Source: Desulfobacterales bacterium (GTDB lineage: Bacteria > Desulfobacterota > Desulfobacteria > Desulfobacterales > RPRI01). From it: 64,000 nt of DNA. The stretch is from positions 992-64,991 of the forward strand of contig JAWOHP010000108.1 in assembly GCA_046485065.1 (NCBI GenBank). The letters run 5' to 3'. The position numbers and the translations under genes were made by a program. The notes under the pieces were generated by a model. It was not told the DNA's origin and did not search any database. It saw only the letters and a list, made by a program, of their open reading frames with translations. How positions within the stretch are numbered: the first letter of the stretch is position 1; every line of letters begins with the position of its first letter. This document shows positions 1-64,000 of the stretch, in pieces.

Positions 1-2131
1 AGAAGCCGGTGTCAGGCTCATAGGTCCCCATTCCTGGGGCATTCTCAATCCGATGGCAGATCTCAACGCGGGGTTTGCACGTCAAACCGTTTTTTCGGGA
101 GAACTGGCTGTCATTTCCCAGAGCAGCGCAATTTGTTCAACCATACTGGATCTTTCTTTGTGCCGAAAAATAGGCCTTTCTTTTCTGATCGGATTGGGGG
201 ATATGATCGATGTCGATTTTGCAGATTTCATAGACTACCTTACAAGCAGTTCGAGAGTCAGGGCTATTCTTCTGCATATTGAGACTCTTTCCAATCTTCG
301 CCAATTTATGTCTGCAGCCCGTGCAGCAGCGAGAATCAAGCCGATAATCGTTTTAAAAACCGATCGTCACCAGCCGGCATTCAGTATTGTACAAGAGCCA
401 ACTGCGGATCGGTTAAATGAGATCTCCATTTATGACGCGGCATTTAAACGGGCCGGAATAGTCCGGGTTGAGACAGTTGAAGGACTTTTTGATTGCGCTG
501 AACTGGTCAGTAAAAAAATAAGACCGAAAGGAGCCAACCTTTTAATTATTACCGACAGCAAAACTCCGGGAACCATGGCTATTGATGCGCTCCGTGACCG
601 TAGCGTTGTACCCGCCGTTTTAGACCATGCCGCAATTGCAAATATAGACCGGATTCTTTCTACAGGATGGAGCCGGAGCAATCCTGTATGCACAAGGTCG
701 GAACTTAAGCCGGAGATTTTTGTGCAGCTGGTATCATTTTGCCATTCTCTGCCCGATATGGATGGCGTTCTGATTATCCTTTCACCGCAAATTGCCAATC
801 CCGAATCGTTTAGCTCTGTTTTGAGTTTGTCACTGAAGGAGATAAAAATACCTGTTTTTGTCGCATGGATGGGAGGCGACAGTGTTGCTTCGGCCCGCAG
901 GATTTTAAATGATGCCGGAATCTCGACTAACGAGACACCTGAAAGAGCCGTAAGGGCTTTCATGTACCTGTACACCCATGATAGAAACCAGAAGCTCCTG
1001 CAGGAAATACCGCCGCGCATGACCGACTATAGATTCGATGATTCCAAACCCCGGCACATCATCATGTCTGCTATCGACAGGAAATCAGATTCACTCACAG
1101 AAATTGAATCACTGAATATTCTCAGTGCGTATGGTTTTCCTGTCATACCCGCTCAAACAGCCGGTTCTGAAAATGATGATGCATCGCTAAGAATGACATA
1201 TTCGCCCAACGGCAAACCTCCTGATTTCAGACTTATAATGGGTTCACGAATGATCCCTGATTTTGGTCCTGTTCTTTTTATCGGCCCGGGCGGGGGTATT
1301 GAAAAGATTTTCCGTGATTGGGCTACCGGCCTCCCACCATTGAATTCTATACTTGCCCGTCATATGCTGGAGTCTGCCCCCATCCTGATTCAGTTTATTG
1401 AGGCCAACAGCCGGGATATAAAATCGAGTTTGAGAATTTGCGAAGACTTGCTGATAAAACTTTCCCGCCTTGTTACCGATTTCCCTGAAATTGCGGCAAT
1501 AGATATTAATTCTCTGATATTTACTGAAAATCAGGCAGTTATGACTGATGCAAGAATTATCATTGCATCATCCTCAACTCTGTCACCTCTCCATCTCATC
1601 ATTAGTCCTTATCCAAATCAATATGAAACGACTGCTGTAACAAAAAAGGGAATAGCCATCCTTATTCGACCCATGAAACCCGAAGATGCGAATCTCCTTC
1701 AGGAACTCTGGTCCACATTTTCCTCCAGAACTCTTTATTACCGGTTCTCGAAACAGATAAAGGAACTTTCCGCCGAGCTTTTAGTCAGCCTAACTCAAAT
1801 CGATTATGACCGGGAGATCGCGCTGGTAGCTGTTCAGCAAAAGGAATCGGGAGAAAAAATGCTTGGCGTTGGGAGGCTGTACGGATCTATTGGAGCCGAG
1901 ATAGCGGAATTCAGCGTAGTCGTGGGCGATCCCTGGCAGGGGCTCGGTATCGGAGCGCAACTTCTTTCACGTCTTATTTATATAGCAACTGATCGTAAAA
2001 TAAAAACGATCTGGGGTATAATTCAGCGTGAAAATAAAAACATGATTGAACTCGCCCGAAAATTGGATTTTAAAATCATCGGAGAACCTGGAGATACACA
2101 GGTGGAAGCGACTCTGTCAATAATTCCGTAA
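1..2131 (+). CDS. Pat-like bifunctional protein: NDP-forming acyl-CoA synthetase-like domains plus C-terminal GNAT acetyltransferase (5' partial)
   Basis: The frame is open from the window edge (..EAGVRLIGPHSWGILNP precedes the first Met). It has a CoA-ligase/succinyl-CoA-synthetase-like flavodoxin domain and an ATP-grasp-like middle region. The C-terminal GNAT signature reads ..FSVVVGDPWQGLGIGAQLLSRLI.. Confidence 0.8.
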   Translation, partial: EAGVRLIGPHSWGILNPMADLNAGFARQTVFSGELAVISQSSAICSTILDLSLCRKIGLSFLIGLGDMIDVDFADFIDYLTSSSRVRAILLHIETLSNLRQFMSAARAAARIKPIIVLKTDRHQPAFSIVQEPTADRLNEISIYDAAFKRAGIVRVETVEGLFDCAELVSKKIRPKGANLLIITDSKTPGTMAIDALRDRSVVPAVLDHAAIANIDRILSTGWSRSNPVCTRSELKPEIFVQLVSFCHSLPDMDGVLIILSPQIANPESFSSVLSLSLKEIKIPVFVAWMGGDSVASARRILNDAGISTNETPERAVRAFMYLYTHDRNQKLLQEIPPRMTDYRFDDSKPRHIIMSAIDRKSDSLTEIESLNILSAYGFPVIPAQTAGSENDDASLRMTYSPNGKPPDFRLIMGSRMIPDFGPVLFIGPGGGIEKIFRDWATGLPPLNSILARHMLESAPILIQFIEANSRDIKSSLRICEDLLIKLSRLVTDFPEIAAIDINSLIFTENQAVMTDARIIIASSSTLSPLHLIISPYPNQYETTAVTKKGIAILIRPMKPEDANLLQELWSTFSSRTLYYRFSKQIKELSAELLVSLTQIDYDREIALVAVQQKESGEKMLGVGRLYGSIGAEIAEFSVVVGDPWQGLGIGAQLLSRLIYIATDRKIKTIWGIIQRENKNMIELARKLDFKIIGEPGDTQVEATLSIIP

Positions 2132-2164
2132 AAGCGGGAATATTCCCTATCTTTTAAATCAGAT

Positions 2165-5029
2165 CTATTGAACCAGTTTTTTATCTTTTAATACTTCGTT
2201 TAAAACTTTTCCCAATGCATGGGAATCAAAAGGTTTGGGCATCATGCCTTTGAAACCATATTTACGAAAATTTGACATGACCTTACTCTCGGAGTAACCG
2301 CTGAAAACTATCGCTTTGACTTCAGGATCAATTGCCAGAAGTATATTTATGGCTTCCTCTCCTCCCATCCCGCCCGGTATGGTCAGGTCAAGGATGACTG
2401 CATCATACGGCTTTTCAGATTTCATTGCTTTTCTGTACATCTCAATCGCTTCATTGCCGTCTTTTGCAAACTCTGATTCATAACCGAGCATAGCGAGCAT
2501 ATCCTTCGCCATCTCCTTAAGCAGCATATCATCATCCATCATAAGAATCTTACCATGGCCTTTTAGGATAACAGCTTCTTCTTTTACAGAAATCTCTTTG
2601 TCTGAAGCCGGCAGATACATATGAAAAGTTGTCCCTTCTCCGGGAGGAGAGTCTACGGAGATATGCCCGTTGTGTTTTTTGACGATGGAATAGGCCGTGG
2701 CAAGTCCAAGACCGCTTCCGGCACTCTTTGTTGTAAAATATGGATCGAATATTTTTGAAAGAAGCTTTTCGTCTATGCCCGTTCCCTTATCTTTAATCGA
2801 TATGTGTATGTATCGTCCGGGTTTGACCGGTATATCATGCATCATTTCCGGCATCATATTTTCTGCTTCAATCCGGATAATTCCTCCTTCCGGCATAGCC
2901 TGGTTTGCATTTATTGCAATATTGCTGATAACCTGGCTTATTTGCCCCAGGTCGGCCTCAACCGGCCAGAGGTTTTCCGCTATATGAAATTCGCATTCCG
3001 ATTTTGAACCCCTTATAACAAAGGTAGAAGATTCCCTGATGAGATTTTGAATTGAAGCAGTCTCCTTGATCGGCATTCCGCCTTTGGCAAAGGTAAGCAA
3101 CTGCCTGGTCAGACCCTGGGCCCTCATTGTGGCTGTTTCTGCAGCGTTCAACAGGTCAAATACCTTATGCTCGGTCTTCATCTGCATCTTTGCCATGGAA
3201 ATGTTTCCTGAAATTGAAGTCAGGATGTTATTAAAATCATGAGCTATACCTCCTGCAAGAATCCCGACTGATTCAAGTTTATCGGCCTTCAAAAGCTCCC
3301 CCTCCATTCTCTTGTGTTCGGTGATGTCTTGTAATGCAGCAACCATGCCGATTACCTTGTCCGAATCATTTTTCAGAGGTGCGGCGTTGATTGAAAGGAA
3401 TACGTGCCGACCGTCAGGCCATTCGATTCCATGTCTCACATTGTATACGGCAGCTCCTGTATTCATTACTATAGAAAAGGGTAATTTATCTTCGGGAAAA
3501 GGCCCTCCCGATTCATCAACAATATTCCATCTGGGATCATTATACACTCTCCCGGTTATTTCATTTTTTGTCAGTCCAAGAATCTTTTCAGCCGACAGGT
3601 TGGCAAATCTGATGGATCCATCGCTGTCGACCAGCGTGATTCCGACTGGACTCGTTTCGGTAATCCGCTCAAACAGGTCAAGCTGTTTTTTAAGCTCCTC
3701 CTCTGTCCGCTTGCGATCGGTGATATCTTCGAAGATCACGCAGAAGCGATCCTTTGTATTCCATGGACGATAGACGTTGCAATGATAGAATTTCTTCGTC
3801 GGATCGTGATACATGTCAAAAGTGCTGGCAACTCCAGTGACAGCAACTTCACCATATTTTTTTATCCACTCAGGTTCGGTTTCGGGCCATACTTCATGGA
3901 CTGTCTTGCCTTTTACTTCATCATTCTTTACACCAGTGATGCGCTCATAAGCGTCGTTGATATAGATAAATCTATAGCTTATAAAATTGCCTTTGTTATC
4001 GAAGACGGACTCGAAAAGGACGAAAGCGTTGATCATGCTTTTGAAGAGCCACTGAATCTCATCTCTGCTCTCACGCAACGCCTCTTCTGTCCGCTTGCGT
4101 TCGGTTACAACCGCAGCCAGAAAAAGCGATGGAACCGATATGATGGCCAGGTAGAATTGAAGGACAATCACGGCTCCTAATGGAGATTCGTGAAAACTGG
4201 ATATGTGTCCCATAACAGCAAATGTGATGAGAAACGCCGATAGTATGATCAAGACCGTGGTAACGCCGCGCATCTCTAAACGCAATGCCGCCCAAACCAG
4301 AAATGGAAAGGTCAAATAGGGGAGAAACATCGAGAAAAGGTTAGATGTTGACAGGTAGTTGAACAAAATAAAGTTCACAAGAGCCATTAGAATGAACAAA
4401 ACAACAACCTCAAAAGTTCTTTTCGTATTCCAGGTTGCCATTCTGATATTTATCCGGGATGACCAACTTAAAATGAAAGGAGTCACCAGAAGATTGCCAA
4501 TGCCACCGGCGGCTGCCCACCATTTCCATGAATCCCAGAAAGAGGTTCCAGGAACAAGGCCGGACGCCGCTGACGCTATCAACGACATCAAGCCGTTACT
4601 GAGAATGACTGCAAGTACTATAAACCAAAACACATCCCGAACTTTTCGGAACGTGATTGGCTCTCCCACGAAACGAATCAAAAGGTAGGAACTGAGGACC
4701 GCATCGCCGGTAAGTTCGAGTGCGTAGATTGCGCTTATGAGGAACTGTGTCCCGGTGAGCATCTCTGCAAGGAAGTCAGTGACAAAAAGAGTTGTCACGA
4801 GAAAGGGTCTTACGCTGCGCCTTGTCAACAGGATAGCCGAGAGGAAAATGCCCGAAGGCGGCCAGATGGCCGCAATGCCTTCCGGTTGGAATACAAGCGA
4901 CAGACTGAACCGGGCCACTAGGAAATAGAAGAGCGCAACGGATGTGATCCAAATAACATTTTTGCCGAAGGATAGACTGGAAAAGAAATACTGCGGTCGG
5001 CCATTCTCTTCGTTCATGCAATTCTCCAT
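2165..5029 (-). CDS. Hybrid sensor histidine kinase (MASE1 membrane domain, 2 PAS, HisKA, HATPase, C-terminal receiver)
   Basis: The N-terminus is polytopic and hydrophobic with IAAIWPPSGI (MASE1-like). PAS-like repeats are each followed by TERKRTEE/TDRKRTEE linkers. H-box GIAHDFNN, G-boxes GTGI / GSGLGL, and receiver KILMMDDD...DAVILDLTIPGGMGG. Confidence 0.9.
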   Translation of the reverse strand: MENCMNEENGRPQYFFSSLSFGKNVIWITSVALFYFLVARFSLSLVFQPEGIAAIWPPSGIFLSAILLTRRSVRPFLVTTLFVTDFLAEMLTGTQFLISAIYALELTGDAVLSSYLLIRFVGEPITFRKVRDVFWFIVLAVILSNGLMSLIASAASGLVPGTSFWDSWKWWAAAGGIGNLLVTPFILSWSSRINIRMATWNTKRTFEVVVLFILMALVNFILFNYLSTSNLFSMFLPYLTFPFLVWAALRLEMRGVTTVLIILSAFLITFAVMGHISSFHESPLGAVIVLQFYLAIISVPSLFLAAVVTERKRTEEALRESRDEIQWLFKSMINAFVLFESVFDNKGNFISYRFIYINDAYERITGVKNDEVKGKTVHEVWPETEPEWIKKYGEVAVTGVASTFDMYHDPTKKFYHCNVYRPWNTKDRFCVIFEDITDRKRTEEELKKQLDLFERITETSPVGITLVDSDGSIRFANLSAEKILGLTKNEITGRVYNDPRWNIVDESGGPFPEDKLPFSIVMNTGAAVYNVRHGIEWPDGRHVFLSINAAPLKNDSDKVIGMVAALQDITEHKRMEGELLKADKLESVGILAGGIAHDFNNILTSISGNISMAKMQMKTEHKVFDLLNAAETATMRAQGLTRQLLTFAKGGMPIKETASIQNLIRESSTFVIRGSKSECEFHIAENLWPVEADLGQISQVISNIAINANQAMPEGGIIRIEAENMMPEMMHDIPVKPGRYIHISIKDKGTGIDEKLLSKIFDPYFTTKSAGSGLGLATAYSIVKKHNGHISVDSPPGEGTTFHMYLPASDKEISVKEEAVILKGHGKILMMDDDMLLKEMAKDMLAMLGYESEFAKDGNEAIEMYRKAMKSEKPYDAVILDLTIPGGMGGEEAINILLAIDPEVKAIVFSGYSESKVMSNFRKYGFKGMMPKPFDSHALGKVLNEVLKDKKLVQ

Positions 5030-5197
5030 TCTGCTGAAAGAATTGACTTTTATTTATTTCTGATTCATCCATTACTATTTGTATTTTAAATATACAACAA
5101 AAAAACTGTTACTGACTTTTTATAAGACCAGCAGCAATGATATCATTGACTTTTAGATATTATTGTGAAATTAAAACAAAATATACCGGTTACCGTT

Positions 5198-5206
5198 TGT
5201 TATAAT
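5198..5206 (+). promoter_or_regulatory. Candidate extended -10 promoter (TGTTATAAT) for the nuoE-like cluster
   Basis: TGnTATAAT lies 32 nt upstream of the ATG at 5238. No good -35 was seen. Confidence 0.35.
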
Positions 5207-5237
5207 ATATTGAATGTATATTTTATGGAGACTTAAT

Positions 5238-5726
5238 ATGAACGAAGATTTTCAACATCCTGATATTACACAAGATATGTTAGCAAAAATGAACGATATT
5301 ATTTCTACAAACAGGAATAAATCCGGTGCTTCGATAACCGTATTGAGAGAGTGTCAGAACATTGTTGGTTATCTTCCGGTTGAAATTATTGATTATATAA
5401 GCAAAGGGTTAAATATTCCCTCAAGCGAACTTTTTGGTGTTGCCTCATTTTATTCCCTCTTTTCAATGATTCCCAAAGGTAAAAACACAATAAGAATATG
5501 CCTTGGAACTGCCTGTTATGTTAAGGGAATTAAAGAGGTGCTTGAGAGGATAAGCAATCAATACAAAATAAAAGAGGGAGAAACTACTTCGGACAGGCGC
5601 TTTTCGCTTGAAACCGTCCGATGTTTAGGCGCCTGCGGGCTTGCTCCCGTCATGGTTATCAACCAGGATATTCATGGCGCCATGAGTTCGGACATTGTCT
5701 TGAATGTTCTTGACAGATATAAGTGA
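5238..5726 (+). CDS. NuoE/HydC/HndA-like thioredoxin-fold [2Fe-2S] subunit
   Basis: Cys pattern C-x4-C (RICLGTAC) ... C-x3-C (CLGACGLAP), typical of NuoE. The start was moved to the ATG at 5238, which has a GGAG 8 nt upstream. The track start at 5214 lacks an SD. Confidence 0.85.
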   Translation: MNEDFQHPDITQDMLAKMNDIISTNRNKSGASITVLRECQNIVGYLPVEIIDYISKGLNIPSSELFGVASFYSLFSMIPKGKNTIRICLGTACYVKGIKEVLERISNQYKIKEGETTSDRRFSLETVRCLGACGLAPVMVINQDIHGAMSSDIVLNVLDRYK

Positions 5727-5888
5727 CGGCTTCGTAAAAAGTCATTCTGCCGTGTTGCGCTTAATCCCCGCCCTGTTGAATAACAGCAGGGCTGATTCAA
5801 CAGGGTGAATCATTGCAGCGTAATTAAATGTACGCTTCATTCCTCAAGCTTCGTGCACCTTGCATAATGAGCTTTTTACTTTGCCGTC
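5724..5888 (+). repeat. MITE-like element, family 'GACGGCTTCGTAAAAAG' (copy A, complete with terminal inverted repeats)
   Basis: Left end GACGGCTTCGTAAAAAGTC, right end AGCTTTTTACTTTGCCGTC (its inverted repeat). Internal perfect 11-bp IR CCCTGTTGAAT/ATTCAACAGGG. It overlaps the nuoE-like TGA stop. Confidence 0.75.
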
Positions 5889-5939
5889 TTAAACATGACT
5901 TCTCTTTGAGTCCATTAAAGATGAAAGCGGTTTGTTAAT

Positions 5940-6293
5940 ATGAAAATATCAGAGATTAAAGAGATACTTAAAGCGTCCGTTATTACAGGCGATGATCAGC
6001 TTGATAAAACCGTTGTAGCAGGAGGCAGCGCTGATCTTATGGATGATGTCCTGTCCGCAATAGCGAAAAACGGCCTGCTTCTTACCGGTCTTACAACAGA
6101 AGATGTTATTACAACCTCACAGTTAGCCGGTGTCGCTGCAATTGTGTTTGTAAGGGGTAAGAAACCCGATGAACAGATAGTAAATCTGGCAAAATCGTAT
6201 AACCTTCCTCTGTTGCTCACCAGGTATTCCCTCTTTGTTGCTAGCGGGAGGCTTTACATGAATGGTCTAAGAGGACTCGACGGGTCCTGGTAG
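5940..6293 (+). CDS. DRTGG domain protein
   Basis: About 117 aa with ..LLLTGLTTEDVITTSQLAGVAAIVFVRGKKP.., which resembles DRTGG-domain proteins that accompany NuoE/NuoF-type genes in hydrogenase-like clusters. Confidence 0.65.
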   Translation: MKISEIKEILKASVITGDDQLDKTVVAGGSADLMDDVLSAIAKNGLLLTGLTTEDVITTSQLAGVAAIVFVRGKKPDEQIVNLAKSYNLPLLLTRYSLFVASGRLYMNGLRGLDGSW

Positions 6294-6342
6294 GCAAATT
6301 GGAACGGTTTTGTTACATTAAGGAATATTGCGGGAGATTTAA

Positions 6343-8130
6343 ATGAACAAAATAAGAACCCAGTTAATGCTTTGCGGAGGTACAGGCTGTCATTCCACGG
6401 GGAGCATAGCCGTGAAGGAAGCTATTAACAATGAACTGACACGCCATGGCCTTAATGAAGAGATTCAGATTATTGAAACGGGATGCAACGGGTTTTGCGC
6501 TTTAGGCCCTGTTATGCTGGTACATCCGGAGGGGATTTTTTACCAGAAGCTCACATTGGAAGAGATTCCCAAACTTGTTGAAGAGCATTTCCTTAAAGGG
6601 CGTCCGTATAAAAAACTCCAGTACGTGGAGCCGGCTTCTAAAGAGACTATTCCTATCATGCATGATATCCCTTTTTTTGCGCACCAGATGTTCTGGGTTA
6701 TGCGTAACAAGGGAATTATTGATCCCGAGGTCATTGATGAATACATAGCGCGGGACGGTTATTTCGGGGTCGCAAAAGCTCTTAAGGAGATGACTCCCGA
6801 CCAGATAATAGAAGAGGTAAAAACCTCAGGCATAAGGGGCAGGGGAGGCGCCGGTTTCCCGACCGGTCTGAAATGGCAGTTTGCCAAAGCGAGTCCCGGT
6901 GATGTCAAGTATGTCCTCTGCAATGCCGATGAAGGAGATCCAGGCGCTTTCATGGACAGAAGCGTTCTTGAAGCCGATCCTCATGCCGTTCTCGAAGGAA
7001 TGATTATTGCCGCAAAAGCCATAAATTCGCACCAGGGTTATATTTACGTGAGGACCGAGTATCCGCTTGCCATAAAGAGGCTTGAAATAGCGATAAGACA
7101 GGCAAGGGAATACGGACTCCTTGGAAATGACATACTGGGTTCAGGTTTTGATTTTGACATTGAAATATATCAGGGCGCGGGAGCGTTCGTGTGCGGTGAA
7201 GAGACGGCCCTGATGCGCTCAATAGAGGGTAAGCGAGGTATGCCCCGGCCCCGGCCTCCTTTTCCTGCGCATAAAGGACTGTGGGAGAAACCGAGCATAT
7301 TGAACAATGTGGAAACACTGGCAAACATAGCCCAGATTATAGTAAACGGCGGGAAATGGTATGCGAGTGTCGGAACTGAAACTAGCAAGGGAACGAAAGT
7401 ATTCGCCCTGTCAGGCGCTGTGAACAATATCGGTCTTGTTGAAGTTCCCATGGGGACGACTTTGAGGACTATCATATACGACATCGGAGGAGGCATTCCG
7501 AAAAAAAAGAAGTTCAAGGCGGTTCAGCTTGGCGGTCCTTCGGGAGGTTGTGTGCCTGAGGAATATCTTGATACTCCTGTCGATTATGAGGCAATAGCTA
7601 AAGTTGGAGCAATCATGGGCTCCGGAGGTGCTATTGTCATGGATGAAAGCACCTGCATGGTTGATATGGCCCGCTTTTTCATGGATTTTATCCAGGATGA
7701 ATCCTGCGGGAAATGCACCCCATGCCGTGAGGGAACTCGCCGTATTCTGGAAATCTTAAATAAAATATGTGATGGAAAAGGTGAACCGGAAGATATCGAA
7801 ACCCTCAAAGAACTTTCATATACCATAAAAGATTCGGCCTTATGCGGTCTTGGCCAGACAGGCCCGAATCCCGTATTGTCAACTTTGAGATATTTCATTG
7901 ATGAGTACAACGCTCATATTTTTGAAAAGAGATGTCCTGCAAAACGCTGCGTCGCTCTTTTAAAGTTTGAAATAGATCCTGAAATATGCACAAAATGCGG
8001 TCTCTGTTTCAAGAGTTGTCCTTCGAATGCAATTGAATGGAAAAAGAAAGAAGTTGCAAAGATAGACAAGAGCAAGTGCGTGAAATGCCTGACCTGTTTT
8101 GACAGGTGTAGATTCGGCGCTATTTTTTAG
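6343..8130 (+). CDS. NuoF/HydB/HndC-like NAD(P)H-binding flavoprotein with N-terminal [2Fe-2S] and C-terminal 2x[4Fe-4S] domains
   Basis: GRGGAGFPTGLKW (FMN/NADH site), ESCGKCTPCREG (N3 cluster), N-terminal CGGTGC...CNGFC, and C-terminal CTKCGLCFKSCP and CVKCLTCFDRC ferredoxin motifs. Confidence 0.92.
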   Translation: MNKIRTQLMLCGGTGCHSTGSIAVKEAINNELTRHGLNEEIQIIETGCNGFCALGPVMLVHPEGIFYQKLTLEEIPKLVEEHFLKGRPYKKLQYVEPASKETIPIMHDIPFFAHQMFWVMRNKGIIDPEVIDEYIARDGYFGVAKALKEMTPDQIIEEVKTSGIRGRGGAGFPTGLKWQFAKASPGDVKYVLCNADEGDPGAFMDRSVLEADPHAVLEGMIIAAKAINSHQGYIYVRTEYPLAIKRLEIAIRQAREYGLLGNDILGSGFDFDIEIYQGAGAFVCGEETALMRSIEGKRGMPRPRPPFPAHKGLWEKPSILNNVETLANIAQIIVNGGKWYASVGTETSKGTKVFALSGAVNNIGLVEVPMGTTLRTIIYDIGGGIPKKKKFKAVQLGGPSGGCVPEEYLDTPVDYEAIAKVGAIMGSGGAIVMDESTCMVDMARFFMDFIQDESCGKCTPCREGTRRILEILNKICDGKGEPEDIETLKELSYTIKDSALCGLGQTGPNPVLSTLRYFIDEYNAHIFEKRCPAKRCVALLKFEIDPEICTKCGLCFKSCPSNAIEWKKKEVAKIDKSKCVKCLTCFDRCRFGAIF

Positions 8131-8186
8131 GTAGCGCTTCCAACGAACTCGTCAATAGTGAACGGCATAAGTTTTTATACATTTAT

Positions 8187-8266
8187 CTCACCCTCACCTT
8201 TGTCCCTCCCCTCAAGGGAGGGGAATTATTCCATCTCCCCCTGTGGGAGAAGGGTAGGGTTAGGGG
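8187..8266 (+). repeat. GC-rich double-hairpin intergenic repeat ('GGGAGAAGGGTAGGGTTAGGG' type)
   Basis: CCCCTC-aagg-GAGGGG and TCTCCC-cctgt-GGGAGA hairpins followed by AGGGTAGGGTTAGGGG. A shorter inverted copy lies at 11949-11985. Confidence 0.7.
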
Positions 8267-8329
8267 AAAATAGATTGCGAATGAGAATTATTTAAAACTC
8301 TCAAATAAAACGCCCGTGGAGAGAAAATC

Positions 8330-10393
8330 ATGTATGAAGCCATTTTAATGATGGGAGGCCTTGGTCTCGGGGTAGGTGTCTGCCTGGCCGTGGCATCCAA
8401 GGTATTTTATGTGTATGTTGATCCGTTGATCGAGGCTGTTGAAGGCGCGCTCCCGGGAGCAAATTGCGGCGGATGCGGTTTCCCGGGTTGCAGTGCAAAT
8501 GCCCAGGCCATAGTGGAAGGAAAATCAACCCCTGGTTCATGTGTTGCAGGTGGATCTGAGATCGGCGAAGCAATCGCAAAAATCATGGGAGTTTCATTTG
8601 AAGCAAGAGAACCTGATATATCAAGGCCGGGATGTACATATGGCGTTGAAAAGGCGGATACTAAATTCATATATGACGGTTTAAACGACTGCAGGGCTGC
8701 CGTTCTCCTGAGCGGAGGGATGAAGGTATGCAATATCGGCTGTATCGGGCTCGGAAGCTGTAAAAATGCATGCACATTCGGCGCAATTACAATGGGAAAA
8801 GACGGTCTTCCGGTTGTTGACAAGAAGTTATGTACGGGATGCGGGGCCTGTGAGCGGGTCTGCCCGAAGCATATAATCACACTTTCATCTGTTACAAGAC
8901 GCATTTTGCACGAATATACTACTGAAGATTGCACAACACCCTGCCAGAGAAGCTGTCCCGCCGGGATAGATATCAGGGAGTACATCAGGCAGATTGAACT
9001 GAAAGATTATCACAGGGCTGTTCAGATCATCAAGGAGAGAAATCCTTTTCCTACCGTTATAGGAAGAATCTGCCCGCGTCCGTGCGAGTTAAATTGCAGA
9101 CGAAAGCTTGTTGATGAACCTGTAGCTATCAATTATCTGAAACGTTTTGCATCCGATTATGAGAAAGAGAGCGGAGAAAGAATACTTCCCTACAAAGCGC
9201 CGTCGACAGGCAGAAAGCTTGCCGTTATTGGCGGCGGGGCTGAAGGCCTGTCCGCGGCTTTCTTTTCCGCCCGCCTTGGGCACGAGGCGGTTGTTTTTGA
9301 AGCATCGGAAAAACTAGGAGGACTACTCAGGAGCGCTATAGCATCAGTCAGGCTCCCTCATGAAGTGCTTGACTGGGATATTGATGGAATTATTGAGATG
9401 GGTGTTACTGCTAGAACAGACATGTTGCTTGGGAGGGATTACACGATAAGTTCTCTATTGTCTGAAGGACACGAGGCCGTTTTTGTTGCGACAGGCGGTT
9501 GGGACAGCAGGCTGGCGAGAGGAATGACAGGAGCTCCCGGAGAAGAGATTCCTGGTTGTTCTCTTCTGATCGATTTCATGAAAAATGTAATGGATGTTAA
9601 TTTTAAGCATGGACACGGTGTTCCATTCGGGAAAGATATAGTTATCGCAGGAGGAGACAAGCTCGCAATAGAGGCGGCCGGGATTTGCAGGAAATTAGGG
9701 GCTGAAAGAGTTACTATAATGTTCAGAGAATCAAAAGATGAGATACAGTTTAAGGAAATCGATTTTGACGCGAAAGAGCTTGAAGGCGTCAATGTTATAT
9801 TCAGGTCAGGTATTGTCCGCATTTTCGGAGAGGATAACGAATTAAAGCAGCTTGAATACGTAGATCTTGATTCACTGGATATTAAAATGATTCCTTCTTC
9901 CAGGTTGATTATGGCTTCTGCACGTTTCCCGGAACTTATTTTCAGGAAAACGAAAACAGGGGCTCCTGAAGAACCGGATCAGACAGAAGTTTACTGGGAG
10001 GGATCCGAAACATATAAACAGCCTGCTTTCAGGAATGAAACAGGGTTTTTTGCAGATGGTGATGTATTGAGTGATTTCAGCGGCGCAATAAGAGCAATAG
10101 GGGCAGGAAGGAGAGCCGCGGCTTCAATTCATAAAATGATGTATGGCACACCGATCGTACTTTCGGAAAAAGTATTAACCTTCGAATCCATTATACAGGA
10201 TGTTGCGGCGGTTGAAAATGTTAATAAAAGCCTTCGCCAGATTATGCCACTCAGCAGTGTAAAAGAGCTTTCCAGAGGCGGAGAAGCGGAAAAAGGCTTC
10301 ACTGAAGAAATGGCGGGAAAGGAAGCATCAAGGTGTCTAAAGTGCGGCCTTATCTGCTATGAGAAATCCGGATTATCCCAAGAGGTCGGATAG
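8330..10393 (+). CDS. Fusion protein: RnfB-like (N-terminal TM helix, CGGCGFPGC Fe-S domain, 2x[4Fe-4S]) plus GltD/NfnB-like NAD(P)H:FAD oxidoreductase
   Basis: The N-terminus MYEAILMMGGLGLGVGVCLAVASKVF (TM) followed by LPGANCGGCGFPGCSANAQ is RnfB-like. CTGCGACERVCP is a ferredoxin motif. CPAGIDIREYI...GRICPRPCELNCRR is the GltD N-terminal Fe-S domain. VIGGGAEGLSAA and IVIAGGDKLAIEAA are two Rossmann dinucleotide sites. Confidence 0.85.
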   Translation: MYEAILMMGGLGLGVGVCLAVASKVFYVYVDPLIEAVEGALPGANCGGCGFPGCSANAQAIVEGKSTPGSCVAGGSEIGEAIAKIMGVSFEAREPDISRPGCTYGVEKADTKFIYDGLNDCRAAVLLSGGMKVCNIGCIGLGSCKNACTFGAITMGKDGLPVVDKKLCTGCGACERVCPKHIITLSSVTRRILHEYTTEDCTTPCQRSCPAGIDIREYIRQIELKDYHRAVQIIKERNPFPTVIGRICPRPCELNCRRKLVDEPVAINYLKRFASDYEKESGERILPYKAPSTGRKLAVIGGGAEGLSAAFFSARLGHEAVVFEASEKLGGLLRSAIASVRLPHEVLDWDIDGIIEMGVTARTDMLLGRDYTISSLLSEGHEAVFVATGGWDSRLARGMTGAPGEEIPGCSLLIDFMKNVMDVNFKHGHGVPFGKDIVIAGGDKLAIEAAGICRKLGAERVTIMFRESKDEIQFKEIDFDAKELEGVNVIFRSGIVRIFGEDNELKQLEYVDLDSLDIKMIPSSRLIMASARFPELIFRKTKTGAPEEPDQTEVYWEGSETYKQPAFRNETGFFADGDVLSDFSGAIRAIGAGRRAAASIHKMMYGTPIVLSEKVLTFESIIQDVAAVENVNKSLRQIMPLSSVKELSRGGEAEKGFTEEMAGKEASRCLKCGLICYEKSGLSQEVG

Positions 10394-10402
10394 GGTGGTA
10401 TT

Positions 10403-10843
10403 TTGGCAAAAGAAGAAGGTATAGTATTGAGAACCGGCCTGGACACAGCATGGGTTAAGACTACGAGAACAGACGCATGTCATTCGTGCGAAGCAAAAGA
10501 CGCATGTAATATGCTCGGCGGCGGGAAAGATTCAGAGATTGAGGCGATTAATAAAATCGGGGCCGAAGCAGACGACAGGGTTGTTATAGGTTTTGAATCC
10601 TCATCGTTGTTTAAAGCCTCTTTCCTTCTATATATATTGCCGATTGTATTTATGATTGCCGGCGCACTGACAGGGCAGAAGCTTTCATTAAAATACGGTT
10701 TTGACGAGACACTTTTTTCAGCAGGCGCCGCTTTTTTCTCTTTTGCCGCCGCTTTTTTTCTTGTCAGGGTGTTGGGAGACAGGATGGCCCGAAAGGATGC
10801 CTACAAAGCTAAAATAATAAAAATAATAAGGCATAAAGTGTAA
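10403..10843 (+). CDS. RseC/MucC family (SoxR-reducing system) membrane protein
   Basis: N-terminal Cys motif ..CHSCEAKDAC.. followed by two hydrophobic helices. TTG start 10 nt after the upstream stop codon. Confidence 0.7.
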   Translation: MAKEEGIVLRTGLDTAWVKTTRTDACHSCEAKDACNMLGGGKDSEIEAINKIGAEADDRVVIGFESSSLFKASFLLYILPIVFMIAGALTGQKLSLKYGFDETLFSAGAAFFSFAAAFFLVRVLGDRMARKDAYKAKIIKIIRHKV

Positions 10844-10871
10844 AAACCCCGCTTGGAGCTCCTGCCGGGCT

Positions 10872-11951
10872 TTATTCAGGATATACAAACTTCTCTCCCC
10901 TGTAATTTTCAACCATAATGTTCCCGTCTGATACTGACCTGACATATTCCGGCAACAGCGGAATTTTTCCCCCTCCTCCGGGAAGGTCGATCATATATTG
11001 AGGCACACAAAGACCTGAAGCATGCCCGTGAAGAGATTTCATGATGTTAAGACCTTCTTTGATTGTAACCCTGAAATGCGAGGTTCCTCTTACAACATCC
11101 GGATGATGAATATAGTACGGCCTGACTCTAATGGTAAGAAGTTTTTTCATGAGAGTCAGCATTACTGACGGATTATCATTAACACCCTTAAGAAGAACCG
11201 TCTGGGAACCTAGTGGAATGCCGGCATCGGCAAGAACGGCACAGGCGAAAGCCGCTTCATCTGTTATTTCATCCGGATGGTTAAAATGAGTGTTGATGAA
11301 TAAGGGATTATATTGCCTCAATATATCCGCAAGATTTTTTGTAATTCGCTGAGGCAGAGTGCATGGAACTCTTGTGTGAAGGCGTAGTATTTCAACATGT
11401 TTTATCGAACGAAGATCTTTAAGGATGTGTTCAATGGCATAGTCCTCCAGTAAAAGCGGATCGCCGCCGGATATGACCACTTCACGAATTGTTTTATTTC
11501 CTCTGATATAGTCTGTGCCCGAAGTTATTGTGGATTCGGTAACCGTAAAAGGGTGCCCCACTTTTCGTTTTCTCATGCAGAAACGGCAATACATGGCGCA
11601 TTGATTTGAAACCATGAAAAGAACCCTGTCGGGATAGCGATGTATGAGATTTGGAACAGGAGACTGCGGTTCCTCGCATAAGGGATCATCAGAACCGGAA
11701 ATATCTTCAATCTCCCTTGAATCCGGAACGGCCTGTTTCAGGATATGCTTCTCTTTATGTTTTATCAAAGAAAGGTAGTAATGATTTATCCGCATCGGAT
11801 AAAGTTCAGTTACCTTTTCTATTTCATTCTTATCGACTTGAAGATGTTTTGCTAGATCTTCAGCCGTGCATATACTGTCTGAAAGTAAATCGTGCCAGTC
11901 TGAATATTTTTTATAGCTGTTTTCTTTCAAATCTGTTAATTTCTCCGTCAC
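10872..11951 (-). CDS. KamA-family radical SAM protein (lysine 2,3-aminomutase-like)
   Basis: CAMYCRFCMRK (CxxxCxxC), GGDPLLL, and C-terminal GGGGKIPL. The start is set to the GTG at 11951 (GAGAGGG 5 nt upstream). The longer track ORF up to 12095 would translate an intergenic repeat copy. The start remains uncertain. Confidence 0.8.
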   Translation of the reverse strand: MTEKLTDLKENSYKKYSDWHDLLSDSICTAEDLAKHLQVDKNEIEKVTELYPMRINHYYLSLIKHKEKHILKQAVPDSREIEDISGSDDPLCEEPQSPVPNLIHRYPDRVLFMVSNQCAMYCRFCMRKRKVGHPFTVTESTITSGTDYIRGNKTIREVVISGGDPLLLEDYAIEHILKDLRSIKHVEILRLHTRVPCTLPQRITKNLADILRQYNPLFINTHFNHPDEITDEAAFACAVLADAGIPLGSQTVLLKGVNDNPSVMLTLMKKLLTIRVRPYYIHHPDVVRGTSHFRVTIKEGLNIMKSLHGHASGLCVPQYMIDLPGGGGKIPLLPEYVRSVSDGNIMVENYRGEKFVYPE

Positions 11952-11985
11952 CCTAACCCTCTCCCGCAAGGGGAGATGGAATTTT
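11949..11985 (-). repeat. Second (inverted, single-hairpin) copy of the GC-rich repeat
   Basis: The forward strand CACCCTAACCCTCTCCCGCAAGGGGAGATGGAAT is the reverse complement of ATTCCATCTCCCC.TG.GGGAGA.GGGT..TAGGG seen at 8229-8266. Confidence 0.65.
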
Positions 11986-12073
11986 TTACGAGTCCATTGC
12001 GAGTTTAATTTATAAGGTTTTATTTGGCAAGGATGAAACTCTCGAAGAAGGAAAAGAAGTTTTAGGAAAAACC

Positions 12074-12793
12074 ATGAAAAATATAAAATCGTCATATGAT
12101 TACACGGAAAAATTGAAGAGGAAAATAAAAAAATGGGGCGCAGATCTTTCCGGAATTGCCGATCTCGAGCCTTTAAAAGAGCTTGAGGTTAATCCACCGG
12201 ACCTTCTTGACGGCTTTACAAGGGCTGTTTCGATTGCAGTAATGCTTCCTGTTGCCGTTTTTGAACAGATCAAGGACAGGCCGACGCCTCTTTATGCTTC
12301 CGTTTATCAGACGGCAAACCGTATGCTCGATGAAATGGCTTTCAAAATCTCCGTTTTGCTTCAGATCGACGGTTATTTGAGCCTTCCCGTTCCGGCATCC
12401 CAGGTTCTGGACAGAAAGAACTGGACGGGCGCAATAAGCCATAAAGCTGTTGCGAGAATGGCAGGTATCGGATGGCAGGGGAAAAACCTTCTTCTTATCA
12501 CGGCAAAATACGGATCAAGGGTGCGCCTTGTCACCGTACTGACGAACGCTCCGTTAAAGGTTGACGGTCCTGTAAAGAACAGGTGCGGAGAATGCACCAT
12601 GTGCCGTGATGCCTGTCCTGTAGGAGCGATTAAAGGTGTCGGCACCGAAACATATTACCATGAGAGGGAAGAGGCGCTTTATCTTGAACGATGTGCCGGT
12701 AAGCTGACCGGTGAGTTTGCAGCAATTCCTGATATCGGAGTTCCCGTGTGCGGTATCTGCATAAAGGTTTGTCCTTTCGGACGCAGATCGTGA
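12074..12793 (+). CDS. QueG/RdhA-superfamily Fe-S protein, short form (epoxyqueuosine reductase-like)
   Basis: Two ferredoxin motifs, CGECTMCRDACPVGAI and CGICIKVCPFG. The preceding region (..AVARMAGIGWQGKNLLLIT..) resembles QueG. Confidence 0.6.
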   Translation: MKNIKSSYDYTEKLKRKIKKWGADLSGIADLEPLKELEVNPPDLLDGFTRAVSIAVMLPVAVFEQIKDRPTPLYASVYQTANRMLDEMAFKISVLLQIDGYLSLPVPASQVLDRKNWTGAISHKAVARMAGIGWQGKNLLLITAKYGSRVRLVTVLTNAPLKVDGPVKNRCGECTMCRDACPVGAIKGVGTETYYHEREEALYLERCAGKLTGEFAAIPDIGVPVCGICIKVCPFGRRS

Positions 12794-12985
12794 ATCGCGG
12801 ATCGCAGATCGTGAATCGCGGATCGTAGATCGGGAATCGTAGATAGTGGATCGTGTATTGTAGACGCGGATCCGCCACACAAATTGGTGGACCTTCGGCG
12901 AACCACGAATCACGAACGACGATAAACGAACATCGTACATCGAACTTCGCTTTTCGATATTCGAAATTCGATATTCGATGTCCGG
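12784..12985. repeat. Palindromic low-complexity element (GATCGTGAATCG-type units, then their complement)
   Basis: A perfect 21-bp direct repeat CAGATCGTGAATCGCGGATCG x2 (12784-12825), degenerate copies, a central hairpin CCAC..GTGG, then complementary CGAATCACGAACG/TTCGATATTCGA units. Confidence 0.7.
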
Positions 12986-13035
12986 CTTTTCAGTGTCTCC
13001 GTGGTGATAAAAAGAGGAGGAGGGCGAAGAGGAAA

Positions 13036-13845
13036 ATGATTTGGTTTACGCAGATTCACCCGGTATTTCAGGCTTTTTGCGCTACTTTATTTACGTGGTT
13101 TCTTACAGCTCTCGGTGCGGCCTGTGTCTTCGGTTTTAAAAACATGGGCAGAAAGACGCTTGACGGGATGCTTGGATTTGCTGCCGGTGTTATGATAGCC
13201 GCAAGCTACTGGTCCCTTCTTGCCCCTGCCATCGAGATGTCGGAAGAACTTGGATTTCCCGCATGGCTTCCGGCCGTTACAGGATTTCTTACAGGAGGTT
13301 TCTTCCTCTGGGGTATCGACAAGGTGCTTCCCCATCTTCATATCGGTTTTAAAACAGAAGAGGCTGAAGGGATAAAAACAGACTGGCATCGCAGCATTCT
13401 TCTTGTTCTTGCCATAACGCTTCATAACATTCCGGAAGGTCTTGCCGTGGGAGTAGCGTTCGGGGCTGCGGCAGCTGGATATCCGGCCGCTTCACTTGCC
13501 GGAGCGATTGCCCTTGCAGTCGGAATAGGGATCCAAAATTTTCCGGAAGGCGTGGCGGTCTCGATACCTCTTAAAAGGGAAGGGATGTCGGCCGGAAAAA
13601 GTTTCTGGTACGGGCAGTTATCCGGCGTTGTCGAGCCTGTTGCCGGTGTTATAGGCGCAAGCGTTGTTTTTTTCGCAAAGCCGATTCTTCCCTTTGCTCT
13701 TTCATTTGCGGCAGGCGCCATGATTTTTGTCGTAACCGAAGAATTAATCCCTGAATCACAGCGCGGAGGCAACACCGATTTTGCCACGATTTTTACCATG
13801 ATCGGTTTTGCTGTTATGATGATGCTTGATGTCGCTTTCGGATAG
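13036..13845 (+). CDS. ZIP family divalent metal transporter (ZupT-like)
   Basis: Polytopic, with [10 protein letters not shown] and [10 protein letters not shown] motifs. The start was moved to the ATG at 13036 after a purine-rich SD. The track extension from 12853 translates low-complexity repeats. Confidence 0.85.
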
Positions 13846-13986
13846 TTTCCATCCGGAAACAGGCCTTTTTCGTTGACAGAAATGCTTTAAAATTATATAG
13901 ATAACTTAAATCACCCACCCAATCACCTGATTTGGTAAGTTTATATATAATAGTTCCTATCGCAATTTTTTTGAGGCAGATTATTT

Positions 13987-14286
13987 GTGAATGATTTTAT
14001 CCGGAAAATGATCACTTCCAGAAAAGAGCTGTTCTGGGATAAAGGACCGTTGGATCCGGAGAAAGATAAGTTCGTTATCGTCGAAAGGATTCTTGAGTTT
14101 GGAACTGAAAAGGAATCTCAGGCGGTTATATCCCGCTATGGTGAAGAATTTGTCAGGGAGGTAGTTCGCAGCAGCCGGAATCTCAGCCCTAAAACTGTTA
14201 ATTATTTTGCCTGGTTACTAGACATTTCCCGGGAGGCTACACGATGTTTTTCCGATGTATCACCTCGGATATGGCAGCCATTCTAA
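13987..14286 (+). CDS. Small conserved-looking protein upstream of the AbiEii-type nucleotidyltransferase (putative antitoxin partner)
   Basis: 99-aa ORF with a GTG start that overlaps the downstream gene by 43 nt. No family was recognised. The antitoxin role is inferred from position only. Confidence 0.45.
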   Translation: MNDFIRKMITSRKELFWDKGPLDPEKDKFVIVERILEFGTEKESQAVISRYGEEFVREVVRSSRNLSPKTVNYFAWLLDISREATRCFSDVSPRIWQPF

Positions 14287-14918
14287 AAAATCCGTACCTG
14301 AAGAAACTCCCCCCGCAAACATATCTGGCGGGCGGCACTGCTGTGGCTCTTCATCTCGGCCATCGACTCTCCATAGACCTTGACTTTTTCACACCTTATG
14401 ATCTGGACAGTCTGCAATGGTTCAAAGGGTTGCAAACCGCCTTTGCCGGAGATTTTACATTATCTGCCGTAAAAATTGAGAAGAATTCCCTGGTTGTGAC
14501 CATGAACAGCACGGGATTTGGGCTTTTTGCTTATCCATACGATCTTATTGAAATGGCTGTTCAGGACGACTCTCTTCCTGTTCCGCTTGCTTCACTGCGC
14601 GATCTTGCTTTAATGAAGCTTATAGCCATTAATCAACGCGGAGCCTGCAAGGATTTCATCGACTTGAAGTTTATATTGGAACATACCGGCATGACTTTAG
14701 GAATTCTCATGCAGGATCTTGGCAGAAAATACGCTATTGGAGAAGAGATTTTATTTCAACTCAAAAAAAGTCTGGTCTTTTTTGAAGACGCCGAGCGGGA
14801 CTTGAATGTGAATATGTATTCTATTAACAACGGGTGCTTTGAGCGTCTTTCAGAAGAAAAATGGTTGGCAACTAAACGTTTTTTTGTGGAAGAAATCCGA
14901 AATCCGAAACAAAGTTGA
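14244..14918 (+). CDS. Nucleotidyltransferase AbiEii/AbiGii toxin family (DUF1814-like)
   Basis: ..LAGGTAVALHLGHRLSIDLDFF.. is the typical AbiEii NTase motif. GGGAGG SD 7 nt upstream of the ATG at 14244. The last codons (..EEIRNPKQS) run into a low-complexity repeat. Confidence 0.7.
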   Translation: MFFRCITSDMAAILKNPYLKKLPPQTYLAGGTAVALHLGHRLSIDLDFFTPYDLDSLQWFKGLQTAFAGDFTLSAVKIEKNSLVVTMNSTGFGLFAYPYDLIEMAVQDDSLPVPLASLRDLALMKLIAINQRGACKDFIDLKFILEHTGMTLGILMQDLGRKYAIGEEILFQLKKSLVFFEDAERDLNVNMYSINNGCFERLSEEKWLATKRFFVEEIRNPKQS

Positions 14919-15022
14919 AAAAGACACAGTATTCGGTACAATATCATTTTGATGTCTATTATGAGTATAGTTTCTTAAAAAAAAATGATAAGAAAGTATT
15001 CCTGATATAAATCGTGACGCTT

Positions 15023-15058
15023 GGGGTTCAAGGATTCGAGGATTCAAGTGGTTCAGGG
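15023..15058. repeat. GGATTCAAG-type tandem octamer/nonamer array
   Basis: GGGGTTCAAGGATTCGAGGATTCAAGTGGTTCAGGG. Related arrays occur at 25365-25383 and 35409-35442. Confidence 0.65.
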
Positions 15059-16678
15059 AGAGGATGAATAAATTTCCTCCTGCTCGTCAAGAATATCCCG
15101 GAGGATATCGATATCGGTCAAAGGATTCATTATTACGCAGCGTAAAACAACAATTTTTTCAATTTGTTGGTTATATATATTTAAAGTTGTTCTTGAAACA
15201 AAGCTTTTGCCAGACTCTCTCTGAAGCCTTTGGACGGTTATATTGATATCATTTAGTTTTTCATTGAGCAGGCATCTGCGTTCTTCACCGCAGTTTTCAA
15301 GCTCTTTTTTTATTGCAGCCGGACATAATCTATACGTGAGGATGTTCAGCTCAGGAGGAGTGACAAGCTCAAAATCGGCTCTTCTGTCTATTTCTTCCGC
15401 GAAACTTTTAGCCGTTTCAATGCCGTGTTCGATAAGAAGAGCGTAACCCCCGCTTCCCATTATTTTGAGGGCGCTGTCTAAAATCAGAGAGTTCGCCTCT
15501 CTCGATCCTGAAAGAGATTTGATTCCGAGATCAACCGAGCCGGGCCTGTTCACGTAGTTAGCGTGATAGATTATCGAATCCATCTTGCACGGATCTCTGA
15601 AATAGACCATTCCTGAACTCATCGGCATGTAAAACTGCTTGTGCCCGTCTATTGTGACTGAATCGGCAAGCTCGATGCCGTCAAGAAGATGCCTGTATTT
15701 ATCGGACAGGAGAACCGGTCCACCCCATGCGGCATCTATATGATAGTGTATCCCGTTTTCAGCGCAAATTTTCCCGATTTGCCGCAAGGGATCCACCGTT
15801 CCGGTTTCTGTTGTGCCGGCAATGCCAACAATTGCGATTATTTTTGTCCGGATGGGGCTTCTTTTAATTTCATTAATTTTTTCCTTTAGGCTTTTAATGT
15901 CTACCCTGCAGGTCCTGTCCGTTTCTATTGGTATTATATTCCGGTTGCCTATGCCAAGAACTCCCCCGGCTTTTTTCAGTGAAAAATGTCCGAGCCTGGA
16001 GACAAGGATTACACTTCTTTCTATACCGTGTGCCCGGTATGCTGAATATATCCCTTCTTTATCCGCGCCTTCAAAGCCTTCTTTCGGGGCGAACTGCGTG
16101 TTTCTTGCGACCCACAGGGCAGTCAGATTTGCAAGTGTTCCGTTTTCCGTGAAGCATCCGAGGGATGTCCGCGTATTCTGCACGTGTTCAATATAAAATT
16201 CATCGCTTTGCCTGTAAATAATTCTGTGAATCTTTGCGAGAACCTGCTTTTCGATAACGGACAGGACTTTTGAAGTTTCGAGCTTGACAACATTCTGGTT
16301 AAGAGCGGCAGTGATTGTCTTGAGGTGAACCATGAAAAAAGGTATAGCCGAAGTCATGTGGCCTATAAAGTAAGGAGAGGCTACATTGACCGCGTGGGGC
16401 GCTATCTCTTCAATCAGATCGGTGATTACATCGGCAAGTTTTTTTTCGGGATTTTCACTGATAAGGGTATCTTTGTATCTTTCCGAAAGCTCCCTTAAAC
16501 TCACCTCTTCAGTAATGCCAACATGGGTATTCAGAAAATCATGAAGACCGAAAAGAATCTGTTCCATGTATTTTACAAGGGTGTCTCTTGCGGCAGTGTT
16601 CTCCGGCCTTATAAATGTTCGCATGAGGGACTGCCGGTCGGCTACCAGTTCTCTGTGCGGTCTGCTTCGCTCTTTCAT
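15053..16678 (-). CDS. Group II PLP-dependent decarboxylase (GAD/DABA/aspartate-1-decarboxylase PanP-like)
   Basis: ..TIDGHKQFYMP.. is the PLP-lysine motif. The length (~541 aa) and overall pattern fit pyridoxal-dependent decarboxylases. The substrate cannot be read from sequence. Confidence 0.8.
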   Translation of the reverse strand: MKERSRPHRELVADRQSLMRTFIRPENTAARDTLVKYMEQILFGLHDFLNTHVGITEEVSLRELSERYKDTLISENPEKKLADVITDLIEEIAPHAVNVASPYFIGHMTSAIPFFMVHLKTITAALNQNVVKLETSKVLSVIEKQVLAKIHRIIYRQSDEFYIEHVQNTRTSLGCFTENGTLANLTALWVARNTQFAPKEGFEGADKEGIYSAYRAHGIERSVILVSRLGHFSLKKAGGVLGIGNRNIIPIETDRTCRVDIKSLKEKINEIKRSPIRTKIIAIVGIAGTTETGTVDPLRQIGKICAENGIHYHIDAAWGGPVLLSDKYRHLLDGIELADSVTIDGHKQFYMPMSSGMVYFRDPCKMDSIIYHANYVNRPGSVDLGIKSLSGSREANSLILDSALKIMGSGGYALLIEHGIETAKSFAEEIDRRADFELVTPPELNILTYRLCPAAIKKELENCGEERRCLLNEKLNDINITVQRLQRESGKSFVSRTTLNIYNQQIEKIVVLRCVIMNPLTDIDILRDILDEQEEIYSSSP

Positions 16679-17154
16679 TTAAATGTCTTTACAGCAAGTT
16701 GTCCAAGAAGCTTTCCGTAGTTGATACATTCTTTCTTAACATTTTCATCGGGCGCGCCTACCGATACCGGCCCGTAATGGTTTCCTTTTTGAACGCCCTG
16801 AATAATCATCCCGTGGATAAGGAAACCCTGCAGAATGCTTAATATTGTTGTTTCATTTCCGCCCCCTATAGCGCCGGATGAAGTGAATGCTCCGCCGATT
16901 TTTCCGTTCAGTTTCCCAAAAAATTTTACACTTCTATCCATCAGTTCTTTTACTTCAGCAGTCATTACACCAAAATAGGTAGGGCTTCCGAATATTATGA
17001 CATCCGAATTGAGCATATCTTCCAATGCCGTTTCAGATATCTTTTTTACCGTGACTTCCATCTTTTCAACCGAGCTGATTCCCTCCTTAATATATCCGGC
17101 CATTTTCTTAGTGTTACCCGATCTTGAATAATATGAGATGAGTGCTTTCGGCAT
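16675..17154 (-). CDS. Flavodoxin-family FMN protein
   Basis: MPKALISYYSRSGNTKKMA.. (flavodoxin phosphate loop) and ..IIFGSPTYFG... Its TGA stop overlaps the ATG of the downstream decarboxylase (ATGA). Confidence 0.8.
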   Translation of the reverse strand: MPKALISYYSRSGNTKKMAGYIKEGISSVEKMEVTVKKISETALEDMLNSDVIIFGSPTYFGVMTAEVKELMDRSVKFFGKLNGKIGGAFTSSGAIGGGNETTILSILQGFLIHGMIIQGVQKGNHYGPVSVGAPDENVKKECINYGKLLGQLAVKTFK

Positions 17155-17222
17155 TTTGTCCTCCCTTTATCAGTTATCAGATATTCATCCCGTTGATTCA
17201 GTCTGAAAACAAAAAAATCTTT

Positions 17223-17279
17223 GACAGGATTTACAGGATTGACATGATATAAAATCCGCTTGATCCTGCAGGTCCTGTC
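17223..17279. repeat. Inverted-repeat hairpin element (GACAGGATTTACAGGAT type)
   Basis: GACAGGATTTACAGGAT ... ATCCTGCAGGTCCTGTC. 14 of 17 positions are complementary, with a 23-nt spacer. Confidence 0.55.
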
Positions 17280-17479
17280 TGAAAACTGGACTTCCTTAAC
17301 ATAGCTTGAAATTCTTTCCAAGTTTTATATTTTCTGATGAAATACTGTTTGCAGAATAATATTAATAGATGATATGTGGCAAAATAATGAGAAGACAGGA
17401 GTCAGAATTCAGAAGACAGAAGAAGGGCATGTTGATTATTTGCCCTTTTCATATTCATAAAGATAAAAGGAGAACATAA

Positions 17480-18199
17480 ATGCGTTCATTAAATGGAGTA
17501 TTGTTTAGGTTCTTGGTTTTGGCGTTGATATGTGTATTCTTTTCCTCGCCGGTTTTTGCAGGAGATGAGAACAAAGCGGTAAAAGAGCAGAAAACAGTTA
17601 AAGCTGAAAAAGCAGTGAAAGAAACAAAAGTGGCAAAATCCGAACCTGTTGAAATAAAAGAAGCTCCAAAAGGCAATGTTGCCGTAGTCAACGGGGTGGC
17701 TATTACGCAGGACGATTTCGACCGGGAGCTTATTGGTGTCGAGGAACAGTCCGCCAATAGGGGAGAAAAGCTTGATGAGGCCAGGCTTTCCGAAATAAAA
17801 AAAAGGATTCTTGAAAAGCTTATTGATGGTGAACTTCTTTATCAGGAAAGCCAGAGAATGGGATTTAAAGTCGAAGACTCTGTAGTTGATGAACAATACG
17901 CCAAGTTCAAAGAGCAGTTTCCGAATGTTGAAGAGTTTAATAAAGAACTGGTTAAGGTCAAATTGACCGAAGCTTCCCTTAAAAGCCAGATTAAACAGGT
18001 TCTGACTATACAGCAGTTAATAGACAAGGAATTCATTCAGAAGATAACTGTTTCAGATGAAGAATTGAAGGCCTTTTTTGACACTCACCTGAAAAGCAGG
18101 ATTGAACAGAATCTAAAACAGGAAAAAATTCAAGCTGAAGTTGCCTTGTACCTTGATAAGTTGAAAGAAAAAGCCAAAGTGGAAAGGACGTTGCCTTAG
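17480..18199 (+). CDS. Secreted SurA-N-terminal-domain chaperone-like protein
   Basis: Signal peptide (..LALICVFFSSPVFAG), then ..AVVNGVAITQDDFDREL.. and ..ILEKLIDGELLYQES.., typical of SurA_N. AGGAG SD. Confidence 0.65.
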   Translation: MRSLNGVLFRFLVLALICVFFSSPVFAGDENKAVKEQKTVKAEKAVKETKVAKSEPVEIKEAPKGNVAVVNGVAITQDDFDRELIGVEEQSANRGEKLDEARLSEIKKRILEKLIDGELLYQESQRMGFKVEDSVVDEQYAKFKEQFPNVEEFNKELVKVKLTEASLKSQIKQVLTIQQLIDKEFIQKITVSDEELKAFFDTHLKSRIEQNLKQEKIQAEVALYLDKLKEKAKVERTLP

Positions 18200-18435
18200 C
18201 ATATTTTCACTTGACCGGGGCTGAAATATAAATTAATAGGGCTTTTTAAGTGATTATTCTTATTCAGTAAATAATAATTAATCATACATGGAGATCTTTG
18301 CATAACATCTGATTTAGAAGTCTATCAGGGTAATGGGTTTTGGCTTTCCGCTTATACTATAGATACAACCCGGAGATATTTAAAGCTCTCCGTTATTCAA
18401 AGGTTTCATAAACTGACCTTTATCGGAGGAATCTT

Positions 18436-19299
18436 ATGCATCTTAAGTCCAAATTTGACAAAGGGGTGTTTGCTGTTTTAGCAGAAATGGAGCCTCCCAA
18501 AGGAGTTGACGTTTCTTTGATGCTGACGAATGCCAATAAAATTAAAGGGAAGGTAGATGCCTTTGTTGTGCCTGAAATGAGCAGCGCTGTAATGCGCATC
18601 AGTTCGCTCGGCGGCGCATTGTTATTAAAGGGAAACGGTTTTGATACAATATTCCAGGTAAACTGCAGAGACCGTAACAGACTTGCCTTGCAGGCCGACC
18701 TGCTTGCAGCTGGTGCGAACGGAATCGAATATGTTATGACAGTAAACGGTGATGATCCTCGCTTTGGAGATCATCACGAAGCAAAGGCAGTAAATGATCT
18801 TGATTTAATTGAACTTATAAAAACAATCAACTGTATGAATAACGGTAAGGATTTGGCCGGGATCGAACTTTCAGGTTCACCTCAATTTTTAATTGGTTCA
18901 ACAGTTAATGCTGGCGCCAGCGGGCAGGCTCTGGTTCTTGAGCTTGAAGAGATGAAAAAAAAGATCGATGCCGGAACAAGCTTTTTTGTTACACCTCCAT
19001 TGTTTGATCCAGCCGGCATTCAGCCTTTTCTTGAGCGTGTAAACCTGTCAAAAACAAAAATAATTCCGACAGTGCTTTTGCTTAAATCCGTTGGAATGGC
19101 AAGATATATAGATCGTCATATGGATAACATCAAAATTCCTTCTGCCATAATTGATCGAATTCAGGCTGCTCCTGACAGAGTCAGCGAATGTATAAAGATT
19201 GCATCTGAAAGTATCGCAATGATTAAAAACGAAGGATTTGGCGGTGTTCTCGTTTCTACTATCGGATGGGAGAACAGGTTGCCTGAGATTCTGGGATGA
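18436..19299 (+). CDS. Methylenetetrahydrofolate reductase family protein (MetF paralogue, no adjacent MetV)
   Basis: ..FAVLAEMEPPKG.., ..QVNCRDRNRLALQADLLAA.. and ..FFVTPPLFD.. parallel the second MetF at 31477-32409 (..QMVTRDRNRIAIQSDILGA.., ..FIQTQCIYN..). Confidence 0.8.
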   Translation: MHLKSKFDKGVFAVLAEMEPPKGVDVSLMLTNANKIKGKVDAFVVPEMSSAVMRISSLGGALLLKGNGFDTIFQVNCRDRNRLALQADLLAAGANGIEYVMTVNGDDPRFGDHHEAKAVNDLDLIELIKTINCMNNGKDLAGIELSGSPQFLIGSTVNAGASGQALVLELEEMKKKIDAGTSFFVTPPLFDPAGIQPFLERVNLSKTKIIPTVLLLKSVGMARYIDRHMDNIKIPSAIIDRIQAAPDRVSECIKIASESIAMIKNEGFGGVLVSTIGWENRLPEILG

Positions 19300-19300
19300 G

Positions 19301-19448
19301 GACGGCTTCGTAAAAAGTCAGGATATCACACCAAGCCACAAATATCACAAAGTTAACATATTAATATTAAAATGAATTATTTCTTCGTGTCCTTAGCGCC
19401 TTTGTGAGAAAATATAATTTTTACTCATTTACCATTGTTATTGCTGTC
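19301..19448 (+). repeat. MITE-like element, same family (copy B)
   Basis: It starts GACGGCTTCGTAAAAAGTC 2 nt after the metF-paralogue stop. The right end ..TTTTTACTC..GCTGTC is degenerate and the internal sequence differs. Confidence 0.6.
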
Positions 19449-19461
19449 TTAAAAATTTAAA

Positions 19462-19499
19462 AGCCGTACTGTTGTAAACTACAGCAGTATGGCTTTTTT
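19462..19499 (+). terminator. Rho-independent terminator downstream of the orphan metF paralogue
   Basis: 15-bp stem AGCCGTACTGTTGTA / TACAGCAGTATGGCT (two G-U pairs), loop AAC, followed by TTTTT. Confidence 0.8.
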
Positions 19500-19707
19500 G
19501 TGTCGCAAAATCCAGCAGCATTATAACTCCTTTAATTAACAGAGAATAAAACAAAATAATTGAATAATAATTTATACTCCAAATTATTCTGTCGTAAAAT
19601 CATACAATAAATTATTTCCCGCTATCAGAAACCATCTCTTTGGTCATTATTTTGATAATCGTGTTAAATCAATTAGATAATGATATTAAGTTATTCATAT
19701 CATTAAA

Positions 19708-19723
19708 TGGCATGCTCCTTGCT
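19708..19723 (+). promoter_or_regulatory. Sigma-54 (-24/-12) promoter
   Basis: TGGCATGCTCCTTGCT against consensus TGGCACG-N4-TTGCW. GG and GC have the exact spacing. It lies 55 nt upstream of the ATG at 19779, which is preceded by AAAGGAGAGG. An NtrC-type activator is encoded about 2.6 kb downstream. Confidence 0.7.
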
Positions 19724-19778
19724 CTTACATAATGGACAGAAAACATCAATTATCAAAATTATAAAAAGGAGAGGCAAA

Positions 19779-20774
19779 ATGACAAATCATGATAACAGGG
19801 AACGGAGAAGCAAGCTGGGATATGGATCCACCTACAGAAAGGGAGATACTAAAGAACAGGCTCAAAGCGAGATTAAAACTGTTTTAGGCGGGCAGGTATG
19901 GATGGTAAAGCCTGATAAAAGCGCCCAAACGTCAAATCCCTGCATATGGATGAAGACAGGGCTTGTGAATTTTAAGGACTGCAATAATTTTTATGACTGC
20001 ACGACATGCAAGTTTGACCTGGGAATGACGAGAAAAGTTCAAAAGGGAAACCAGATAAGCTGGCAGGATGCAATGAGAAAAAGACCTCATATGAACAGGA
20101 TCTGCAGACACAGCCTTACAAATCGCATTGAAAAAAGGACATGTGCCTACGATTATGAGTGCTCAAAATGTGATTTTGACCAGTTTTTCGAAGACGTATG
20201 GACTACCAAAAGCAAAACAATGCCAGGCGAGATTCAGAATATTAAAGGATTTGATGTTCCTGTCGGTTACTATTTCCATGACGGCCATACATGGGCACGC
20301 ATAGAAAGCGGAGGATATATACGAATAGGATTTGATGATTTTTCCTTAAAGCTGCTCGGAAATGCCGATGCCCTTGATCTCCCTCTCATGGGTAAGGAGC
20401 TTGACCAGGGATTGGCAGGATGGGGTTTGAGGCGAAGGGAAAATACGGCTGATGTACTTTCTCCAGTCAACGGAGTTATAGTTGAAGTTAATTCGAAGGT
20501 CAGGGAAAAACCTGAAATTGCAAACAGAGAGCCATACGGGGATGGATGGCTGTTTATGGTGCGTTCTCCTGATATCAAAGGGACAGTTAAGAAACTGATG
20601 GATGACTCAACGAGCCCCGTGTGGATAAATGATGAAGTTGCCAAGCTTGAAAGAATGATTGAAGATGTTGCCGGGCCTCTTGCAGCAGACGGCGGTTATT
20701 TGAAAGAGGATATCTACGGAAATCTCCCTGGTCTTGACTGGAGAAATCTTGCAAGAACATTTTTGAAAACGTGA
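19779..20774 (+). CDS. GcvH-fold protein with N-terminal double Cys4 module (non-lipoylatable at the canonical site)
   Basis: The C-terminal ~130 aa align without gaps to GcvH (..HTWARIE..IGFDDFSLKLLG.., ..SPVNGVIVEVN.., ..EPYGDGWLF..). The N-terminus has two C-x12-C-x5-C-x2-C modules. The start was moved from 19707 to the SD-preceded ATG at 19779. Confidence 0.8.
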   Translation: MTNHDNRERRSKLGYGSTYRKGDTKEQAQSEIKTVLGGQVWMVKPDKSAQTSNPCIWMKTGLVNFKDCNNFYDCTTCKFDLGMTRKVQKGNQISWQDAMRKRPHMNRICRHSLTNRIEKRTCAYDYECSKCDFDQFFEDVWTTKSKTMPGEIQNIKGFDVPVGYYFHDGHTWARIESGGYIRIGFDDFSLKLLGNADALDLPLMGKELDQGLAGWGLRRRENTADVLSPVNGVIVEVNSKVREKPEIANREPYGDGWLFMVRSPDIKGTVKKLMDDSTSPVWINDEVAKLERMIEDVAGPLAADGGYLKEDIYGNLPGLDWRNLARTFLKT

Positions 20775-20872
20775 AAAGTGAATAGTGGATCGTGAATAGT
20801 AGATCGTTAATCGCAGTTGGAAAACGAACAGCTGACGATGAAAAACGAACCACGATCAACAAAGTTCGATAT
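20775..20872. repeat. Palindromic low-complexity element (same family)
   Basis: AGTGAATAGTGGATCGTGAATAGTAGATCGTTAATCG ... AACGAACAGCTGACGATGAAAAACGAACCACGATCAAC, starting right after the stop of the first gcvH-like gene. Confidence 0.65.
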
Positions 20873-20893
20873 TTATGTATTATGAGGTGAGAA

Positions 20894-21820
20894 ATGAAAA
20901 CTGCTCTTAATCAAAACAAGATAAAAACAAGTGCGAGTCCCTGCCTCTGGATGCAGGCAGGGATTGTCCGCAATAGATATTGCAAAATTTCCTATGATTG
21001 TACAGCGTGCCGTTTCGACAGAGTAATGTCGCGTGCTTCCGATGAAAACAGAACTATGCCAGGAAAAGGTAAATCCTATGAAAAAGGGAGAAAACACATT
21101 GTCCACTGGATTGATAAGATGAAGGAAATGCCTTCAACAAAACGCCCGTGCATTCATCATATGAAAGGGCGTATTGATTTCAAAAACTGCAGCCATGACT
21201 ACAGGTGCGCAAATTGCGAGTTCGATCAGTATTTTTATGACCAGTACACTGTTCACGCACTGGTAAAGCCTGTGGAAGTTTTTAATGTGCAGGGCTTCAG
21301 GATTCCTCAGGGATACTACATCCATAGAGGTCATGCCTGGGTTAAGATTGAAGAAGGCTCAACAGTGAGAATCGGGCTTGATGATTTTGCCCTGCGGCTA
21401 CTCGGAGCTATTGAAAATGTTGAAGCCCCTCTCGTCGGAAAGCAAATTAAACAGAATATCTCCCAGATTGTATTAAAACGGGGTGAAAAGAGCGCCGGAG
21501 TCCTTTCACCCGTCAGCGGTGTTGTGACGGATGTCAATACGAAGCTGCGGGAAGAGGGCGGCCTCGCCAATAAAAATCCCTATACCGAAGGCTGGGTTGT
21601 GAGACTTCATTCGGAAGGTCTCAGGAATGAACTTAAAGATCTTTATATAGGCTCCGAATCAAAAGAATTTATTGGAAAAGAGATCAGCCGTCTTTATGAT
21701 GTTATTGAAGAATCAGGGGGACTTTTAAATACTGACGGGGGATATCTCGGCGAAGACATATATGGGAATATGCCCCAGATAGGCTGGGAAAGATTAACAA
21801 GGCTTTTTCTCCGCACCTGA
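20894..21820 (+). CDS. GcvH-fold protein with N-terminal double Cys4 module (paralogue of 19779-20774)
   Basis: Same architecture as the upstream gene: CLWMQAGIVRNRYCKISYDCTAC and CIHHMKGRIDFKNCSHDYRCANC, then ..HAWVKIE..IGLDDFALRLLG.., ..SPVSGVVTDVN.., ..PYTEGWVV... GAGGTGAG SD. Confidence 0.8.
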   Translation: MKTALNQNKIKTSASPCLWMQAGIVRNRYCKISYDCTACRFDRVMSRASDENRTMPGKGKSYEKGRKHIVHWIDKMKEMPSTKRPCIHHMKGRIDFKNCSHDYRCANCEFDQYFYDQYTVHALVKPVEVFNVQGFRIPQGYYIHRGHAWVKIEEGSTVRIGLDDFALRLLGAIENVEAPLVGKQIKQNISQIVLKRGEKSAGVLSPVSGVVTDVNTKLREEGGLANKNPYTEGWVVRLHSEGLRNELKDLYIGSESKEFIGKEISRLYDVIEESGGLLNTDGGYLGEDIYGNMPQIGWERLTRLFLRT

Positions 21821-22375
21821 TTTCTTAAGACTTTTCATTTCATCATCCAGAAGAATTTTGCAGTACCTGCAAAGCTGATCCGACTTCCGGTCAACATCAA
21901 ATTCGGTTCGGCAATAGTGCATTATGCAAATGTTTTCCTTGCAATGGCGAAGATTGAATGTGTGACCGAGTTCATGGGCCGCTTCCTTTACAATCCTCTG
22001 TTTAAAAATGACGTCCGGATGAGCCACAGATATATGATCCTTGAGTCTGTAGGCGGAGACAACGCAGGCCTTTCCCCCAAGCTGTGCCTCCCCGTAAACA
22101 TGGGTTAAGATCGGAATAAACAGATCAACTTTTGTTACGGCAATTACTTTAATTGCAAAGGGAGGGGCTGATTTTTCAAGATGCTGAAGTATCGATGTCG
22201 AGTGGTACTGGTTCCGGCCTGAATCAAATGCAAAGTTAACATCTTCAAGGAGAGGAATAATCAGCGTCGGGAAACCGAATATCCTGTTTATTTCCTTTTT
22301 AAGAGGCTCGGTTATTTCGGAACCAAAATTGCCTATGGGAGAGATGACGATGCTATGTTCGGGATATATTTTCAA
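21794..22375 (-). CDS. Archaemetzincin-family zinc metalloprotease
   Basis: HELGHTFNLRHC-x4-C-x-M-x...-CRYC matches the archaemetzincin signature HExxHxxGxxHC...CxM...CxxC. Its stop lies 7 nt downstream of the response-regulator stop region on the same strand. Confidence 0.75.
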   Translation of the reverse strand: MKIYPEHSIVISPIGNFGSEITEPLKKEINRIFGFPTLIIPLLEDVNFAFDSGRNQYHSTSILQHLEKSAPPFAIKVIAVTKVDLFIPILTHVYGEAQLGGKACVVSAYRLKDHISVAHPDVIFKQRIVKEAAHELGHTFNLRHCKENICIMHYCRTEFDVDRKSDQLCRYCKILLDDEMKSLKKSGAEKKPC

Positions 22376-22382
22376 GATATGA

Positions 22383-23723
22383 TTATCTTTGAGCTATCAT
22401 ATATCGTCTGATTTTGCTGTAAAGAGTGGAACGGTCAATTCCCAGCTCTTTCGCAGTTTTTGATATATTCCAATCGTTTGCGTGAAGAACCTTTGTTATG
22501 TGAGCTTTTTCGATTCCGGCAAGGGTATTGTCTGAGAAAACGCAAATATCTTCCGGGCGGAAAATGGGGAGATCTTCAGGAAGAATTTTTCTTTTCCTGC
22601 TGACAACGACCGCCCTTTCTATAGCATTTTCAAGCTCTCTTATATTCCCCGGCCATTCATAAAGCATCATTTCATCCATTGCTTCGCGGCTGATATTATC
22701 TATCTGCTTATTGGTTTCATTGGAGAAGCGGTGAAGAAAATGCTCAGCCAAAAGCGGTATATCTTCCTTCCGTTCGCTTAAGGAAGGCATTTTAAAGGAG
22801 AAGACATTGAGTCGGTAATAAAGGTCTTCTCTGAATATGCCGGTCTTGATTGCTGCCTGGAGATCCCTGTTTGTGGCGGCTATAACCCTGAAATCAGCCT
22901 CCATTGGCTGGGTGCCCCCAACCCTATAAAATATGTGATCTTCTAGTACACGTAAAAGGTCAATCTGCATTCTCATGCTGATTTCACCTATTTCGTCCAG
23001 AAAAAGGGTTCCCCCGTGCGCCATCTCGAGACGACCTTTTTTGGTCGATTTGGCGTCTGTGAACGCACCTTTTTGATATCCGAACAATTCGCTTTCCATA
23101 AGATGTTCGGGTATAGCGCCGCAATTTACAATTACAAACGGCCCGTTGCATCGAGGACTGTTCGAATGAATAGCCTTTGCTGCAAGGCCTTTGCCAGTTC
23201 CGGTTTCGCCTGTTATAAGGACAGTGGAATTGGTGGGGGCTACGTTCTGTATGAGGTCAAATATTTTCTGCATAACGGGTGACTGGCCGATCAGGCTTTC
23301 AAACCTTGTTCTTTCCTTGTACTGCTCTCTGAGGTAAAGATTTTCTATGGCCTGAGCCTGACTTTCTTGGATTTTTTCGATAAGCACTCCAAGTTCATGA
23401 GGGTCAAATGGCTTCAGAAGATAATCAAAAGCTCCGTTCTTTATTGCCTCTATCGCGGTTGATATGGATCCGAAGGCAGTTATCATGACTATTGCCACAT
23501 CGGGGTCATCATCCTTTACCCGCTTCAAAACATCGAGCCCGCTGATTCCTTCCATCTTTATATCGACGAGAAGAATATCGAATCGAACCTCTTTGATTTT
23601 ATCGAGAGCCTCTTCACCGCTTGCTGCTATTTCAACCTCATGACCGTCACGCTTAAGCCAGCCGGACAAGGATTCCCGCATTATCAACTCGTCATCAACA
23701 ACAAGGATCCTTGATCTTTTCAT
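22383..23723 (-). CDS. Sigma-54-dependent response regulator (REC, AAA+, Fis-type HTH; NtrC family)
   Basis: REC (ILVVDDE..DILLVDIKM), Walker A GETGTGKG, GAFTDA (GAFTGA variant), ..FLDEIGE.., C-terminal HTH ..ISKTAKELGIDRSTLYSKI... Confidence 0.92.
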   Translation of the reverse strand: MKRSRILVVDDELIMRESLSGWLKRDGHEVEIAASGEEALDKIKEVRFDILLVDIKMEGISGLDVLKRVKDDDPDVAIVMITAFGSISTAIEAIKNGAFDYLLKPFDPHELGVLIEKIQESQAQAIENLYLREQYKERTRFESLIGQSPVMQKIFDLIQNVAPTNSTVLITGETGTGKGLAAKAIHSNSPRCNGPFVIVNCGAIPEHLMESELFGYQKGAFTDAKSTKKGRLEMAHGGTLFLDEIGEISMRMQIDLLRVLEDHIFYRVGGTQPMEADFRVIAATNRDLQAAIKTGIFREDLYYRLNVFSFKMPSLSERKEDIPLLAEHFLHRFSNETNKQIDNISREAMDEMMLYEWPGNIRELENAIERAVVVSRKRKILPEDLPIFRPEDICVFSDNTLAGIEKAHITKVLHANDWNISKTAKELGIDRSTLYSKIRRYMIAQR

Positions 23724-23757
23724 AGTTGAATCTCCGTAAAATTTGGTATGAACCGGA

Positions 23758-25293
23758 TCAATGCCTTATAGGAAGATCTATCTTGAAAACAGTCCCTTTT
23801 CCAATAGTAGAACTTACCTTTATGTAGCCTCCATGTTCCTGGATAATTCCGTATGCGAGGGAAAGACCCAAGCCTACGCCTTTTCCCCGTTTTTTTGTTG
23901 TAAAAAAAGGCTCGAAAATAGAAGTGAAATTTTCCTTGGGAATTCCTATTCCGGTGTCCTGAAATTTGGCAACAACCCTTCCTGTCCGGGCAAAGTGTTT
24001 TGTTGCGATTGTCAGAACACCCTTACCTTTTGATTCGACGGATTCAACCGCATTGGATACCAGGTTCATAATAACCTGCTGAAGTTGATCCTCGGACCCG
24101 ACAAGGTCCGGGAGATTCTGATCAAGCCGGTATTGTACCTTAACCTTGTTAATTTTAAGAAGGTTTGAATTTAAAAAGAGAGTATGCTCAATAAGCTTGT
24201 TCAGGTTTAACGGCTTTGATTCCATCTTGTTCTGTCTTGAAAATGCAAGCAGGTAGGATACAATACGGCTTGTTCTTCTTGTTTCATTTTCCATCAGGGT
24301 TAGATAGCGAAGAAATTCATTTACTTCCTTTTTTCCGACGGGATTTTCCTGGATGATGCGCTTGATAAGAAGTATAAGGTTGAGTATTCCTGCAATCGGA
24401 TTGTTTATTTCATGAACAACCGATGCTGAAAGCTTGCCGAGAGATGCCATCTTGTCTTTGTGGATAAGCTTTTCATGTGTTTCCTTGAGCTGTCTTGTGC
24501 GTTCCTCAACCATTTGCTCAAGGCGTCTTGTAATCTCTTCTTCTTCTTCCATTCGCTTTGTTATATCACGGCTGATATGGATGAATTTTGAGATCTTCCC
24601 ACCCTTTTCCCATACGGGATATATATTGACCTCGATATGATGAATCTTGTTATGACTGCCCTTCTGCGTTCTTACCTGCCGGACCGGCCTTTTGTTGCGT
24701 ATAACCTCCATAAGAGGACACGTCTGATCCTCCCTGCTGGTGCAGTCAATCTGATCCCTTTGAAGAACTTCGTAGCATTTTCGCCCTATGACCTTATCAC
24801 GGGAAAGCTTTATATTATTAAGGAAGGCTTCGTTGGCATCCACAATTGTCATATCGGGCGTAATAACGGATATAAAATCCTGGATTCCATTTAAAATTGT
24901 CTCCATGGCTTTATTTTGTTCTCTCAGCTTCCGTTCTTCCTGCCCGATTGCCTTCCAAAAAATCTCAAAAACATGATAAGATAAAATGCGGATGCGTGTC
25001 GGTCTAGTTGCAAGAATATCCTCCAGAATAAACGGTTCCGGCCTTAAAATTATAATAAGATGAATACTGTATATGGGGTCATAAAGTTCGTGGTAGTCAT
25101 TGACTGTAATGAGCCCCATTTTTGTCGCAAGCAACATACCTGGTTGGTCAGGGTCTGGATCGGCAACCGCAATAATAGGGGTAAAAACATCATCCTGTTT
25201 TAAATCGAAGGTGGTTTTTTCAAGGAGTTCCTTGCATAAATCATCTCCGCCAACAAGAGCTATGTTTATAATTGAAGCGGTCTTATCTGTCAT
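23758..25293 (-). CDS. Cytoplasmic sensor histidine kinase (N-terminal Rossmann-like region, PAS, HisKA, HATPase)
   Basis: No hydrophobic TM stretch is visible. H-box SVVHEINNP, N-box/G-boxes ..NLVSNAVES.., DTGIGI, GVGLGLS. A PAS-like segment lies between residues ~125 and 240. Confidence 0.88.
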   Translation of the reverse strand: MTDKTASIINIALVGGDDLCKELLEKTTFDLKQDDVFTPIIAVADPDPDQPGMLLATKMGLITVNDYHELYDPIYSIHLIIILRPEPFILEDILATRPTRIRILSYHVFEIFWKAIGQEERKLREQNKAMETILNGIQDFISVITPDMTIVDANEAFLNNIKLSRDKVIGRKCYEVLQRDQIDCTSREDQTCPLMEVIRNKRPVRQVRTQKGSHNKIHHIEVNIYPVWEKGGKISKFIHISRDITKRMEEEEEITRRLEQMVEERTRQLKETHEKLIHKDKMASLGKLSASVVHEINNPIAGILNLILLIKRIIQENPVGKKEVNEFLRYLTLMENETRRTSRIVSYLLAFSRQNKMESKPLNLNKLIEHTLFLNSNLLKINKVKVQYRLDQNLPDLVGSEDQLQQVIMNLVSNAVESVESKGKGVLTIATKHFARTGRVVAKFQDTGIGIPKENFTSIFEPFFTTKKRGKGVGLGLSLAYGIIQEHGGYIKVSSTIGKGTVFKIDLPIRH

Positions 25294-25320
25294 TGCAGTG
25301 AGTACTTTTTTTAAGATCTA

Positions 25321-25545
25321 AGTTGAAATAGTGAATAGTCGATAGTGAAAAGTGAATAGTAAAAAGGATTCAAGGATTCAAGTTTAGATAGGAATCAGGC
25401 ATTAGGCAATAGTGAGTAAAGCTGAATATCGGGTTTCGTTGATCCACGACCTGCGATCGACTATTCACTGTTTATTATTAACTGCCATATCTCGCCTTAC
25501 GACTATTCACTATTCACTGTTCACCTTTCCCTTTTCAACTATCAT
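25321..25545. repeat. Palindromic low-complexity element (same family, largest copy)
   Basis: Left arm AGTTGAAATAGTGAATAGTCGATAGTGAAAAGTGAATAGT, right arm CGACTATTCACTATTCACTGTTCAC..TTTCAACT (complementary). An embedded GGATTCAAGGATTCAAG is present. Confidence 0.7.
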
Positions 25546-25771
25546 GATTAAATATCTGATTCAAGGCTAAATTATTGACTTTATTTTATCGGTTATTTTT
25601 TCTTGACTAGACACCGGGTATCTAATATATGCGTCAAAATGTATAAATACGATTCATAAATTATTATCAATATAAGTTTGCGAATCGTGATGATATAAAG
25701 AATATTATATTATTGTAACATTTTAACTAATTGTTATTCTATTATTTATTTTATTGAATGAGGAGTGCCGC

Positions 25772-28700
25772 ATGGCTGGAAAAGTTGTTGGATCTGTTAT
25801 GGTGGTCGGCGGGGGAATAGCTGGAATGCAGTCCGCTCTTGATCTTGCTAATTCAGGATATTATGTCTATCTGGTAGAAAAATCGGCCGCTATCGGAGGG
25901 CTTATGTCACAGCTTGACAAGACCTTTCCGACCAATGACTGCGCCATGTGAGTTATCTCTCCGAAACTGGTCGAGGTCGGCCGGCATCTTAATATAGAAC
26001 TACTGATGAATTCCGAACTCCTTGAACTTAAAGGAGACCCGGGAAATTTTACTGCCCGTATCAGGCAGAACCCCCGCTTTATAGACTTGTCCAAGTGCAC
26101 AAGCTGCGGAGAATGTTCCAAGGTCTGTCCTGTGGTACTATCAAATGAATATGACGAGAATCTTTCGGTAAAAAAAGCCGCTTATAAACAATATCCGCAG
26201 GCTATTCCCGGCGCCTATGCCATACAGAAAGCCGATAAAGCTCCATGCCGGCTGGCATGCCCTGCCGGGCTCAATGTCCAGGGCTATGTTCAGATGGCAG
26301 GCCAGAAAAAATATAAAGAAGCCCTTAAGATAATTATGGAAGATCTTCCGTTGCCGGGTGTACTGGGAAGGATATGTCCTCACGGATGCGAAGATGCATG
26401 TCGCAGGTGCGAGGTAGATCAGCCTGTTGCCATACGCAGCTTAAAACGTCTTGCCGCCGACAGGTTCGATCCAAGGCAGGTTGAAATTAAAACTCTTCCG
26501 AGGAGACAGGAAAAGGTTGCCATCATCGGATCTGGACCGGCCGGTCTTTCTGCAGCTTACCACCTTGCGCGGAAAGGTGTAATTTCCACGATTTATGAAG
26601 CTTTGCCGAAAGCCGGGGGGATGCTCAGGGTCGGCATACCGGAGCACAGACTTCCCAGGGAAGTTCTTGACAGGGAAATAGAAGTAATAACCAATCTTGG
26701 AGTGGAAATTAAAACAAGCACTCCTCTTGGAAATGATTTGACGATCGACGGCATTTTGGCTGACGGCTACAAGGCCGTTTATATAGCAATAGGAGCTCAC
26801 AGGGGGTTTGAGCTTGGAGTTCCTGGGGAAAAAGCAAAAGGAGTCCGTCAGGGAGTCGACTTCCTCAGGGAGGTCAATCTTACCGGAAAAGCGGATGTCG
26901 GCAAAAAAATTGCCATAATCGGCGGCGGCAATGTTGCCATAGACGTTGCGCGTTGCGCCGTAAGACTTGGGGCTGAAAAGGTCAACATAATATACCGGAG
27001 GACGCGGAGTGAAATGCCGGCATGGGAAGAAGAGATTCATGCCGCGGAGGTTGAAGGGACGGAAATCACATATCTTTCGGCGCCTCAGGAGGTATTGACG
27101 TCTGACGGGAAAGTTATCGGTTTGCGATGTATTCGCATGGAGCTGGGAGAGCCAGATTCATCAGGAAGGAGAAGACCTGTTCCCGTTCCGGGAAGCGAGT
27201 ATGACATTGAAATAGACCAGCTCATTCCGGCCATAGGTCAGAGACCTGATCTGTCTGCTCTGGAGAACATAACAGGAATAAATATTTCGCGCTGGGGAAC
27301 TGTTGAAACCGATTCTGTTACATATGCAACAGGGCTCGCGGGTGTTTTTGCCGGAGGAGATGTTCAGACGGGTCCCTGGGTTGCCATTGGCGCTATTGCA
27401 GCGGGAAAAGACGCGGCCGAATCTATTATCAGGTATCTTGACGGGAAAGACATGGCAGAGGGCAGGGATCCGGTTACGAATGAAAATCCGGTGTACAGAC
27501 CGGTGCCGGAAAATGAACCTAAAAAGTTTAGAAAAGTCATGCCGGAGCTTCCTGTTGAAAAGCGCGCAGGCAACTTTAAGGAGGTTGAACTGGGATACAG
27601 CGAAGAAGACGGAGAGGCCGAAGCATCAAGATGTCTTAATTGCGGTTATTGTTCAGAGTGCCTGCAGTGTGTTGATGCCTGTCTTGCCGGAGCTATTGAC
27701 CACAGCCAAAAAACATCTGAAAAGGAGATTGAAGTCGGTTCCATAATACTTTGCCCTGGGAGCGATACCTTTGATCCGTCTGTTCTTGATGAATTCTACC
27801 ATTACAAAACGAATCCGAATGTTTTGACCAGCCTGGAATTTGAGAGAATACTCAGCGCATCCGGGCCGACAATGGGGCATCTTGTGAGGCCTTCGGATAA
27901 GAGGGAGCCGAAAAAAATTGCATGGCTCCAGTGTGTCGGATCGAGAGATAACAACAAGTGCGGGAACGGATACTGCTCCTCGGTATGCTGCATGTATGCT
28001 GTTAAAGAAGCCATGATTGCAAAGGAGCATGCTCACGGAGGTGTTGACTGCGCGATATTTAACATGGATATGCGTACATTTGGAAAGGATTACGAGAAAT
28101 ATTACAACAGGGCAAAGGATAAGGATGGGGTCCGTTTTGTCAAAGCGCGCGTTCACACCATGAACGAAATTCCTGATACCGGAAATCTTCGTATAAGGTT
28201 CGCAGATGAATCGGGGGATATCCGGGAAGAAGAATTTGACATGATTGTTCTTTCGGTCGGCCTGAAGGTTCCGCAGTCAACCGTGGAAATGGCAAAGCGC
28301 CTCAATATAGATCTGGACAAGTACAGTTTTGCGTCCAGCAAGCCTTTTACCCCGATTGAAACGTCAAGAGCCGGCGTATATGCATGCGGAATTTTTCAGG
28401 GCCCCAAGGATATTCCGAGCTCCGTAATTGAGGCAAGCGCTGCCGCATGTGCCGCAGGCGGGAAGTTGAACGAAGCGAGAGGAACACGAACAAAAACCGT
28501 TAAGGTTCCTGACGAAATTGATGTGGCAGGACAGGAGCCGAGAATCGGAGTGTTTGTTTGTGATTGCGGCATTAATATTGCCGGAGTAGTTGATGTTAAA
28601 GCCGTATGCGAATATGCTTCCAAACTTCCCCACGTTGTTTTTACCGGAGAGAATCTTTTTACGTGTTCGCAGGATTCTCAGGACAGGATGAAGGAGATTA

Positions 28701-30205
28701 TAAGGGAGAAGAGTCTCAACAGAGTTGTTGTTTCAGCCTGCACCCCCAAAACCCATGAAGCCATTTTTATGGATACCCTGGAAGCCTGTGGTTTGAATAA
28801 ATACCTTTTTGAAATGGCAAACATCCGGAACCAGGATTCATGGACGCATTCCAATGACCCTGCGAAGGCCACAGAAAAGGCTAAAGAGCTAGTTAAAATG
28901 GCTGTAGCGCGGGTTGCAACTCTGAATCCCCTGCATGAAAAGAGAATACCGGTTGTTAAAAGAGCCCTTATTATAGGCGGCGGTGTGTCCGGCATGAACG
29001 CAGCCCTTGGTCTTGCTGACCAGGGTTTTGAAACTGTTCTTGTTGAAAAAGAACCGCAGCTTGGCGGCATGGCAAACCGCCTGACTTCAACCATCGAAGG
29101 AGAAAAAATCGGTCCTTATGTTTCCGATCTCATCAGGAAAGTAAGTAGCCATTCCAAAATACAGGTTTTAACCCAGTCCCTTATAGTCGGCTTTTCAGGA
29201 TTCAAGGGAAATTTTACCACAGAGTTGATTGTCGGGCCCGGCATGTATGAGAGGAAAATTGATCACGGTGTTGTAATTCTTGCCACAGGAGCCAACGAGT
29301 ACATTCCTACCGAGTTCTTATACGGGCAGGATTCAAGGGTTATGACACAGATAGAACTTGCCGGTCGCCTTGAGAAAGATGGATCTGCTGGCCTTGACAG
29401 CGTGGTAATGATACAATGCGTCGGATCCAGGAACGAGGAGAATCCCAACTGCTCAAGAATATGCTGCCAGAGCGCTGTAAAGAACGCTCTTCATATCAAG
29501 GAACTGAACCCGGATGTCAACATATACATCCTGTACAGGGATATGAGGATGTACGGACTGCTGGAGGATTATTACACGGAAGCAAGGCGCAAGGGTATTT
29601 TCTTCTTCAGATATACGTCTGATGATATGCCTGTGGTTGAATCAACCGACGATGGTCTGACAGTTACTTTCAGGGATCATGTTCTGGGCCGCCGTTTAAA
29701 AGTCCAGGCTGATATTCTTGGTTTAAGCGCAGGAATGAGGCCCACAGACACCACTGAATTATCTTCGATTATCAAGCTGGCCCTCAACGCGGAGGGCTAT
29801 TTTATGGAGGCTCATGTAAAGTTAAGGCCTGTTGATATGGCAACTGACGGTATTTTCGTATGCGGAACCGCTCACAGTCCAAAACTTCTTACTGAAGCCA
29901 TTCCTCAGGCCTTGGCTGCCGCTTCAAGAGCCACAACATTCCTTTCACAGGATTATCTGACTCTATCTGCTGTTACTGCATGTGTTGAGGCGGAAAAGTG
30001 TGCGTCCTGCCTGATATGTGTCAGGTCCTGTCCATATGGTGTTCCGAGAATCAATGCTGATGGAGTAAGCGAGATTGATGTTGCGCTTTGTCACGGTTGC
30101 GGAGTATGCGCTGCTGAATGTCCGGCAAAGGCTATTGAACTGAACTGGTATGAGGATGATCAGATATTGAGCAAGGTTGAAGCCTTGCTGGAGGGGGTTT
30201 TATGA
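25772..30205 (+). CDS. hdrL: HdrL-type giant heterodisulfide-reductase-A-like flavoprotein (two HdrA modules plus an inserted GltD-like NAD(P)H module), selenocysteine at TGA 25949-25951
   Basis: [38 protein letters not shown] matches the HdrA motif DC(S/A)M-C-I(L/S)xPK. The frame runs continuously into ORF 26006..30205. GltD-like part: [49 protein letters not shown]. HdrA motifs: [24 protein letters not shown]. Second HdrA module: [27 protein letters not shown]-terminal 2x[4Fe-4S]. The start is set to the ATG at 25772 (GAGGAG SD). Confidence 0.85.
25949..25951 (+). other. Probable selenocysteine (UGA) codon in hdrL
   Basis: In-frame TGA at a conserved Cys position. The frame stays open on both sides, and a hairpin candidate starts 10 nt downstream. 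Confidence 0.75.
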
Positions 30206-30636
30206 ATCAGGAGTTCGAACCTGTAATCATAGCTTTTTGCTGTAATTACTGAGGATACACCGCCGCGGACCTGGCAGGTTCCATGAGATTGAGTTATCCG
30301 ACTAATATTAAAATCATACGTGTACCATGTACCGGCAAAGTGGATATTCTTCACATCCTGCGCGCTTTTGAAAAAGGCGCTGACGGAGTATATGCCGTAG
30401 GTTGTCTGGAAGGGGAATGCCACTTCAACAGTGGTAATCTGAGGGCAAGGAAAAGAATAGAACAGGCCAGAATAATACTCAATTCAATCGGGGTTGGTGG
30501 TGAAAGAGTTCAAATGAGGAATCTATCTTCCGCAGAGGGACCGAAATTTGCCCAATATGCAGTGGAAATGGATGAGCTGATAAGAAAACTTGGCCCGAAT
30601 CCGATAAAAATGGCATCTAAAAAGAAGGCAGCATAA
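30202..30636 (+). CDS. mvhD: MvhD/VhuD/FlpD-like [2Fe-2S] electron-transfer protein, selenocysteine at TGA 30250-30252
   Basis: The ATG overlaps the hdrL stop (ATGA). [28 protein letters not shown] matches the MvhD motif FCCNWC(S/T)Y(A/G)GAD. The track ORF (30283..) starts downstream of this conserved motif. Confidence 0.8.
30250..30252 (+). other. Probable selenocysteine (UGA) codon in mvhD-like gene
   Basis: TGA replaces the third Cys of the CC-x2-C motif. 16 sense codons lie upstream, starting from an ATG coupled to the hdrL stop. Confidence 0.75.
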
Positions 30637-30722
30637 ACGGCTTTGTAAAAAGACATATACGAACGGAATCCCCAAAAAGATTATTAAGAGAGCATATTTA
30701 GACTTTTTGCGAATCCATCAAT
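30637..30722 (+). repeat. MITE-like element, same family (copy C)
   Basis: ACGGCTTTGTAAAAAGAC starts 1 nt after the mvhD stop. Right arm GACTTTTTGCGAATCCATCAATAA. The core CAAAAAG.T.ATTAAG.GAGCATATT.AGACTT is shared with copy D. Confidence 0.7.
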
Positions 30723-30811
30723 AATAATTTAGACTAAATCTTATATTTTAAAACCGGCATAAATTAGATTAAAAAGCATAAATATCTAAAGGGAAAGAGA
30801 GGTCGCGATAT

Positions 30812-31480
30812 ATGATTGTAGCCGATAAAAAGCCGATAGAAGAGATAATCAAAGAGGTCGAGGATTACAGTAAAATCCTGATACTGGGCTGCAACGAATG
30901 TGTTACAGTCTGTGAGGCCGGAGGAAAGAAGGAAGTGGGAATTCTGGCTTCGGCGCTTCGGATGTATTTTCTGAATCAGGGGAAGGATGTAAAAATTGAT
31001 GAGGTAACACTGGAGCGTCAATGCGACCATGAGTATCTTGAAGAGATACGAGACAGGGTGGATAAGTATGATGCGGTCATCTCACTGGCATGTGGTGTGG
31101 GAGTTCAGTTCATGGCTGAAAAATACCAGACCCTGCCGGTATATCCCGGCGTCAACACCTGTTTTTTGGGTGTTACCGAAAAACGTGGATTGTGGACGGA
31201 AAGATGCCAGGCATGCGGTAAGTGTATTCTTGCAAAAACAGCCGGCATATGTCCTGTTTCAAGATGCGCAAAGAGACTTTTAAATGGGCCATGCGGCGGC
31301 TCCACAAAGGGAAAATGTGAAATAAGCAAAGATGTCGACTGTGCATGGCAGCTTATAGTCGACCGCCTTAAAACTCTTGGCAAAATTGACGATTATGAAA
31401 ATATTATTCCTTTGAAAGACTGGTCTACCGACAGGGCCGGGGGACCACGAAAAGTTGCGAGGGAGGATGTGCAGTTATGA
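30812..31480 (+). CDS. metV: MetV-like protein (methylene-THF reductase C-terminal/zinc-ribbon domain protein)
   Basis: Cys-rich (..LGCNECVTVCEAGG.., ..CQACGKCILAKTAGICPVSRCAKRLLNGPCGG..). It lies directly upstream of metF, and its stop overlaps the metF start (ATGA). Confidence 0.8.
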   Translation: MIVADKKPIEEIIKEVEDYSKILILGCNECVTVCEAGGKKEVGILASALRMYFLNQGKDVKIDEVTLERQCDHEYLEEIRDRVDKYDAVISLACGVGVQFMAEKYQTLPVYPGVNTCFLGVTEKRGLWTERCQACGKCILAKTAGICPVSRCAKRLLNGPCGGSTKGKCEISKDVDCAWQLIVDRLKTLGKIDDYENIIPLKDWSTDRAGGPRKVAREDVQL

Positions 31481-32409
31481 ATTGCAAAACACCGAGTAAA
31501 TTGGAGAAAATTCTTGCCGCAGGTCACCTTGCCGTTACTTCGGAGTGCGGCCCTCCGCGCGGCAGCAACATAGAACATATTGTGCAGAAAGCAAACCTGA
31601 TAAAGGATCATGTGGATGCAATAAACATAACGGATAATCAGACTTCCGTTACACGCCTCTGCAGCCTTGCGTCTTGCATACGTCTTAAGTTAATGGGGCT
31701 TGAACCTGTTCTTCAGATGGTGACACGTGATAGGAACAGGATAGCCATTCAGAGTGATATACTCGGAGCTGCCGCCTTCGATATTTTCAACATGCTTTGC
31801 CTTTCCGGAGACCATCAGAGTTTTGGAGACTGTGCTCAGGGACAGAACGTGCATGATCTGGATTCGATGCAGCTGCTCCAAACGGTAAGACATATGAGGG
31901 ATAATGGAAAATTTCTTGGCGGCGGCGATATTGATCGTCCACCAAGAATGTTTGTTGGCGCCGCCGCGAATCCTTTTGCGGATCCTTTTGAAATAAGGGT
32001 TCCCCGCCTTGCAAAGAAAATTGCCGCCGGCGCTGAATTTATACAGACCCAGTGTATTTATAATCTGGAGAAGTTTGAGCTGTGGATGAAAATGTTGAGA
32101 GACAGGGGTTTGCATGAAAAAGTTCATATACTTGCTGGACTTACTCCTTTAAAATCCGCCGGTATGGCAAAATATATGAAAAACCGGGTTCCGGGAATGG
32201 ATGTTCCTGATGAAGTTGTACAAAGAATGGCCGGCACACCAAAAGAAAAACAGGCCGAAGAAGGTATTAAAATATGCATCGAATCGGTTCAGCGCTTAAA
32301 AGAGGTTGAAGGAGTTAAAGGTTTTCACATCATGGCTATAGAATGGGAAGAAAAGGTTCCTGAAATAGTTGAAAATACAGGGCTTTATCCAAGGCCTAAA
32401 GTTGATTGA
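31477..32409 (+). CDS. metF: Methylenetetrahydrofolate reductase
   Basis: ..ITDNQTSV.., ..QMVTRDRNRIAIQSDILGA.., ..FIQTQCIYN.. and ..GFHIMAIEWE.. are typical of acetogen/SRB-type MetF. Confidence 0.88.
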   Translation: MNCKTPSKLEKILAAGHLAVTSECGPPRGSNIEHIVQKANLIKDHVDAINITDNQTSVTRLCSLASCIRLKLMGLEPVLQMVTRDRNRIAIQSDILGAAAFDIFNMLCLSGDHQSFGDCAQGQNVHDLDSMQLLQTVRHMRDNGKFLGGGDIDRPPRMFVGAAANPFADPFEIRVPRLAKKIAAGAEFIQTQCIYNLEKFELWMKMLRDRGLHEKVHILAGLTPLKSAGMAKYMKNRVPGMDVPDEVVQRMAGTPKEKQAEEGIKICIESVQRLKEVEGVKGFHIMAIEWEEKVPEIVENTGLYPRPKVD

Positions 32410-32515
32410 TTTTTCTGACCATTATGTGGTATTTATATTTCAGGCAAACTTGAGAAAAATTGAGACTTTAAGACATACAGATATCAATTTCCTGAAAAAT
32501 TAAAGGAGAGTGCTG

Positions 32516-32905
32516 ATGAGTGGTAAAAAGAGAATTCTTGTAGTGGATGATGAACCTGATTTTTCGATGATTGTAAAAAAGGGTCTGGAGAAGGAAGGTT
32601 TCGAAGTTGAACTTGCTTACGATGGGGCAGAAGGTCTTGCCAAGGTCAGGAGCAATCCTCCTGATGCAATTGTTCTTGATGTCATGATGCCTGAGATTGA
32701 CGGCTACAAGGTATGTTCAACTTTAAAAAGTGATGATAAGTATTCTGGTATTCCCATCGTTCTTCTTACGGCAGTCGCTTCGCTTGTTACCTCCACACGA
32801 TATTCACATTATGATGGAATGAGCATGGAAGCTGATGATTATCTGCCTAAACCGGCATCGGCCGAACAGATTGCAGAGAGTGTTAAGAGGCTACTGAAGA
32901 TATAG
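32516..32905 (+). CDS. Single-domain response regulator (REC only)
   Basis: KRILVVDDEPD..., DAIVLDVMMPEIDG, ..LLTA.., ..KP... No output domain. The start was moved to the ATG at 32516 after AAAGGAGAG. Confidence 0.85.
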   Translation: MSGKKRILVVDDEPDFSMIVKKGLEKEGFEVELAYDGAEGLAKVRSNPPDAIVLDVMMPEIDGYKVCSTLKSDDKYSGIPIVLLTAVASLVTSTRYSHYDGMSMEADDYLPKPASAEQIAESVKRLLKI

Positions 32906-32957
32906 TTCTCAGTAAAAAATGTATGAATGTTTTGGTTAAGATCAGGGAAAAAGAATC

Positions 32958-34256
32958 ATGTCATCAGAGGTAATCAGTCTAAAACGTGGAAAACAAAGCA
33001 TATTTATTGATAAGGTTAAAGCACTTCTTCCCGATGAAGGGAACCTGAATCTCTGTCTTACCTGCGGAGCCTGCTCATCAGGATGTCCTGCGACAGGGCT
33101 CGAGGGTATGGATCCAAGAAAGTTTCTGCGCATGGCAGCCCTTGGTTTGGATGATGAAATATTAAAGAGCGACTGGCCGTGGATGTGCACCATGTGCCAG
33201 CGATGCATATATGTCTGTCCGATGAAGATAGACATACCACAACTTATTTTCAATGTTAGAGGGAGCTGGCCAAGAGAGACAAGGCCTAAAGGAATACTCG
33301 GATCATGCGACATGGCGCTTAAACATGACACATGCAGCGCCATGGGGGCATCCGAAGAAGACTGGAGATTTGTTGTTGAGGATGTTGCAGGCGAGGTGAG
33401 GGAAAATCAGGAAGGATTTGAAAGTCTTCAGGCTCCGATGGACAAGGTTGGCGCTGAATTATATTTAAACCAGAATTCGAGAGAGCCGGTAACTGAGCCT
33501 GATGAAATGATACCATTGTGGAAGATTCTTCATCTGGTCGGCGCTGACTGGACATATGGTTCTAAAGGATGGGCTGCAGAGAATTACTGCATGTTCATTG
33601 CGGATAATGAAAGCTGGAAGCATATAGTGCGGGTCAAGGCCAAGGCCGTGGACGATTTGAAATGCAAAGTCTGGCTTAACACTGAGTGAGGGCATGAACT
33701 TTTTGCGGTCCGGGCCGGACTGAAAAAATTCAACATACCCTACAACTTTGAAATTAAGAGCATTATTCAGTTTTATGCCCAGTGGATACGCGAAGGAAAA
33801 CTTAAAGTCAATTCCGACTGGAACAAGGATTTAAAGATAAAGTTTACTGTTCAGGATCCCTGCCAGCTGGTCCGCAAAAGTTTTGGCAATCCTGTTGCCG
33901 AAGATTTGAGATTCGTCGTTAAATCCGTTGTTGGTGAAGATAACTTCGTTGATATGACGCCAAACAGGTCAAACAATTACTGCTGCGGAGGCGGAGGAGG
34001 CTTTCTCCAGTCGGGTATGCCTGAAGCAAGACGAACCTATGGAAAAATGAAAGATGAGCAGATAAAGAACACTGGCGCTGCTTACTGTATAACACCTTGC
34101 CATAACTGCCATGCGCAGATCCATGATTTGTCCGAGCATTACGGCGGGGGATACCATTCGACTCATCTGTGGACGCTGATATGTCTTTCACTGGGTGTAC
34201 TCGGCGAGAATGAACGAACATATTTAGGACCTGACCTTGCGGAGGTGGGACTGTAA
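32958..34256 (+). CDS. HdrD-like (HdrC+HdrB fusion) Fe-S/CCG-domain oxidoreductase, selenocysteine at TGA 33687-33689
   Basis: N-terminal CLTCGACSSGCP and CTMCQRCIYVCP (HdrC-like). After ..KVWLNTE-TGA-GHELFAV.. the same frame stays open for 72 codons with no ATG/GTG/TTG and contains ..FTVQDPCQL... It then continues into track ORF 33906.. with NNYCCGGGGGF and TPCHNCHAQ (CCG domain). Confidence 0.75.
33687..33689 (+). other. Probable selenocysteine (UGA) codon in hdrD-like gene
   Basis: In-frame TGA. Conserved-looking coding sequence without any start codon follows. Hairpin cgGTCCG-ggc-CGGACtg lies 15 nt downstream. Confidence 0.65.
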
Positions 34257-34283
34257 ATTAATCTAAAAAATAAAACCTGATAA

Positions 34284-34321
34284 GGGGGTAGGAATGACTT
34301 AATAGTTCCTCCCCCTTTTTT
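34284..34321 (+). terminator. Rho-independent terminator after the hdrD-like gene
   Basis: GGGGGTAGGAA - 11 nt loop - TTCCTCCCCC followed by TTTTTT. Confidence 0.75.
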
Positions 34322-34408
34322 ATCTGAAAAAATGGTATAACTTGACAATGTAAAATTGCGGGATTACTTTGACCCGGACATGAAATGGGAGTCGTCATTT
34401 TAGAAATT

Positions 34409-34518
34409 ACCGTAAAAAATAACCAAAAAGCTCATTAAGTGAGCATATTAAGACTTACAAAATGCTCGTTGAAAACAGGTCGTATCTAAGCGGCATAAAA
34501 TAGCTTTTTACGACATAG
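34409..34518 (+). repeat. MITE-like element, same family (copy D)
   Basis: ACCGTAAAAAATAACC ... AGCTTTTTACGACATAG. The core is shared with copy C. Confidence 0.55.
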
Positions 34519-34551
34519 TATTTTTATAAATTATTCATGGAGGAATTTTTA

Positions 34552-35403
34552 ATGGAAATAATTCATAGCGGTGCAAGTTGTGACGCGGGAAAACAGAAAA
34601 TAAAAAAAGACGCCCAGGATGCTTCTGTTGAAGGATCTCTTAAAAAAATTAAACACAAGTTTATCATTATGAGCGGTAAAGGCGGAGTCGGCAAAACAAG
34701 CACTTCCGTAAATCTTGCCATAGCCCTTTCAAACAAAGGATTCCAAGTTGGATTAATGGATGTCGATCTTCACGGTCCGGATGTTCCGAGAATGCTTGGT
34801 TTGAACGGGATGCTCGACTTGAGCAAAAACCATAAACTTTCTCCCATGAAGTATTCCGATCATTTAAGCGCTGTATCCATAGAATCTCTTACCCCAAATA
34901 AGGATGATGCTATTATATGGCGCGGTCCGATAAAATATTCCGCTATAAAGCAATTCATAGGAGATGTTGACTGGGGTGAACTTGATTTTCTGTTGATAGA
35001 CAGCCCTCCCGGCACAGGTGACGAGCCTTTGACTGTTGCACAAACAATAAAGGATGCAAAGGCAATTATTGTCACAACTCCCCAGGAAGTTTCTCTGGCG
35101 GATGTCAGAAAGTCGATAAACTTCTGTAAAACCGTCAAAATGGAAATATTCGGACTGATAGAAAACATGAGTGGCTTTATCTGTCCACATTGCAATAAGA
35201 CTATCGATCTATTCGGTGTCGGAGGCGGAGAAAGAACCGCAAGGGAAACGGGGATAGAGTTTCTCGGTAAAATTCCGTTTGATCAGAAGGTAGTTTCATG
35301 CGGTGATGCGGGATTGTCACTGGTCGATAAGCATTCCGATTCTCCGGTTGCAATGGCATTTGATAGTATAGCAGATAAAATGGCGAAGCTTACAGGAATA
35401 TGA
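34552..35403 (+). CDS. Mrp/NBP35/ApbC family Fe-S cluster carrier ATPase
   Basis: Deviant Walker A SGKGGVGKTS, ..LLIDSPPGTGDE.. and CPHC motif (..GFICPHCNK..). The start was moved to the ATG at 34552 (GGAGGA 6 nt upstream). Confidence 0.88.
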   Translation: MEIIHSGASCDAGKQKIKKDAQDASVEGSLKKIKHKFIIMSGKGGVGKTSTSVNLAIALSNKGFQVGLMDVDLHGPDVPRMLGLNGMLDLSKNHKLSPMKYSDHLSAVSIESLTPNKDDAIIWRGPIKYSAIKQFIGDVDWGELDFLLIDSPPGTGDEPLTVAQTIKDAKAIIVTTPQEVSLADVRKSINFCKTVKMEIFGLIENMSGFICPHCNKTIDLFGVGGGERTARETGIEFLGKIPFDQKVVSCGDAGLSLVDKHSDSPVAMAFDSIADKMAKLTGI

Positions 35404-35408
35404 GAGAT

Positions 35409-35442
35409 AGGATTCAAGGGGTCAAGGGTTCGAGGATTCAAA
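35409..35442. repeat. GGATTCAAG-type tandem array
   Basis: AGGATTCAAGGGGTCAAGGGTTCGAGGATTCAAA, immediately after the mrp stop. Confidence 0.65.
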
Positions 35443-35547
35443 TGAAAAGAAAGCCCGTCAGAGCTTTAGAAAAAAACACTCGACTCCTTGAACCGAAACA
35501 GCGAGCGCATTCCCCGTCCGCTCTGCGACGGGGAGCTTCAATCCTTC

Positions 35548-35724
35548 TTATGCTTTATCCTCAGATTTGTTGTTTTTTTCCGAATACCATATCGGGCAGG
35601 ACTGGCGGAATTTGCAATAAATGGTCGGATCGGTGCAGTGCATGCATTCTTCACACATATAGACACCGTGTTTCATACAGGAATAGCTTGTAAGCCTGTC
35701 TTTATGGTTAACACATTTTTCCAA
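35548..35724 (-). CDS. Candidate small Cys-rich (B-box-like zinc finger) protein, 58 aa, below the track length cutoff
   Basis: Own translation of the minus strand: (TTG)M-EKCVNHKDRLTSYSCMKHGVYMCEECMHCTDPTIYCKFRQSCPIWYSEKNNKSEDKA-stop. C-x2-H...C...C-x2-C-x2-C pattern, with AGGAATAAGG upstream of the TTG. No homology check was possible. Confidence 0.4.
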   Translation of the reverse strand: MEKCVNHKDRLTSYSCMKHGVYMCEECMHCTDPTIYCKFRQSCPIWYSEKNNKSEDKA

Positions 35725-35883
35725 CCTTATTCCTTTCCTGTTAATTTCTGATCAATCACATACCAAAACGGAATATATTTATGACATTTACTATAGCTGT
35801 TGCAACCAGGTGTTGTTATATTGTAATAATAAACACAGGTAAACATTATTCTCAAACCATTATTATAACCGGCGGAGCTGATT

Positions 35884-37461
35884 GTGACTTTTCACGGGAT
35901 TAAAACCAATATTGCCATTAAACTTGTAATCCTTCTGGCCGTTGCTATGCTTCTCGTTGATATAATAATGATTATCACAGCGCAAAGAGATTATGTGCAA
36001 TCCGCCATTTCAAAAGGAAATCTTCTTGCTGATGACATAAAGAAACATCTGATAAAAAATCCTGACTCCGGTAGTTTGGTTCTGCAACCCGATTACAATG
36101 AAAATCTGGGCATAATTCTTAATATGGCCGGCTTTTCCTGCGTCGTAATACAGGATGAAAATTCGAATGTAATATATCCGGATAATCCGGTCTGCCCTTT
36201 GTTTAATGAAGTCAGGGTTACTACAAAAGAGTCGATCGAATCTTCAAGAAAAATAATACGACTTACAGGAACTGCATGGGGAGTTTTCTGGATGCAGAAT
36301 CGTTATCTTGTTGTTTCGGTCCCTCTGCTTATAAACGGTCATACTGAAGCCGGAGTCGGCATTATCATGGAGCTTGAAGGTATATATAGAATCTTAAGAC
36401 AGACACAAAAGGTTCTATTCGTTTATTCCGTTATCAATCTGTTTGTACTCACATTAATAGGGCTCTTACTTATTTCAAATATTGCAGTTAAACCGATTCA
36501 AAAAATTGTCAGGAGGGCTGAAGAGTTTAGGGATGAGGGTGACTTCTTTTTTTTATACGGAAGACAGGACAATGAGTTTGACAGGCTGTCGAAAGCTTTA
36601 AACCGGCTGCTGAAAAGAGTTTCTGAAGACAAGGAGAAACTCATGGCAACCATAAGATCTCTTGAGAAGGCGAACATTGACTTAAAGCAGGCGCAAAAAG
36701 AAGTTGTCATGGCGGAAAAGCTGGCTTCTGTAGGAAGGCTATCTTCCGGGATTGCACATGAAGTCGGAAACCCCATCGGAATCATTATAGGCTATCTTGA
36801 GCTTTTAAAGCAAAAAAATATAACCGATGATGAAAAAAATGAATATATTAAAAGAGCTGAAAACGAGATTAACAGGGTAAACGGCATAATAAGGCAGCTT
36901 CTTGATTTCTCAAAACCGTCCGAGGGAAAAATGGAAATTGTAAGTGCACATGAAGTAATTGAAGATGTTGCCGAGATTGTCAGGTTCCAGTCTTTTATGT
37001 CCTGTATCGATTTAAAAACAGCTCTTGAAGCGGAAAAAGACAGGGTGCTGTCAGATCCGAATCAATTAAAACAGATATTTTTAAATCTTATTATAAATGC
37101 AGCCGATGCGATTTCATCATCTGAAAATAAACTTCAAGGCAAGTTATTGATTAAGAGTGAAGTAGTTCCCGATCCGGATAATGAGTCGATAAATTCCAAT
37201 AATTTTTTAAAAATGTCATTTATCGATAACGGTTTGGGGATTCCCGAGGAAAGCATAGGCGATATATTTGATCCATTTTATACAACAAAGGAACCCGGAA
37301 AAGGAACGGGACTTGGATTATTCGTAAGTTTTGCGCTTCTTGATGGCATGGGGGGGGAAATTAAAGCCCAGAGTGTTGATGGAGAAGGCACTACCATGTC
37401 TGTATATCTTCCTCTTAATAATGAGACTGTTGAAGGACAACATCCTAACGAGAATATTTAA
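35884..37461 (+). CDS. Membrane sensor histidine kinase (2 TM, HAMP-like, HisKA, HATPase)
   Basis: Hydrophobic segments near the N-terminus and around residue 190. H-box GIAHEVGNP, N-box ..NLIINAADA.., G-boxes DNGLGI and GTGLGL. GTG start. Confidence 0.88.
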   Translation: MTFHGIKTNIAIKLVILLAVAMLLVDIIMIITAQRDYVQSAISKGNLLADDIKKHLIKNPDSGSLVLQPDYNENLGIILNMAGFSCVVIQDENSNVIYPDNPVCPLFNEVRVTTKESIESSRKIIRLTGTAWGVFWMQNRYLVVSVPLLINGHTEAGVGIIMELEGIYRILRQTQKVLFVYSVINLFVLTLIGLLLISNIAVKPIQKIVRRAEEFRDEGDFFFLYGRQDNEFDRLSKALNRLLKRVSEDKEKLMATIRSLEKANIDLKQAQKEVVMAEKLASVGRLSSGIAHEVGNPIGIIIGYLELLKQKNITDDEKNEYIKRAENEINRVNGIIRQLLDFSKPSEGKMEIVSAHEVIEDVAEIVRFQSFMSCIDLKTALEAEKDRVLSDPNQLKQIFLNLIINAADAISSSENKLQGKLLIKSEVVPDPDNESINSNNFLKMSFIDNGLGIPEESIGDIFDPFYTTKEPGKGTGLGLFVSFALLDGMGGEIKAQSVDGEGTTMSVYLPLNNETVEGQHPNENI

Positions 37462-37477
37462 CAGGATTAACCGGTAC

Positions 37478-38863
37478 ATGGAAAATAAAAACTATAAAAA
37501 GAAGCTTCTTGTAATTGATGATGAAGAGAATATGCGTCACATGCTGACTGCAATGCTGAAAAAATCCGGTTATGTTGTCGATACTGCTGTGGATGGATTG
37601 GAAGGGCTCCGCATGATTGATAAAGAAAGGTATGATTTTATCCTTTGCGATATAAAAATGCCTAATATGAACGGGATCGATTTTCTGAAAGCAGCGAGGA
37701 ACAAAACAGGTTCGACAACAGTAATAATGATGTCCGCCTACGGCACCATAGATACCGCTATAGAAGCCATGAAGGAGGGGGCATACGATTACATATCAAA
37801 GCCGTTCAAGGCTGATGAAGTATTTCTTGCATTAAAGAAAGCCGAGGAGAGAGAAAGTTTAAAAAGAGAGAACCTTTATCTTCAGGAACAGATAAGAAAA
37901 ATAGAGGAGAAGTATTCTTTCGGCAGGATGGTTGCAAAAAGCAGGAGCATGCTGTCTGTTTTTAATCTTTCTGCTAAAGCCGCCCAGTATGATACTACTG
38001 TATTGATATCCGGTGAAAGCGGAACTGGTAAAGAGCTTATTGCTAAAGGGATTCATTTCAGTGGGTTGCGTGCAAAGAAAACTTTTGTTCCGGTAAACTG
38101 CGGCGGAATCCCTGAAAATCTGCTTGAGAGCGAGCTTTTTGGATATAAAAAAGGAGCTTTTACAGGAGCCGAAAAAGATAAGAAAGGCCTTTTTGAGGAA
38201 GCAGACGGCGGAACCATTTTTCTTGATGAGATAGGAGAACTCCCCCTTTCTTTACAGGTAAAAATCCTGCGTGTTTTACAAGAAAACGAAATAAGGGCGG
38301 TTGGGGATTCAAAGACGAAAAAAATTAATGTACGGGTTATAGCCGCCACATCGAAATATCTTGAAGATGAAATCAAAAATTCTGCTTTTCGCCAGGATCT
38401 TTATTATAGGCTTAACGTTTTTACAATAAAATTGCCGCCTTTAAGAGAACGAATGGAAGATATTCCTTTATTATGTGAATATTTCATAAACCGGTTCAAT
38501 ACTAAATTTGGGAAAAAAATCAATGAGATATCTTCTGCTGCCATGGCATGCTTGTTGAAGCATGACTGGCCCGGTAATGTCAGGGAGCTTGAAAACATAA
38601 TTGAAAGGGCAGTCGTGCTGGCAGAAGGGACTGTTCTTTTGCCTGAAAATTTTTTTCCTGAACCGGTGGTGAAATCATGCACAGAAAACGGTGATGTCTA
38701 CGGAGGATATTCATTAAAAGCGGCGCAGATTGCCATTGAAAAAAAGTTAATCGAAAAAGCTCTCATTGCAACAGGAGGCAACAGAACAAAAGCAGCCCAC
38801 CTTCTTGAAATAAGCCATCCGTCACTTCTGAGTAAAATAAAGACTTATAATATCAAGCTTTGA
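37478..38863 (+). CDS. Sigma-54-dependent response regulator (NtrC/AtoC family)
   Basis: REC (KLLVIDDE..DFILCDIKMP), Walker A GESGTGKE, GAFTGA, ..FLDEIGE.., C-terminal HTH ..NRTKAAHLLEISHPSLLSKI... The start was moved to the ATG at 37478 (MENKNYKKK). The track extension overlaps the kinase gene. Confidence 0.92.
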   Translation: MENKNYKKKLLVIDDEENMRHMLTAMLKKSGYVVDTAVDGLEGLRMIDKERYDFILCDIKMPNMNGIDFLKAARNKTGSTTVIMMSAYGTIDTAIEAMKEGAYDYISKPFKADEVFLALKKAEERESLKRENLYLQEQIRKIEEKYSFGRMVAKSRSMLSVFNLSAKAAQYDTTVLISGESGTGKELIAKGIHFSGLRAKKTFVPVNCGGIPENLLESELFGYKKGAFTGAEKDKKGLFEEADGGTIFLDEIGELPLSLQVKILRVLQENEIRAVGDSKTKKINVRVIAATSKYLEDEIKNSAFRQDLYYRLNVFTIKLPPLRERMEDIPLLCEYFINRFNTKFGKKINEISSAAMACLLKHDWPGNVRELENIIERAVVLAEGTVLLPENFFPEPVVKSCTENGDVYGGYSLKAAQIAIEKKLIEKALIATGGNRTKAAHLLEISHPSLLSKIKTYNIKL

Positions 38864-39001
38864 ATTATGGCGGGCCATCATTACTTAAGGTCATGAGGGC
38901 TATGATACCTTTATTTTGCTTGAGGCCTGAGGCGATTACCAGGAGAACCTACCTGATACGCCCCAGGCAAAAAACAATGCAGCTATTTGATATTATATCT
39001 T

Positions 39002-39286
39002 TCAACCCTCGGCGTTTATTTTGTCCCTCAACTTGCCTGAACATTTGAAGGTAACCACTTTTCTTTCCCGGAGAAGAAGATCGGAACCGGTGGCCGGATT
39101 TCTGCCTCTTCTTTGATTTTTATTCTTGACACAGAATTTTCCAAAACCGGAGATCAGAACATCGTCACTTTTCTCAAGATTTTTTTTAATAATTTCAAGT
39201 AGCGACTCAATGATCTCGACCGATTTCTTCTTCGTAAAGCCAAGTTCATGTACCCGAGCAACAATGTCATTTTTAGTTAACGCCAT
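39002..39286 (-). CDS. IHF/HU-family DNA-bending protein (IHF alpha-like)
   Basis: ..ISGFGKFCVKNKNQRRGRNPATGSDLLLRERKVVTFKCSGKL.. is the typical IHF/HU beta-arm. Confidence 0.85.
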   Translation of the reverse strand: MALTKNDIVARVHELGFTKKKSVEIIESLLEIIKKNLEKSDDVLISGFGKFCVKNKNQRRGRNPATGSDLLLRERKVVTFKCSGKLRDKINAEG

Positions 39287-39549
39287 GGCACCTCCTAATA
39301 ATCATATTTCCTTGCAGATAGATTTAAATAAATTTTATATTCCCCAGTTATAAATAATAGCCGTAATGCATGCCATTGTTATTCCTGATTTATATCATCC
39401 CTTTCAGGAGGCATAGAACTTTCAATTTTTTCAATTATATTATCAATCTTTATTAATATCTCGTCCATTTCGGCTTTCAATTTTGCATCTTCTTCGGAAT
39501 CATTCATCTTAAAACTACCCTGACTATATGCAAACCGGCAATAAAATCT

Positions 39550-39888
39550 TTAAAGAGGATATGTACCGTGATTGTAAATATAATCGAAATAATATCCATT
39601 ATATTCCATGCGTTCGGAAATTTGATCGTTGTTGATATTATTGGTTCCCATTTTATTAAAAAGATTATTCAACCATAAATCCTTTGCATGTTCATAAAGT
39701 ACTTTCTTGAGGGTACGTGGATTATCGACTATTTCTCTGTTATTTTGTAAAAAAATATCAGTTGAATCCATAAGTGATTTTATGTTCCGAATGTATTCAG
39801 TATCGTCAAGATTATATTCAATAAAAAGGTGGAAAAGACCGTCAATTATGGTTTTGGCTGTTCCTTCAACAGCATCTATGCAATTCAT
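39550..39888 (-). CDS. Hypothetical protein (no recognisable family)
   Basis: 112-aa ORF with an AGGAA SD in an AT-rich segment next to tRNA-Thr. Asn/Ile/Tyr-rich composition. Confidence 0.4.
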   Translation of the reverse strand: MNCIDAVEGTAKTIIDGLFHLFIEYNLDDTEYIRNIKSLMDSTDIFLQNNREIVDNPRTLKKVLYEHAKDLWLNNLFNKMGTNNINNDQISERMEYNGYYFDYIYNHGTYPL

Positions 39889-40408
39889 TAAATTCCTGTT
39901 TTCAAATTCCGAGCCAGCATACGCTTTGTTATATATATCACAGATTACAAAACTATGTAAGTAGTTAAAATATACGGATATTGAGTGTATGTCAAGAAAT
40001 TAAAGAAAGAAAATTTCAGAAATTGTTCGGACATGATATATAATGAAATTATATTATATCAATATGTTATAGTTAGTTAACATTTCTTGATTCGTAAGCC
40101 TCCGGTAAAAATGGTAAAAAAAACATTTTAAGGCAATTGGTTGATACCGGACAAACAAGGTTGCACAATGGCATAATATGGAATAAAAATATGTCATATT
40201 AAGGATCTCATTTAGAGATCTCTAAACCAAAGCAGCGAGAGATTCTCACTGCTTGTGGCGAAGAGCTTCAATAACTCACTTTCGCCACAATCTAAAATGG
40301 AATTTAGTCAGATGTTATGCAAAGGGTTCATTCGGCATAACATTTTTTGCTATAGACTTATATAATATAGAAGGATTTCCAAAAAGATGGGGAGCCCTTG
40401 AAAATTAA

Positions 40409-40484
40409 TGGAGCCGACGGGCGGAGTTGAACCGCCTACCAGCTGATTACGAATCAGCTGCTCTACCAAGTGAGCTACGCCGGC
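40409..40484 (-). tRNA. tRNA-Thr (anticodon CGU)
   Basis: The reverse complement folds as GCCGGCG-TA-GCTC-ACTTGGTA-GAGC-A-GCTGA-TTCGTAA-TCAGC-TGGTA-GGCGG-TTCAACT-CCGCC-CGTCGGC-T-CCA. 76 nt, with an encoded CCA. Confidence 0.93.
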
Positions 40485-40514
40485 ATATCACAGGTCAAAA
40501 TAGGTACTTTGTTT

Positions 40515-43500
40515 ATGTATCAAAATCAAGAGAAAAATTATTCTTTCGATTCTCTTTATGAGTATATTAGCACGAGAGAAAAAACTGCAAACCTTACAGG
40601 ATTGTCCGACTCAGAAAAAGCATTCATTATATCGAAATACTATCTTAAATGCAGGTTGCCTGTTGTAGTTGTTTTGCCTTCAGTAAAGGAGGGAGAGCGT
40701 TTTATACAGGATCTGATTTTCTTTTCGACCGGGCATATGATTCCTGTGCTGCTTTTCCCGCCGTATAATGACTATCCGTTTAAATTTTTCTCTTATCAAA
40801 ATGAAACTGCTGCGACTCGAATAAACACGCTGTACAAGATTGCGGTAAATGATATTCCGCCAGTAATCGTTACAACTCCGGAAGCTCTTTTTCAGAAGCT
40901 GATTCCAAAACAGAAATTGTTGGATTTTGCCGAACTGGTGATGGAGGGGGAAGAAACGGACAGGGAACGATTCCTTCAGAAGCTGGTTTCGGGTGGATAT
41001 TCCAGATCAATGATAGTTGAAGAGTCAGGAGATTACTGTGTAAGGGGTGGAATTATAGATATCTTTGCACCTTCTTATCCTGATCCGCTGAGAATTGAGT
41101 TTTTGGGCGATTTGGTGGAGTCGATAAGATTTTTTTCCGCATCAAGCCAGAGAACCTTAACAAATATAGCCGAGGCAGTTATACTCCCTGCAAGGGAGGC
41201 TATTTATAAAAACGAGGATCTTGATTTTATAATAAGCAGGATAAGAGAGCAGGCTTCGAGGATTGATATTCCTGTTACAACAGTCAGAGATTTAATTGAC
41301 AGAATAAAAAGAGAAGGTGTGCTCCCTGGTATTGAAAATCTTATTCCGCTTGTTTATTCAAAACCCGATTCTTTCTTCGATTATCTCGCTGAAAACACTC
41401 TTTTTGTACAGGATGAACCCGAACAGCTTCAAAAGGAGGCGGAAGAAATTGAGAGGCGGGAATTAAAAAATTACATTTCTGCCTGTGCGGATCGCAGGCT
41501 GTGTGTTGAACCCGGAATCCTGTATCTTGCCTGGGCGAATATACGTGAATTAATAAACTCAAAGAAAGCTATAAATTTCCGGGCTCTCAAAATTGTCTGC
41601 GAAGATGAAGAGAAAAACGGGCACTGTTTACAATGCGATTATTTTATAAAAAATAATAATTTGCTGATTCAGGAAATTAAGCATCGCATAGAAAAAGATA
41701 ATCACCTTCTGCCACTTGCCGACTGGATAAATGAAAATAAAAATTCCAATTACATTACTCTTGTTGTTTGCAGCACAAAATCTCAATCCGAAAGGATAAG
41801 GTCTCTTTTAACGCCTTACGGGATTCAAATGGAAACAAAAAAGGGATTTACCGATGCTTCCCGTGGGAAGGGGAGTGTTTTTATCTGTCTCGGCCGTATT
41901 TCTTCAGGATTTGTCTGGCCTGAAGAATCATTAGCCATAATAACCGAAGATGAAATATTTGGAACAAAACGCAGCAGAAGAAGGGATTCGGCAAGGAAAA
42001 CGGTTTCCCAGATTCTCTCCTTTGAAGACTTGAAAAAAATGGATCTTGTTGTGCATGATGATCATGGAATAGGTCAGTATGAAGGGCTTGTAAAGCTGAA
42101 ACTGAACGGTTCGACAAATGATTTTCTGCTGATAGTATATAAGGATGGTGATAAACTCTACCTTCCTGTTGAAAGAATGAACGTAGTTCATAAGTATATG
42201 GGTATTGATGGTTTGGAGCCTGCTCTTGACAGGATGGGTGGAAAGTCCTGGGATAAAATAAAAGAAAGAGTAAAAAAATCTGCTGAAAAAATTGCCGCGG
42301 AACTCCTTGAACTATACGCACTTAGAAAAGTCAGTGATGGATATGGATATGGAATGCCGGACAGCCATTTTAAAGATTTTGAGGCTGGTTTCACATACGA
42401 AGAAACGCCGGACCAGCTTAATGCAATAGATGATGTCTTGAGTGACATGGAACGGCCGGTGCCTATGGACAGGCTTGTTTGCGGAGATGTAGGCTACGGC
42501 AAAACAGAGGTGGCTTTAAGAGCATCCTTTCTTGCGGTCAATTCAGGCAAGCAGGTTGCAGTGCTGGTTCCGACAACAGTTCTTGCAGAACAGCATTTTG
42601 CGACTTTTAACTTACGGTTTGAGCGGTATCCGGTAAATATCGCATGCCTTAGCAGGTTCAGGTCGGTCCGGGATCAAAAAAAAATAATTTCCGATCTTGA
42701 ATCCGGTAAGATTGATATTGTTATAGGAACCCACAGGCTTCTCCAGAAGGATATTGTTTTTAAAGATCTAGGACTTGTTGTGCTTGATGAGGAACAGCGT
42801 TTTGGAGTCAAGCACAAGGAGAAGCTTAAAAAAATTAGAAATACCATAGATGTTCTTGCTCTTACCGCAACACCGATTCCACGAACATTGCACATGTCTT
42901 TAATGGGTGTGCGTGATATCAGTATAATTTCAACTCCTCCGGAACACCGGCAGTCTATAATTACATATGTTTCAGAATTAGATGATGCTATTGTTGCCGG
43001 AGCGATAAGAAAAGAGTTGAGCAGAAACGGCCAGATCTTTTTTGTTCACAACAATATTTATACGATTGAGAAGATTTCCCGTAAGTTGAAAGAGCTTGTA
43101 CCTGAGGCAAGGATAGATACTGCTCACGGACGTCTGGATGATGAGGAGCTCGAAAATGTTATGTACAAGTTCATGAAAAAAGAAATTGATATGCTTGTCT
43201 GCACAACAATTATCGAATCCGGACTTGATATCCCTTCGGCAAACACCATACTGGTAAATAGAGCCGATAAACTGGGACTGGCCCAGATCTATCAGTTGCG
43301 AGGAAGAGTCGGGAGGGCAGATGAGCAGGCTTACGCTTATCTCTTTATTCCGAAAGAAAGTACCATCACAAAGGATGCTCAAAAAAGATTAAAAGTGTTG
43401 ATGGAACACAGCGATCTTGGTTCAGGATTTCAGATTGCGATGAGCGACTTGAGAATCCGAGGCGGTGGAACGATACTGGGAGCTTCCCAGTCCGGACATA

Positions 43501-44036
43501 TAGCTGCCGTTGGGTACGAAATGTTTCTCAAGTTAATGGAAAATGCCATATCCGAGCTAAAAGGAGAACCTGTTCAAAAAACTCTGGATCCGGAGATAAA
43601 TGTTTCAATATCAGCTTATCTTCCCGAATCATATATGCCTGATATCGATCAGCGCCTGACATCTTACCGGCGTCTGGCAAAGATGACGGAAATTAAGGAG
43701 GTAGCCGACTTTAAATCGGAACTTACAGATCGTTTCGGAGCCCTGCCGGAAGAAGCATCCAATCTTCTTGTAAAAATTATGCTGAAGATATTGTCTCAAA
43801 AAGCTGGTGTTAAACGCCTCGATATAAGGGATCAGCAACTTTTACTTCATTTTGCCGAACCGTCTTATATTAATAACCCTTCAGGTATAATAGATATGAT
43901 TGTCTCAGATACAAACAGGTTTGAATTTACTACGGAACATGTCTTGAAAGTAAAACTCCCGAAACAAAGCATTGCAGGACATATTATGAAAGCCAAAAAT
44001 ATCTTGAAAGAAATTATCCAACGTGTTAACTGTTGA
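40515..44036 (+). CDS. mfd: Transcription-repair coupling factor
   Basis: GDVGYGKTEVA (Walker A), LVPTTVLAEQH, DEEQRFGV, ..QLRGRVGR... The start was moved to the ATG at 40515 because the track start at 40470 overlaps the tRNA gene. Confidence 0.93.
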   Translation: MYQNQEKNYSFDSLYEYISTREKTANLTGLSDSEKAFIISKYYLKCRLPVVVVLPSVKEGERFIQDLIFFSTGHMIPVLLFPPYNDYPFKFFSYQNETAATRINTLYKIAVNDIPPVIVTTPEALFQKLIPKQKLLDFAELVMEGEETDRERFLQKLVSGGYSRSMIVEESGDYCVRGGIIDIFAPSYPDPLRIEFLGDLVESIRFFSASSQRTLTNIAEAVILPAREAIYKNEDLDFIISRIREQASRIDIPVTTVRDLIDRIKREGVLPGIENLIPLVYSKPDSFFDYLAENTLFVQDEPEQLQKEAEEIERRELKNYISACADRRLCVEPGILYLAWANIRELINSKKAINFRALKIVCEDEEKNGHCLQCDYFIKNNNLLIQEIKHRIEKDNHLLPLADWINENKNSNYITLVVCSTKSQSERIRSLLTPYGIQMETKKGFTDASRGKGSVFICLGRISSGFVWPEESLAIITEDEIFGTKRSRRRDSARKTVSQILSFEDLKKMDLVVHDDHGIGQYEGLVKLKLNGSTNDFLLIVYKDGDKLYLPVERMNVVHKYMGIDGLEPALDRMGGKSWDKIKERVKKSAEKIAAELLELYALRKVSDGYGYGMPDSHFKDFEAGFTYEETPDQLNAIDDVLSDMERPVPMDRLVCGDVGYGKTEVALRASFLAVNSGKQVAVLVPTTVLAEQHFATFNLRFERYPVNIACLSRFRSVRDQKKIISDLESGKIDIVIGTHRLLQKDIVFKDLGLVVLDEEQRFGVKHKEKLKKIRNTIDVLALTATPIPRTLHMSLMGVRDISIISTPPEHRQSIITYVSELDDAIVAGAIRKELSRNGQIFFVHNNIYTIEKISRKLKELVPEARIDTAHGRLDDEELENVMYKFMKKEIDMLVCTTIIESGLDIPSANTILVNRADKLGLAQIYQLRGRVGRADEQAYAYLFIPKESTITKDAQKRLKVLMEHSDLGSGFQIAMSDLRIRGGGTILGASQSGHIAAVGYEMFLKLMENAISELKGEPVQKTLDPEINVSISAYLPESYMPDIDQRLTSYRRLAKMTEIKEVADFKSELTDRFGALPEEASNLLVKIMLKILSQKAGVKRLDIRDQQLLLHFAEPSYINNPSGIIDMIVSDTNRFEFTTEHVLKVKLPKQSIAGHIMKAKNILKEIIQRVNC

Positions 44037-44227
44037 ATACTTATCTATAAAATATTGCAGGAAATTCCGGCTATTAAGAGCTTTAAAAAGAAGCGTGCTT
44101 TTGAAACTTTATGATGGATTCATCTTCAATCTGCAATCCTGTTTCACGAATTGGGAATTTAACAAGAAGAGGATGAAATACGGCACGGTATAATGACCTT
44201 TTACGATACCATCAATATTTGATAATC

Positions 44228-44947
44228 ATGATATATTTTAAAGCATATAAGCGTTTTACTACCGGAGAAACTTGCTGCACGGTGATATTTGCAGGTTGCG
44301 CTTTATTGACAGTGTTGATACTTTCAGGCTGTTCCAGGACAGAATCCTTTCGGGGCGATGAATATCTCGTAAAAGTTCAAGGAAGTGTTTTAATGGCGCT
44401 CGACTTTCAAAGAGAATTTGAAATAACCAAGTCCGCTTATTCATATCATGGTATTGAACAGGATGATACCCTTAAAAGTGATGCAAAAAAACAATTATTA
44501 AATCAAATGATTGAGGAATTAGTTATAATTGAAAGGTCTAAAGAGCTGAATATTGCAGTTACTGATTCAGAGCTTGAAGAGAATGTTAGGAGAATTAAAG
44601 AGGATTACCCTGAAAATGAGTTTGAAAACATGCTTCTAGAGTATGCAATTTCTTACGACATGTGGGAGAAAAGATTAAGAAAGCGCCTTCTTATTGAGAA
44701 AGTTATTGTTGAAGATCTCAAAAATAATATCCAGATAACACCCGGTGATTTATCAAAGTATTATAGTGAATACGTTAAAAACGATTCCTATGGCAAATTG
44801 GCTAATGAGCCGACAACTGAAACAATTGTGAAAAATCTGCGCAATTTAAAAGCTGAAGCGGCTTACAAAGCATGGTTTGAAGGATTGCAGAAAAAATATA
44901 AGATAGAAATAAATCATAAACAATGGGAAAAAATACTGTCTTCGTAA
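44228..44947 (+). CDS. SurA-N-domain lipoprotein (chaperone-like, no PPIase domain seen)
   Basis: Lipobox ..LILSGC.., then SurA_N-like ..LLNQMIEELVIIERSKELNI... The start codon is uncertain (TTG 44219 or ATG 44228). Confidence 0.6.
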   Translation: MIYFKAYKRFTTGETCCTVIFAGCALLTVLILSGCSRTESFRGDEYLVKVQGSVLMALDFQREFEITKSAYSYHGIEQDDTLKSDAKKQLLNQMIEELVIIERSKELNIAVTDSELEENVRRIKEDYPENEFENMLLEYAISYDMWEKRLRKRLLIEKVIVEDLKNNIQITPGDLSKYYSEYVKNDSYGKLANEPTTETIVKNLRNLKAEAAYKAWFEGLQKKYKIEINHKQWEKILSS

Positions 44948-45050
44948 AGTGATAGCATATTATTCCTTTAAAGTATAGTTGCCGTAACAGCAAAGAACAA
45001 AACTATTGGTGAAGATATTAACCTGATCATTATGGAGAAAAAAATATAAA

Positions 45051-46037
45051 ATGCACAAAAATAATAAAATAACAACGCTCATCTTTTTCTTAATTATGTT
45101 AAGCACCTTTACATATGCCGGAACAAACAGTGGTGAAGTTGTAGACAGAGTTGTAGCAGTGGTGAACGAAGAAATAATTTCCCTTTCGGAACTTTCCAAT
45201 GCTATTAATCCCTATGCTGAAAGAATAAAGTCACTTGGGTATCCGCCGGAAAAAGAACGCGAGATGCTATTTAAAGTTAGGGAAGATATGCTTGACCAGC
45301 TTATTAACCAGAAGCTTACTGATCAGGAGAGTAAAAAGTACGGTATTTCCGTAAGTGAGAAGGAGCTTGATAACGCTATCGAGCGAGTTAAAGAGGTTAA
45401 TCATTATACTGATGAAGACTTAAGAAGCATGCTGGCCAAAGAAGATATGACTATAGAAGGCTATCGCAGTAAGGTTAAAGAACATCTTATTAGGTCAAAG
45501 CTCCTTAATATTGCAATTAAATCCAAAATAATAATAACGAAAGATGAAATATTATCTTATTACAACAGCAATATTGAGAAATATCGGGGAGAAAAAATAT
45601 ACTATCTTAAAAACATGATCAAGATTATCGGGATAGGTGTCATCGATGATGAAAAACAAAATATCAAATCAAAGATGGAAGAAATTTATGGCAAATTAAA
45701 AGGCGGGAAAAAATTTGAGGATGTCAGCAAGGATTATTCCGGCTCTGATTTTGATATAAAGAACCTGGATTTGGGAATGTTTAAATATAATCAATTATCT
45801 CCAGAGATACAGGAGGCAATAAAAGAACTAAAAGCGGGTGATTTTACGAAAGTTGTTGAAACCGAAGTTGGTTATCAGATCATTTACATAGAAAATATCG
45901 AAGAAAAACCGGGCAAATCTCTTGAAGAAGTTAGTCCTGAAATACAGGACATCCTGTTTGGCAAAGTAGTTGAAAGAAAATTTGAATCTTGGATAGAGGA
46001 GTTAAGGGCAAAATCCCATATTAAAGTGATTAAATAG
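45051..46037 (+). CDS. SurA-like periplasmic peptidyl-prolyl isomerase (parvulin type)
   Basis: Signal peptide, SurA_N region (..DRVVAVVNEEIIS..LINQKLTDQES..), and a C-terminal PpiC-like segment (..GGKFEDVSKDYS..DLGMF..GYQIIYIE..). Confidence 0.75.
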   Translation: MHKNNKITTLIFFLIMLSTFTYAGTNSGEVVDRVVAVVNEEIISLSELSNAINPYAERIKSLGYPPEKEREMLFKVREDMLDQLINQKLTDQESKKYGISVSEKELDNAIERVKEVNHYTDEDLRSMLAKEDMTIEGYRSKVKEHLIRSKLLNIAIKSKIIITKDEILSYYNSNIEKYRGEKIYYLKNMIKIIGIGVIDDEKQNIKSKMEEIYGKLKGGKKFEDVSKDYSGSDFDIKNLDLGMFKYNQLSPEIQEAIKELKAGDFTKVVETEVGYQIIYIENIEEKPGKSLEEVSPEIQDILFGKVVERKFESWIEELRAKSHIKVIK

Positions 46038-46127
46038 TGTCCGGCCAGAAGCAAAGTCGGGACACAGTTTGAGGTTTAAATTTTTTCGACAACACCAGAT
46101 AAAACTTATTAATGTTGATTTTAGAAT

Positions 46128-46841
46128 ATGATTCCTGAAAATAAATCATTTTCATTTGGGCATTATCTTCAGACTTTCAGAATTGAGAAAAGGATTGGAC
46201 TTGAGGAGTTATCAAGGGAAACAAAAATAGGTATTGACTGTCTTTCATTAATAGAGAATGAACAGCTGGATAAGCTTCCTCCAGAGGTTTTCGTAAAGGG
46301 TTTTTTGCGTTCTTATGCGAAGGCTGTCGATGCAGATGCAGATGAAGCTGTTCGGCGGTATCTCGCATCTATAGGTGTCGTTAATAAAATGATTAAACCG
46401 GAGAAAGAATTAAATAAAACCGGTTTGAGGTACTGGCATAAAATATTTTTGCTTTTTGGGATTTTTTTATGCGTCGTTATAATTTCAATTTTTTCGGTCT
46501 ATGAATTATCTGAAAAGACCGGATCAGCAGAAAGTGGTAAACTGAAAAAGCCATCAGAAGATATTAAACAAAAAATGAATGAAGAGAAAGGTTCAGAAGA
46601 AATCGGCGACAAGCTTTCTTTAAAAATATTTGCCGTAAAAGATACATGGCTGAAGGTGATAATTGATGGGCAGAACCCCAAAGAATATATTTTGAATAGC
46701 GGGGATTTTCTCGAACTTAATGCATCAAAAAGTTATAATTTGCTTGTAGGAGATGCAGGCGCAATCAAATTACGCTTTAATGAAAAGGCGTACGATATCG
46801 CGAGGGAAAGCGGCCGTGCCGCAAACATTCAGATTCCGTGA
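46128..46841 (+). CDS. RodZ-like HTH/DUF4115 membrane protein
   Basis: N-terminal XRE-type HTH (..LEELSRETKIGIDCLSLIENEQ..PEVFVKGFLRSYA..), a single TM, and a C-terminal beta-rich domain. Confidence 0.7.
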   Translation: MIPENKSFSFGHYLQTFRIEKRIGLEELSRETKIGIDCLSLIENEQLDKLPPEVFVKGFLRSYAKAVDADADEAVRRYLASIGVVNKMIKPEKELNKTGLRYWHKIFLLFGIFLCVVIISIFSVYELSEKTGSAESGKLKKPSEDIKQKMNEEKGSEEIGDKLSLKIFAVKDTWLKVIIDGQNPKEYILNSGDFLELNASKSYNLLVGDAGAIKLRFNEKAYDIARESGRAANIQIP

Positions 46842-46903
46842 TATGACAGTACAGAAATATTTATGCTTTGCAACTTAAACAAGTGAATACTGGCAGGTTT
46901 GAT

Positions 46904-48256
46904 ATGGAAGGTGATCGGATAAAAATACTTATTGAAAGCGTAAAAAGATTGCTACGTCGTGAAGCAACTTCTCATCTTCGCAAGATAATGAACAAGACAC
47001 ATGCGGCTGATCTGTCTCAGGTATTCAGAGCGCTCTCTATTCCAAATCAGCGCAGGCTCTTTGACATGATAAAAGACGTTGAAAAAAAAGGCGCTCTTCT
47101 CAGCGAGCTCGATGAGGATGCCTCAGTAGAACTCATTTCAGAGCTTAAGATAGACGATATAGCAGTTATTCTCGAGAATATGCCCACAGATGATGTGGCG
47201 GATCTTATAGGACGGCTTCCAAAGGAATTGTCTGATTCAATATTAAACAAGATGAAAAAGGAGGGTTCTGAAGAAGTCGAAGGCCTGCTACGATATGAAG
47301 ATGACACAGCCGGCGGAATCATGGTGCCTGATTTTATAGCCCTGAAAGAAGATATTACCGCTAAAGAGGCTATCGAATCTTTGCAGAAGGAGCATCTTGA
47401 TGTTGAAATGCCTTTTTATCTTTATGTTGTTGATGAATACGGCAAGCTTGTTGGTGTCAGCTCTTTAAGACAGCTTGTCGTCGTTCCTCCTGATAAACCG
47501 TTAAAAGAATTTATGACAAGGGACGTTTTTTCTGTCCACACCGACATGGATCAGGAAGAAGTAGCAAAAATTGTGGCGAAATATGATATTCTTGCTGTGC
47601 CTGTTGTTGATGATTTAAATAAACTTGTGGGCATTGTAACTGTTGATGATGTCATTGATATATTCAGGCGTGAAGCCACAGAAGATATGCTGAAAATGGC
47701 CGGAGTAGGCGAAGAATTTATTGAAACCAAGTCTGTTATGAAAAGTTCCAGATTACGGTTGCCATGGCTTTTTGCCAGTTGTATCGGCGGGATCATAGCA
47801 TCTGTCATTATCGGGCAATTTATGGGATCTATAAACAAAATTGCCTATCTTGCAGCTTTTATTCCTGTTATTATGGGTATGGGGGGTAACATTGGAATTC
47901 AATCTTCCACAATTGTTGTAAGAGGCCTTGCAACCGGACGCCTCAATGTCAGAGATATGTGGTCGGTCATTCTGAAAGAAATTTTTATAGGTCTGTTTCT
48001 GGGTATTATCTATGGAGGGCTTATAGCAACTTTTGCACAGATTAGTTACAGCACTTTCGATCTTGCCTTATCTGTGGGTATCGCAGTTGTTTGTTCAATG
48101 ACTCTTGCTGCCTTGTCCGGATCAATGGTTCCCATGATATTTGCAAGGATAAATATTGATCCTGCTGTTGCCACGGGCCCCTTTGTCACTACCGCAATCG
48201 ACATCATAAGCGTATCCATCTATTTTATTATTGCAACAAAACTGCTCGGAATATAA
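46904..48256 (+). CDS. mgtE: Magnesium transporter MgtE
   Basis: MgtE_N region, tandem CBS (..DDTAGGIM..; ..YDILAVPVVDD..), and a C-terminal 5-TM domain with ..GMGGNIGIQSSTI.. and ..DPAVATGPFVTT... Confidence 0.9.
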   Translation: MEGDRIKILIESVKRLLRREATSHLRKIMNKTHAADLSQVFRALSIPNQRRLFDMIKDVEKKGALLSELDEDASVELISELKIDDIAVILENMPTDDVADLIGRLPKELSDSILNKMKKEGSEEVEGLLRYEDDTAGGIMVPDFIALKEDITAKEAIESLQKEHLDVEMPFYLYVVDEYGKLVGVSSLRQLVVVPPDKPLKEFMTRDVFSVHTDMDQEEVAKIVAKYDILAVPVVDDLNKLVGIVTVDDVIDIFRREATEDMLKMAGVGEEFIETKSVMKSSRLRLPWLFASCIGGIIASVIIGQFMGSINKIAYLAAFIPVIMGMGGNIGIQSSTIVVRGLATGRLNVRDMWSVILKEIFIGLFLGIIYGGLIATFAQISYSTFDLALSVGIAVVCSMTLAALSGSMVPMIFARINIDPAVATGPFVTTAIDIISVSIYFIIATKLLGI

Positions 48257-48260
48257 GGAG

Positions 48261-49037
48261 ATGAAAACCTTTTCATCTCCTGCAATAATTCTCAGGCGCG
48301 TCGATTTTGGAGATTACGATTTAATTTTAACTTTATTTACACTTGAAAAGGGCAAGATATCGACGATAGCAAAGTCGGCTAAAAAGAGCATAAGAAGGTT
48401 TGGGGGAATTCTTGAAATATTTTCTGTTTTGAATGTGGTTTGCAGTTCCGGGAAAGGGGGGAATCTTTTTGTTCTTCTGGAAGCTGATCTGATAAGTTCT
48501 TTTTCAAATATCAGGACAGATTTCAATAAAACGACATATGCCAGTTACTGGTCAGAAATAGTTAATGCGTGGGCTGAAAATGATGCAAAACAGGAACAGC
48601 TTTACCGGTTGCTTTATTATGTTCTTGAACAGATTAATTCCGGCCGTATTTCTGCTGAAATATTGAGTATACTTTTCCAGATGAGGTTTACGTCGATAGC
48701 CGGTATTTGTCCGAATTTAGTTCGTTGCAGCATGTGCCAGCTTGCAGTTGACTGTATAAAGGAAGAACGTATATCCTTCAATTTTCAAAAAGGCGGGGTT
48801 GTTTGCAGAAAATGCACCGGAAACTTCGGAAACCGGATTTCTCTTTCAAAAAGAACGATTAAGCAGCTTCTTTGGGTTAACAGAGGCGATTTGAAAAAGA
48901 TCGGGAAAATAAGATTCACCTTTGTAGACTTAAATGAAGGATTGAATTTTTTAGAGGATTTTGTGACTTATAACCTTGGTAAAGAAATGCAAAGTCTTAA
49001 AGTCTTAAGACAGATTAGAAATAAAATTAAGGAGTAG
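48261..49037 (+). CDS. recO: DNA repair protein RecO
   Basis: N-terminal OB-fold pattern ..AIILRRVDFGDYDLILTLFT..GKIS..AK.. and a C-terminal Cys4 (..CSMC...CRKC..). The start is at the SD-preceded ATG at 48261. Confidence 0.85.
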   Translation: MKTFSSPAIILRRVDFGDYDLILTLFTLEKGKISTIAKSAKKSIRRFGGILEIFSVLNVVCSSGKGGNLFVLLEADLISSFSNIRTDFNKTTYASYWSEIVNAWAENDAKQEQLYRLLYYVLEQINSGRISAEILSILFQMRFTSIAGICPNLVRCSMCQLAVDCIKEERISFNFQKGGVVCRKCTGNFGNRISLSKRTIKQLLWVNRGDLKKIGKIRFTFVDLNEGLNFLEDFVTYNLGKEMQSLKVLRQIRNKIKE

Positions 49038-49067
49038 AAATTTCTCTGGATATGACAATCGACTTGA

Positions 49068-50135
49068 ATGTATATGATGCCGGATAATTTTAGAGATTTG
49101 ATAAATGCAGAACTAATTACAGTTTCTGCTCCATGCCGGATAGATATGGGTGGAACGCTGGATATAAGCACATTCTATTATCCCCTAATGCACCTTAATC
49201 CATGCACTTTTAATATCTCGATAGATTTGAGAACAAAGGTTTATCTTCTCCCATTTGAGGTGGGTAAGATCAAAGTCTCTTCGAGGGGTTTCAGGAGCGC
49301 GGTGTTTGCTTCGCACAAGGCTCCATTCAATCACCCTCTCGGACTTGTATTTGCTATTTCGTCGTTTTTCAACGCAGATGGAATCCATATAGTAATTGAG
49401 TCATCATCTCCACCTAGGAGCGCTCTGGGAGGATCTTCTGCGGCGGCTGTAGCGCTCGTTGCGGGTTTATTAAAATTGTTTGAAAAATCAGGGCGGAAAT
49501 TCTTCTCAAGGCATAAAGCCGTATTTCTTGCCCATGCAATTGAACAGAGCGTCGCTGGTGTGCCTTGCGGAATGCAGGACCAGCTGGCCGCAGCTTTTGG
49601 CGGGGTGAACGCATGGTTTTGGAAAGATGGAATTAAAAACCCCGGTTTTGTGAAAAAGAGCATATTTAAGAAGGAATTATTATACGATTTCAGAAAAAAT
49701 ATTATTCTTGCATATTGTGGCGTTCCTCATGAATCTAAAAATATCAACGGAAGATGGATTAATCAGTTTGTTTCTGGAAAATACAGACAGTTCTGGGACG
49801 AAATAGTTGTGTGCACAGGCAGGTTTGTTGAGGCGGTATCAAACCGTAAATTCAATGTCGCTGCGTCGTTTATGAATCGGGAGACAACGATACGAAGAAG
49901 AATGACTCCGGATGTTGTTGACGAGATTGGGCGGAAACTTATAATGTCGGCCCGGAAAAACGGATGTGGGGCAAGATTTACCGGGGCAGGAGGCGGAGGC
50001 TGCATATGGGCTATAGGCGAAGCCGGTGATATTGCGAGATTGAAAAACAAGTGGGAATCGATATTATCGCGAAGGAAAGGGGCCGCTTTGCTTGAATTCG
50101 GCATAGATTATAACGGTGTTTCTGTAAAGCAATAA
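49068..50135 (+). CDS. GHMP-family sugar/small-molecule kinase
   Basis: GHMP motif ..SSSPPRSALGGSSAAAVA.. and C-terminal ..GARFTGAGGGGC... The substrate is unknown. Confidence 0.75.
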   Translation: MYMMPDNFRDLINAELITVSAPCRIDMGGTLDISTFYYPLMHLNPCTFNISIDLRTKVYLLPFEVGKIKVSSRGFRSAVFASHKAPFNHPLGLVFAISSFFNADGIHIVIESSSPPRSALGGSSAAAVALVAGLLKLFEKSGRKFFSRHKAVFLAHAIEQSVAGVPCGMQDQLAAAFGGVNAWFWKDGIKNPGFVKKSIFKKELLYDFRKNIILAYCGVPHESKNINGRWINQFVSGKYRQFWDEIVVCTGRFVEAVSNRKFNVAASFMNRETTIRRRMTPDVVDEIGRKLIMSARKNGCGARFTGAGGGGCIWAIGEAGDIARLKNKWESILSRRKGAALLEFGIDYNGVSVKQ

Positions 50136-50170
50136 CTGTATATATAATTTTTACATATGAGGTATGAAGA

Positions 50171-51052
50171 ATGAATTTCCAGGAAGTTATTTTGTCGTTG
50201 CAAAAATTCTGGGCCCGCAGAGGATGCGTTCTGGTCCAGCCATATGACATGGAAGTTGGCGCCGGAACTTTTCATCCTGCAACCCTGCTTAAGGCATTAG
50301 GACCAGAACCGTGGAATGTCGCTTATGTCCAGCCCTCCAGAAGACCCACGGATGGCCGGTATGGAGAAAATCCAAACAGGCTTCAACATTACTACCAGTT
50401 TCAGGTAATACTCAAACCTTCACCGCTAGACGTTCAGAAGCAGTATCTTATGAGCCTGAAGGCTCTTGGAATCAAAACCCTTGATCATGATATAAGGTTT
50501 GTTGAAGATGACTGGGAATCTCCAACCCTTGGGGCATCAGGACTTGGATGGGAAGTATGGCTTGACGGAATGGAAATAACCCAGTTTACATACTTTCAGC
50601 TTGCCGGAAGCATAGACCTTCATCCCATTTCTGTTGAAATAACGTACGGTCTTGAACGGATTGCGATGTATCTCCAGGGTGTCGACAATGTTTATGACCT
50701 GAAATGGAATGATGTAATTAAATATGGCGATGTGCATCACCAGCAGGAGGTTGAACAATCGACTTATAATTTTGAAAAGTCCGATATTAATTTCCTGTTG
50801 GAACTTTTTACCAGATATGAGGCCGAATCAAAACGTATAATCGGAGAATCGCTTGTGCTCCCGGCTTATGAATACTGCTTAAAGTGTTCCCATACATTTA
50901 ATCTGCTTGATGCACGAGGAGCTATCAGTGTAACTGAAAGAACCGGTTACATTGCGCGAATCAGGAACCTTGCGAGGGCATGTGCCGAAGGTTATCTAAA
51001 GCAGAGGGAAGTCATGGGTTTTCCGCTTTTACAAACAGCACAAGCAAAATGA
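50171..51052 (+). CDS. glyQ: Glycine--tRNA ligase alpha subunit
   Basis: [34 protein letters not shown].. is highly characteristic of GlyQ. Confidence 0.95.
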
Positions 51053-51057
51053 TATTC

Positions 51058-51102
51058 GACGGACCGTAAAAAGTAGTTTTTGACTTTTCACGAAAGCATC
51101 AT
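51058..51102 (+). repeat. Short hairpin copy of the same family (copy E)
   Basis: GACGGACCGTAAAAAGT-agttttt-GACTTTTCACGAAAGCATCAT, 6 nt after the glyQ stop. Confidence 0.6.
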
Positions 51103-51148
51103 ATTTGATTGATTAACGAATTCTGTGTTTTTTAGAATTGAGGTGAAA

Positions 51149-53233
51149 ATGGAGACTCTATTGCTTGAAATAGGCACGGAAGAAATTCCTGCCGGTTATA
51201 TAAAACCAGCTTTAAATGCGATGTCGGAAGTTCTTTTGCGGAAGTTGACTGAGGAGAGGATTGAACACGGATCAGTGGAGATATTTGGAACTCCAAGAAG
51301 GCTTTCCCTGAAGGTTGAAAATATTTCGACGAAACAAAAACCCCTTACCAATGAGATTATCGGCCCCCCTGAAAAAGTGGGATTTGACAGCAACGGTCAG
51401 CCGACTAAGGCCGGGAGAAAATTTGCAGAAAAAACGGGTGTTCCTTTAAAATCAATATTCATAAGGCAAACTGAAAAAGGGTCGTATCTTTGCGCCGTTA
51501 AAACAGGGCCTGGTCTGAAAAGCAGAAACGTCTTAATCAAATTGCTTCCACAGATAATTGCAGCCATTCCTTTTCCCAAAGTCATGAAGTGGGGAGACCT
51601 CGATATCAGATTTGCCAGACCTATCCAATCGGTTTTAGCTCTTCTCGGCAAGCAGGTTATACCTTTTCAAGCAGGGAATATTAAAAGTGGAAGATATACT
51701 TTCGGTCACAGGTTTTTATCTCCGGGAAAGATAAAAATTTCCCACCCTGATGAATATCTTGATAAATTAAGAGCAGCCAGTGTAATCGCGGATATAGATG
51801 AAAGGAAAGCAAGTATAGAAAAACTTATCGGGGAAGTTGCTTTAAAACAGGGCGGGAGCGTTTTGCAAGACGGCGAACTTGTAGATATTGTAACAAATCT
51901 TGTTGAATATCCCGTGCCTGTTGCAGGTAGATTTGACAAGTCTTATCTTGAAATTCCGGATGAAATATTGATTAATTCAATGCGGGAGCATCAGAAATAT
52001 TTTGCGATGATTGACGGCAACAAGCGTTTAATGCCTTATTTTATAGCCGTAAATAATACTAAAGCAAATAACATGTCGCTTGTTGCAAAAGGGCATGAGC
52101 GTGTTTTGAGAGCGCGGCTTGAAGACGCCAGTTTTTTTTACAAAAGCGATGCAAAAGTGCCGATTGATGAATGGGTTGAAAAACTTAAAGGAGTTTTATT
52201 CCAGGCTAAGCTCGGTTCAATGTTTGAAAAGATTGAAAGAGTGGAAAAAATCGCGGGATTTCTGGCGGATGAACTATCTGATGACCCTGAAATCAAAAGA
52301 CAGGCTTTAAGAGCCGCCCGCTTGTGCAAAGCAGACCTCGTAAGTCAGGTTGTCGGGGAATTTCCCAAACTGCAGGGCATCATGGGTAAAATCTATGCAA
52401 TAAACGGCGGTGAGCCGGAAAATCTTGCTCTTGCTATCGAAGAGCATTATAGGCCAACCTATTCAGGCGGATCTCTTCCTGAAACTTTGGTTGGAGCAAT
52501 AGTTGGCATTGCTGATAAGATTGATTCAATATGCGGCTGTTTTTCAGCAGGACTCATTCCTACCGGAGCTTCAGATCCCTATGCACTGAGACGGCAGGGA
52601 ATTGGTATAATTCAAATAGTAATAGACAAAGGTTTTTCTTTTTCATTAAGAGCTCTTGTTGAAAAAAGTATGACACTTTTTGATTCCAAAATGGCAGGCG
52701 AGGCAAATGAAAGCGTTGAGAAGGTGTGCGATTTTCTTCAAAGCCGGATGTCGCATCTTCTGGCAGAGCAGGGCTATTCCAGGGATGTGATTTCGGCTGT
52801 AATGGGTTCTTCGGTGAATATTGTGCCTGATGTCTGGAGCAGGACAAAGGCGCTGGAAAGACTGAAGACAGCTCCTGATTTTGATCCTCTTGCAATCGCC
52901 TTTAAAAGGGTTGTGAACATAATCAAGAAATCCGGGCATGAAATAAGTGTCAAGGGGATAGACGGTGTAAACGAGAAGTTATTCGAACATGAATGTGAGT
53001 CAGCTCTGTTTTCTTCTTACAGAAATGTCAGGGGAATGGTCCTGAAGAATCTGGAAATCGGGAATTTTGATCAGGCACTTCTCGATATTGCATCACTGAA
53101 AAAACCTGTTGACGAATTTTTTGACGGAGTACTTGTAATGGCTGAAGATATAAATATCAGGAACAACCGGCTTGCCCTTCTCGGTTGTATATCCGATCTT
53201 TTCGATTTGTTTGCGGATTTTTCAAAAATTTAA
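51149..53233 (+). CDS. glyS: Glycine--tRNA ligase beta subunit
   Basis: ..LLLEIGTEEIPAGY.., ..FGTPRRL.., ..REHQKYF.., ..DPYALRR... The start is at the ATG at 51149 after GAGGTG. Confidence 0.93.
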   Translation: METLLLEIGTEEIPAGYIKPALNAMSEVLLRKLTEERIEHGSVEIFGTPRRLSLKVENISTKQKPLTNEIIGPPEKVGFDSNGQPTKAGRKFAEKTGVPLKSIFIRQTEKGSYLCAVKTGPGLKSRNVLIKLLPQIIAAIPFPKVMKWGDLDIRFARPIQSVLALLGKQVIPFQAGNIKSGRYTFGHRFLSPGKIKISHPDEYLDKLRAASVIADIDERKASIEKLIGEVALKQGGSVLQDGELVDIVTNLVEYPVPVAGRFDKSYLEIPDEILINSMREHQKYFAMIDGNKRLMPYFIAVNNTKANNMSLVAKGHERVLRARLEDASFFYKSDAKVPIDEWVEKLKGVLFQAKLGSMFEKIERVEKIAGFLADELSDDPEIKRQALRAARLCKADLVSQVVGEFPKLQGIMGKIYAINGGEPENLALAIEEHYRPTYSGGSLPETLVGAIVGIADKIDSICGCFSAGLIPTGASDPYALRRQGIGIIQIVIDKGFSFSLRALVEKSMTLFDSKMAGEANESVEKVCDFLQSRMSHLLAEQGYSRDVISAVMGSSVNIVPDVWSRTKALERLKTAPDFDPLAIAFKRVVNIIKKSGHEISVKGIDGVNEKLFEHECESALFSSYRNVRGMVLKNLEIGNFDQALLDIASLKKPVDEFFDGVLVMAEDINIRNNRLALLGCISDLFDLFADFSKI

Positions 53234-53267
53234 AGGACAGCGTCGTAAAATAAAATAGGAGGATAAA

Positions 53268-53519
53268 ATGCCTTTTGATCCCGATATGGATAAAATATTA
53301 AAGCAGTGGAAAAATGAAGAGACAGGTCTTGTAATTTCTATAAATCGATATGGTAATGGTGAACCTAAACTGCAGATAGGTCCTAGAATATTCCTTAGAA
53401 AAGACGGAAATGAGAGCCAGCGTAAGGCCGGTCGTCTTTCAATTGAGGATCTGCTTTGGTTTTATGAAATCATTGATGAAATAAAAGAAGAACTTTCAAA
53501 ACTGGCTGGTCCCAGATAA
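53268..53519 (+). CDS. Small hypothetical protein (possibly PC4/YdbC-like ssDNA-binding fold)
   Basis: 83 aa with a strong AGGAGG SD. ..LVISINRYGNGEPKLQIGPR..RKAGRLSIEDL.. loosely recalls YdbC/PC4. The functional call is weak. Confidence 0.5.
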   Translation: MPFDPDMDKILKQWKNEETGLVISINRYGNGEPKLQIGPRIFLRKDGNESQRKAGRLSIEDLLWFYEIIDEIKEELSKLAGPR

Positions 53520-53605
53520 TTATTATTATCTGTGCCGGCAAAATTTTCTCGTTCTTTCCGCAGTCGACGGGAACCCCGCACCTTTTATTATTGACGGCAG
53601 GATTC

Positions 53606-56358
<2,753 letters not shown>

Positions 56359-56456
56359 TTGATCTGTTTCTTTTTGCCATATTTCAAGGAAAAGAATAAA
56401 GAACCTGAACCTGCCTTTAACGAGAAGTTATTCAAAGTCTCATGGAGGAAATGGAT

Positions 56457-56741
56457 ATGTCGGACAAGATAAGATCTTCTGTTATAATTGCCGGTAAAGT
56501 TCAGGGCGTTTGCTTCAGGATGGAGACTAAAAAGGTTGCAGACAGGTTTAATGTTTGCGGATGGGTAAGGAATAAGAGGGACGGTACAGTTGAAGCTGTT
56601 TTTGAAGGTGAAATGAGTGATGTGGCTTCTGTGATTGAATGGTGTAAAAAAGGTCCGCCCTATTCGAGAGTTATGAAGGTTGATATCGAACAGGATTCTT
56701 ACTCCGGCGAATATGAAGGATTTGATATTAGGTTCGGATAA
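56457..56741 (+). CDS. acyP: Acylphosphatase
   Basis: ..GKVQGVCFR..., ..GWVRNKRDGTVE.. are the acylphosphatase signatures. The ATG at 56457 lies 7 nt after GGAGGA. Confidence 0.88.
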   Translation: MSDKIRSSVIIAGKVQGVCFRMETKKVADRFNVCGWVRNKRDGTVEAVFEGEMSDVASVIEWCKKGPPYSRVMKVDIEQDSYSGEYEGFDIRFG

Positions 56742-56787
56742 AAAAACGGCCTGTTTTTTTCTTTAAACAAAAAAACAGGCCGTTTTA
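56742..56787. terminator. Bidirectional rho-independent terminator between convergent acyP and hupB
   Basis: ACGGCCTGTTTTTTT (56746-56760) pairs perfectly with AAAAAAACAGGCCGT (56769-56783), with an 8-nt loop. It is flanked by an A-run upstream and a T-run downstream. Confidence 0.8.
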
Positions 56788-56807
56788 AATCGGATTGAGT
56801 TTTGATT

Positions 56808-57074
56808 CTATTCTTTAAGATTCTTACCGGGTCTGAATTTAACAACGCTGCAAGCTTTGATTTTGATGGGTTCACCTGTTTGAGGATTGCGGCCTTTTCG
56901 GGCTTTACGGCGGACTTTCGTAAAAGTGCCAAAACCAACAAGGGTAACCTTGCCGTCTTTTTTCTTAAGAGTTTTTGAAATGCTGTCCATGAAAGATTTT
57001 AGAGCAGCTGCCGCCGCGACTTTGGGAATGCCGGCATCCTGTGCCGCCTTGTCTACTAATTCTGCTTTTGTCAT
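56808..57074 (-). CDS. hupB: HU family DNA-binding protein
   Basis: MTKAELVDK...VGFGTFTKVRRKARKGRNPQTGEPIKI.A..VVKFRPGK.L. Confidence 0.93.
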   Translation of the reverse strand: MTKAELVDKAAQDAGIPKVAAAAALKSFMDSISKTLKKKDGKVTLVGFGTFTKVRRKARKGRNPQTGEPIKIKACSVVKFRPGKNLKE

Positions 57075-57134
57075 AGTGCTTTCCCCCCTTTTGATTTTTG
57101 TTGGTTAATAACAAACATCCTCTTTCCCCCTGCC

Positions 57135-57161
57135 AATATAGCAGTAATTTATTGATGTCAA
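57135..57161 (-). promoter_or_regulatory. Candidate sigma-70 promoter for hupB
   Basis: The minus strand reads TTGACA - 15 nt - (TGc)TATATT, i.e. a consensus -35 with an extended -10, about 60 nt upstream of the hupB ATG. Confidence 0.4.
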
Positions 57162-57324
57162 GTGAAAATCAGCATCCCGCAACACTTTTTGTGGCTATTG
57201 CTATCTTGAACCGAGCCGTGCCAGCCCTTTACATGATACCTGTATGGAAAAACCATATTAATACGAAAACAAAATCTATTATCATGTTGTCTGGTGACTG
57301 TTCTGAAGCATCAATTACGTAAGG

Positions 57325-58293
57325 CTAAAAAAGAGCATTGACGAAAACCTCTGGGTCAAAATCTTGAAGGTCGTCAATGCCTTCACCTATCCCGATATAC
57401 TGAATAGGTAATTTAAAGGTGTTGCATATACTGACGACAATTCCGCCTTTTGCCGTTCCGTCCAGTTTTGTAAGCGCTATACCTGTAATTCCAAGCGCCT
57501 CGTTAAAGAGTTTAGCCTGTGATATCGAATTCTGGCCGGTTGTGGCATCAAGGACTAGAAGTATTTCATGTGGCGCATCCGGCATTTTTTTTGAAATTGA
57601 ACGTTTTATTTTTTTAAGCTCTTCCATCAAGTTTGTTTTTGTATGAAGTCTGCCGGCGGTATCGACTATAACCACATCTATATTCCTTGCTGAAGCTGCT
57701 TCGATTCCGTCATATGCTACAGCTGCAGGATCGGATTTGTCTTTGTGTTTTACAATTTCGGCTCCGGCTCTCTCCGCCCATATAGTAAGCTGTTCAACTG
57801 CTGCAGCACGGAAAGTGTCTGCTGCTGCGATAAGCACCTTGTTCCCAGAAGCGGCAAATTTTGTTGCAAGCTTTCCTATGGTCGTAGTTTTGCCGACACC
57901 GTTGACTCCAACGACCATAATTACATGTGGCCGGCTGACCGACGCCTTAAGCCGAGAAGTGTTGCTGTCAAAAAGACTCATTATTTCATTTTTCAGAATA
58001 TCCTTGATTTGATCCGGTCCCGAGATTTCGGAAGATATTTTGGATATGCATTGTATGAGATCATTGGCAGTCTGAACACCGATGTCGGACGTTATAAGAA
58101 GCTCTTCGAGCTCTTCCAGCAGGTTATCGTCAATATGTTTTTTCCCTGAAAAAATCTTTTCAATCCCTCCTGAAAAGATATCCCGGGTTTTTGAAAGGCG
58201 TTCTCTAAGGCGTTTAAAGTAGTTTAATGAACCTGATGAATTATCGGTTGCCTCTTTTAAATCATTTTTTCTTTTAAACCATCCGAATTTCAT
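57325..58293 (-). CDS. ftsY: Signal recognition particle receptor FtsY
   Basis: GVNGVGKTTTIGKLA, DTAGRLH, ..LTKLDGTAKGG... Confidence 0.95.
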   Translation of the reverse strand: MKFGWFKRKNDLKEATDNSSGSLNYFKRLRERLSKTRDIFSGGIEKIFSGKKHIDDNLLEELEELLITSDIGVQTANDLIQCISKISSEISGPDQIKDILKNEIMSLFDSNTSRLKASVSRPHVIMVVGVNGVGKTTTIGKLATKFAASGNKVLIAAADTFRAAAVEQLTIWAERAGAEIVKHKDKSDPAAVAYDGIEAASARNIDVVIVDTAGRLHTKTNLMEELKKIKRSISKKMPDAPHEILLVLDATTGQNSISQAKLFNEALGITGIALTKLDGTAKGGIVVSICNTFKLPIQYIGIGEGIDDLQDFDPEVFVNALF

Positions 58294-58330
58294 TTTTGTC
58301 TCCAGACATCATCATCAATACAAGCCTCCA

Positions 58331-61300
58331 CTATATATCCCCCTTCATCCTTTCAAGGTTGACCGAAACAATCTTTGAAACACCCATGTGTTCCATTGTT
58401 ATTCCAAATAGCATATCAGCAAATTCCATGCTGTTTTTATTGTGAGTAATCATTATAATTTGAGATTTATCGCCTATGATTTTCAGAAGGTTATTGAACC
58501 TGTAAACATTAGAGTCATCAAGAGGTGCGTCTATTTCATCCATCACACAAAAAGAGGCCGGTTTCAGCAGGAATATCGCAAATACAAATACTATGGCGGC
58601 AAGAGCTTTTTCTCCACCTGAAAGAAGGCTCATCCTTGTCAGTTTTTTGCCGGGCGGATGAATCATATATTCGACTCCTGTTTCAAGAGGCTTGTCGGGT
58701 TCGGTCAGAATAAGATTGGCCGTGCCTCCTTCAAAAAGGGTTGGGAAGACTTCCCCAATTTTCTTATTAACTTCATTGAATGTGTTTAAAAATCTTTCCT
58801 GTGATATTTTATTTATTTTTTTTATGACCTTGTGGAGGTCTTCAATAGCTTTGACAAGGTCATCGCGCTGCCTGGAGAGGAAATCGAAGCGTTCTTTGAG
58901 TTGTTCGTATTCCTTTATCGCGCCAAGGTTAACATCTGTAAAATCTCCAATTTTCTTTCTGCACCTTTCCAGCTCTTCTTCCATCTCGGTAATGGCAGGA
59001 GTATCAAAGGCGAAATCAGTTATAGACCCTGCTTCCGAAAGAAGGCTCTGATAGCGTTCCTCAAAACGCTTGGAAATGTTTTCCCTCTGTATCTGCCTCT
59101 GGGATTGTTCGATTTCAAGCAGTCTCAATTTTTGCAAAGTCTGCTCACGCTCATTTCTGACATTCGTAATCAGGTTGTCGTGTTCTTTTAGTGTAACATC
59201 TGTGGTGTTGTAATCAGCTTCATTGTTTTCAAGAGCCTTTTTTAATATTGATATTCGGTTGTACATGTCATGAAGAACCTGTTCATTTTCAATAAGCTTT
59301 ATCTTCGATGCTTCAATGTTTCGGGTTTTTTGTGATATTTCCTTAACAAGGATTTGCAAACGGCCTATCCCGTCATTATAATAATCTTTAAGGCGATTGA
59401 GTGAATTGTTCCAGTTTTCTAATCTGGCATTCAGGGTTGTGAGTTTTAATTTAAGATCGACAATTTTCTGATCATAACCGGAAAGTTCGGATGATGCTGA
59501 TTCTATCTTTTCAGAAATTAACGCAACTTTTTTCCTGGCATCTGAAACATCGTTTTCAACTTTAGCCAGAGCGTCATTATATTTTGCGATTTCTTCATCA
59601 ATATCGCTGCGCTCGCCAATAAGCTGTTCCTGTTCGAGTTGCACAATTTCAAGATTATGGCGCGCATGTTTTAAATCTTCAGATATTTTGTAAAGGTATT
59701 TTTCGGCCTCTATCTCATCCTGGACCGCTTCACTTTTCTGTTCCATGAATTTTTGCAGAATTGTTTCGCAAGACCTTACTTCTGCTTCTATCGCTTTTTG
59801 GACAGAACGGGCAGTTTCAAGATTACCATCAATCTCTGATATTAGTTTTTCTATCTCTCTGATTTCATGCTTTTTTGCCAGGATTCCCGAAGAAGCTTCT
59901 TTACTTCCGCCTGCCATGGTACCGTTGTGAGAAATAATCTCACCATTTTTAGTGACAACCGTTTGAAAAGATCCATTAGCGTTGAACAGTTCAATTGCTT
60001 CATTAATATCACCGGAGAAAATAACATGCCCGATAAGGGTTTCTATCGTTTTTTCGTAACCGGCTTTAACCGCCACGTGATTTATCAGCAGTTTCGAAGA
60101 ATCAGGCTTTGAGTAGTGTTCACATTCAAGTTTCTTAAGGGATGGTATTGGAATGAATCCGCTGCGTCCGGTTCCTTCGCATTGCAGATACTCCATCAGG
60201 GATTTACAGGTGTTCTGGTCTTTTACGAGAATATACTGGAGTGATTCTCCAAGGGCAGCCTCTACTGCAATTTCGAAGGAAGGTTCAGGCTCAATAATAT
60301 CAGCCATGAGCCCTATAATACCATCAAAAATGTTGCTTGCAGGCCCGTTCTGGATACTCCGTCTTTTCATTATGGATTTAACGCCGTCTCTATACCACTC
60401 AAAATTATCTTCCATTTTCTTTAAGGTCGTATAATTTGATCTGAGTTTATTTCTATCCATTTCGAGTGTTTGTACCATTTTTACCTGGCTTCCGAGTGAC
60501 TTTCTTTTGTCTGTAAGTCTCTGCTCGGCTGAATTTATTTCTTTTCCGATTTTTTCAAGGTTTTGCCGGCAAGACTCAAGATTCCCTTTTGCGCTAACTT
60601 CCAAACCGGAAGTTACAGTAACTTTATCTGAAGCAACAACCAATTCTTCGTCCGCTCTTTTCAATCTTCTTTTAAGATTTTCCTTGTTGTTTGAAGCGTT
60701 TTGATAGATGTTTTTATATCTTGCTTCATGGGCTACAAGATTCATCATATTCGTTTTGCATGTATCAAGCTCCCTGCTTAGGTTTGACAGTTTGAGTTTT
60801 ATATTTTGATATGTGTTGCGGTCCTGATCGAGTACCAATCGTGTTGAGTTTATTTCACCGTTAACTGAAATAATTTCATTTTCCGTCTGGGATATTTCCG
60901 AAAGAATTTTTGCGCTTCTTTCATCGAGGCCGGTTCGCGCTGTTTCAAGTTCCGAAACTTCCGCGAGAAGCCGTTCAATATCCTTGCGTAGATGTAAAAT
61001 ATCATTTTCGAACCGGTCTGTATTTCTCTGTATTTCAAATATGCTCGATTTCTGGTCGGATATTTCATGATTTTTCAGGGACAACTTTAGCTTTATTTCT
61101 TCTACAACAGCATCAAGTTTCTGCAGTTTCGAAACATGATCAATGTCTGCATCTTTCAGGTCTTTTAATATGGCATCGGTTTCATTAATCTGTCTTGTAA
61201 GTTCATCATGCTGGTGAATGGTAATATGTGTGTCAAGCTTTCTGATGCGATCCTGGACACTTTTATAAATTTCCGCTTTTCTTGCCTGGCGCTTTAATCC

Positions 61301-61918
61301 TGCCATATGCCTGTTGATTTCCGAAATTATATCCGTTACCCGAAGAAGATTCTGGTTTGTTGCTTCAACTTTTTTGAGAGCTTCATTTCTACGACTGTTA
61401 TAACGGGTTATCCCTGCAGCCTCTTCTATGAAGAATCTCCTTTCTTCAGGTCCTGCGTCGATAATTGCGCCAATATTGCCCTGCTGGATTACCGAATATG
61501 ATTTCGGGCCAAGCCCGCTGCCCATGAAAATATTGTGAATATCTTTAAGACGGCAGGGCCTTTTATTTAAATAGTATGCGCTTTCACCTGAACGGTAAAG
61601 GCGTCTTGTCAGCATTATTTCAGTAAAATCTTTTAGCTCTTCCGGTGCGGATCCATTATCGTTTGCAAGCGTGAGAGTCACTTCAGCCATATTCAATGGG
61701 GGTTTTCCGTTTGCACCGGAGAATATGACGTCTTCCATAGATTTCCCGCGGAGTTGTTTGACGCTTTGTTCGCCCATAACCCATCTCAGCGCATCAACAA
61801 TATTGCTCTTGCCGCAGCCATTTGGACCGACTATTGCGCAGATTCCGGGAGGGAACTCTATACTTGCCTTGTCTTGAAAGGATTTAAATCCGCTTATGTC
61901 CAGCGATTTAAGTTTCAT
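58331..61918 (-). CDS. smc: Chromosome segregation protein SMC
   Basis: MKLKSLDISGFKSF..GPNGCGKSNIVDA.RWV.GEQS, long coiled coils, a hinge, and C-terminal LSGGEK...DE.DA.LD. The start is at the ATG at 61918, not the 17-codon extension in the track. Confidence 0.95.
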   Translation of the reverse strand: MKLKSLDISGFKSFQDKASIEFPPGICAIVGPNGCGKSNIVDALRWVMGEQSVKQLRGKSMEDVIFSGANGKPPLNMAEVTLTLANDNGSAPEELKDFTEIMLTRRLYRSGESAYYLNKRPCRLKDIHNIFMGSGLGPKSYSVIQQGNIGAIIDAGPEERRFFIEEAAGITRYNSRRNEALKKVEATNQNLLRVTDIISEINRHMAGLKRQARKAEIYKSVQDRIRKLDTHITIHQHDELTRQINETDAILKDLKDADIDHVSKLQKLDAVVEEIKLKLSLKNHEISDQKSSIFEIQRNTDRFENDILHLRKDIERLLAEVSELETARTGLDERSAKILSEISQTENEIISVNGEINSTRLVLDQDRNTYQNIKLKLSNLSRELDTCKTNMMNLVAHEARYKNIYQNASNNKENLKRRLKRADEELVVASDKVTVTSGLEVSAKGNLESCRQNLEKIGKEINSAEQRLTDKRKSLGSQVKMVQTLEMDRNKLRSNYTTLKKMEDNFEWYRDGVKSIMKRRSIQNGPASNIFDGIIGLMADIIEPEPSFEIAVEAALGESLQYILVKDQNTCKSLMEYLQCEGTGRSGFIPIPSLKKLECEHYSKPDSSKLLINHVAVKAGYEKTIETLIGHVIFSGDINEAIELFNANGSFQTVVTKNGEIISHNGTMAGGSKEASSGILAKKHEIREIEKLISEIDGNLETARSVQKAIEAEVRSCETILQKFMEQKSEAVQDEIEAEKYLYKISEDLKHARHNLEIVQLEQEQLIGERSDIDEEIAKYNDALAKVENDVSDARKKVALISEKIESASSELSGYDQKIVDLKLKLTTLNARLENWNNSLNRLKDYYNDGIGRLQILVKEISQKTRNIEASKIKLIENEQVLHDMYNRISILKKALENNEADYNTTDVTLKEHDNLITNVRNEREQTLQKLRLLEIEQSQRQIQRENISKRFEERYQSLLSEAGSITDFAFDTPAITEMEEELERCRKKIGDFTDVNLGAIKEYEQLKERFDFLSRQRDDLVKAIEDLHKVIKKINKISQERFLNTFNEVNKKIGEVFPTLFEGGTANLILTEPDKPLETGVEYMIHPPGKKLTRMSLLSGGEKALAAIVFVFAIFLLKPASFCVMDEIDAPLDDSNVYRFNNLLKIIGDKSQIIMITHNKNSMEFADMLFGITMEHMGVSKIVSVNLERMKGDI

Positions 61919-62320
61919 ATAAAGACAAACCCTCCTTTTGATTGTTTTAACAATAATACATAGAACCACATAAAATCAAAAACTTCATTATGTAAGAATT
62001 AGATAATACTCTATCGTTTGAACTATAACATATAATAAACAGGTTGTAAAGGAAAAAACACAATGTAGGGTATATTGTGATAATACAGGTACAATATATG
62101 GTGCCTTGTAGCTTTAAACAAGCTAAACTTTAAAAAATATATTATTATCTTTAAATATAGAAAATAGCATAATGTTTAAAAAGGTTTTATTTAATTTATT
62201 AAAATAATGTATAGATAATAATGTCAAATCGTTATAGTAAATTATTAGATTTACGAATAATATAAAAAATCATGTTTGCAGTAACAATTCTTATGCGGAG
62301 CTGAAAAAGGTTAAATAGAC

Positions 62321-62350
62321 TTGACATGAATATTCTCCGGCAGATATGAA
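62321..62350 (+). promoter_or_regulatory. Candidate sigma-70 promoter for pfp
   Basis: TTGACA - 17/18 nt - ATATGA/TATGAA, about 75 nt upstream of the ATG at 62425. Confidence 0.3.
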
Positions 62351-62424
62351 TGACAAAAAATTAAATGTTAATTTTTAACATCAGGTGATTATAAAAATAA
62401 TTTCAAAATGTCGCGGGGTTTTAT

Positions 62425-64000
62425 ATGAAAAGTGATAATTGTATCGATTTTGCTGCCCTTATTGAAAACAATCCTGATATTAAAAAGGCAACAAGCAATG
62501 TTAATCACGAGCTGATTACAAGGAGGAGAAACAAACCTTCAATATGCAAAGTGTTCTTAAATGAATATAACACGTTGAGAGAAACAGACGAATTCATGTT
62601 TAATATTGATAAGGAAGCAAAGAAGCTTTTGCCTGACATAATAAGTAATAAGGTGAAATATGTTGAAGCCATAAGTTCTCCTGAAAGCTCTAGTAAGAAG
62701 AAGTATAATAAACGAAGAAATATTGGCATTGTTTTTTCAGGCGGACCTGCTCCCGGAGGACATAATGTCATATCAGGGCTTTATCATGCGGCAAAAAAGG
62801 CTAATGCTGAAAGCAGCATATTCGGCTTTTTGCTCGGGCCTGACGGGATTATTGAAAATGAATATGTTGAATTAACCGACTGTATTGTTAACGATTATAT
62901 GAACCTTGGTGGATTCGGCATGATAAAGACAGGTCGTGCGAAAATAGATTCTAAAGAGAAAATGCAGCTTTCAAAAGAAACATGTAAAAAACTTAAACTG
63001 GACGCGCTTGTAATTGTAGGAGGTGATGATTCGAACACTAATGCAGCTTTCCTTGCGCAGGAGATGTATAAGGACGGCATACAAATCATAGGGGTTCCAA
63101 AGACGATTGACGGGGATATACAGGTAAGGGATTCAAAAGACAATGCCTTGTGCGCAATTTCTTTTGGATTTCATACTGCAGCACTTGCTTTTGCAAATGC
63201 AATCAGCAATCTTTGCACCGACAGCAGTTCAGATGTTAAATACTGGCATATATGCAAAGTGATGGGAAGGGTTGCAAGCCATCTTGCGCTTGAAGTAGCT
63301 CTTCAAACCCATCCAAATATAACTCTTATAGGGGAAGACCTTGCTGATTATACAGATAAAAGAAGAATTGAGAAAGCAGAAAAGGAGGGAACTACCGATT
63401 ATACGGCTTTTGGAATGACTTTGAGGCATCTGTCCCGGGTAATATGCGATGGAATTGTGCGCAGGGCGGCTGTCGGGAAAAACTACGGAGTAATAGTAAT
63501 TCCTGAAGGAATTCTTGAATTTATAAACGAGATCCAAATTTTTATTATCAAGCTTAATACTATCATTGCACAATATAATTCTACGCATGACAATGATTTT
63601 CACACAAATTTTCCTCTCCTTGAGGATAAACTGGAATATCTGCGGCGACTGGCAAGAGTTTCACGCGAAGAAGGAATATTCACCATATGGAATACAAGGG
63701 ATGATGATTTATTTAATGACATTCCAGCTTTTTTCCAGGAAGGTCTTCTCATGGAAAGGGACAGTCATGGAAATTTTCAGTTTTCCCAGGTTGAAACAGA
63801 CAAGGTACTGATGGGTCTTGTGAAAGACTATCTTGATATCCTTAAGGAAAAAGGCCATTACAAGATAGGAATATCAGGTAAATATTATAGGAAGGCTCTT
63901 GAGAGGGGAAATCTCGATCCTGATATCTTTGGTGCTGCTTTATTTCAGAATTACAAAGACGAATTCCTTATTGTTAAAGAGTCAATTACATCTGTTAAAA
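62425..64000 (+). CDS. pfp: Pyrophosphate-dependent 6-phosphofructokinase, long type (3' partial; not in the ORF track because the frame runs off the window)
   Basis: Own translation from the ATG at 62425: ..IGIVFSGGPAPGGHNVISG.., ..LVIVGGDDSNTNAA.., ..IGVPKTIDGDI.., ..CKVMGR... GGDDS (not GGDGS) indicates the PPi type. Confidence 0.85.
   Translation, partial: MKSDNCIDFAALIENNPDIKKATSNVNHELITRRRNKPSICKVFLNEYNTLRETDEFMFNIDKEAKKLLPDIISNKVKYVEAISSPESSSKKKYNKRRNIGIVFSGGPAPGGHNVISGLYHAAKKANAESSIFGFLLGPDGIIENEYVELTDCIVNDYMNLGGFGMIKTGRAKIDSKEKMQLSKETCKKLKLDALVIVGGDDSNTNAAFLAQEMYKDGIQIIGVPKTIDGDIQVRDSKDNALCAISFGFHTAALAFANAISNLCTDSSSDVKYWHICKVMGRVASHLALEVALQTHPNITLIGEDLADYTDKRRIEKAEKEGTTDYTAFGMTLRHLSRVICDGIVRRAAVGKNYGVIVIPEGILEFINEIQIFIIKLNTIIAQYNSTHDNDFHTNFPLLEDKLEYLRRLARVSREEGIFTIWNTRDDDLFNDIPAFFQEGLLMERDSHGNFQFSQVETDKVLMGLVKDYLDILKEKGHYKIGISGKYYRKALERGNLDPDIFGAALFQNYKDEFLIVKESITSVK

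Follow-up and report, generated by a model that had tools for sequence, protein, structure and literature searches.

The window analysed here is the whole 64-kb stretch of Desulfobacterales DNA. Positions 5238-10843 contain five co-oriented ORFs on the + strand, which encode a NuoE-like protein, a DRTGG-domain protein, a NuoF-like protein, an RnfB::GltD fusion and an RseC-family protein (Table 1). A preliminary description of the locus had named these five genes and their domains, and we recovered every ORF at the same position with matching Pfam and NCBIfam domains. Its report that rnfCDGEA genes are missing was confirmed by a check of the whole window, where we found no rnfC, rnfD, rnfG, rnfE or rnfA. 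The window also contains no catalytic gene of the NuoG-like or HydA type and no cytochrome gene, within the cassette or outside it, and no SoxR-like gene adjoins the cassette. Wood-Ljungdahl methyl-branch redox genes are found in the window as well, and a KamA-like gene converges on the cassette, with its end at 10872. The promoter-like match 5' of nuoE reads TTTATA-16-TATCAT and carries a TG extension; it is weak evidence, since such consensus sites were not enriched over shuffles. The gap between nuoF and the fusion gene, which has a second promoter-like site just upstream, is longer in the window than in relatives (13-139 nt).

Table 1. Features of the five-gene cassette, with positions in the window.
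Feature	Position	Strand	Evidence
Promoter-like site upstream of nuoE	5119..5146	+	Consensus scan, weak
NuoE-like/HydC-type subunit, thioredoxin-like [2Fe-2S]	5238..5726	+	PF01257, E 3e-46
DRTGG-domain protein, 117 aa	5940..6293	+	PF07085, E 1.5e-10
NuoF-like/HydB-type (BfuB) subunit	6343..8130	+	Pfam, NCBIfam
Promoter-like site upstream of the nuoF-fusion gap	8099-8126	+	Consensus scan
nuoF-fusion intergenic gap, 199 nt, G/C-rich hairpins	8131..8329	+	
RnfB::GltD fusion, 687 aa	8330-10393	+	PF04060, 2x[4Fe-4S] ferredoxin domain, Fer4_20, Pyr_redox_2
RnfB half, aa 1-195	8330..8914	+	PF04060, Fer4, RnfB NCBIfam models
StnC/NfnA-type GltD half, aa 196-687	8915..10393	+	Fer4_20, Pyr_redox_2
RseC-family protein, 146 aa	10403..10843	+	PF04246, E 3e-33
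Terminator-like hairpin immediately 3' of rseC	10851..10870	+	Consensus scan, weak

The [2Fe-2S] cysteines of the NuoE-like protein are Cys88, 93, 129 and 133. Its ORF could alternatively start at 5214, and we favour the start at 5238 because a GGAG lies 8 nt 5' of this ATG and the products of the closest relatives are 162 aa long. Its best solved relatives were HydC subunits from bifurcating hydrogenases (7t2r_C, 8a6t_C and 7q4v_C), followed by NfnC and StnA and then by complex I NuoE. The NuoF-like protein combines an N-terminal thioredoxin-like [2Fe-2S] domain with Complex1_51K, SLBB, NADH_4Fe-4S and C-terminal 2x[4Fe-4S] domains, and it contains an FMN/NADH loop (GRGGAGFP), an N3-type [4Fe-4S] cluster and a His/Cys linker site. 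Residues 5-594 aligned to 7t2r_B without gaps (E 6e-258). Over its full length the protein is 60-61% identical to the solved bifurcating HydBs 7t2r_B and 7q4v_B, with every cofactor motif present. Judged by sequence, the two proteins are genuine core subunits of the HydC/HydB and StnA/StnB type (Bfu). The Bfu-family pair recognized in the preliminary description is thereby upheld, with HydC and HydB as the closest solved relatives. These results show the cassette to carry an NADH-FMN core pair of HydC/HydB type, as in Bfu bifurcating enzymes.

The fusion could have been an assembly or annotation artefact. It is real, as it has over 3000 homologs, and at least 120 of ~690 aa are among the matches listed, including some from complete genomes. 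NCBIfam RnfB models matched residues 3-226 and GltD/PRK12771 models residues 198-678. The RnfB half begins with the only transmembrane (TM) segment of the fusion by hydropathy (residues 4-28), followed by the FdI [4Fe-4S] domain (Cys46, 49, 54 and 71), a segment corresponding to the RnfC-contacting region of real Rnf, with Cys102 and Cys121 in it, and the FdII 2x[4Fe-4S] domain (Cys134-148 and 168-178). Fusion residues 5-193 aligned to residues 8-196 of the solved RnfB 7zc6_B (E 4e-47), and the N-terminal helix is homologous to the TM anchor of that structure, which supports its earlier reading as an anchor. In the solved Rnf, this helix packs with RnfG, RnfA and RnfE as a four-helix bundle, and the sole role proposed for FdI is to deliver electrons to RnfAE (PMC9588780, from which we take the domain roles within RnfB). 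Similarity to bona fide small RnfBs over the TM helix, FdI, RnfC interface and FdII was 0.46, 0.51, 0.36 and 0.53 for the window's clade and 0.41, 0.49, 0.37 and 0.50 for fusions encoded in rnf operons. Within the window's clade, the TM helix is conserved at the level of the cluster domains. The RnfB half of this clade is thus under constraint equal to that of true RnfBs. As an argument, this region-by-region comparison is indirect, and it would also fit a case in which RseC is the only conserved membrane partner.

The GltD half contains two [4Fe-4S] motifs (Cys201/205/209 and Cys248/252/256), an FAD Rossmann motif GGGxxG at 301-306, a divergent second nucleotide site (GGD at 441-443 and Arg466-Glu467) and, at its C-terminus, an invariant RCLxCGLICY (Cys669, 672 and 676). 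Motif statistics were drawn from 121 orthologs and compared across context classes. The best solved relatives were NfnA (9n5u_A and 9bov_A) and StnC (8oh5_C) over their residues ~90-570, with E-values of 1e-64 to 2e-70 compared with 1e-25 for glutamate synthase GltD. These matches support a GltD half that is specifically StnC/NfnA-like, in line with the Stn-type partner that had been proposed. StnC/NfnA have an NADPH fingerprint that the fusion has not retained: YRR is changed to FRE (Arg-Arg to Arg-Glu), NTAxD and EMPA are missing, and the window's own fusion has Asp in place of the third Gly of GGG. Glu467 is present in 98% of the fusion orthologs, and conservation within the fusion is lowest in the nucleotide subdomain (0.53). 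NADPH use by the fusion is therefore doubtful. Of the NADH/NADPH/ferredoxin-linked complex suggested earlier, the Bfu core and the StnC/NfnA-like module stand, but the NADPH part does not hold well against the changed fingerprint.

The rseC gene has a TTG start 9 nt past the fusion stop codon, and its product is as long as those of its relatives, with an N-terminal Cys26/29/35 motif and two TM helices by hydropathy (72-90 and 103-121). Hydropathy predicted no TM segment in NuoE, the DRTGG protein or NuoF, leaving the single segment of the fusion and the two of RseC. The DRTGG protein had no solved relative detectable by sequence. In Desulfonema limicola, the DRTGG slot contains three DRTGG genes, two HATPase genes and HydS-like, PHP and small 2Fe-2S genes, and the same gene set is found at five further loci (L004, L025, L067, L087 and L088). 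The DRTGG gene is probably a remnant of a HydS-type regulatory gene set.

We found the five-gene order again in Desulfococcus multivorans, Desulfonema ishimotonii, D. limicola and about 12 species-level MAGs, where the flanks vary between genomes while internal order and strand stay fixed. This arrangement is far beyond chance, and the five genes are one conserved cassette of sulfate-reducing Desulfobacterales. Among the informative loci, nuoF is immediately upstream of the fusion gene in 13 of 15. The remaining two (L007 and L024) lack NuoE and NuoF and retain DRTGG-fusion-RseC at an unchanged chromosomal position. At 12 of 13 informative class A loci, rseC is the next gene after the fusion gene, and 6 of 46 small-RnfB operons have it after rnfB. 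RseC does keep company with rnfB genes, in support of the earlier remark that this family accompanies Rnf/Rsx operons. Considering the two cassettes without NuoEF and the D. limicola cassette, which has no adjoining rseC, neither partnership is obligatory. NuoF and fusion orthologs belong to the constitutive proteins of D. limicola, beside core energy-metabolism proteins, and the fusion ortholog is annotated there merely as 'FAD-dependent oxidoreductase'.

A phylogenetic analysis placed the cassette fusions in a single clade (bootstrap 99/100) nested among fusions encoded with rnfCDGEA. The window's fusion is therefore a paralog of the 'large RnfB', in a clade that lies outside the rnf operon and descends from rnf-operon B subunits. 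RnfB::GltD as such is not new, as the architecture was already published for the 'large RnfB' of Rnf2-type complexes in Desulfobacteraceae (PMC5109826; PMC11887813 supplement); the window's copy belongs to a separate paralogous clade. All four sampled contigs of a sister lineage carry a HydB-type nuoF, cytochrome c3, rnfC'DGEA and the fusion side by side in one stretch. The NuoFs of this lineage group as sister to the cassette NuoFs (87/100), and its NuoF and fusion phylogenies are congruent. At another locus (L032), rnfCDGEA, the fusion and a NuoG-like::NuoE protein are consecutive. The FMN/NADH loop is absent from 10 of 10 RnfCs adjoining a fusion and present in 32 of 37 ordinary RnfCs, which agrees with the literature (PMC5109826; PMC11887813). 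D. multivorans has two complete rnf clusters (PMC5109826), and its cassette lies ~0.1 Mb from them.

Our preferred reading, put forward tentatively, is that the cassette supplies an NAD(P)H/ferredoxin 'head' and that this head connects to a membrane core of the Rnf type, whose genes lie elsewhere. NADH would be oxidized, or NAD+ reduced, at the NuoF FMN; the low-potential branch would lead to ferredoxin at the C-terminal clusters of NuoF and the other branch into the Fe-S chain of the fusion. One end of this chain would be the FAD/nucleotide site of the fusion, which looks more NADH-like than NADPH-like; the other would be the FdI shuttle domain, whose counterpart in real Rnf complexes passes electrons to the RnfA/E membrane centre (PMC9588780). 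The RnfB half and RseC would dock on an RnfADEG core encoded elsewhere in the genome, and the head would supply the pyridine-nucleotide site missing from the RnfC of fusion-type Rnf complexes. The cassette may reveal the NAD(P)H electron entry or exit point of these complexes. It is a variant of known electron-transfer machinery, a bifurcating flavoprotein pair with a membrane-anchored RnfB that has its own flavin module, and on this reading it would differ from a free-standing tethered Stn. Given the RnfB-type constraint and the nuoF/rnf operons of the sister lineage, docking is at least as likely as mere tethering. The membrane-anchored complex proposed earlier keeps its TM helix, but tethering alone is no likelier than docking. 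Several observations count against docking: no replacement for the NuoG-like wire between GltD and NuoF was identified, the 64-kb window contains no rnf core, NuoE and NuoF or an adjacent rseC are missing from some cassettes, and a hairpin-bearing gap and promoter-like site separate nuoF from the fusion gene. Genomes such as that of D. multivorans already carry one B subunit per rnf operon (PMC5109826), so that a third head would be in competition or exchange with these. In the solved Rnf, 25 Å separate the redox centres of RnfB from those of RnfC (PMC9588780), so the docking analogy alone gives no electron path.

The preliminary description favoured a free-standing membrane-tethered Stn-like enzyme in which NuoE, NuoF and the fusion, with or without RseC, would be self-sufficient. 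Flavin-based bifurcation would run among NADH, a second pyridine nucleotide at the fusion FAD and ferredoxin, and the TM helix and RseC would serve purely as a membrane hold. We regard this as possible but doubtful. The parts list of Stn/NfnABC is likewise a Bfu core with a FAD module of StnC/NfnA type (PMC10482914), the cassette behaves as an autonomous unit because it has no rnf core genes and variable flanks, and the Wood-Ljungdahl genes in the window need pyridine-nucleotide/ferredoxin balancing. However, the NuoG-like connector is absent, Arg-Glu replaces the NADPH fingerprint in the least conserved subdomain, NfnAB is already formed constitutively in D. multivorans (PMC5109826), and an RnfB helix signature and FdI kept at real-RnfB level are unexpected for a mere tether. 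It is unlikely that the adjacency is only historical and the cassette holds two functionally separate neighbours, with NuoE-(DRTGG)-NuoF serving another partner, such as a hydrogenase- or formate-dehydrogenase-type BfuA, and the fusion and RseC forming a spare or alternative Rnf B subunit. The loci that retain DRTGG-fusion-RseC without NuoEF would fit such a split, as would the long gap with its promoter-like site, the hydrogenase-operon type of the D. limicola HydS/PHP/HATPase genes and a NuoF so HydB-like that its NuoG-binding surface may remain in use. Against it, nuoF keeps its place directly 5' of the fusion across the clade, the link recurs independently beside complete rnf operons and at L032, the sister-lineage phylogenies are congruent, and the window provides no NuoG-like or HydA catalytic gene.

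Quite unlikely, in our view, is a non-bifurcating NADH-input head for periplasmic electron export, with NuoEF acting only as an NADH dehydrogenase module. Electrons would pass through the fusion Fe-S centres and the Rnf2 core to operon-encoded cytochrome c3 and Qrc/menaquinone, and the FAD would have a different role. Rnf2 has been proposed to pass electrons to cytochrome c3 and Qrc (PMC11887813), fusion-type RnfCs have no nucleotide site, and a cytochrome c3 gene lies beside fusion-type rnf operons; yet no cytochrome gene is present in the cassette or window, and NuoF retains all bifurcating-HydB features (N-terminal [2Fe-2S], C-terminal dicluster and His/Cys linker). A redox-signalling device, in which the fusion, RseC and the DRTGG protein hold a regulator reduced with NAD(P)H as in E. 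coli Rsx/RseC-SoxR, is highly improbable. The RseC family membership, the described RseC/Rsx-SoxR link (PMC12174285) and the regulatory-type genes (DRTGG, and HydS/HATPase/PHP in relatives) point that way, but the orthologs are constitutive in D. limicola, no SoxR-like gene is adjacent, and the reduction of a regulator would hardly call for a full bifurcating core.

Compared with known systems, the cassette shares its NuoE-/NuoF-like Bfu core, with identical cofactor motifs, with StnABC of Sporomusa ovata and NfnABC/Nfn-Bfu of Thermococcus sibiricus, and its FAD module aligned best to StnC 8oh5_C and NfnA 9n5u_A and 9bov_A, including the Cys motif after the GltD insert. In Stn, the NuoG/FdhF-like domain carries clusters C1-C5, and only through it is the NuoF-like subunit contacted and wired (PMC10482914). 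The cassette has no such domain and instead has, at the N-terminus of the fusion, the RnfB half and its TM helix; the YRR/NTAxD/EMPA fingerprint is replaced, the fusion is membrane-anchored unlike the soluble enzymes, and the RseC and DRTGG genes are extra. True Stn/NfnABC identity is ruled out by the missing connector and the changed fingerprint; of the Stn/Bfu-type module proposed earlier, the Bfu core and the StnC-like half remain. The 'large RnfB' of Rnf2 (D. toluolica Tol2-type) shares the ~700-aa architecture, with residues 1-200 RnfB-like and ~500 residues with a pyridine-nucleotide-disulfide-oxidoreductase-type domain (PMC5109826; PMC11887813 supplement), and belongs to one protein family with the window's protein, at 36-53% identity. 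It is the B subunit within cyt c3-rnfC'DGEA operons, whereas the window's gene is outside an rnf operon, preceded by nuoE-DRTGG-nuoF and followed by rseC. HydC and HydB of HydABC, HndABCD and NiFe-HydABCSL are the closest kin of the cassette NuoE and NuoF, and cassette relatives retain accessory genes of such modules (small HndB-like 2Fe-2S, HydS-like, DRTGG, HATPase and PHP). In contrast to these hydrogenases, the cassette has no catalytic subunit with a NuoG-like domain and the partner is the RnfB::GltD fusion. Canonical Rnf (C. tetanomorphum 7zc6, A. woodii 9eri) shares the RnfB TM helix, FdI, RnfC interface and FdII with the fusion, in which the GltD module replaces FdIII and rnfCDGEA are not in cis. 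As in the SoxR-reducing RsxABCDGE-RseC system of E. coli, an RseC-family membrane protein is genetically tied to an RnfB-type protein, but here there is no SoxR context, and the genes linked to rseC encode a flavoprotein fusion and a bifurcating core.

All five ORFs of the nuoE-DRTGG-nuoF-fusion-rseC cassette lie in one orientation at the coordinates given in the preliminary description, and every domain named there was matched by Pfam and NCBIfam models. A longer nuoE ORF starting at 5214 is less likely, since the ATG at 5238 has a GGAG 8 nt ahead of it and the products of the closest relatives are 162 aa long. The NuoF-like protein has an N-terminal thioredoxin-like [2Fe-2S] domain, an FMN domain, SLBB, NADH_4Fe-4S and a C-terminal dicluster ferredoxin (Pfam, NCBIfam). 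In the fusion, residues 3-226 match RnfB models and residues 198-678 match GltD-type models (NCBIfam). A Kyte-Doolittle scan gave a single hydrophobic segment in the fusion, at its N-terminus (residues 4-28), two in RseC (72-90 and 103-121) and none in NuoE, the DRTGG protein or NuoF. RseC shows the features of the RseC/MucC family: PF04246 (E 3e-33), N-terminal Cys26, 29 and 35, and the two membrane segments. A PDB sequence search returned no relatives of the DRTGG and RseC proteins.

Open reading frames of the cassette and their positions in the window
Feature	Position	Strand	Observation
NuoE-like	5238-5726	+	ORF at this position
DRTGG protein	5940-6293	+	ORF at this position
NuoF-like	6343-8130	+	ORF at this position
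Fusion, 687 aa	8330-10393	+	ORF at this position
RseC	10403-10843	+	TTG start, 9 nt beyond the fusion's stop codon

Consensus scans placed a promoter-like site before nuoE and a terminator-like hairpin after rseC, both site types being no more frequent than in shuffled sequence. For structured RNA in the long intergenic gaps, an Rfam E-value scan gave only a sub-threshold SAM-III match inside nuoE, which we dismissed. The gap between nuoF and the fusion gene (8131-8329) is unusually long and contains the G/C-rich hairpins CCCTCCCCTCAAGGGAGGGG and CTCCCCCTGTGGGAGAAGGG, which may belong to a REP-like element or an attenuator. A partial copy of 33 nt occurs on the opposite strand at 11950-11982, inside the region of a KamA-like radical SAM ORF (10872-12095, minus strand). 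This ORF is 407 aa long from its first ATG, compared with 351-352 aa in relatives. Its true start is probably downstream, and the apparent overlap with the ORF at 12074 would then disappear.

The NuoE/NuoF pair is closest to the bifurcating hydrogenases. NuoF residues 5-594 align without gaps to HydB of the bifurcating NiFe-HydABCSL (7t2r_B, E 6e-258), with 60-61% identity to this chain and to FeFe-HydB (7q4v_B). The alignment includes the N-terminal [2Fe-2S] cysteines (11, 16, 48 and 52), the GRGGAGFP FMN loop, the CxxCxxC...C cluster, the His/Cys pair before the C-terminal domain and both CxxCxxCxxxC motifs. The next-best relatives are StnB (8oh5_B, E 3e-217) and NfnB (9n5u_B, E 3e-211). NuoE matches PF01257 (E 3e-46), has the four cluster cysteines and is closest to HydC of the same enzymes, followed by NfnC and StnA, with complex I NuoE last. 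The pair has additional clusters not present in non-bifurcating and complex I homologs, and judged by these sequences it is a bona fide Bfu-type core.

A protein search returned over 3000 homologs of the fusion. The best 120 of these are all ~690 aa long with 59-92% identity over the full length, and include proteins from the closed genomes of Desulfococcus multivorans, Desulfonema ishimotonii and D. limicola. The number, length and genomic origin of these homologs rule out an assembly or annotation artefact. We also rejected a cleaved signal peptide: the N-terminus has neither a basic n-region nor a twin-arginine motif, and its helix aligns with the transmembrane helix resolved in RnfB. A further argument against cleavage is that assembly of Fe-S and FAD domains takes place in the cytoplasm. 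The combination of RnfB and GltD modules is already published as the "large RnfB" of Rnf2, a "D. toluolica Tol2-type" complex of Desulfobacteraceae in which RnfB is ~700 aa instead of ~300 aa and RnfC has no FMN/NADH domain (PMC5109826; PMC11887813 supplementary text).

A scan of species-representative genomes yielded at least 34 loci with a full-length or near-full-length fusion. We classed their neighbours by phmmer, using the proteins of the window and the Rnf proteins of one such locus, L025, as seeds. Class A has the context of the window, nuoE-(DRTGG)-nuoF-fusion-rseC. Class B has the published Rnf2 context, (cyt c3)-rnfC-D-G-E-A-fusion, often with an adjacent rseC, and in class C the fusion lies amid unrelated genes. 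When 33 fusions were compared by neighbour joining, class A formed one clade (99/100 bootstrap), which takes in two fusions from contigs too short for their context to be classed. Class C was its sister, and both were nested inside a paraphyletic class B. This nesting indicates that the window's gene descends from a true Rnf B subunit, yet is a distinct paralog. Both paralogs appear to occur in D. multivorans, where the fusion ortholog is located at ~3.22 Mb and the 10 kb around it contain no rnf gene. The rnf1 and rnf2 operons of this strain are at 3.09 and 3.11 Mb, and rnf2 has its own large RnfB (PMC5109826), ~0.1 Mb from the cassette fusion. The co-occurrence is drawn from the published coordinates and the ortholog position found here, as the class B fusion of L025, used as a query for rnf2 RnfBs from cultured strains, returned homologs only from uncultured lineages. 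We found no description of the five-gene cassette, or of a linkage between nuoF and rnf2, in the literature searched, the coverage of which was incomplete.

The five-gene order recurs in other genomes. Among the loci listed, nuoF is immediately 5' of the fusion in 13 of the 15 class A loci with enough flank, and rseC is immediately 3' in 12 of 13. The five genes behave as a unit, given that their flanks vary even among the closest relatives. The reported lack of rnfC, D, G, E and A genes held when the remainder of the 64-kb window was annotated, and no rnf core gene was found within 10 kb of the fusion in the orthologous loci.

Exceptions to the five-gene order were of two kinds. Two class A loci, L007 (3422-6517) and L024 (4249-6475), have DRTGG-fusion-rseC without nuoE or nuoF. 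They share their chromosomal position with the D. multivorans and D. ishimotonii cassettes, having the same divergent amidohydrolase and PNP genes upstream. The D. limicola cassette (L089 2957-12091, CP061799.1) has no adjacent rseC, and its nuoE-nuoF interval holds three DRTGG, two HATPase, HydS-like [FeFe]-hydrogenase-type, PHP and small 2Fe-2S genes. The HydS-like product is a putative sensory [FeFe]-hydrogenase. This accessory gene set also occurs in five further loci (L004, L025, L067, L087 and L088), and we infer that the lone DRTGG gene of the window is most simply a remnant of a HydS-type regulatory insert. The NuoF and fusion orthologs of D. limicola, dnl_18610/18620, are on the constitutive-protein list of this strain (PMC11887813 Data S1), assigned to their genes through a NifU gene ~10 genes downstream. 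The same list contains HRM2_16600 of D. autotrophicum, a nuoF by annotation that lies beside Wood-Ljungdahl genes. Since the D. limicola orthologs are constitutive in a cultured strain, biochemistry is feasible.

Several other features surround the cassette. The window has exactly two copies of the 20-nt motif GACGGCTTCGTAAAAAGTCA, one at 5725-5744, overlapping the nuoE stop codon, and one at 19301-19320, just after an MTHFR gene (~0.01 matches expected by chance). A copy with three mismatches lies between an HdrL-like gene and metV (30636-30655). Near-copies occur in either orientation, with flanks that do not align, in the two closest relatives, where they lie in intergenic DNA around the cassette (L085 8140-8159, minus; L084 6921-6940 and 2225-2244, both minus). 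The motif may be a shared regulatory site or a tiny repeat. Genes for redox steps of the Wood-Ljungdahl methyl branch are found 8-23 kb downstream of the cassette (18436-21820 and 26006-33689). They include an MTHFR-family gene, two proteins with a GcvH domain and a long N-terminal extension (355 and 308 aa), a GltD+HdrA-like protein of 1399 aa, MetV (DUF5981), MetF and a dicluster ferredoxin-like gene, and this neighbourhood is partly kept in L085. A DUF6922 and AbiEii (nucleotidyltransferase toxin) pair at 13987-14918, also present in L084, is a putative type IV toxin-antitoxin module.

The N-terminal half of the fusion has kept its resemblance to RnfB. Residues 5-193 align to residues 8-196 of the solved RnfB of C. 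tetanomorphum (7zc6_B). In that structure helix 1-29 forms a four-helix bundle with transmembrane helices from RnfG, RnfA and RnfE, electron transfer to the RnfAE metal site has been proposed as the task of the mobile FdI, and segment 91-140 touches RnfC and gives two cysteines of a bridging cluster (PMC9588780). Identity of class A fusions to bona fide small RnfBs is 0.46 in the transmembrane helix, 0.51 in FdI, 0.36 in the interface segment and 0.53 in FdII; the corresponding values for class B fusions from rnf operons are 0.41, 0.49, 0.37 and 0.50. This region-wise comparison between the classes revealed no relaxation of the RnfB half in class A. Across 121 orthologs, conservation of the helix (0.78) is at the level of the FAD domain. 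Cys102 and Cys121 are conserved in all RnfBs and may be completed by the C-terminal Cys669/672/676 of the fusion, forming a predicted bridging cluster between FdII and the GltD clusters.

The GltD-like half described earlier can be placed more precisely. The C-terminal 490 residues match StnC/NfnA-like chains at E 1e-64 to 2e-70, as opposed to 1e-42 to 1e-44 for NfnB-type chains and ~1e-25 for glutamate synthase GltD, so that the module is specifically StnC/NfnA-like. The alignment to StnC ends near StnC residue ~570 and reaches an RCLxCG cysteine motif, which in StnC comes after the GltD insert. This motif, as RCLxCGLICY, is invariant in 121/121 orthologs and found in classes A, B and C, and the FAD motif GGGxxG is conserved at 94-100%. 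StnC has its GltD module embedded in a NuoG/FdhF-like domain with clusters C3-C5, and it makes the sole contact to the NuoF-like subunit (PMC10482914). Neither the fusion nor the rest of the 64-kb window has a Fer2_4, NADH-G, Molybdop_Fe4S4 or Molybdopterin domain.

Conservation within the fusion is lowest in the nucleotide subdomain (mean 0.53 versus 0.78-0.87 in the other cofactor domains; 121 orthologs). GGG-NTAxD...YRR[ST]xxEMPA is a fingerprint of StnC, NfnA, 9bov_A and the deepest class B fusions (L029-L031). Class A has GGG-KLA...FRE[ST], and the window GGDKLA ... FRES. In the 121 orthologs NTAxD and EMPA are gone, and Arg466 and Glu467 are conserved at 93% and 98%. Residue 443 of the window's fusion (9656-9658) is Asp, giving GGD in the second dinucleotide-binding motif. 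The third Gly is present in 88% of the 121 orthologs, including that of a 92% identical relative (P0001), and Asp or Glu occurs in 9/121. A Rossmann fold in which strand beta-2 is followed by an acidic residue tends to prefer NADH and to disfavour the 2'-phosphate of NADPH. Because the fusion has such a residue, its use of NADPH is doubtful, and an NADPH-dependent Stn-type assignment was down-weighted after this motif analysis. Since G441 and G442 are conserved at 100%, the nucleotide site is probably kept, with NADH or another ligand possible.

NuoF genes also accompany the fusion in Rnf operons. The order in L025 is DRTGG, HATPase, HydS-like, NuoE, small 2Fe-2S, NuoF, cyt c3, RnfC-D-G-E-A and fusion, with rseC on the other strand, and the stretch from NuoF to the fusion is repeated on three further long contigs of this lineage. 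The NuoF of L025 groups as sister to those of class A (87/100 bootstrap) and is 73% identical to that of the window, compared with 74-83% within class A. On one of these contigs (L086 1859-4885), the gene immediately 5' of cyt c3-rnfC'DGEA-fusion encodes a 1008-aa protein in which a HydB-type NuoF (2Fe-2S, Complex1_51K, NADH_4Fe-4S) is fused to a GltD module (Fer4_20, Pyr_redox_2). A Fibrobacteraceae MAG (L032) has rnfCDGEA, the fusion and then a gene for a 942-aa NuoG-like::NuoE protein (12045-14873) with Fer2_4, Fer4_Nqo3, Molybdop_Fe4S4, Molybdopterin and then 2Fe-2S_thioredx domains; the contig ends soon after, so nuoF may follow. A HydB-type NuoF is thus repeatedly available to fusion-type Rnf systems. 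In an Ignavibacteriales locus (L071) the genes are unfused, in the order rnfCDGEA-rnfB(small)-rseC-gltD-like (431 aa), which may represent a pre-fusion or split state of the large RnfB.

The FMN/NADH loop of RnfC (GMGGATFPTHVK...NGAECEPY), scored as GG[AGS]x[FYW]P plus an ECEPY motif, is absent from 10/10 RnfCs encoded next to a fusion (L022, L025, L029-L032, L035 and L086-L088) and present in 32/37 of those from small-RnfB operons (L038-L083). The five ordinary RnfCs without it are of Thermodesulfobacteriota type (L036, L038 and L039) or from Methanosarcina (L048 and L068). Fusion-type Rnf thus has no nucleotide site on RnfC, in agreement with the literature.

NuoEF and the fusion, with or without RseC, would form one complex. 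NADH/NAD+ would react at the FMN of NuoF and ferredoxin at its C-terminal clusters, and the other branch would follow the Fe-S chain of the fusion to the FAD/nucleotide site on one side and the FdI shuttle on the other. We tentatively favour, short of even confidence, that this head docks through its RnfB half on an Rnf-type core encoded elsewhere. The RnfB half is kept as if it still had an RnfB-type membrane partner to meet, and the class A gene order equals the L025 layout minus cyt c3-rnfCDGEA. Against docking, genomes already hold one B subunit per rnf operon, two cassettes lack NuoEF, and RnfB and RnfC are electrically insulated in the solved Rnf. A free-standing, membrane-tethered Stn-like enzyme would need no such core and has a StnC/NfnA-like module beside NuoEF; the NuoG/FdhF-like domain of StnC is missing, and we consider this reading somewhat unlikely.

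It is improbable that the NuoEF genes and the fusion-RseC genes are unrelated neighbours: such independence would suit the two loci without NuoEF, and the genes otherwise recur together with changing flanks. A non-bifurcating NADH input feeding a cytochrome c3 route seems quite improbable; cytochrome c3 genes do occur in class B operons, and NuoF has the clusters that non-bifurcating homologs lack. A regulatory device, for which the DRTGG gene and the HydS-like genes of relatives might speak, is very improbable beside the constitutive NuoF and fusion orthologs. Returning to docking on an Rnf core, a bifurcating HydBC-type NuoEF could be mounted through the fusion and RseC on an ion-translocating core whose RnfC lacks the NADH site, which we regard as rather unlikely. 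If true, NADH/ferredoxin/third-carrier bifurcation or confurcation would be coupled directly to an ion gradient or to periplasmic cytochrome c3, and the window's cassette would be an exchangeable "coreless head".

Completely oxidising Desulfobacterales account for a large share of carbon mineralisation in marine sediments, and the cassette bears on how they tie their NADH, NADPH and ferredoxin pools to the membrane. Rnf2 is abundant and constitutive, and its build is puzzling in that the large RnfB has a nucleotide domain and RnfC does not (PMC5109826, PMC11887813). The cassette and the operons of the sister lineage repeatedly set a bifurcating-type NADH flavoprotein beside the large RnfB. NuoF is thus a testable candidate for the missing nucleotide site of Rnf2, and the cassette a candidate link of electron bifurcation to chemiosmotic coupling. 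A bifurcating module on an ion-pumping Rnf core would, if shown, be of high interest; as found, the interest is moderate and for specialists in anaerobic bioenergetics.

Among known systems, the fusion resembles the large RnfB of Desulfobacteraceae Rnf2 in length (687 versus ~700 aa) and in joining an RnfB N-terminus to a C-terminal pyridine-nucleotide-disulfide-oxidoreductase-type domain (PMC11887813 supplement). The large RnfB sits in an rnf2 operon with cytochrome c3 and an RnfC without an FMN/NADH domain, whereas the window's fusion does not. Like RnfB itself, the fusion has an N-terminal transmembrane helix (4-28) followed by the FdI motif CX2CX4CX16C (PF04060; Cys46, 49, 54 and 71 invariant) and the FdII 2x[4Fe-4S] motifs (Cys134-148 and 168-178). 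Unlike RnfB, it has the GltD module in place of FdIII, and it is not encoded with rnfC, D, G, E and A, as the class B paralogs are. The retained RnfB half is probably more than a mere tether. We assign the fusion to the RnfB and large RnfB families as a member encoded outside an rnf operon.

In its parts, the cassette is closest to Stn/NfnABC. It shares with these enzymes a NuoE-like subunit with a thioredoxin-like [2Fe-2S] domain, a NuoF-like subunit that combines an FMN/NADH site and a metal-stabilised linker with [2Fe-2S] at the N-terminus and 2x[4Fe-4S] at the C-terminus, and a GltD-like module with two [4Fe-4S] clusters and FAD (Fer4_20, Pyr_redox_2 and CxxxCxxxC twice in the fusion). It differs from them in that the NuoG/FdhF-like domain is absent from the fusion and the window, and in that the NADPH fingerprint in the second Rossmann fold is replaced. 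The proposed Stn/Bfu-type module therefore stands for the NuoE, NuoF and GltD-like parts but not for the NuoG-like connector and the NADPH fingerprint. As far as its sequence tells, the cassette is the nearest match to Stn/NfnABC in composition, yet departs from two defining features of that family.

Follow-up and report, generated by a model that had tools for sequence, protein, structure and literature searches.

What do two adjacent genes encode when both are annotated as glycine cleavage H-proteins, yet neither has the lysine that would carry the lipoyl cofactor? The pair, which we call P1 and P2, lies in a 64-kb stretch of DNA from a marine sulfate-reducer of the Desulfobacterales (hereafter the window), and relatives are encoded in 341 species-level genomes whose hosts are mostly Desulfobacterales, an order that one account credits with much carbon oxidation in marine sediments (PMC11887813). 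Desulfonema, Desulfosarcina and Desulfobacterium sp. N47 are among the organisms with related loci. All 24 of the 24 named NCBI or UniRef records are labelled ‘glycine cleavage system protein H’, and our literature search found no description of this GcvH-like family or of the cysteine-rich domain that it carries. An earlier note on this DNA had proposed a redox or C1-linked carrier or sensor role for the pair.

Results

The two tandem open-reading frames on which that note was based are present on the forward strand, P1 at 19779–20774 (331 aa) and P2 at 20894–21820 (308 aa), and the proteins share 41% identity over ~300 aa, identifying them as paralogues. P1 starts at the ATG at 19779, preceded by the ribosome-binding site GGAGAG; a longer P1 frame opening at 19707 was ruled out because it begins upstream of the sigma-54 promoter described below. 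P1 is made up of a conserved N-terminal extension (residues 1–53), a domain with two four-cysteine modules (designated dCys), a GcvH-like barrel (165–277) and a C-terminal helical extension (278–331), whilst P2 consists of dCys (~14–118), a linker (119–133), the barrel (144–259) and its own C-terminal helical extension (260–308). Both proteins had been thought to end in the GcvH domain; in fact, the ~50-aa helical extension comes after it and is conserved. By eye, no obvious N-terminal signal sequence is present in either. Both domains are under strong purifying selection (dN/dS 0.05–0.08 in P1, 0.10–0.20 in P2), and P1 lies directly upstream of P2 as a tandem operon in 70 of 72 loci.

Both proteins have a genuine GcvH fold, in agreement with the earlier note. 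Pfam GCV_H (PF01597) matches P1 with an E-value of 9.9e-20 (71 bits) and P2 with 4.9e-22 (79 bits), against a cut-off of 22 bits, over exactly the barrel residues given above. The AF2 model of P2, predicted from a diverse 53-sequence alignment (pLDDT 83.9), replaced an earlier one from 47 close homologues in which the N-domain was unresolved (pLDDT 54.6), and a Foldseek search of the PDB with this model matched the H-proteins 1onl and 3ab9 with a TM score of 0.91 and an rmsd of 1.6 Å, the GcvH-L structure (PDB 5a35) being a weaker match at rank 22 (E 1.4e-5). The GcvH core motifs HxW, G-x-DDF, SP-x-G and PY-x-GW align without gaps in both proteins, and HMMER alignments to solved H-proteins are gapless through the hairpin, where VESVKTASD of the H-protein corresponds to RRRENTAD in P1 and KRGEKSAG in P2. 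Opposite the lipoyl-lysine these alignments place Glu221 of P1 (codon GAA, 20439–20441, forward strand) and Glu198 of P2 (GAA, 21485–21487, forward strand), the same residues that had been read there before. Among 155 orthologues from the two lineages this column varies (D44/E17/G5 and others in the P1 lineage; S/G/E/K/N/T/A in the P2 lineage), as it does in 34 diverse relatives; the hairpin is deleted outright in some family members, and no hairpin position shows a conserved Lys column in the P1 lineage, the P2 lineage or the distant relatives.

The NCBIfam models gave a similar picture: P1 and P2 score 70–76 bits against cut-offs of 115.85 (TIGR00527) and 117 (NF002270) for GcvH, 27–36 bits against 150 for GcvH_rel_desulf (NF045810) and 39–51 bits against 144 for not_gcvH (TIGR03077). 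Neither gcvT, gcvP, lpd, lplA, lipA, lipB nor any other lipoylation gene lies within the window, nor did the neighbouring genes examined at related loci include an identifiable gcvT, gcvP, lpd or lipoylation gene. The two proteins thus share the fold of GcvH (PF01597, TIGR00527) but differ from it in lacking the lipoyl-lysine, in an unconstrained hairpin, in being near-neutral (net charge −2 and +2 for P1 and P2) where GcvH is strongly acidic (−21 in E. coli), in ~130–160 extra N-terminal residues (dCys, linker and the P1 N-terminal extension) and ~50 extra C-terminal residues, and in their sigma-54 regulation and the absence of gcvT and gcvP from their surroundings. Neither P1 nor P2 is a glycine-cleavage H-protein, as the note had already argued for the canonical type, and, with the cofactor site lost, the function implied by their database label is incorrect.

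The N-terminal domain contains two modules of the form C-x12-C-x5-C-x2-C, each followed by K/R/D/E-F-D, exactly as previously reported. On the forward strand these are, in P1, CIWMKTGLVNFKDCNNFYDCTTC (19941–20009, residues 55–77, with invariant cysteines) and CRHSLTNRIEKRTCAYDYECSKC (20103–20171, residues 109–131) and, in P2, CLWMQAGIVRNRYCKISYDCTAC (20942–21010, residues 17–39) and CIHHMKGRIDFKNCSHDYRCANC (21149–21217, residues 86–108, which includes an invariant His88). All eight cysteines are invariant in the 155 orthologues of both lineages, and the 12-5-2 spacing is kept in 213 of 237 modules from diverse representatives, a regularity that greatly exceeds what chance would give. HHalign aligned module 1 to module 2 with a probability of 99.25% (E 5.7e-20), and at the level of sequence the two are homologous repeats. 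In the predicted structure each module runs from a beta element through C1, a short helix and a beta element with C2, to C3xxC4 at the N-terminus of a helix, and aromatic residues lie beside the cysteines. Each four-cysteine module probably holds one metal centre, either Fe-S or Zn.

The cysteine spacing had not been recognised in the earlier note, and the profile check of the N-terminal region proposed there identified no known domain family. Pfam and NCBIfam gave no match to this region in 12 diverse members, and neither the profiles nor the cysteine motifs of Fer4, rubredoxin and radical SAM proteins fitted it. Searched against PDB sequences, a two-module profile returned no matches at E ≤ 10 and a one-module profile a best E of 0.21, a chance CxxC match, whilst Foldseek with the whole model returned only H-proteins and biotinyl/lipoyl domains from the PDB and nothing for the N-domain. 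The dCys family comprises 619 cluster representatives from at least two phyla, in architectures including REC-(TPR)-dCys, TPR-dCys-HisKA-HATPase, TPR-dCys on its own and a form with four modules. Dehalococcoidia are among its hosts, and its fusions include those with receiver domains and with a histidine kinase in Dehalococcoidia. Since it recurs in these settings, dCys is an autonomous, previously undescribed domain. Apparent stand-alone N-domains from a word-index search with the N-domain were rejected as truncations (fragments and frameshifted P1 copies). Depending on the architecture, dCys carries a net charge of between −11 (in the kinase fusion) and +15, with a median of +8 in P2, and a universal nucleic-acid-binding function is unsupported by these charges.

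Upstream, the pair is separated from a MTHFR-like gene by the intrinsic terminator of the latter (19459–19499, forward strand; an 18-bp stem then a U-run), which folds at −24.8 kcal/mol (z = −7.9) with none of 200 shuffles folding as well, a strength from which we conclude that the MTHFR-like gene is a transcription unit separate from P1-P2. The sigma-54 promoter noted earlier is real: its −24/−12 elements, TGGCATgctccTTGCT (19708–19723, forward strand), form the sole perfect match to TGGCAY-N5-TTGCW in the window, P1 is preceded by this conserved promoter in 65 of 68 loci, and these sites make up 65 of the 72 plus-strand matches in 1.1 Mb. Such a promoter also precedes distant dCys-GcvH genes and a REC-dCys gene. 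Two predicted enhancers (upstream activating sequences) lie between the terminator and the promoter on the same strand, a proximal site, TGTCGTAAAATCATACA (19590–19606, TGT-N11-ACA), at −118 from the −24 element, and a distal half-palindrome, TGTCGCAAAATCCAGCA (19501–19517), at ~−207, with one mismatch to TGTnG-N7-CnACA, a motif that recurs at ~−208 in related loci. Across 66 upstream regions we found 84 enhancer sites clustered at −118 and −208, and 78 of the 94 strict matches in 1.1 Mb fall inside this −118/−208 zone, so that the TGTnG-N7-CnACA enhancer appears, as a motif, to be essentially exclusive to the P1-P2 promoter. With a conserved −24/−12 promoter, predicted activator sites and an adjacent NtrC-type gene, the locus has the parts of a sigma-54 operon.

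Downstream, three genes follow on the reverse strand. An archaemetzincin (Peptidase_M54, 21794–22375; NCBIfam archmetzin 151 bits against a cut-off of 145) runs convergently to P2, with 27 nt shared at the 3′ end of P2. Such a gene follows P2 in 41 of 53 loci and also lies beside distant dCys-GcvH genes. Next is an NtrC-type sigma-54 enhancer-binding response regulator (22383–23723; REC, AAA+ and HTH_8 domains), with an orthologue in 41 of 53 loci, which is presumed to be the cognate activator of P1-P2, and then a histidine kinase (23758–25293), in which an N-terminal region of ~125 aa with no domain assignment is followed by PAS, HisKA and HATPase_c domains. Archaemetzincin, activator and kinase genes also flank relatives of 28–35% identity, in differing gene orders. 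The sensor option raised in the earlier note gains support here, as dCys is fused to receiver and kinase domains and the gene is still accompanied by a two-component system in deeply diverged relatives.

The HdrA-MvhD-MetVF genes come only after the archaemetzincin, NtrC-type and histidine kinase genes. The pair had been described as lying between an orphan MetF paralogue and the Hdr/MetF cluster, an order that is correct, but these three genes intervene and the MTHFR-like gene is a separate unit. A survey of co-occurrence with hdr/metF loci, also suggested by the note, found that only 28 of 57 loci have an Hdr/Mvh/Met gene at a distance of 10 kb or less, a proximity that is kept through rearrangements; locus L026 is an example with no such neighbour. 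Co-regulation of the pair with hdrA/metF was rejected, as neither a sigma-54 promoter nor the enhancer motif is present upstream of hdrA/metF. Beyond this proximity, the proposal of a C1-linked carrier is not supported, in view of the partial co-occurrence, the unshared enhancer and the terminator after the MTHFR-like gene. Other redox genes adjoin the distant dCys loci L082 and L083. A distant homologue adjoins genes for a GltD-like flavoprotein and a molybdopterin oxidoreductase, and dCys signalling proteins adjoin NuoE/F/G-like genes. The window also encodes HdrC/HdrB-like CCG proteins (32958–34256), and HdrB/C-like genes were found in none of 80 related loci. A SECIS search after the TGA of HdrA returned a single 61-nt fold (z = −0.84).

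Discussion

P1 and P2 are probably metal-based signalling or redox proteins and not glycine-cleavage components, a reading we base on the missing lipoyl-lysine, the fusions of dCys and the pair’s own sigma-54 signalling system. Beyond this, we consider the chances evenly balanced that they act within a conserved sigma-54 signalling module as its metal-binding output or feedback element, the module having four parts: the histidine kinase, the NtrC-type protein, the archaemetzincin and one or two dCys-GcvH-like proteins. Under such a scheme the kinase would phosphorylate the NtrC-type activator, which, once bound to both TGTnG-N7-CnACA enhancers (−118 and −208), would open the sigma-54 promoter; P1 and P2 would then serve, probably in heteromeric form, as a metal- or redox-state-dependent protein–protein signalling or feedback element, with a role regulatory rather than catalytic. 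In each protein dCys would carry the signal whilst the barrel, of GcvH type but having lost the lipoyl-lysine and acidic surface, would dock a partner together with the C-terminal helices. Against the signalling reading, a regulon with a feedback element as its only local target would lack an output, and the kinase has its own PAS sensor, therefore a second sensor is not strictly needed. The Hdr/Mvh/Met neighbours in half of the loci and the redox neighbours at L082 and L083 fit electron transfer equally well.

Known systems offer partial parallels. ZraP with ZraSR, and PspA with PspF, are sigma-54-dependent accessory proteins whose genes adjoin those of the systems that activate them, and P1-P2 resembles this type in being a small dedicated sigma-54 operon beside an NtrC-family two-component system, whose product would be a (metal-binding) accessory protein able to feed back; there is, however, no sequence or fold relationship, and feedback by P1 and P2 is hypothetical. 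FNR, NreB and Wbl are Cys-ligated Fe-S sensors. In anaerobe signalling, OrpR of Desulfovibrio vulgaris is described as a sensor of this kind (PMC8359166). With these proteins dCys would share four-cysteine redox sensing in transcriptional control, including in sigma-54 systems of sulfate reducers, whereas its spacing (12-5-2) and predicted fold are different, its cluster is putative and it is a tandem-repeat domain separable from the regulator.

Possible, though in our view unlikely, is an Fe-S electron-transfer adaptor, in which each four-cysteine module would bind an Fe-S cluster and the clusters replace the lipoamide arm. The barrel might then dock on an HdrA-like or GltD/NfnB-like flavoprotein of the pyridine-nucleotide-disulfide type, as the H-protein does on the L-protein, and P1 and P2 would be inducible electron carriers for methylene-THF reductase/Hdr or FDH-type complexes. 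The persistence of Hdr/Mvh/Met neighbours through rearrangements is consistent with this, as are the GltD-like flavoprotein and molybdopterin oxidoreductase beside a distant homologue, the NuoE/F/G-like genes beside dCys signalling proteins, the strictly anaerobic hosts and the aromatic residues next to the cysteines. However, half of the loci, such as L026, have no Hdr/Mvh/Met neighbour and the enhancer is absent from the hdrA/metF promoters, whilst the presence of dCys in receiver and kinase proteins would be atypical of a pure electron carrier, and the cysteine spacing is unlike any known ferredoxin motif, with no Fer4 model match.

Somewhat less probable is that dCys is a structural zinc finger binding nucleic acid or RNA polymerase. 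In that case the REC-dCys proteins would be conventional response regulators whose DNA-binding output is new, and P1 and P2 would act at a second tier, as transcription factors or anti-activators, the barrel serving for ligand binding or dimerisation. The position of dCys at the output of response regulators, followed by Lys/Arg-rich helical tails, suggests as much, as does the basic dCys of P2 and the modelled C3xxC4 at a helix N-terminus after a beta-hairpin, which in our judgement resembles a treble clef, as in zinc fingers. Set against these are the wide range of domain charge, negative in the kinase fusion, the unusual placement that a DNA-binding domain would have in the sensor position of a histidine kinase, and the lack of resemblance to known zinc-finger families or PDB chains.

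We regard as improbable, a shade more so than the zinc finger, a redox shuttle in which two Cys4 clusters stand in for the lipoamide arm and the barrel docks HdrA-like or GltD/NfnB-like flavoproteins, making P1 and P2 the electron partner of HdrA-MvhD-MetVF. A thiol/disulfide carrier, in which pairs of dCys cysteines would cycle between dithiol and disulfide, or carry persulfide, as substrates of HdrB/HdrD-like CCG subunits, is very improbable. DsrC and the lipoylated LbpA of the sHdr system are analogues of such a carrier. Work from the Dahl laboratory reportedly identifies LbpA as the lipoate-binding protein of the sulfur-oxidising sHdr system; it keeps its lipoyl-lysine and is accompanied by dedicated lipoate-assembly genes. 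By analogy, a GcvH-like protein encoded near Hdr-like genes and, for LbpA, acting outside glycine cleavage recalls the sHdr case, and CCG genes do lie in the window, but they recur in none of the 80 related loci, and the eight invariant cysteines, arranged as two identical four-ligand modules of compact elements, seem to us better suited to metal sites. P1 and P2 also differ from LbpA in having no lysine, in their dCys domains and in being tied to a two-component system rather than sHdr, and no lipoate ligase or synthase was found among their neighbours. GcvH-L of Streptococcus and Staphylococcus, encoded in a macrodomain/sirtuin operon, likewise has a divergent H-protein-like fold and a role outside glycine cleavage, but unlike P1 and P2 it is lipoylated and single-domain. 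A genuine H-protein, modified on a neighbouring lysine (e.g. Lys199 of P2) or bearing another prosthetic arm, is scarcely credible: P2 has a lysine at +1 of the hairpin tip and 14 of 121 P2-lineage members have one in the canonical column, but no hairpin lysine column is conserved in either lineage or in distant relatives, position −1 of the lipoyl column switches between K and R in the P1 lineage, the scores fall below the GcvH equivalog cut-offs, and gcvT, gcvP, lplA, lipA and lipB are absent from the window.

Our analysis adds a new autonomous cysteine-rich domain, fused to the receiver and histidine-kinase domains of two-component proteins, and a promoter and enhancer defined precisely enough for direct testing. 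If dCys binds an Fe-S cluster, it would represent a new module for redox sensing or electron transfer. In the conserved four-gene signalling module, archaemetzincin gains its first consistent genomic partners in bacteria. Near the pair lies a poorly understood enzyme of the Wood-Ljungdahl pathway, the Hdr-linked methylene-THF reductase. In sulfate reducers that oxidise completely, the redox shuttle, were it true, would give this HdrA-MvhD-MetVF enzyme its long-sought physiological electron partner, one induced by its own redox-sensing sigma-54 system.

P1 and P2 and their relatives

The tandem paralogues P1 (19779–20774, forward strand, 331 aa) and P2 (20894–21820, same strand, 308 aa) are 41% identical across ~300 residues. 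A GGAGAG ribosome-binding site precedes the ATG of P1 at 19779; a longer ORF from 19707 was rejected because that ATG lies upstream of the sigma-54 promoter at 19708–19723. Pfam GCV_H matches residues 165–277 of P1 (E 1e-19) and 144–259 of P2 (E 5e-22), and the first ~150 residues of both proteins had no match in Pfam or NCBIfam. Residues 1–53 of P1 (19779–19937) form an extension conserved in P1 orthologues and absent from P2 (G-x-GS-x-YRKG ... I--V-GGQVW-VKPDK).

A word-index search returned >1,400 relatives, and a one-genome-per-species scan found 341 genomes with relatives. The 80 loci retrieved came from Desulfobacterales, Desulfatiglandales and other Thermodesulfobacteriota, their hosts including Desulfonema, Desulfosarcina, Desulfobacterium sp. 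N47 and the Olavius Delta-1 symbiont. Both protein halves are under purifying constraint, tighter on P1 (dN/dS 0.05–0.08) than on P2 (0.10–0.20).

An H-protein fold without the lipoyl-lysine

HMMER alignments, gapless through the hairpin against the solved H-proteins 1onl and 3a8i, match the lipoylated Lys with Glu221 in P1 and Glu198 in P2, as the earlier note had proposed. A structure model from a shallow alignment was poor (pLDDT 54.6), whilst a 53-sequence alignment including distant relatives gave a mean pLDDT of 83.9. In the latter model residues ~129–250 fold into a barrel that Foldseek matches to H-proteins at a target-normalised TM of 0.91 and rmsd 1.6 Å, and residues 254–308 make up conserved additional helices (DGG-L--DI-G--P---W--L---FL). 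Across 155 P1 and P2 orthologues the 'lipoyl' column is filled by S/G/E/K/N/T/A in P2 proteins and by D/E/G/N in P1 proteins, where K alternates with R one position earlier; in 34 distant relatives the hairpin tip is mainly G/D/E and in some is deleted. True H-proteins are acidic, and the GcvH-like domains no longer are (net charge −2/+2 versus −21 for E. coli GcvH); no gcvT, gcvP or lipoylation genes occur within the 64-kb window. P1 and P2 are indeed not canonical H-proteins: neither the residue at the lysine position, nor their scores against the cut-offs, nor the surrounding genes fit a functional GcvH. Their fold belongs to the H-protein family and the cofactor site is gone.

A duplicated four-cysteine domain

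The four cysteine strings and their 12-5-2 spacing were exact on rechecking. The domain (dCys) falls outside every Pfam and NCBIfam model in all the architectures listed below. Profiles of the two modules can be aligned across their full 35 columns (HHalign probability 99.25%, E 5.7e-20), and dCys is therefore an internal duplication. The predicted topology is the same in both modules: C1 follows a short beta-strand, a short helix leads to a second strand that carries C2, and after a loop C3-x2-C4 starts a long helix. None of the eight Cys varies among the 155 orthologues, nor does His88 (C-x-H in module 2). A whole-model Foldseek search gave no PDB match for the N-domain, and neither the two-module nor the one-module profile matched PDB sequences.

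An N-domain-only profile searched against 1.84 billion representative proteins recovered 619 dCys representatives at E ≤ 1e-3 and 161 at E ≤ 1e-10. Besides the dCys-GcvH-like proteins, these include receiver (REC)-(TPR)-dCys response regulators, a histidine kinase (TPR-dCys-HisKA-HATPase_c), stand-alone TPR-dCys proteins that have a short, basic tail, and a version with four modules; the named REC-, kinase- and stand-alone-type members are from Dehalococcoidia. Apparent stand-alone N-domains from an N-domain word-index search were rejected as frameshifted or truncated genes. One dCys-GcvH-like subfamily (P0268, P0276, P0277, P0284, P0286, P0301; for example L084 7001–8071) carries an additional Cys-rich N-terminal element of ~50 aa, 'MKCPFLEE(I/V)VVRYCKA.P..KMIP...C...C', with no Pfam or NCBIfam match. 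The dCys domain is autonomous, acting as an independent module in two-component proteins, and appears new.

A sigma-54 operon with conserved signalling partners

The proposed sigma-54 promoter is real: it is the sole perfect TGGCAY-N5-TTGCW match in the 64-kb window, 56 nt 5' of the P1 start codon, and recurs 5' of P1 in 65 of 68 loci; the 1.1 Mb of locus DNA has 72 matches on the plus strand, 65 of them at these sites. Upstream, an enhancer palindrome TGTnG-N7-CnACA (consensus TGTAGAAAAATCCAACA) recurs at constant distances of about −118 and −208; 66 regions contain 84 sites, versus ~0.1 expected per region, and both copies are present in the window, at 19590 and 19501. This zone holds 78 of the 94 strict matches in all loci; most others lie 5' of P1 where the promoter regex failed, and none lies 5' of hdrA or metF. 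The MTHFR-like gene upstream runs into a strong terminator (19459–19499, −24.8 kcal/mol, z −7.9) and the promoter precedes P1; P1-P2 thus forms a two-gene sigma-54 operon of its own.

P1 lies directly 5' of P2 in 70 of 72 loci. In 41 of 53 loci the 3' side holds convergent genes for an archaemetzincin (Peptidase_M54, M54), an NtrC-type activator and a PAS histidine kinase, the archaemetzincin ≤700 nt away in 33 of those 41. In the window the archaemetzincin gene (reverse strand) overlaps the convergent 3' end of P2 by 27 nt (21794–21820), and its product retains a metal site, HELGHTFNLRH, and a cluster of Cys at its C-terminal end. In locus L083 a single-copy relative that shares 35% identity with P2 is followed by M54, NtrC and kinase genes, and relatives 28% identical, with the extra N-terminal element, are preceded by M54-NtrC with a divergent kinase (L084 and L085); each of these loci has a sigma-54 promoter. 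The M54-NtrC-kinase partnership survives deep divergence.

Three dCys loci have signalling-type architectures, with dCys fused to receiver and histidine-kinase domains (L081 6001–6996; L082 310–1392 and 6001–7428). The L081 REC-dCys gene, with a sigma-54 promoter 71 nt 5', follows histidine kinase and NtrC genes and precedes three HtrA-type proteases. L082, from a named Dehalococcoidia MAG, reads NtrC, REC-dCys, NuoE/F/G-like genes, a LuxR-type regulator and dCys-kinase, so that REC-dCys and dCys-kinase flank the Nuo-like genes.

Redox and other neighbours

Proximity to Hdr/MetF genes, which the earlier note had pointed out, is seen in part of the family: of 57 loci, 28 have an Hdr/Mvh/Met gene ≤10 kb away (among loci whose two flanks are both complete, 14 of 28), and the arrangements differ. 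In Desulfosarcina-type loci the pair sits amid unrelated genes, its promoter retained. The window carries NuoE-like, DRTGG, NuoF-like, GltD/NfnB-like (Fer4_20 + Pyr_redox_2) and RseC genes at 5214–10843 (forward strand), and the NuoF, GltD-like and RseC trio recurs ~5 kb 5' of P1-P2 in ~12 Desulfosarcina-type loci. An AbiEii-type nucleotidyltransferase toxin gene (type IV toxin-antitoxin; 14244–14918, forward strand) sits between ZIP transporter and PLP-dependent decarboxylase genes.

The large HdrA-like gene (25773–30205, forward strand; start probably ATG 25773 rather than the listed 26006) reads through an in-frame TGA at 25950–25952, probably selenocysteine because an HdrA Cys motif falls at that position; a 61-nt fold 3' of it is not distinctive (z −0.84). 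At 32958–34256 (forward strand) an HdrC-like ferredoxin ORF ends at TGA 33687–33689 and its frame stays open into an HdrB-like CCG ORF ('...KVWLNTE-TGA-GHELFAV...'), which hints at read-through of another selenocysteine codon and a single HdrD-like product of ~430 aa. The intergenic stretch between the histidine kinase and hdrA (25320–25530) contains AGTGAATAG / CTATTCACT several times, in both orientations. These repeats differ from the P1 enhancer motif and may be operators at which a regulator of the hdrA-mvhD-metVF operon binds. In L083 a molybdopterin oxidoreductase adjoins the single-copy dCys-GcvH-like gene, beside a 717-aa GltD-like flavoprotein, as two adjoining ORFs (1286–3380, reverse strand; 224 aa with Molybdop_Fe4S4, and 400 aa), a split that may reflect a stop codon read as selenocysteine in a gene of formate-dehydrogenase type.

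Possible roles

With moderate confidence, we read P1 and P2 as the output of a signalling module that comprises the kinase, activator, archaemetzincin and dCys-GcvH-like proteins, or as an element feeding back on it, in either case dependent on metal or redox state. Each dCys module would bind a metal, P1 and P2 would form a heteromer, the adjacent NtrC-type protein would be the cognate activator, and the barrel and C-terminal helices would act as docking surfaces. The main rival, possible though rather unlikely, is an inducible Fe-S electron adaptor for neighbouring flavoprotein complexes; redox neighbours do recur, however some loci lack them, regulation is separate, and dCys is fused to receiver and kinase domains. 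More doubtful still is a structural zinc finger binding DNA or RNAP, which suits the response-regulator output position but fits neither the kinase fusion nor the variable charge. A thiol carrier like DsrC or LbpA is improbable, and a cryptically modified true H-protein is scarcely credible. LbpA and GcvH-L retain the lysine, unlike P1 and P2.

By analogy only, the regulatory layout resembles those of the sigma-54 accessory proteins ZraP and PspA and of the Fe-S sensor OrpR. Literature searches found no description of this family, which appears to be an H-protein-fold derivative in a sigma-54 two-component module and carrying an apparently new domain.
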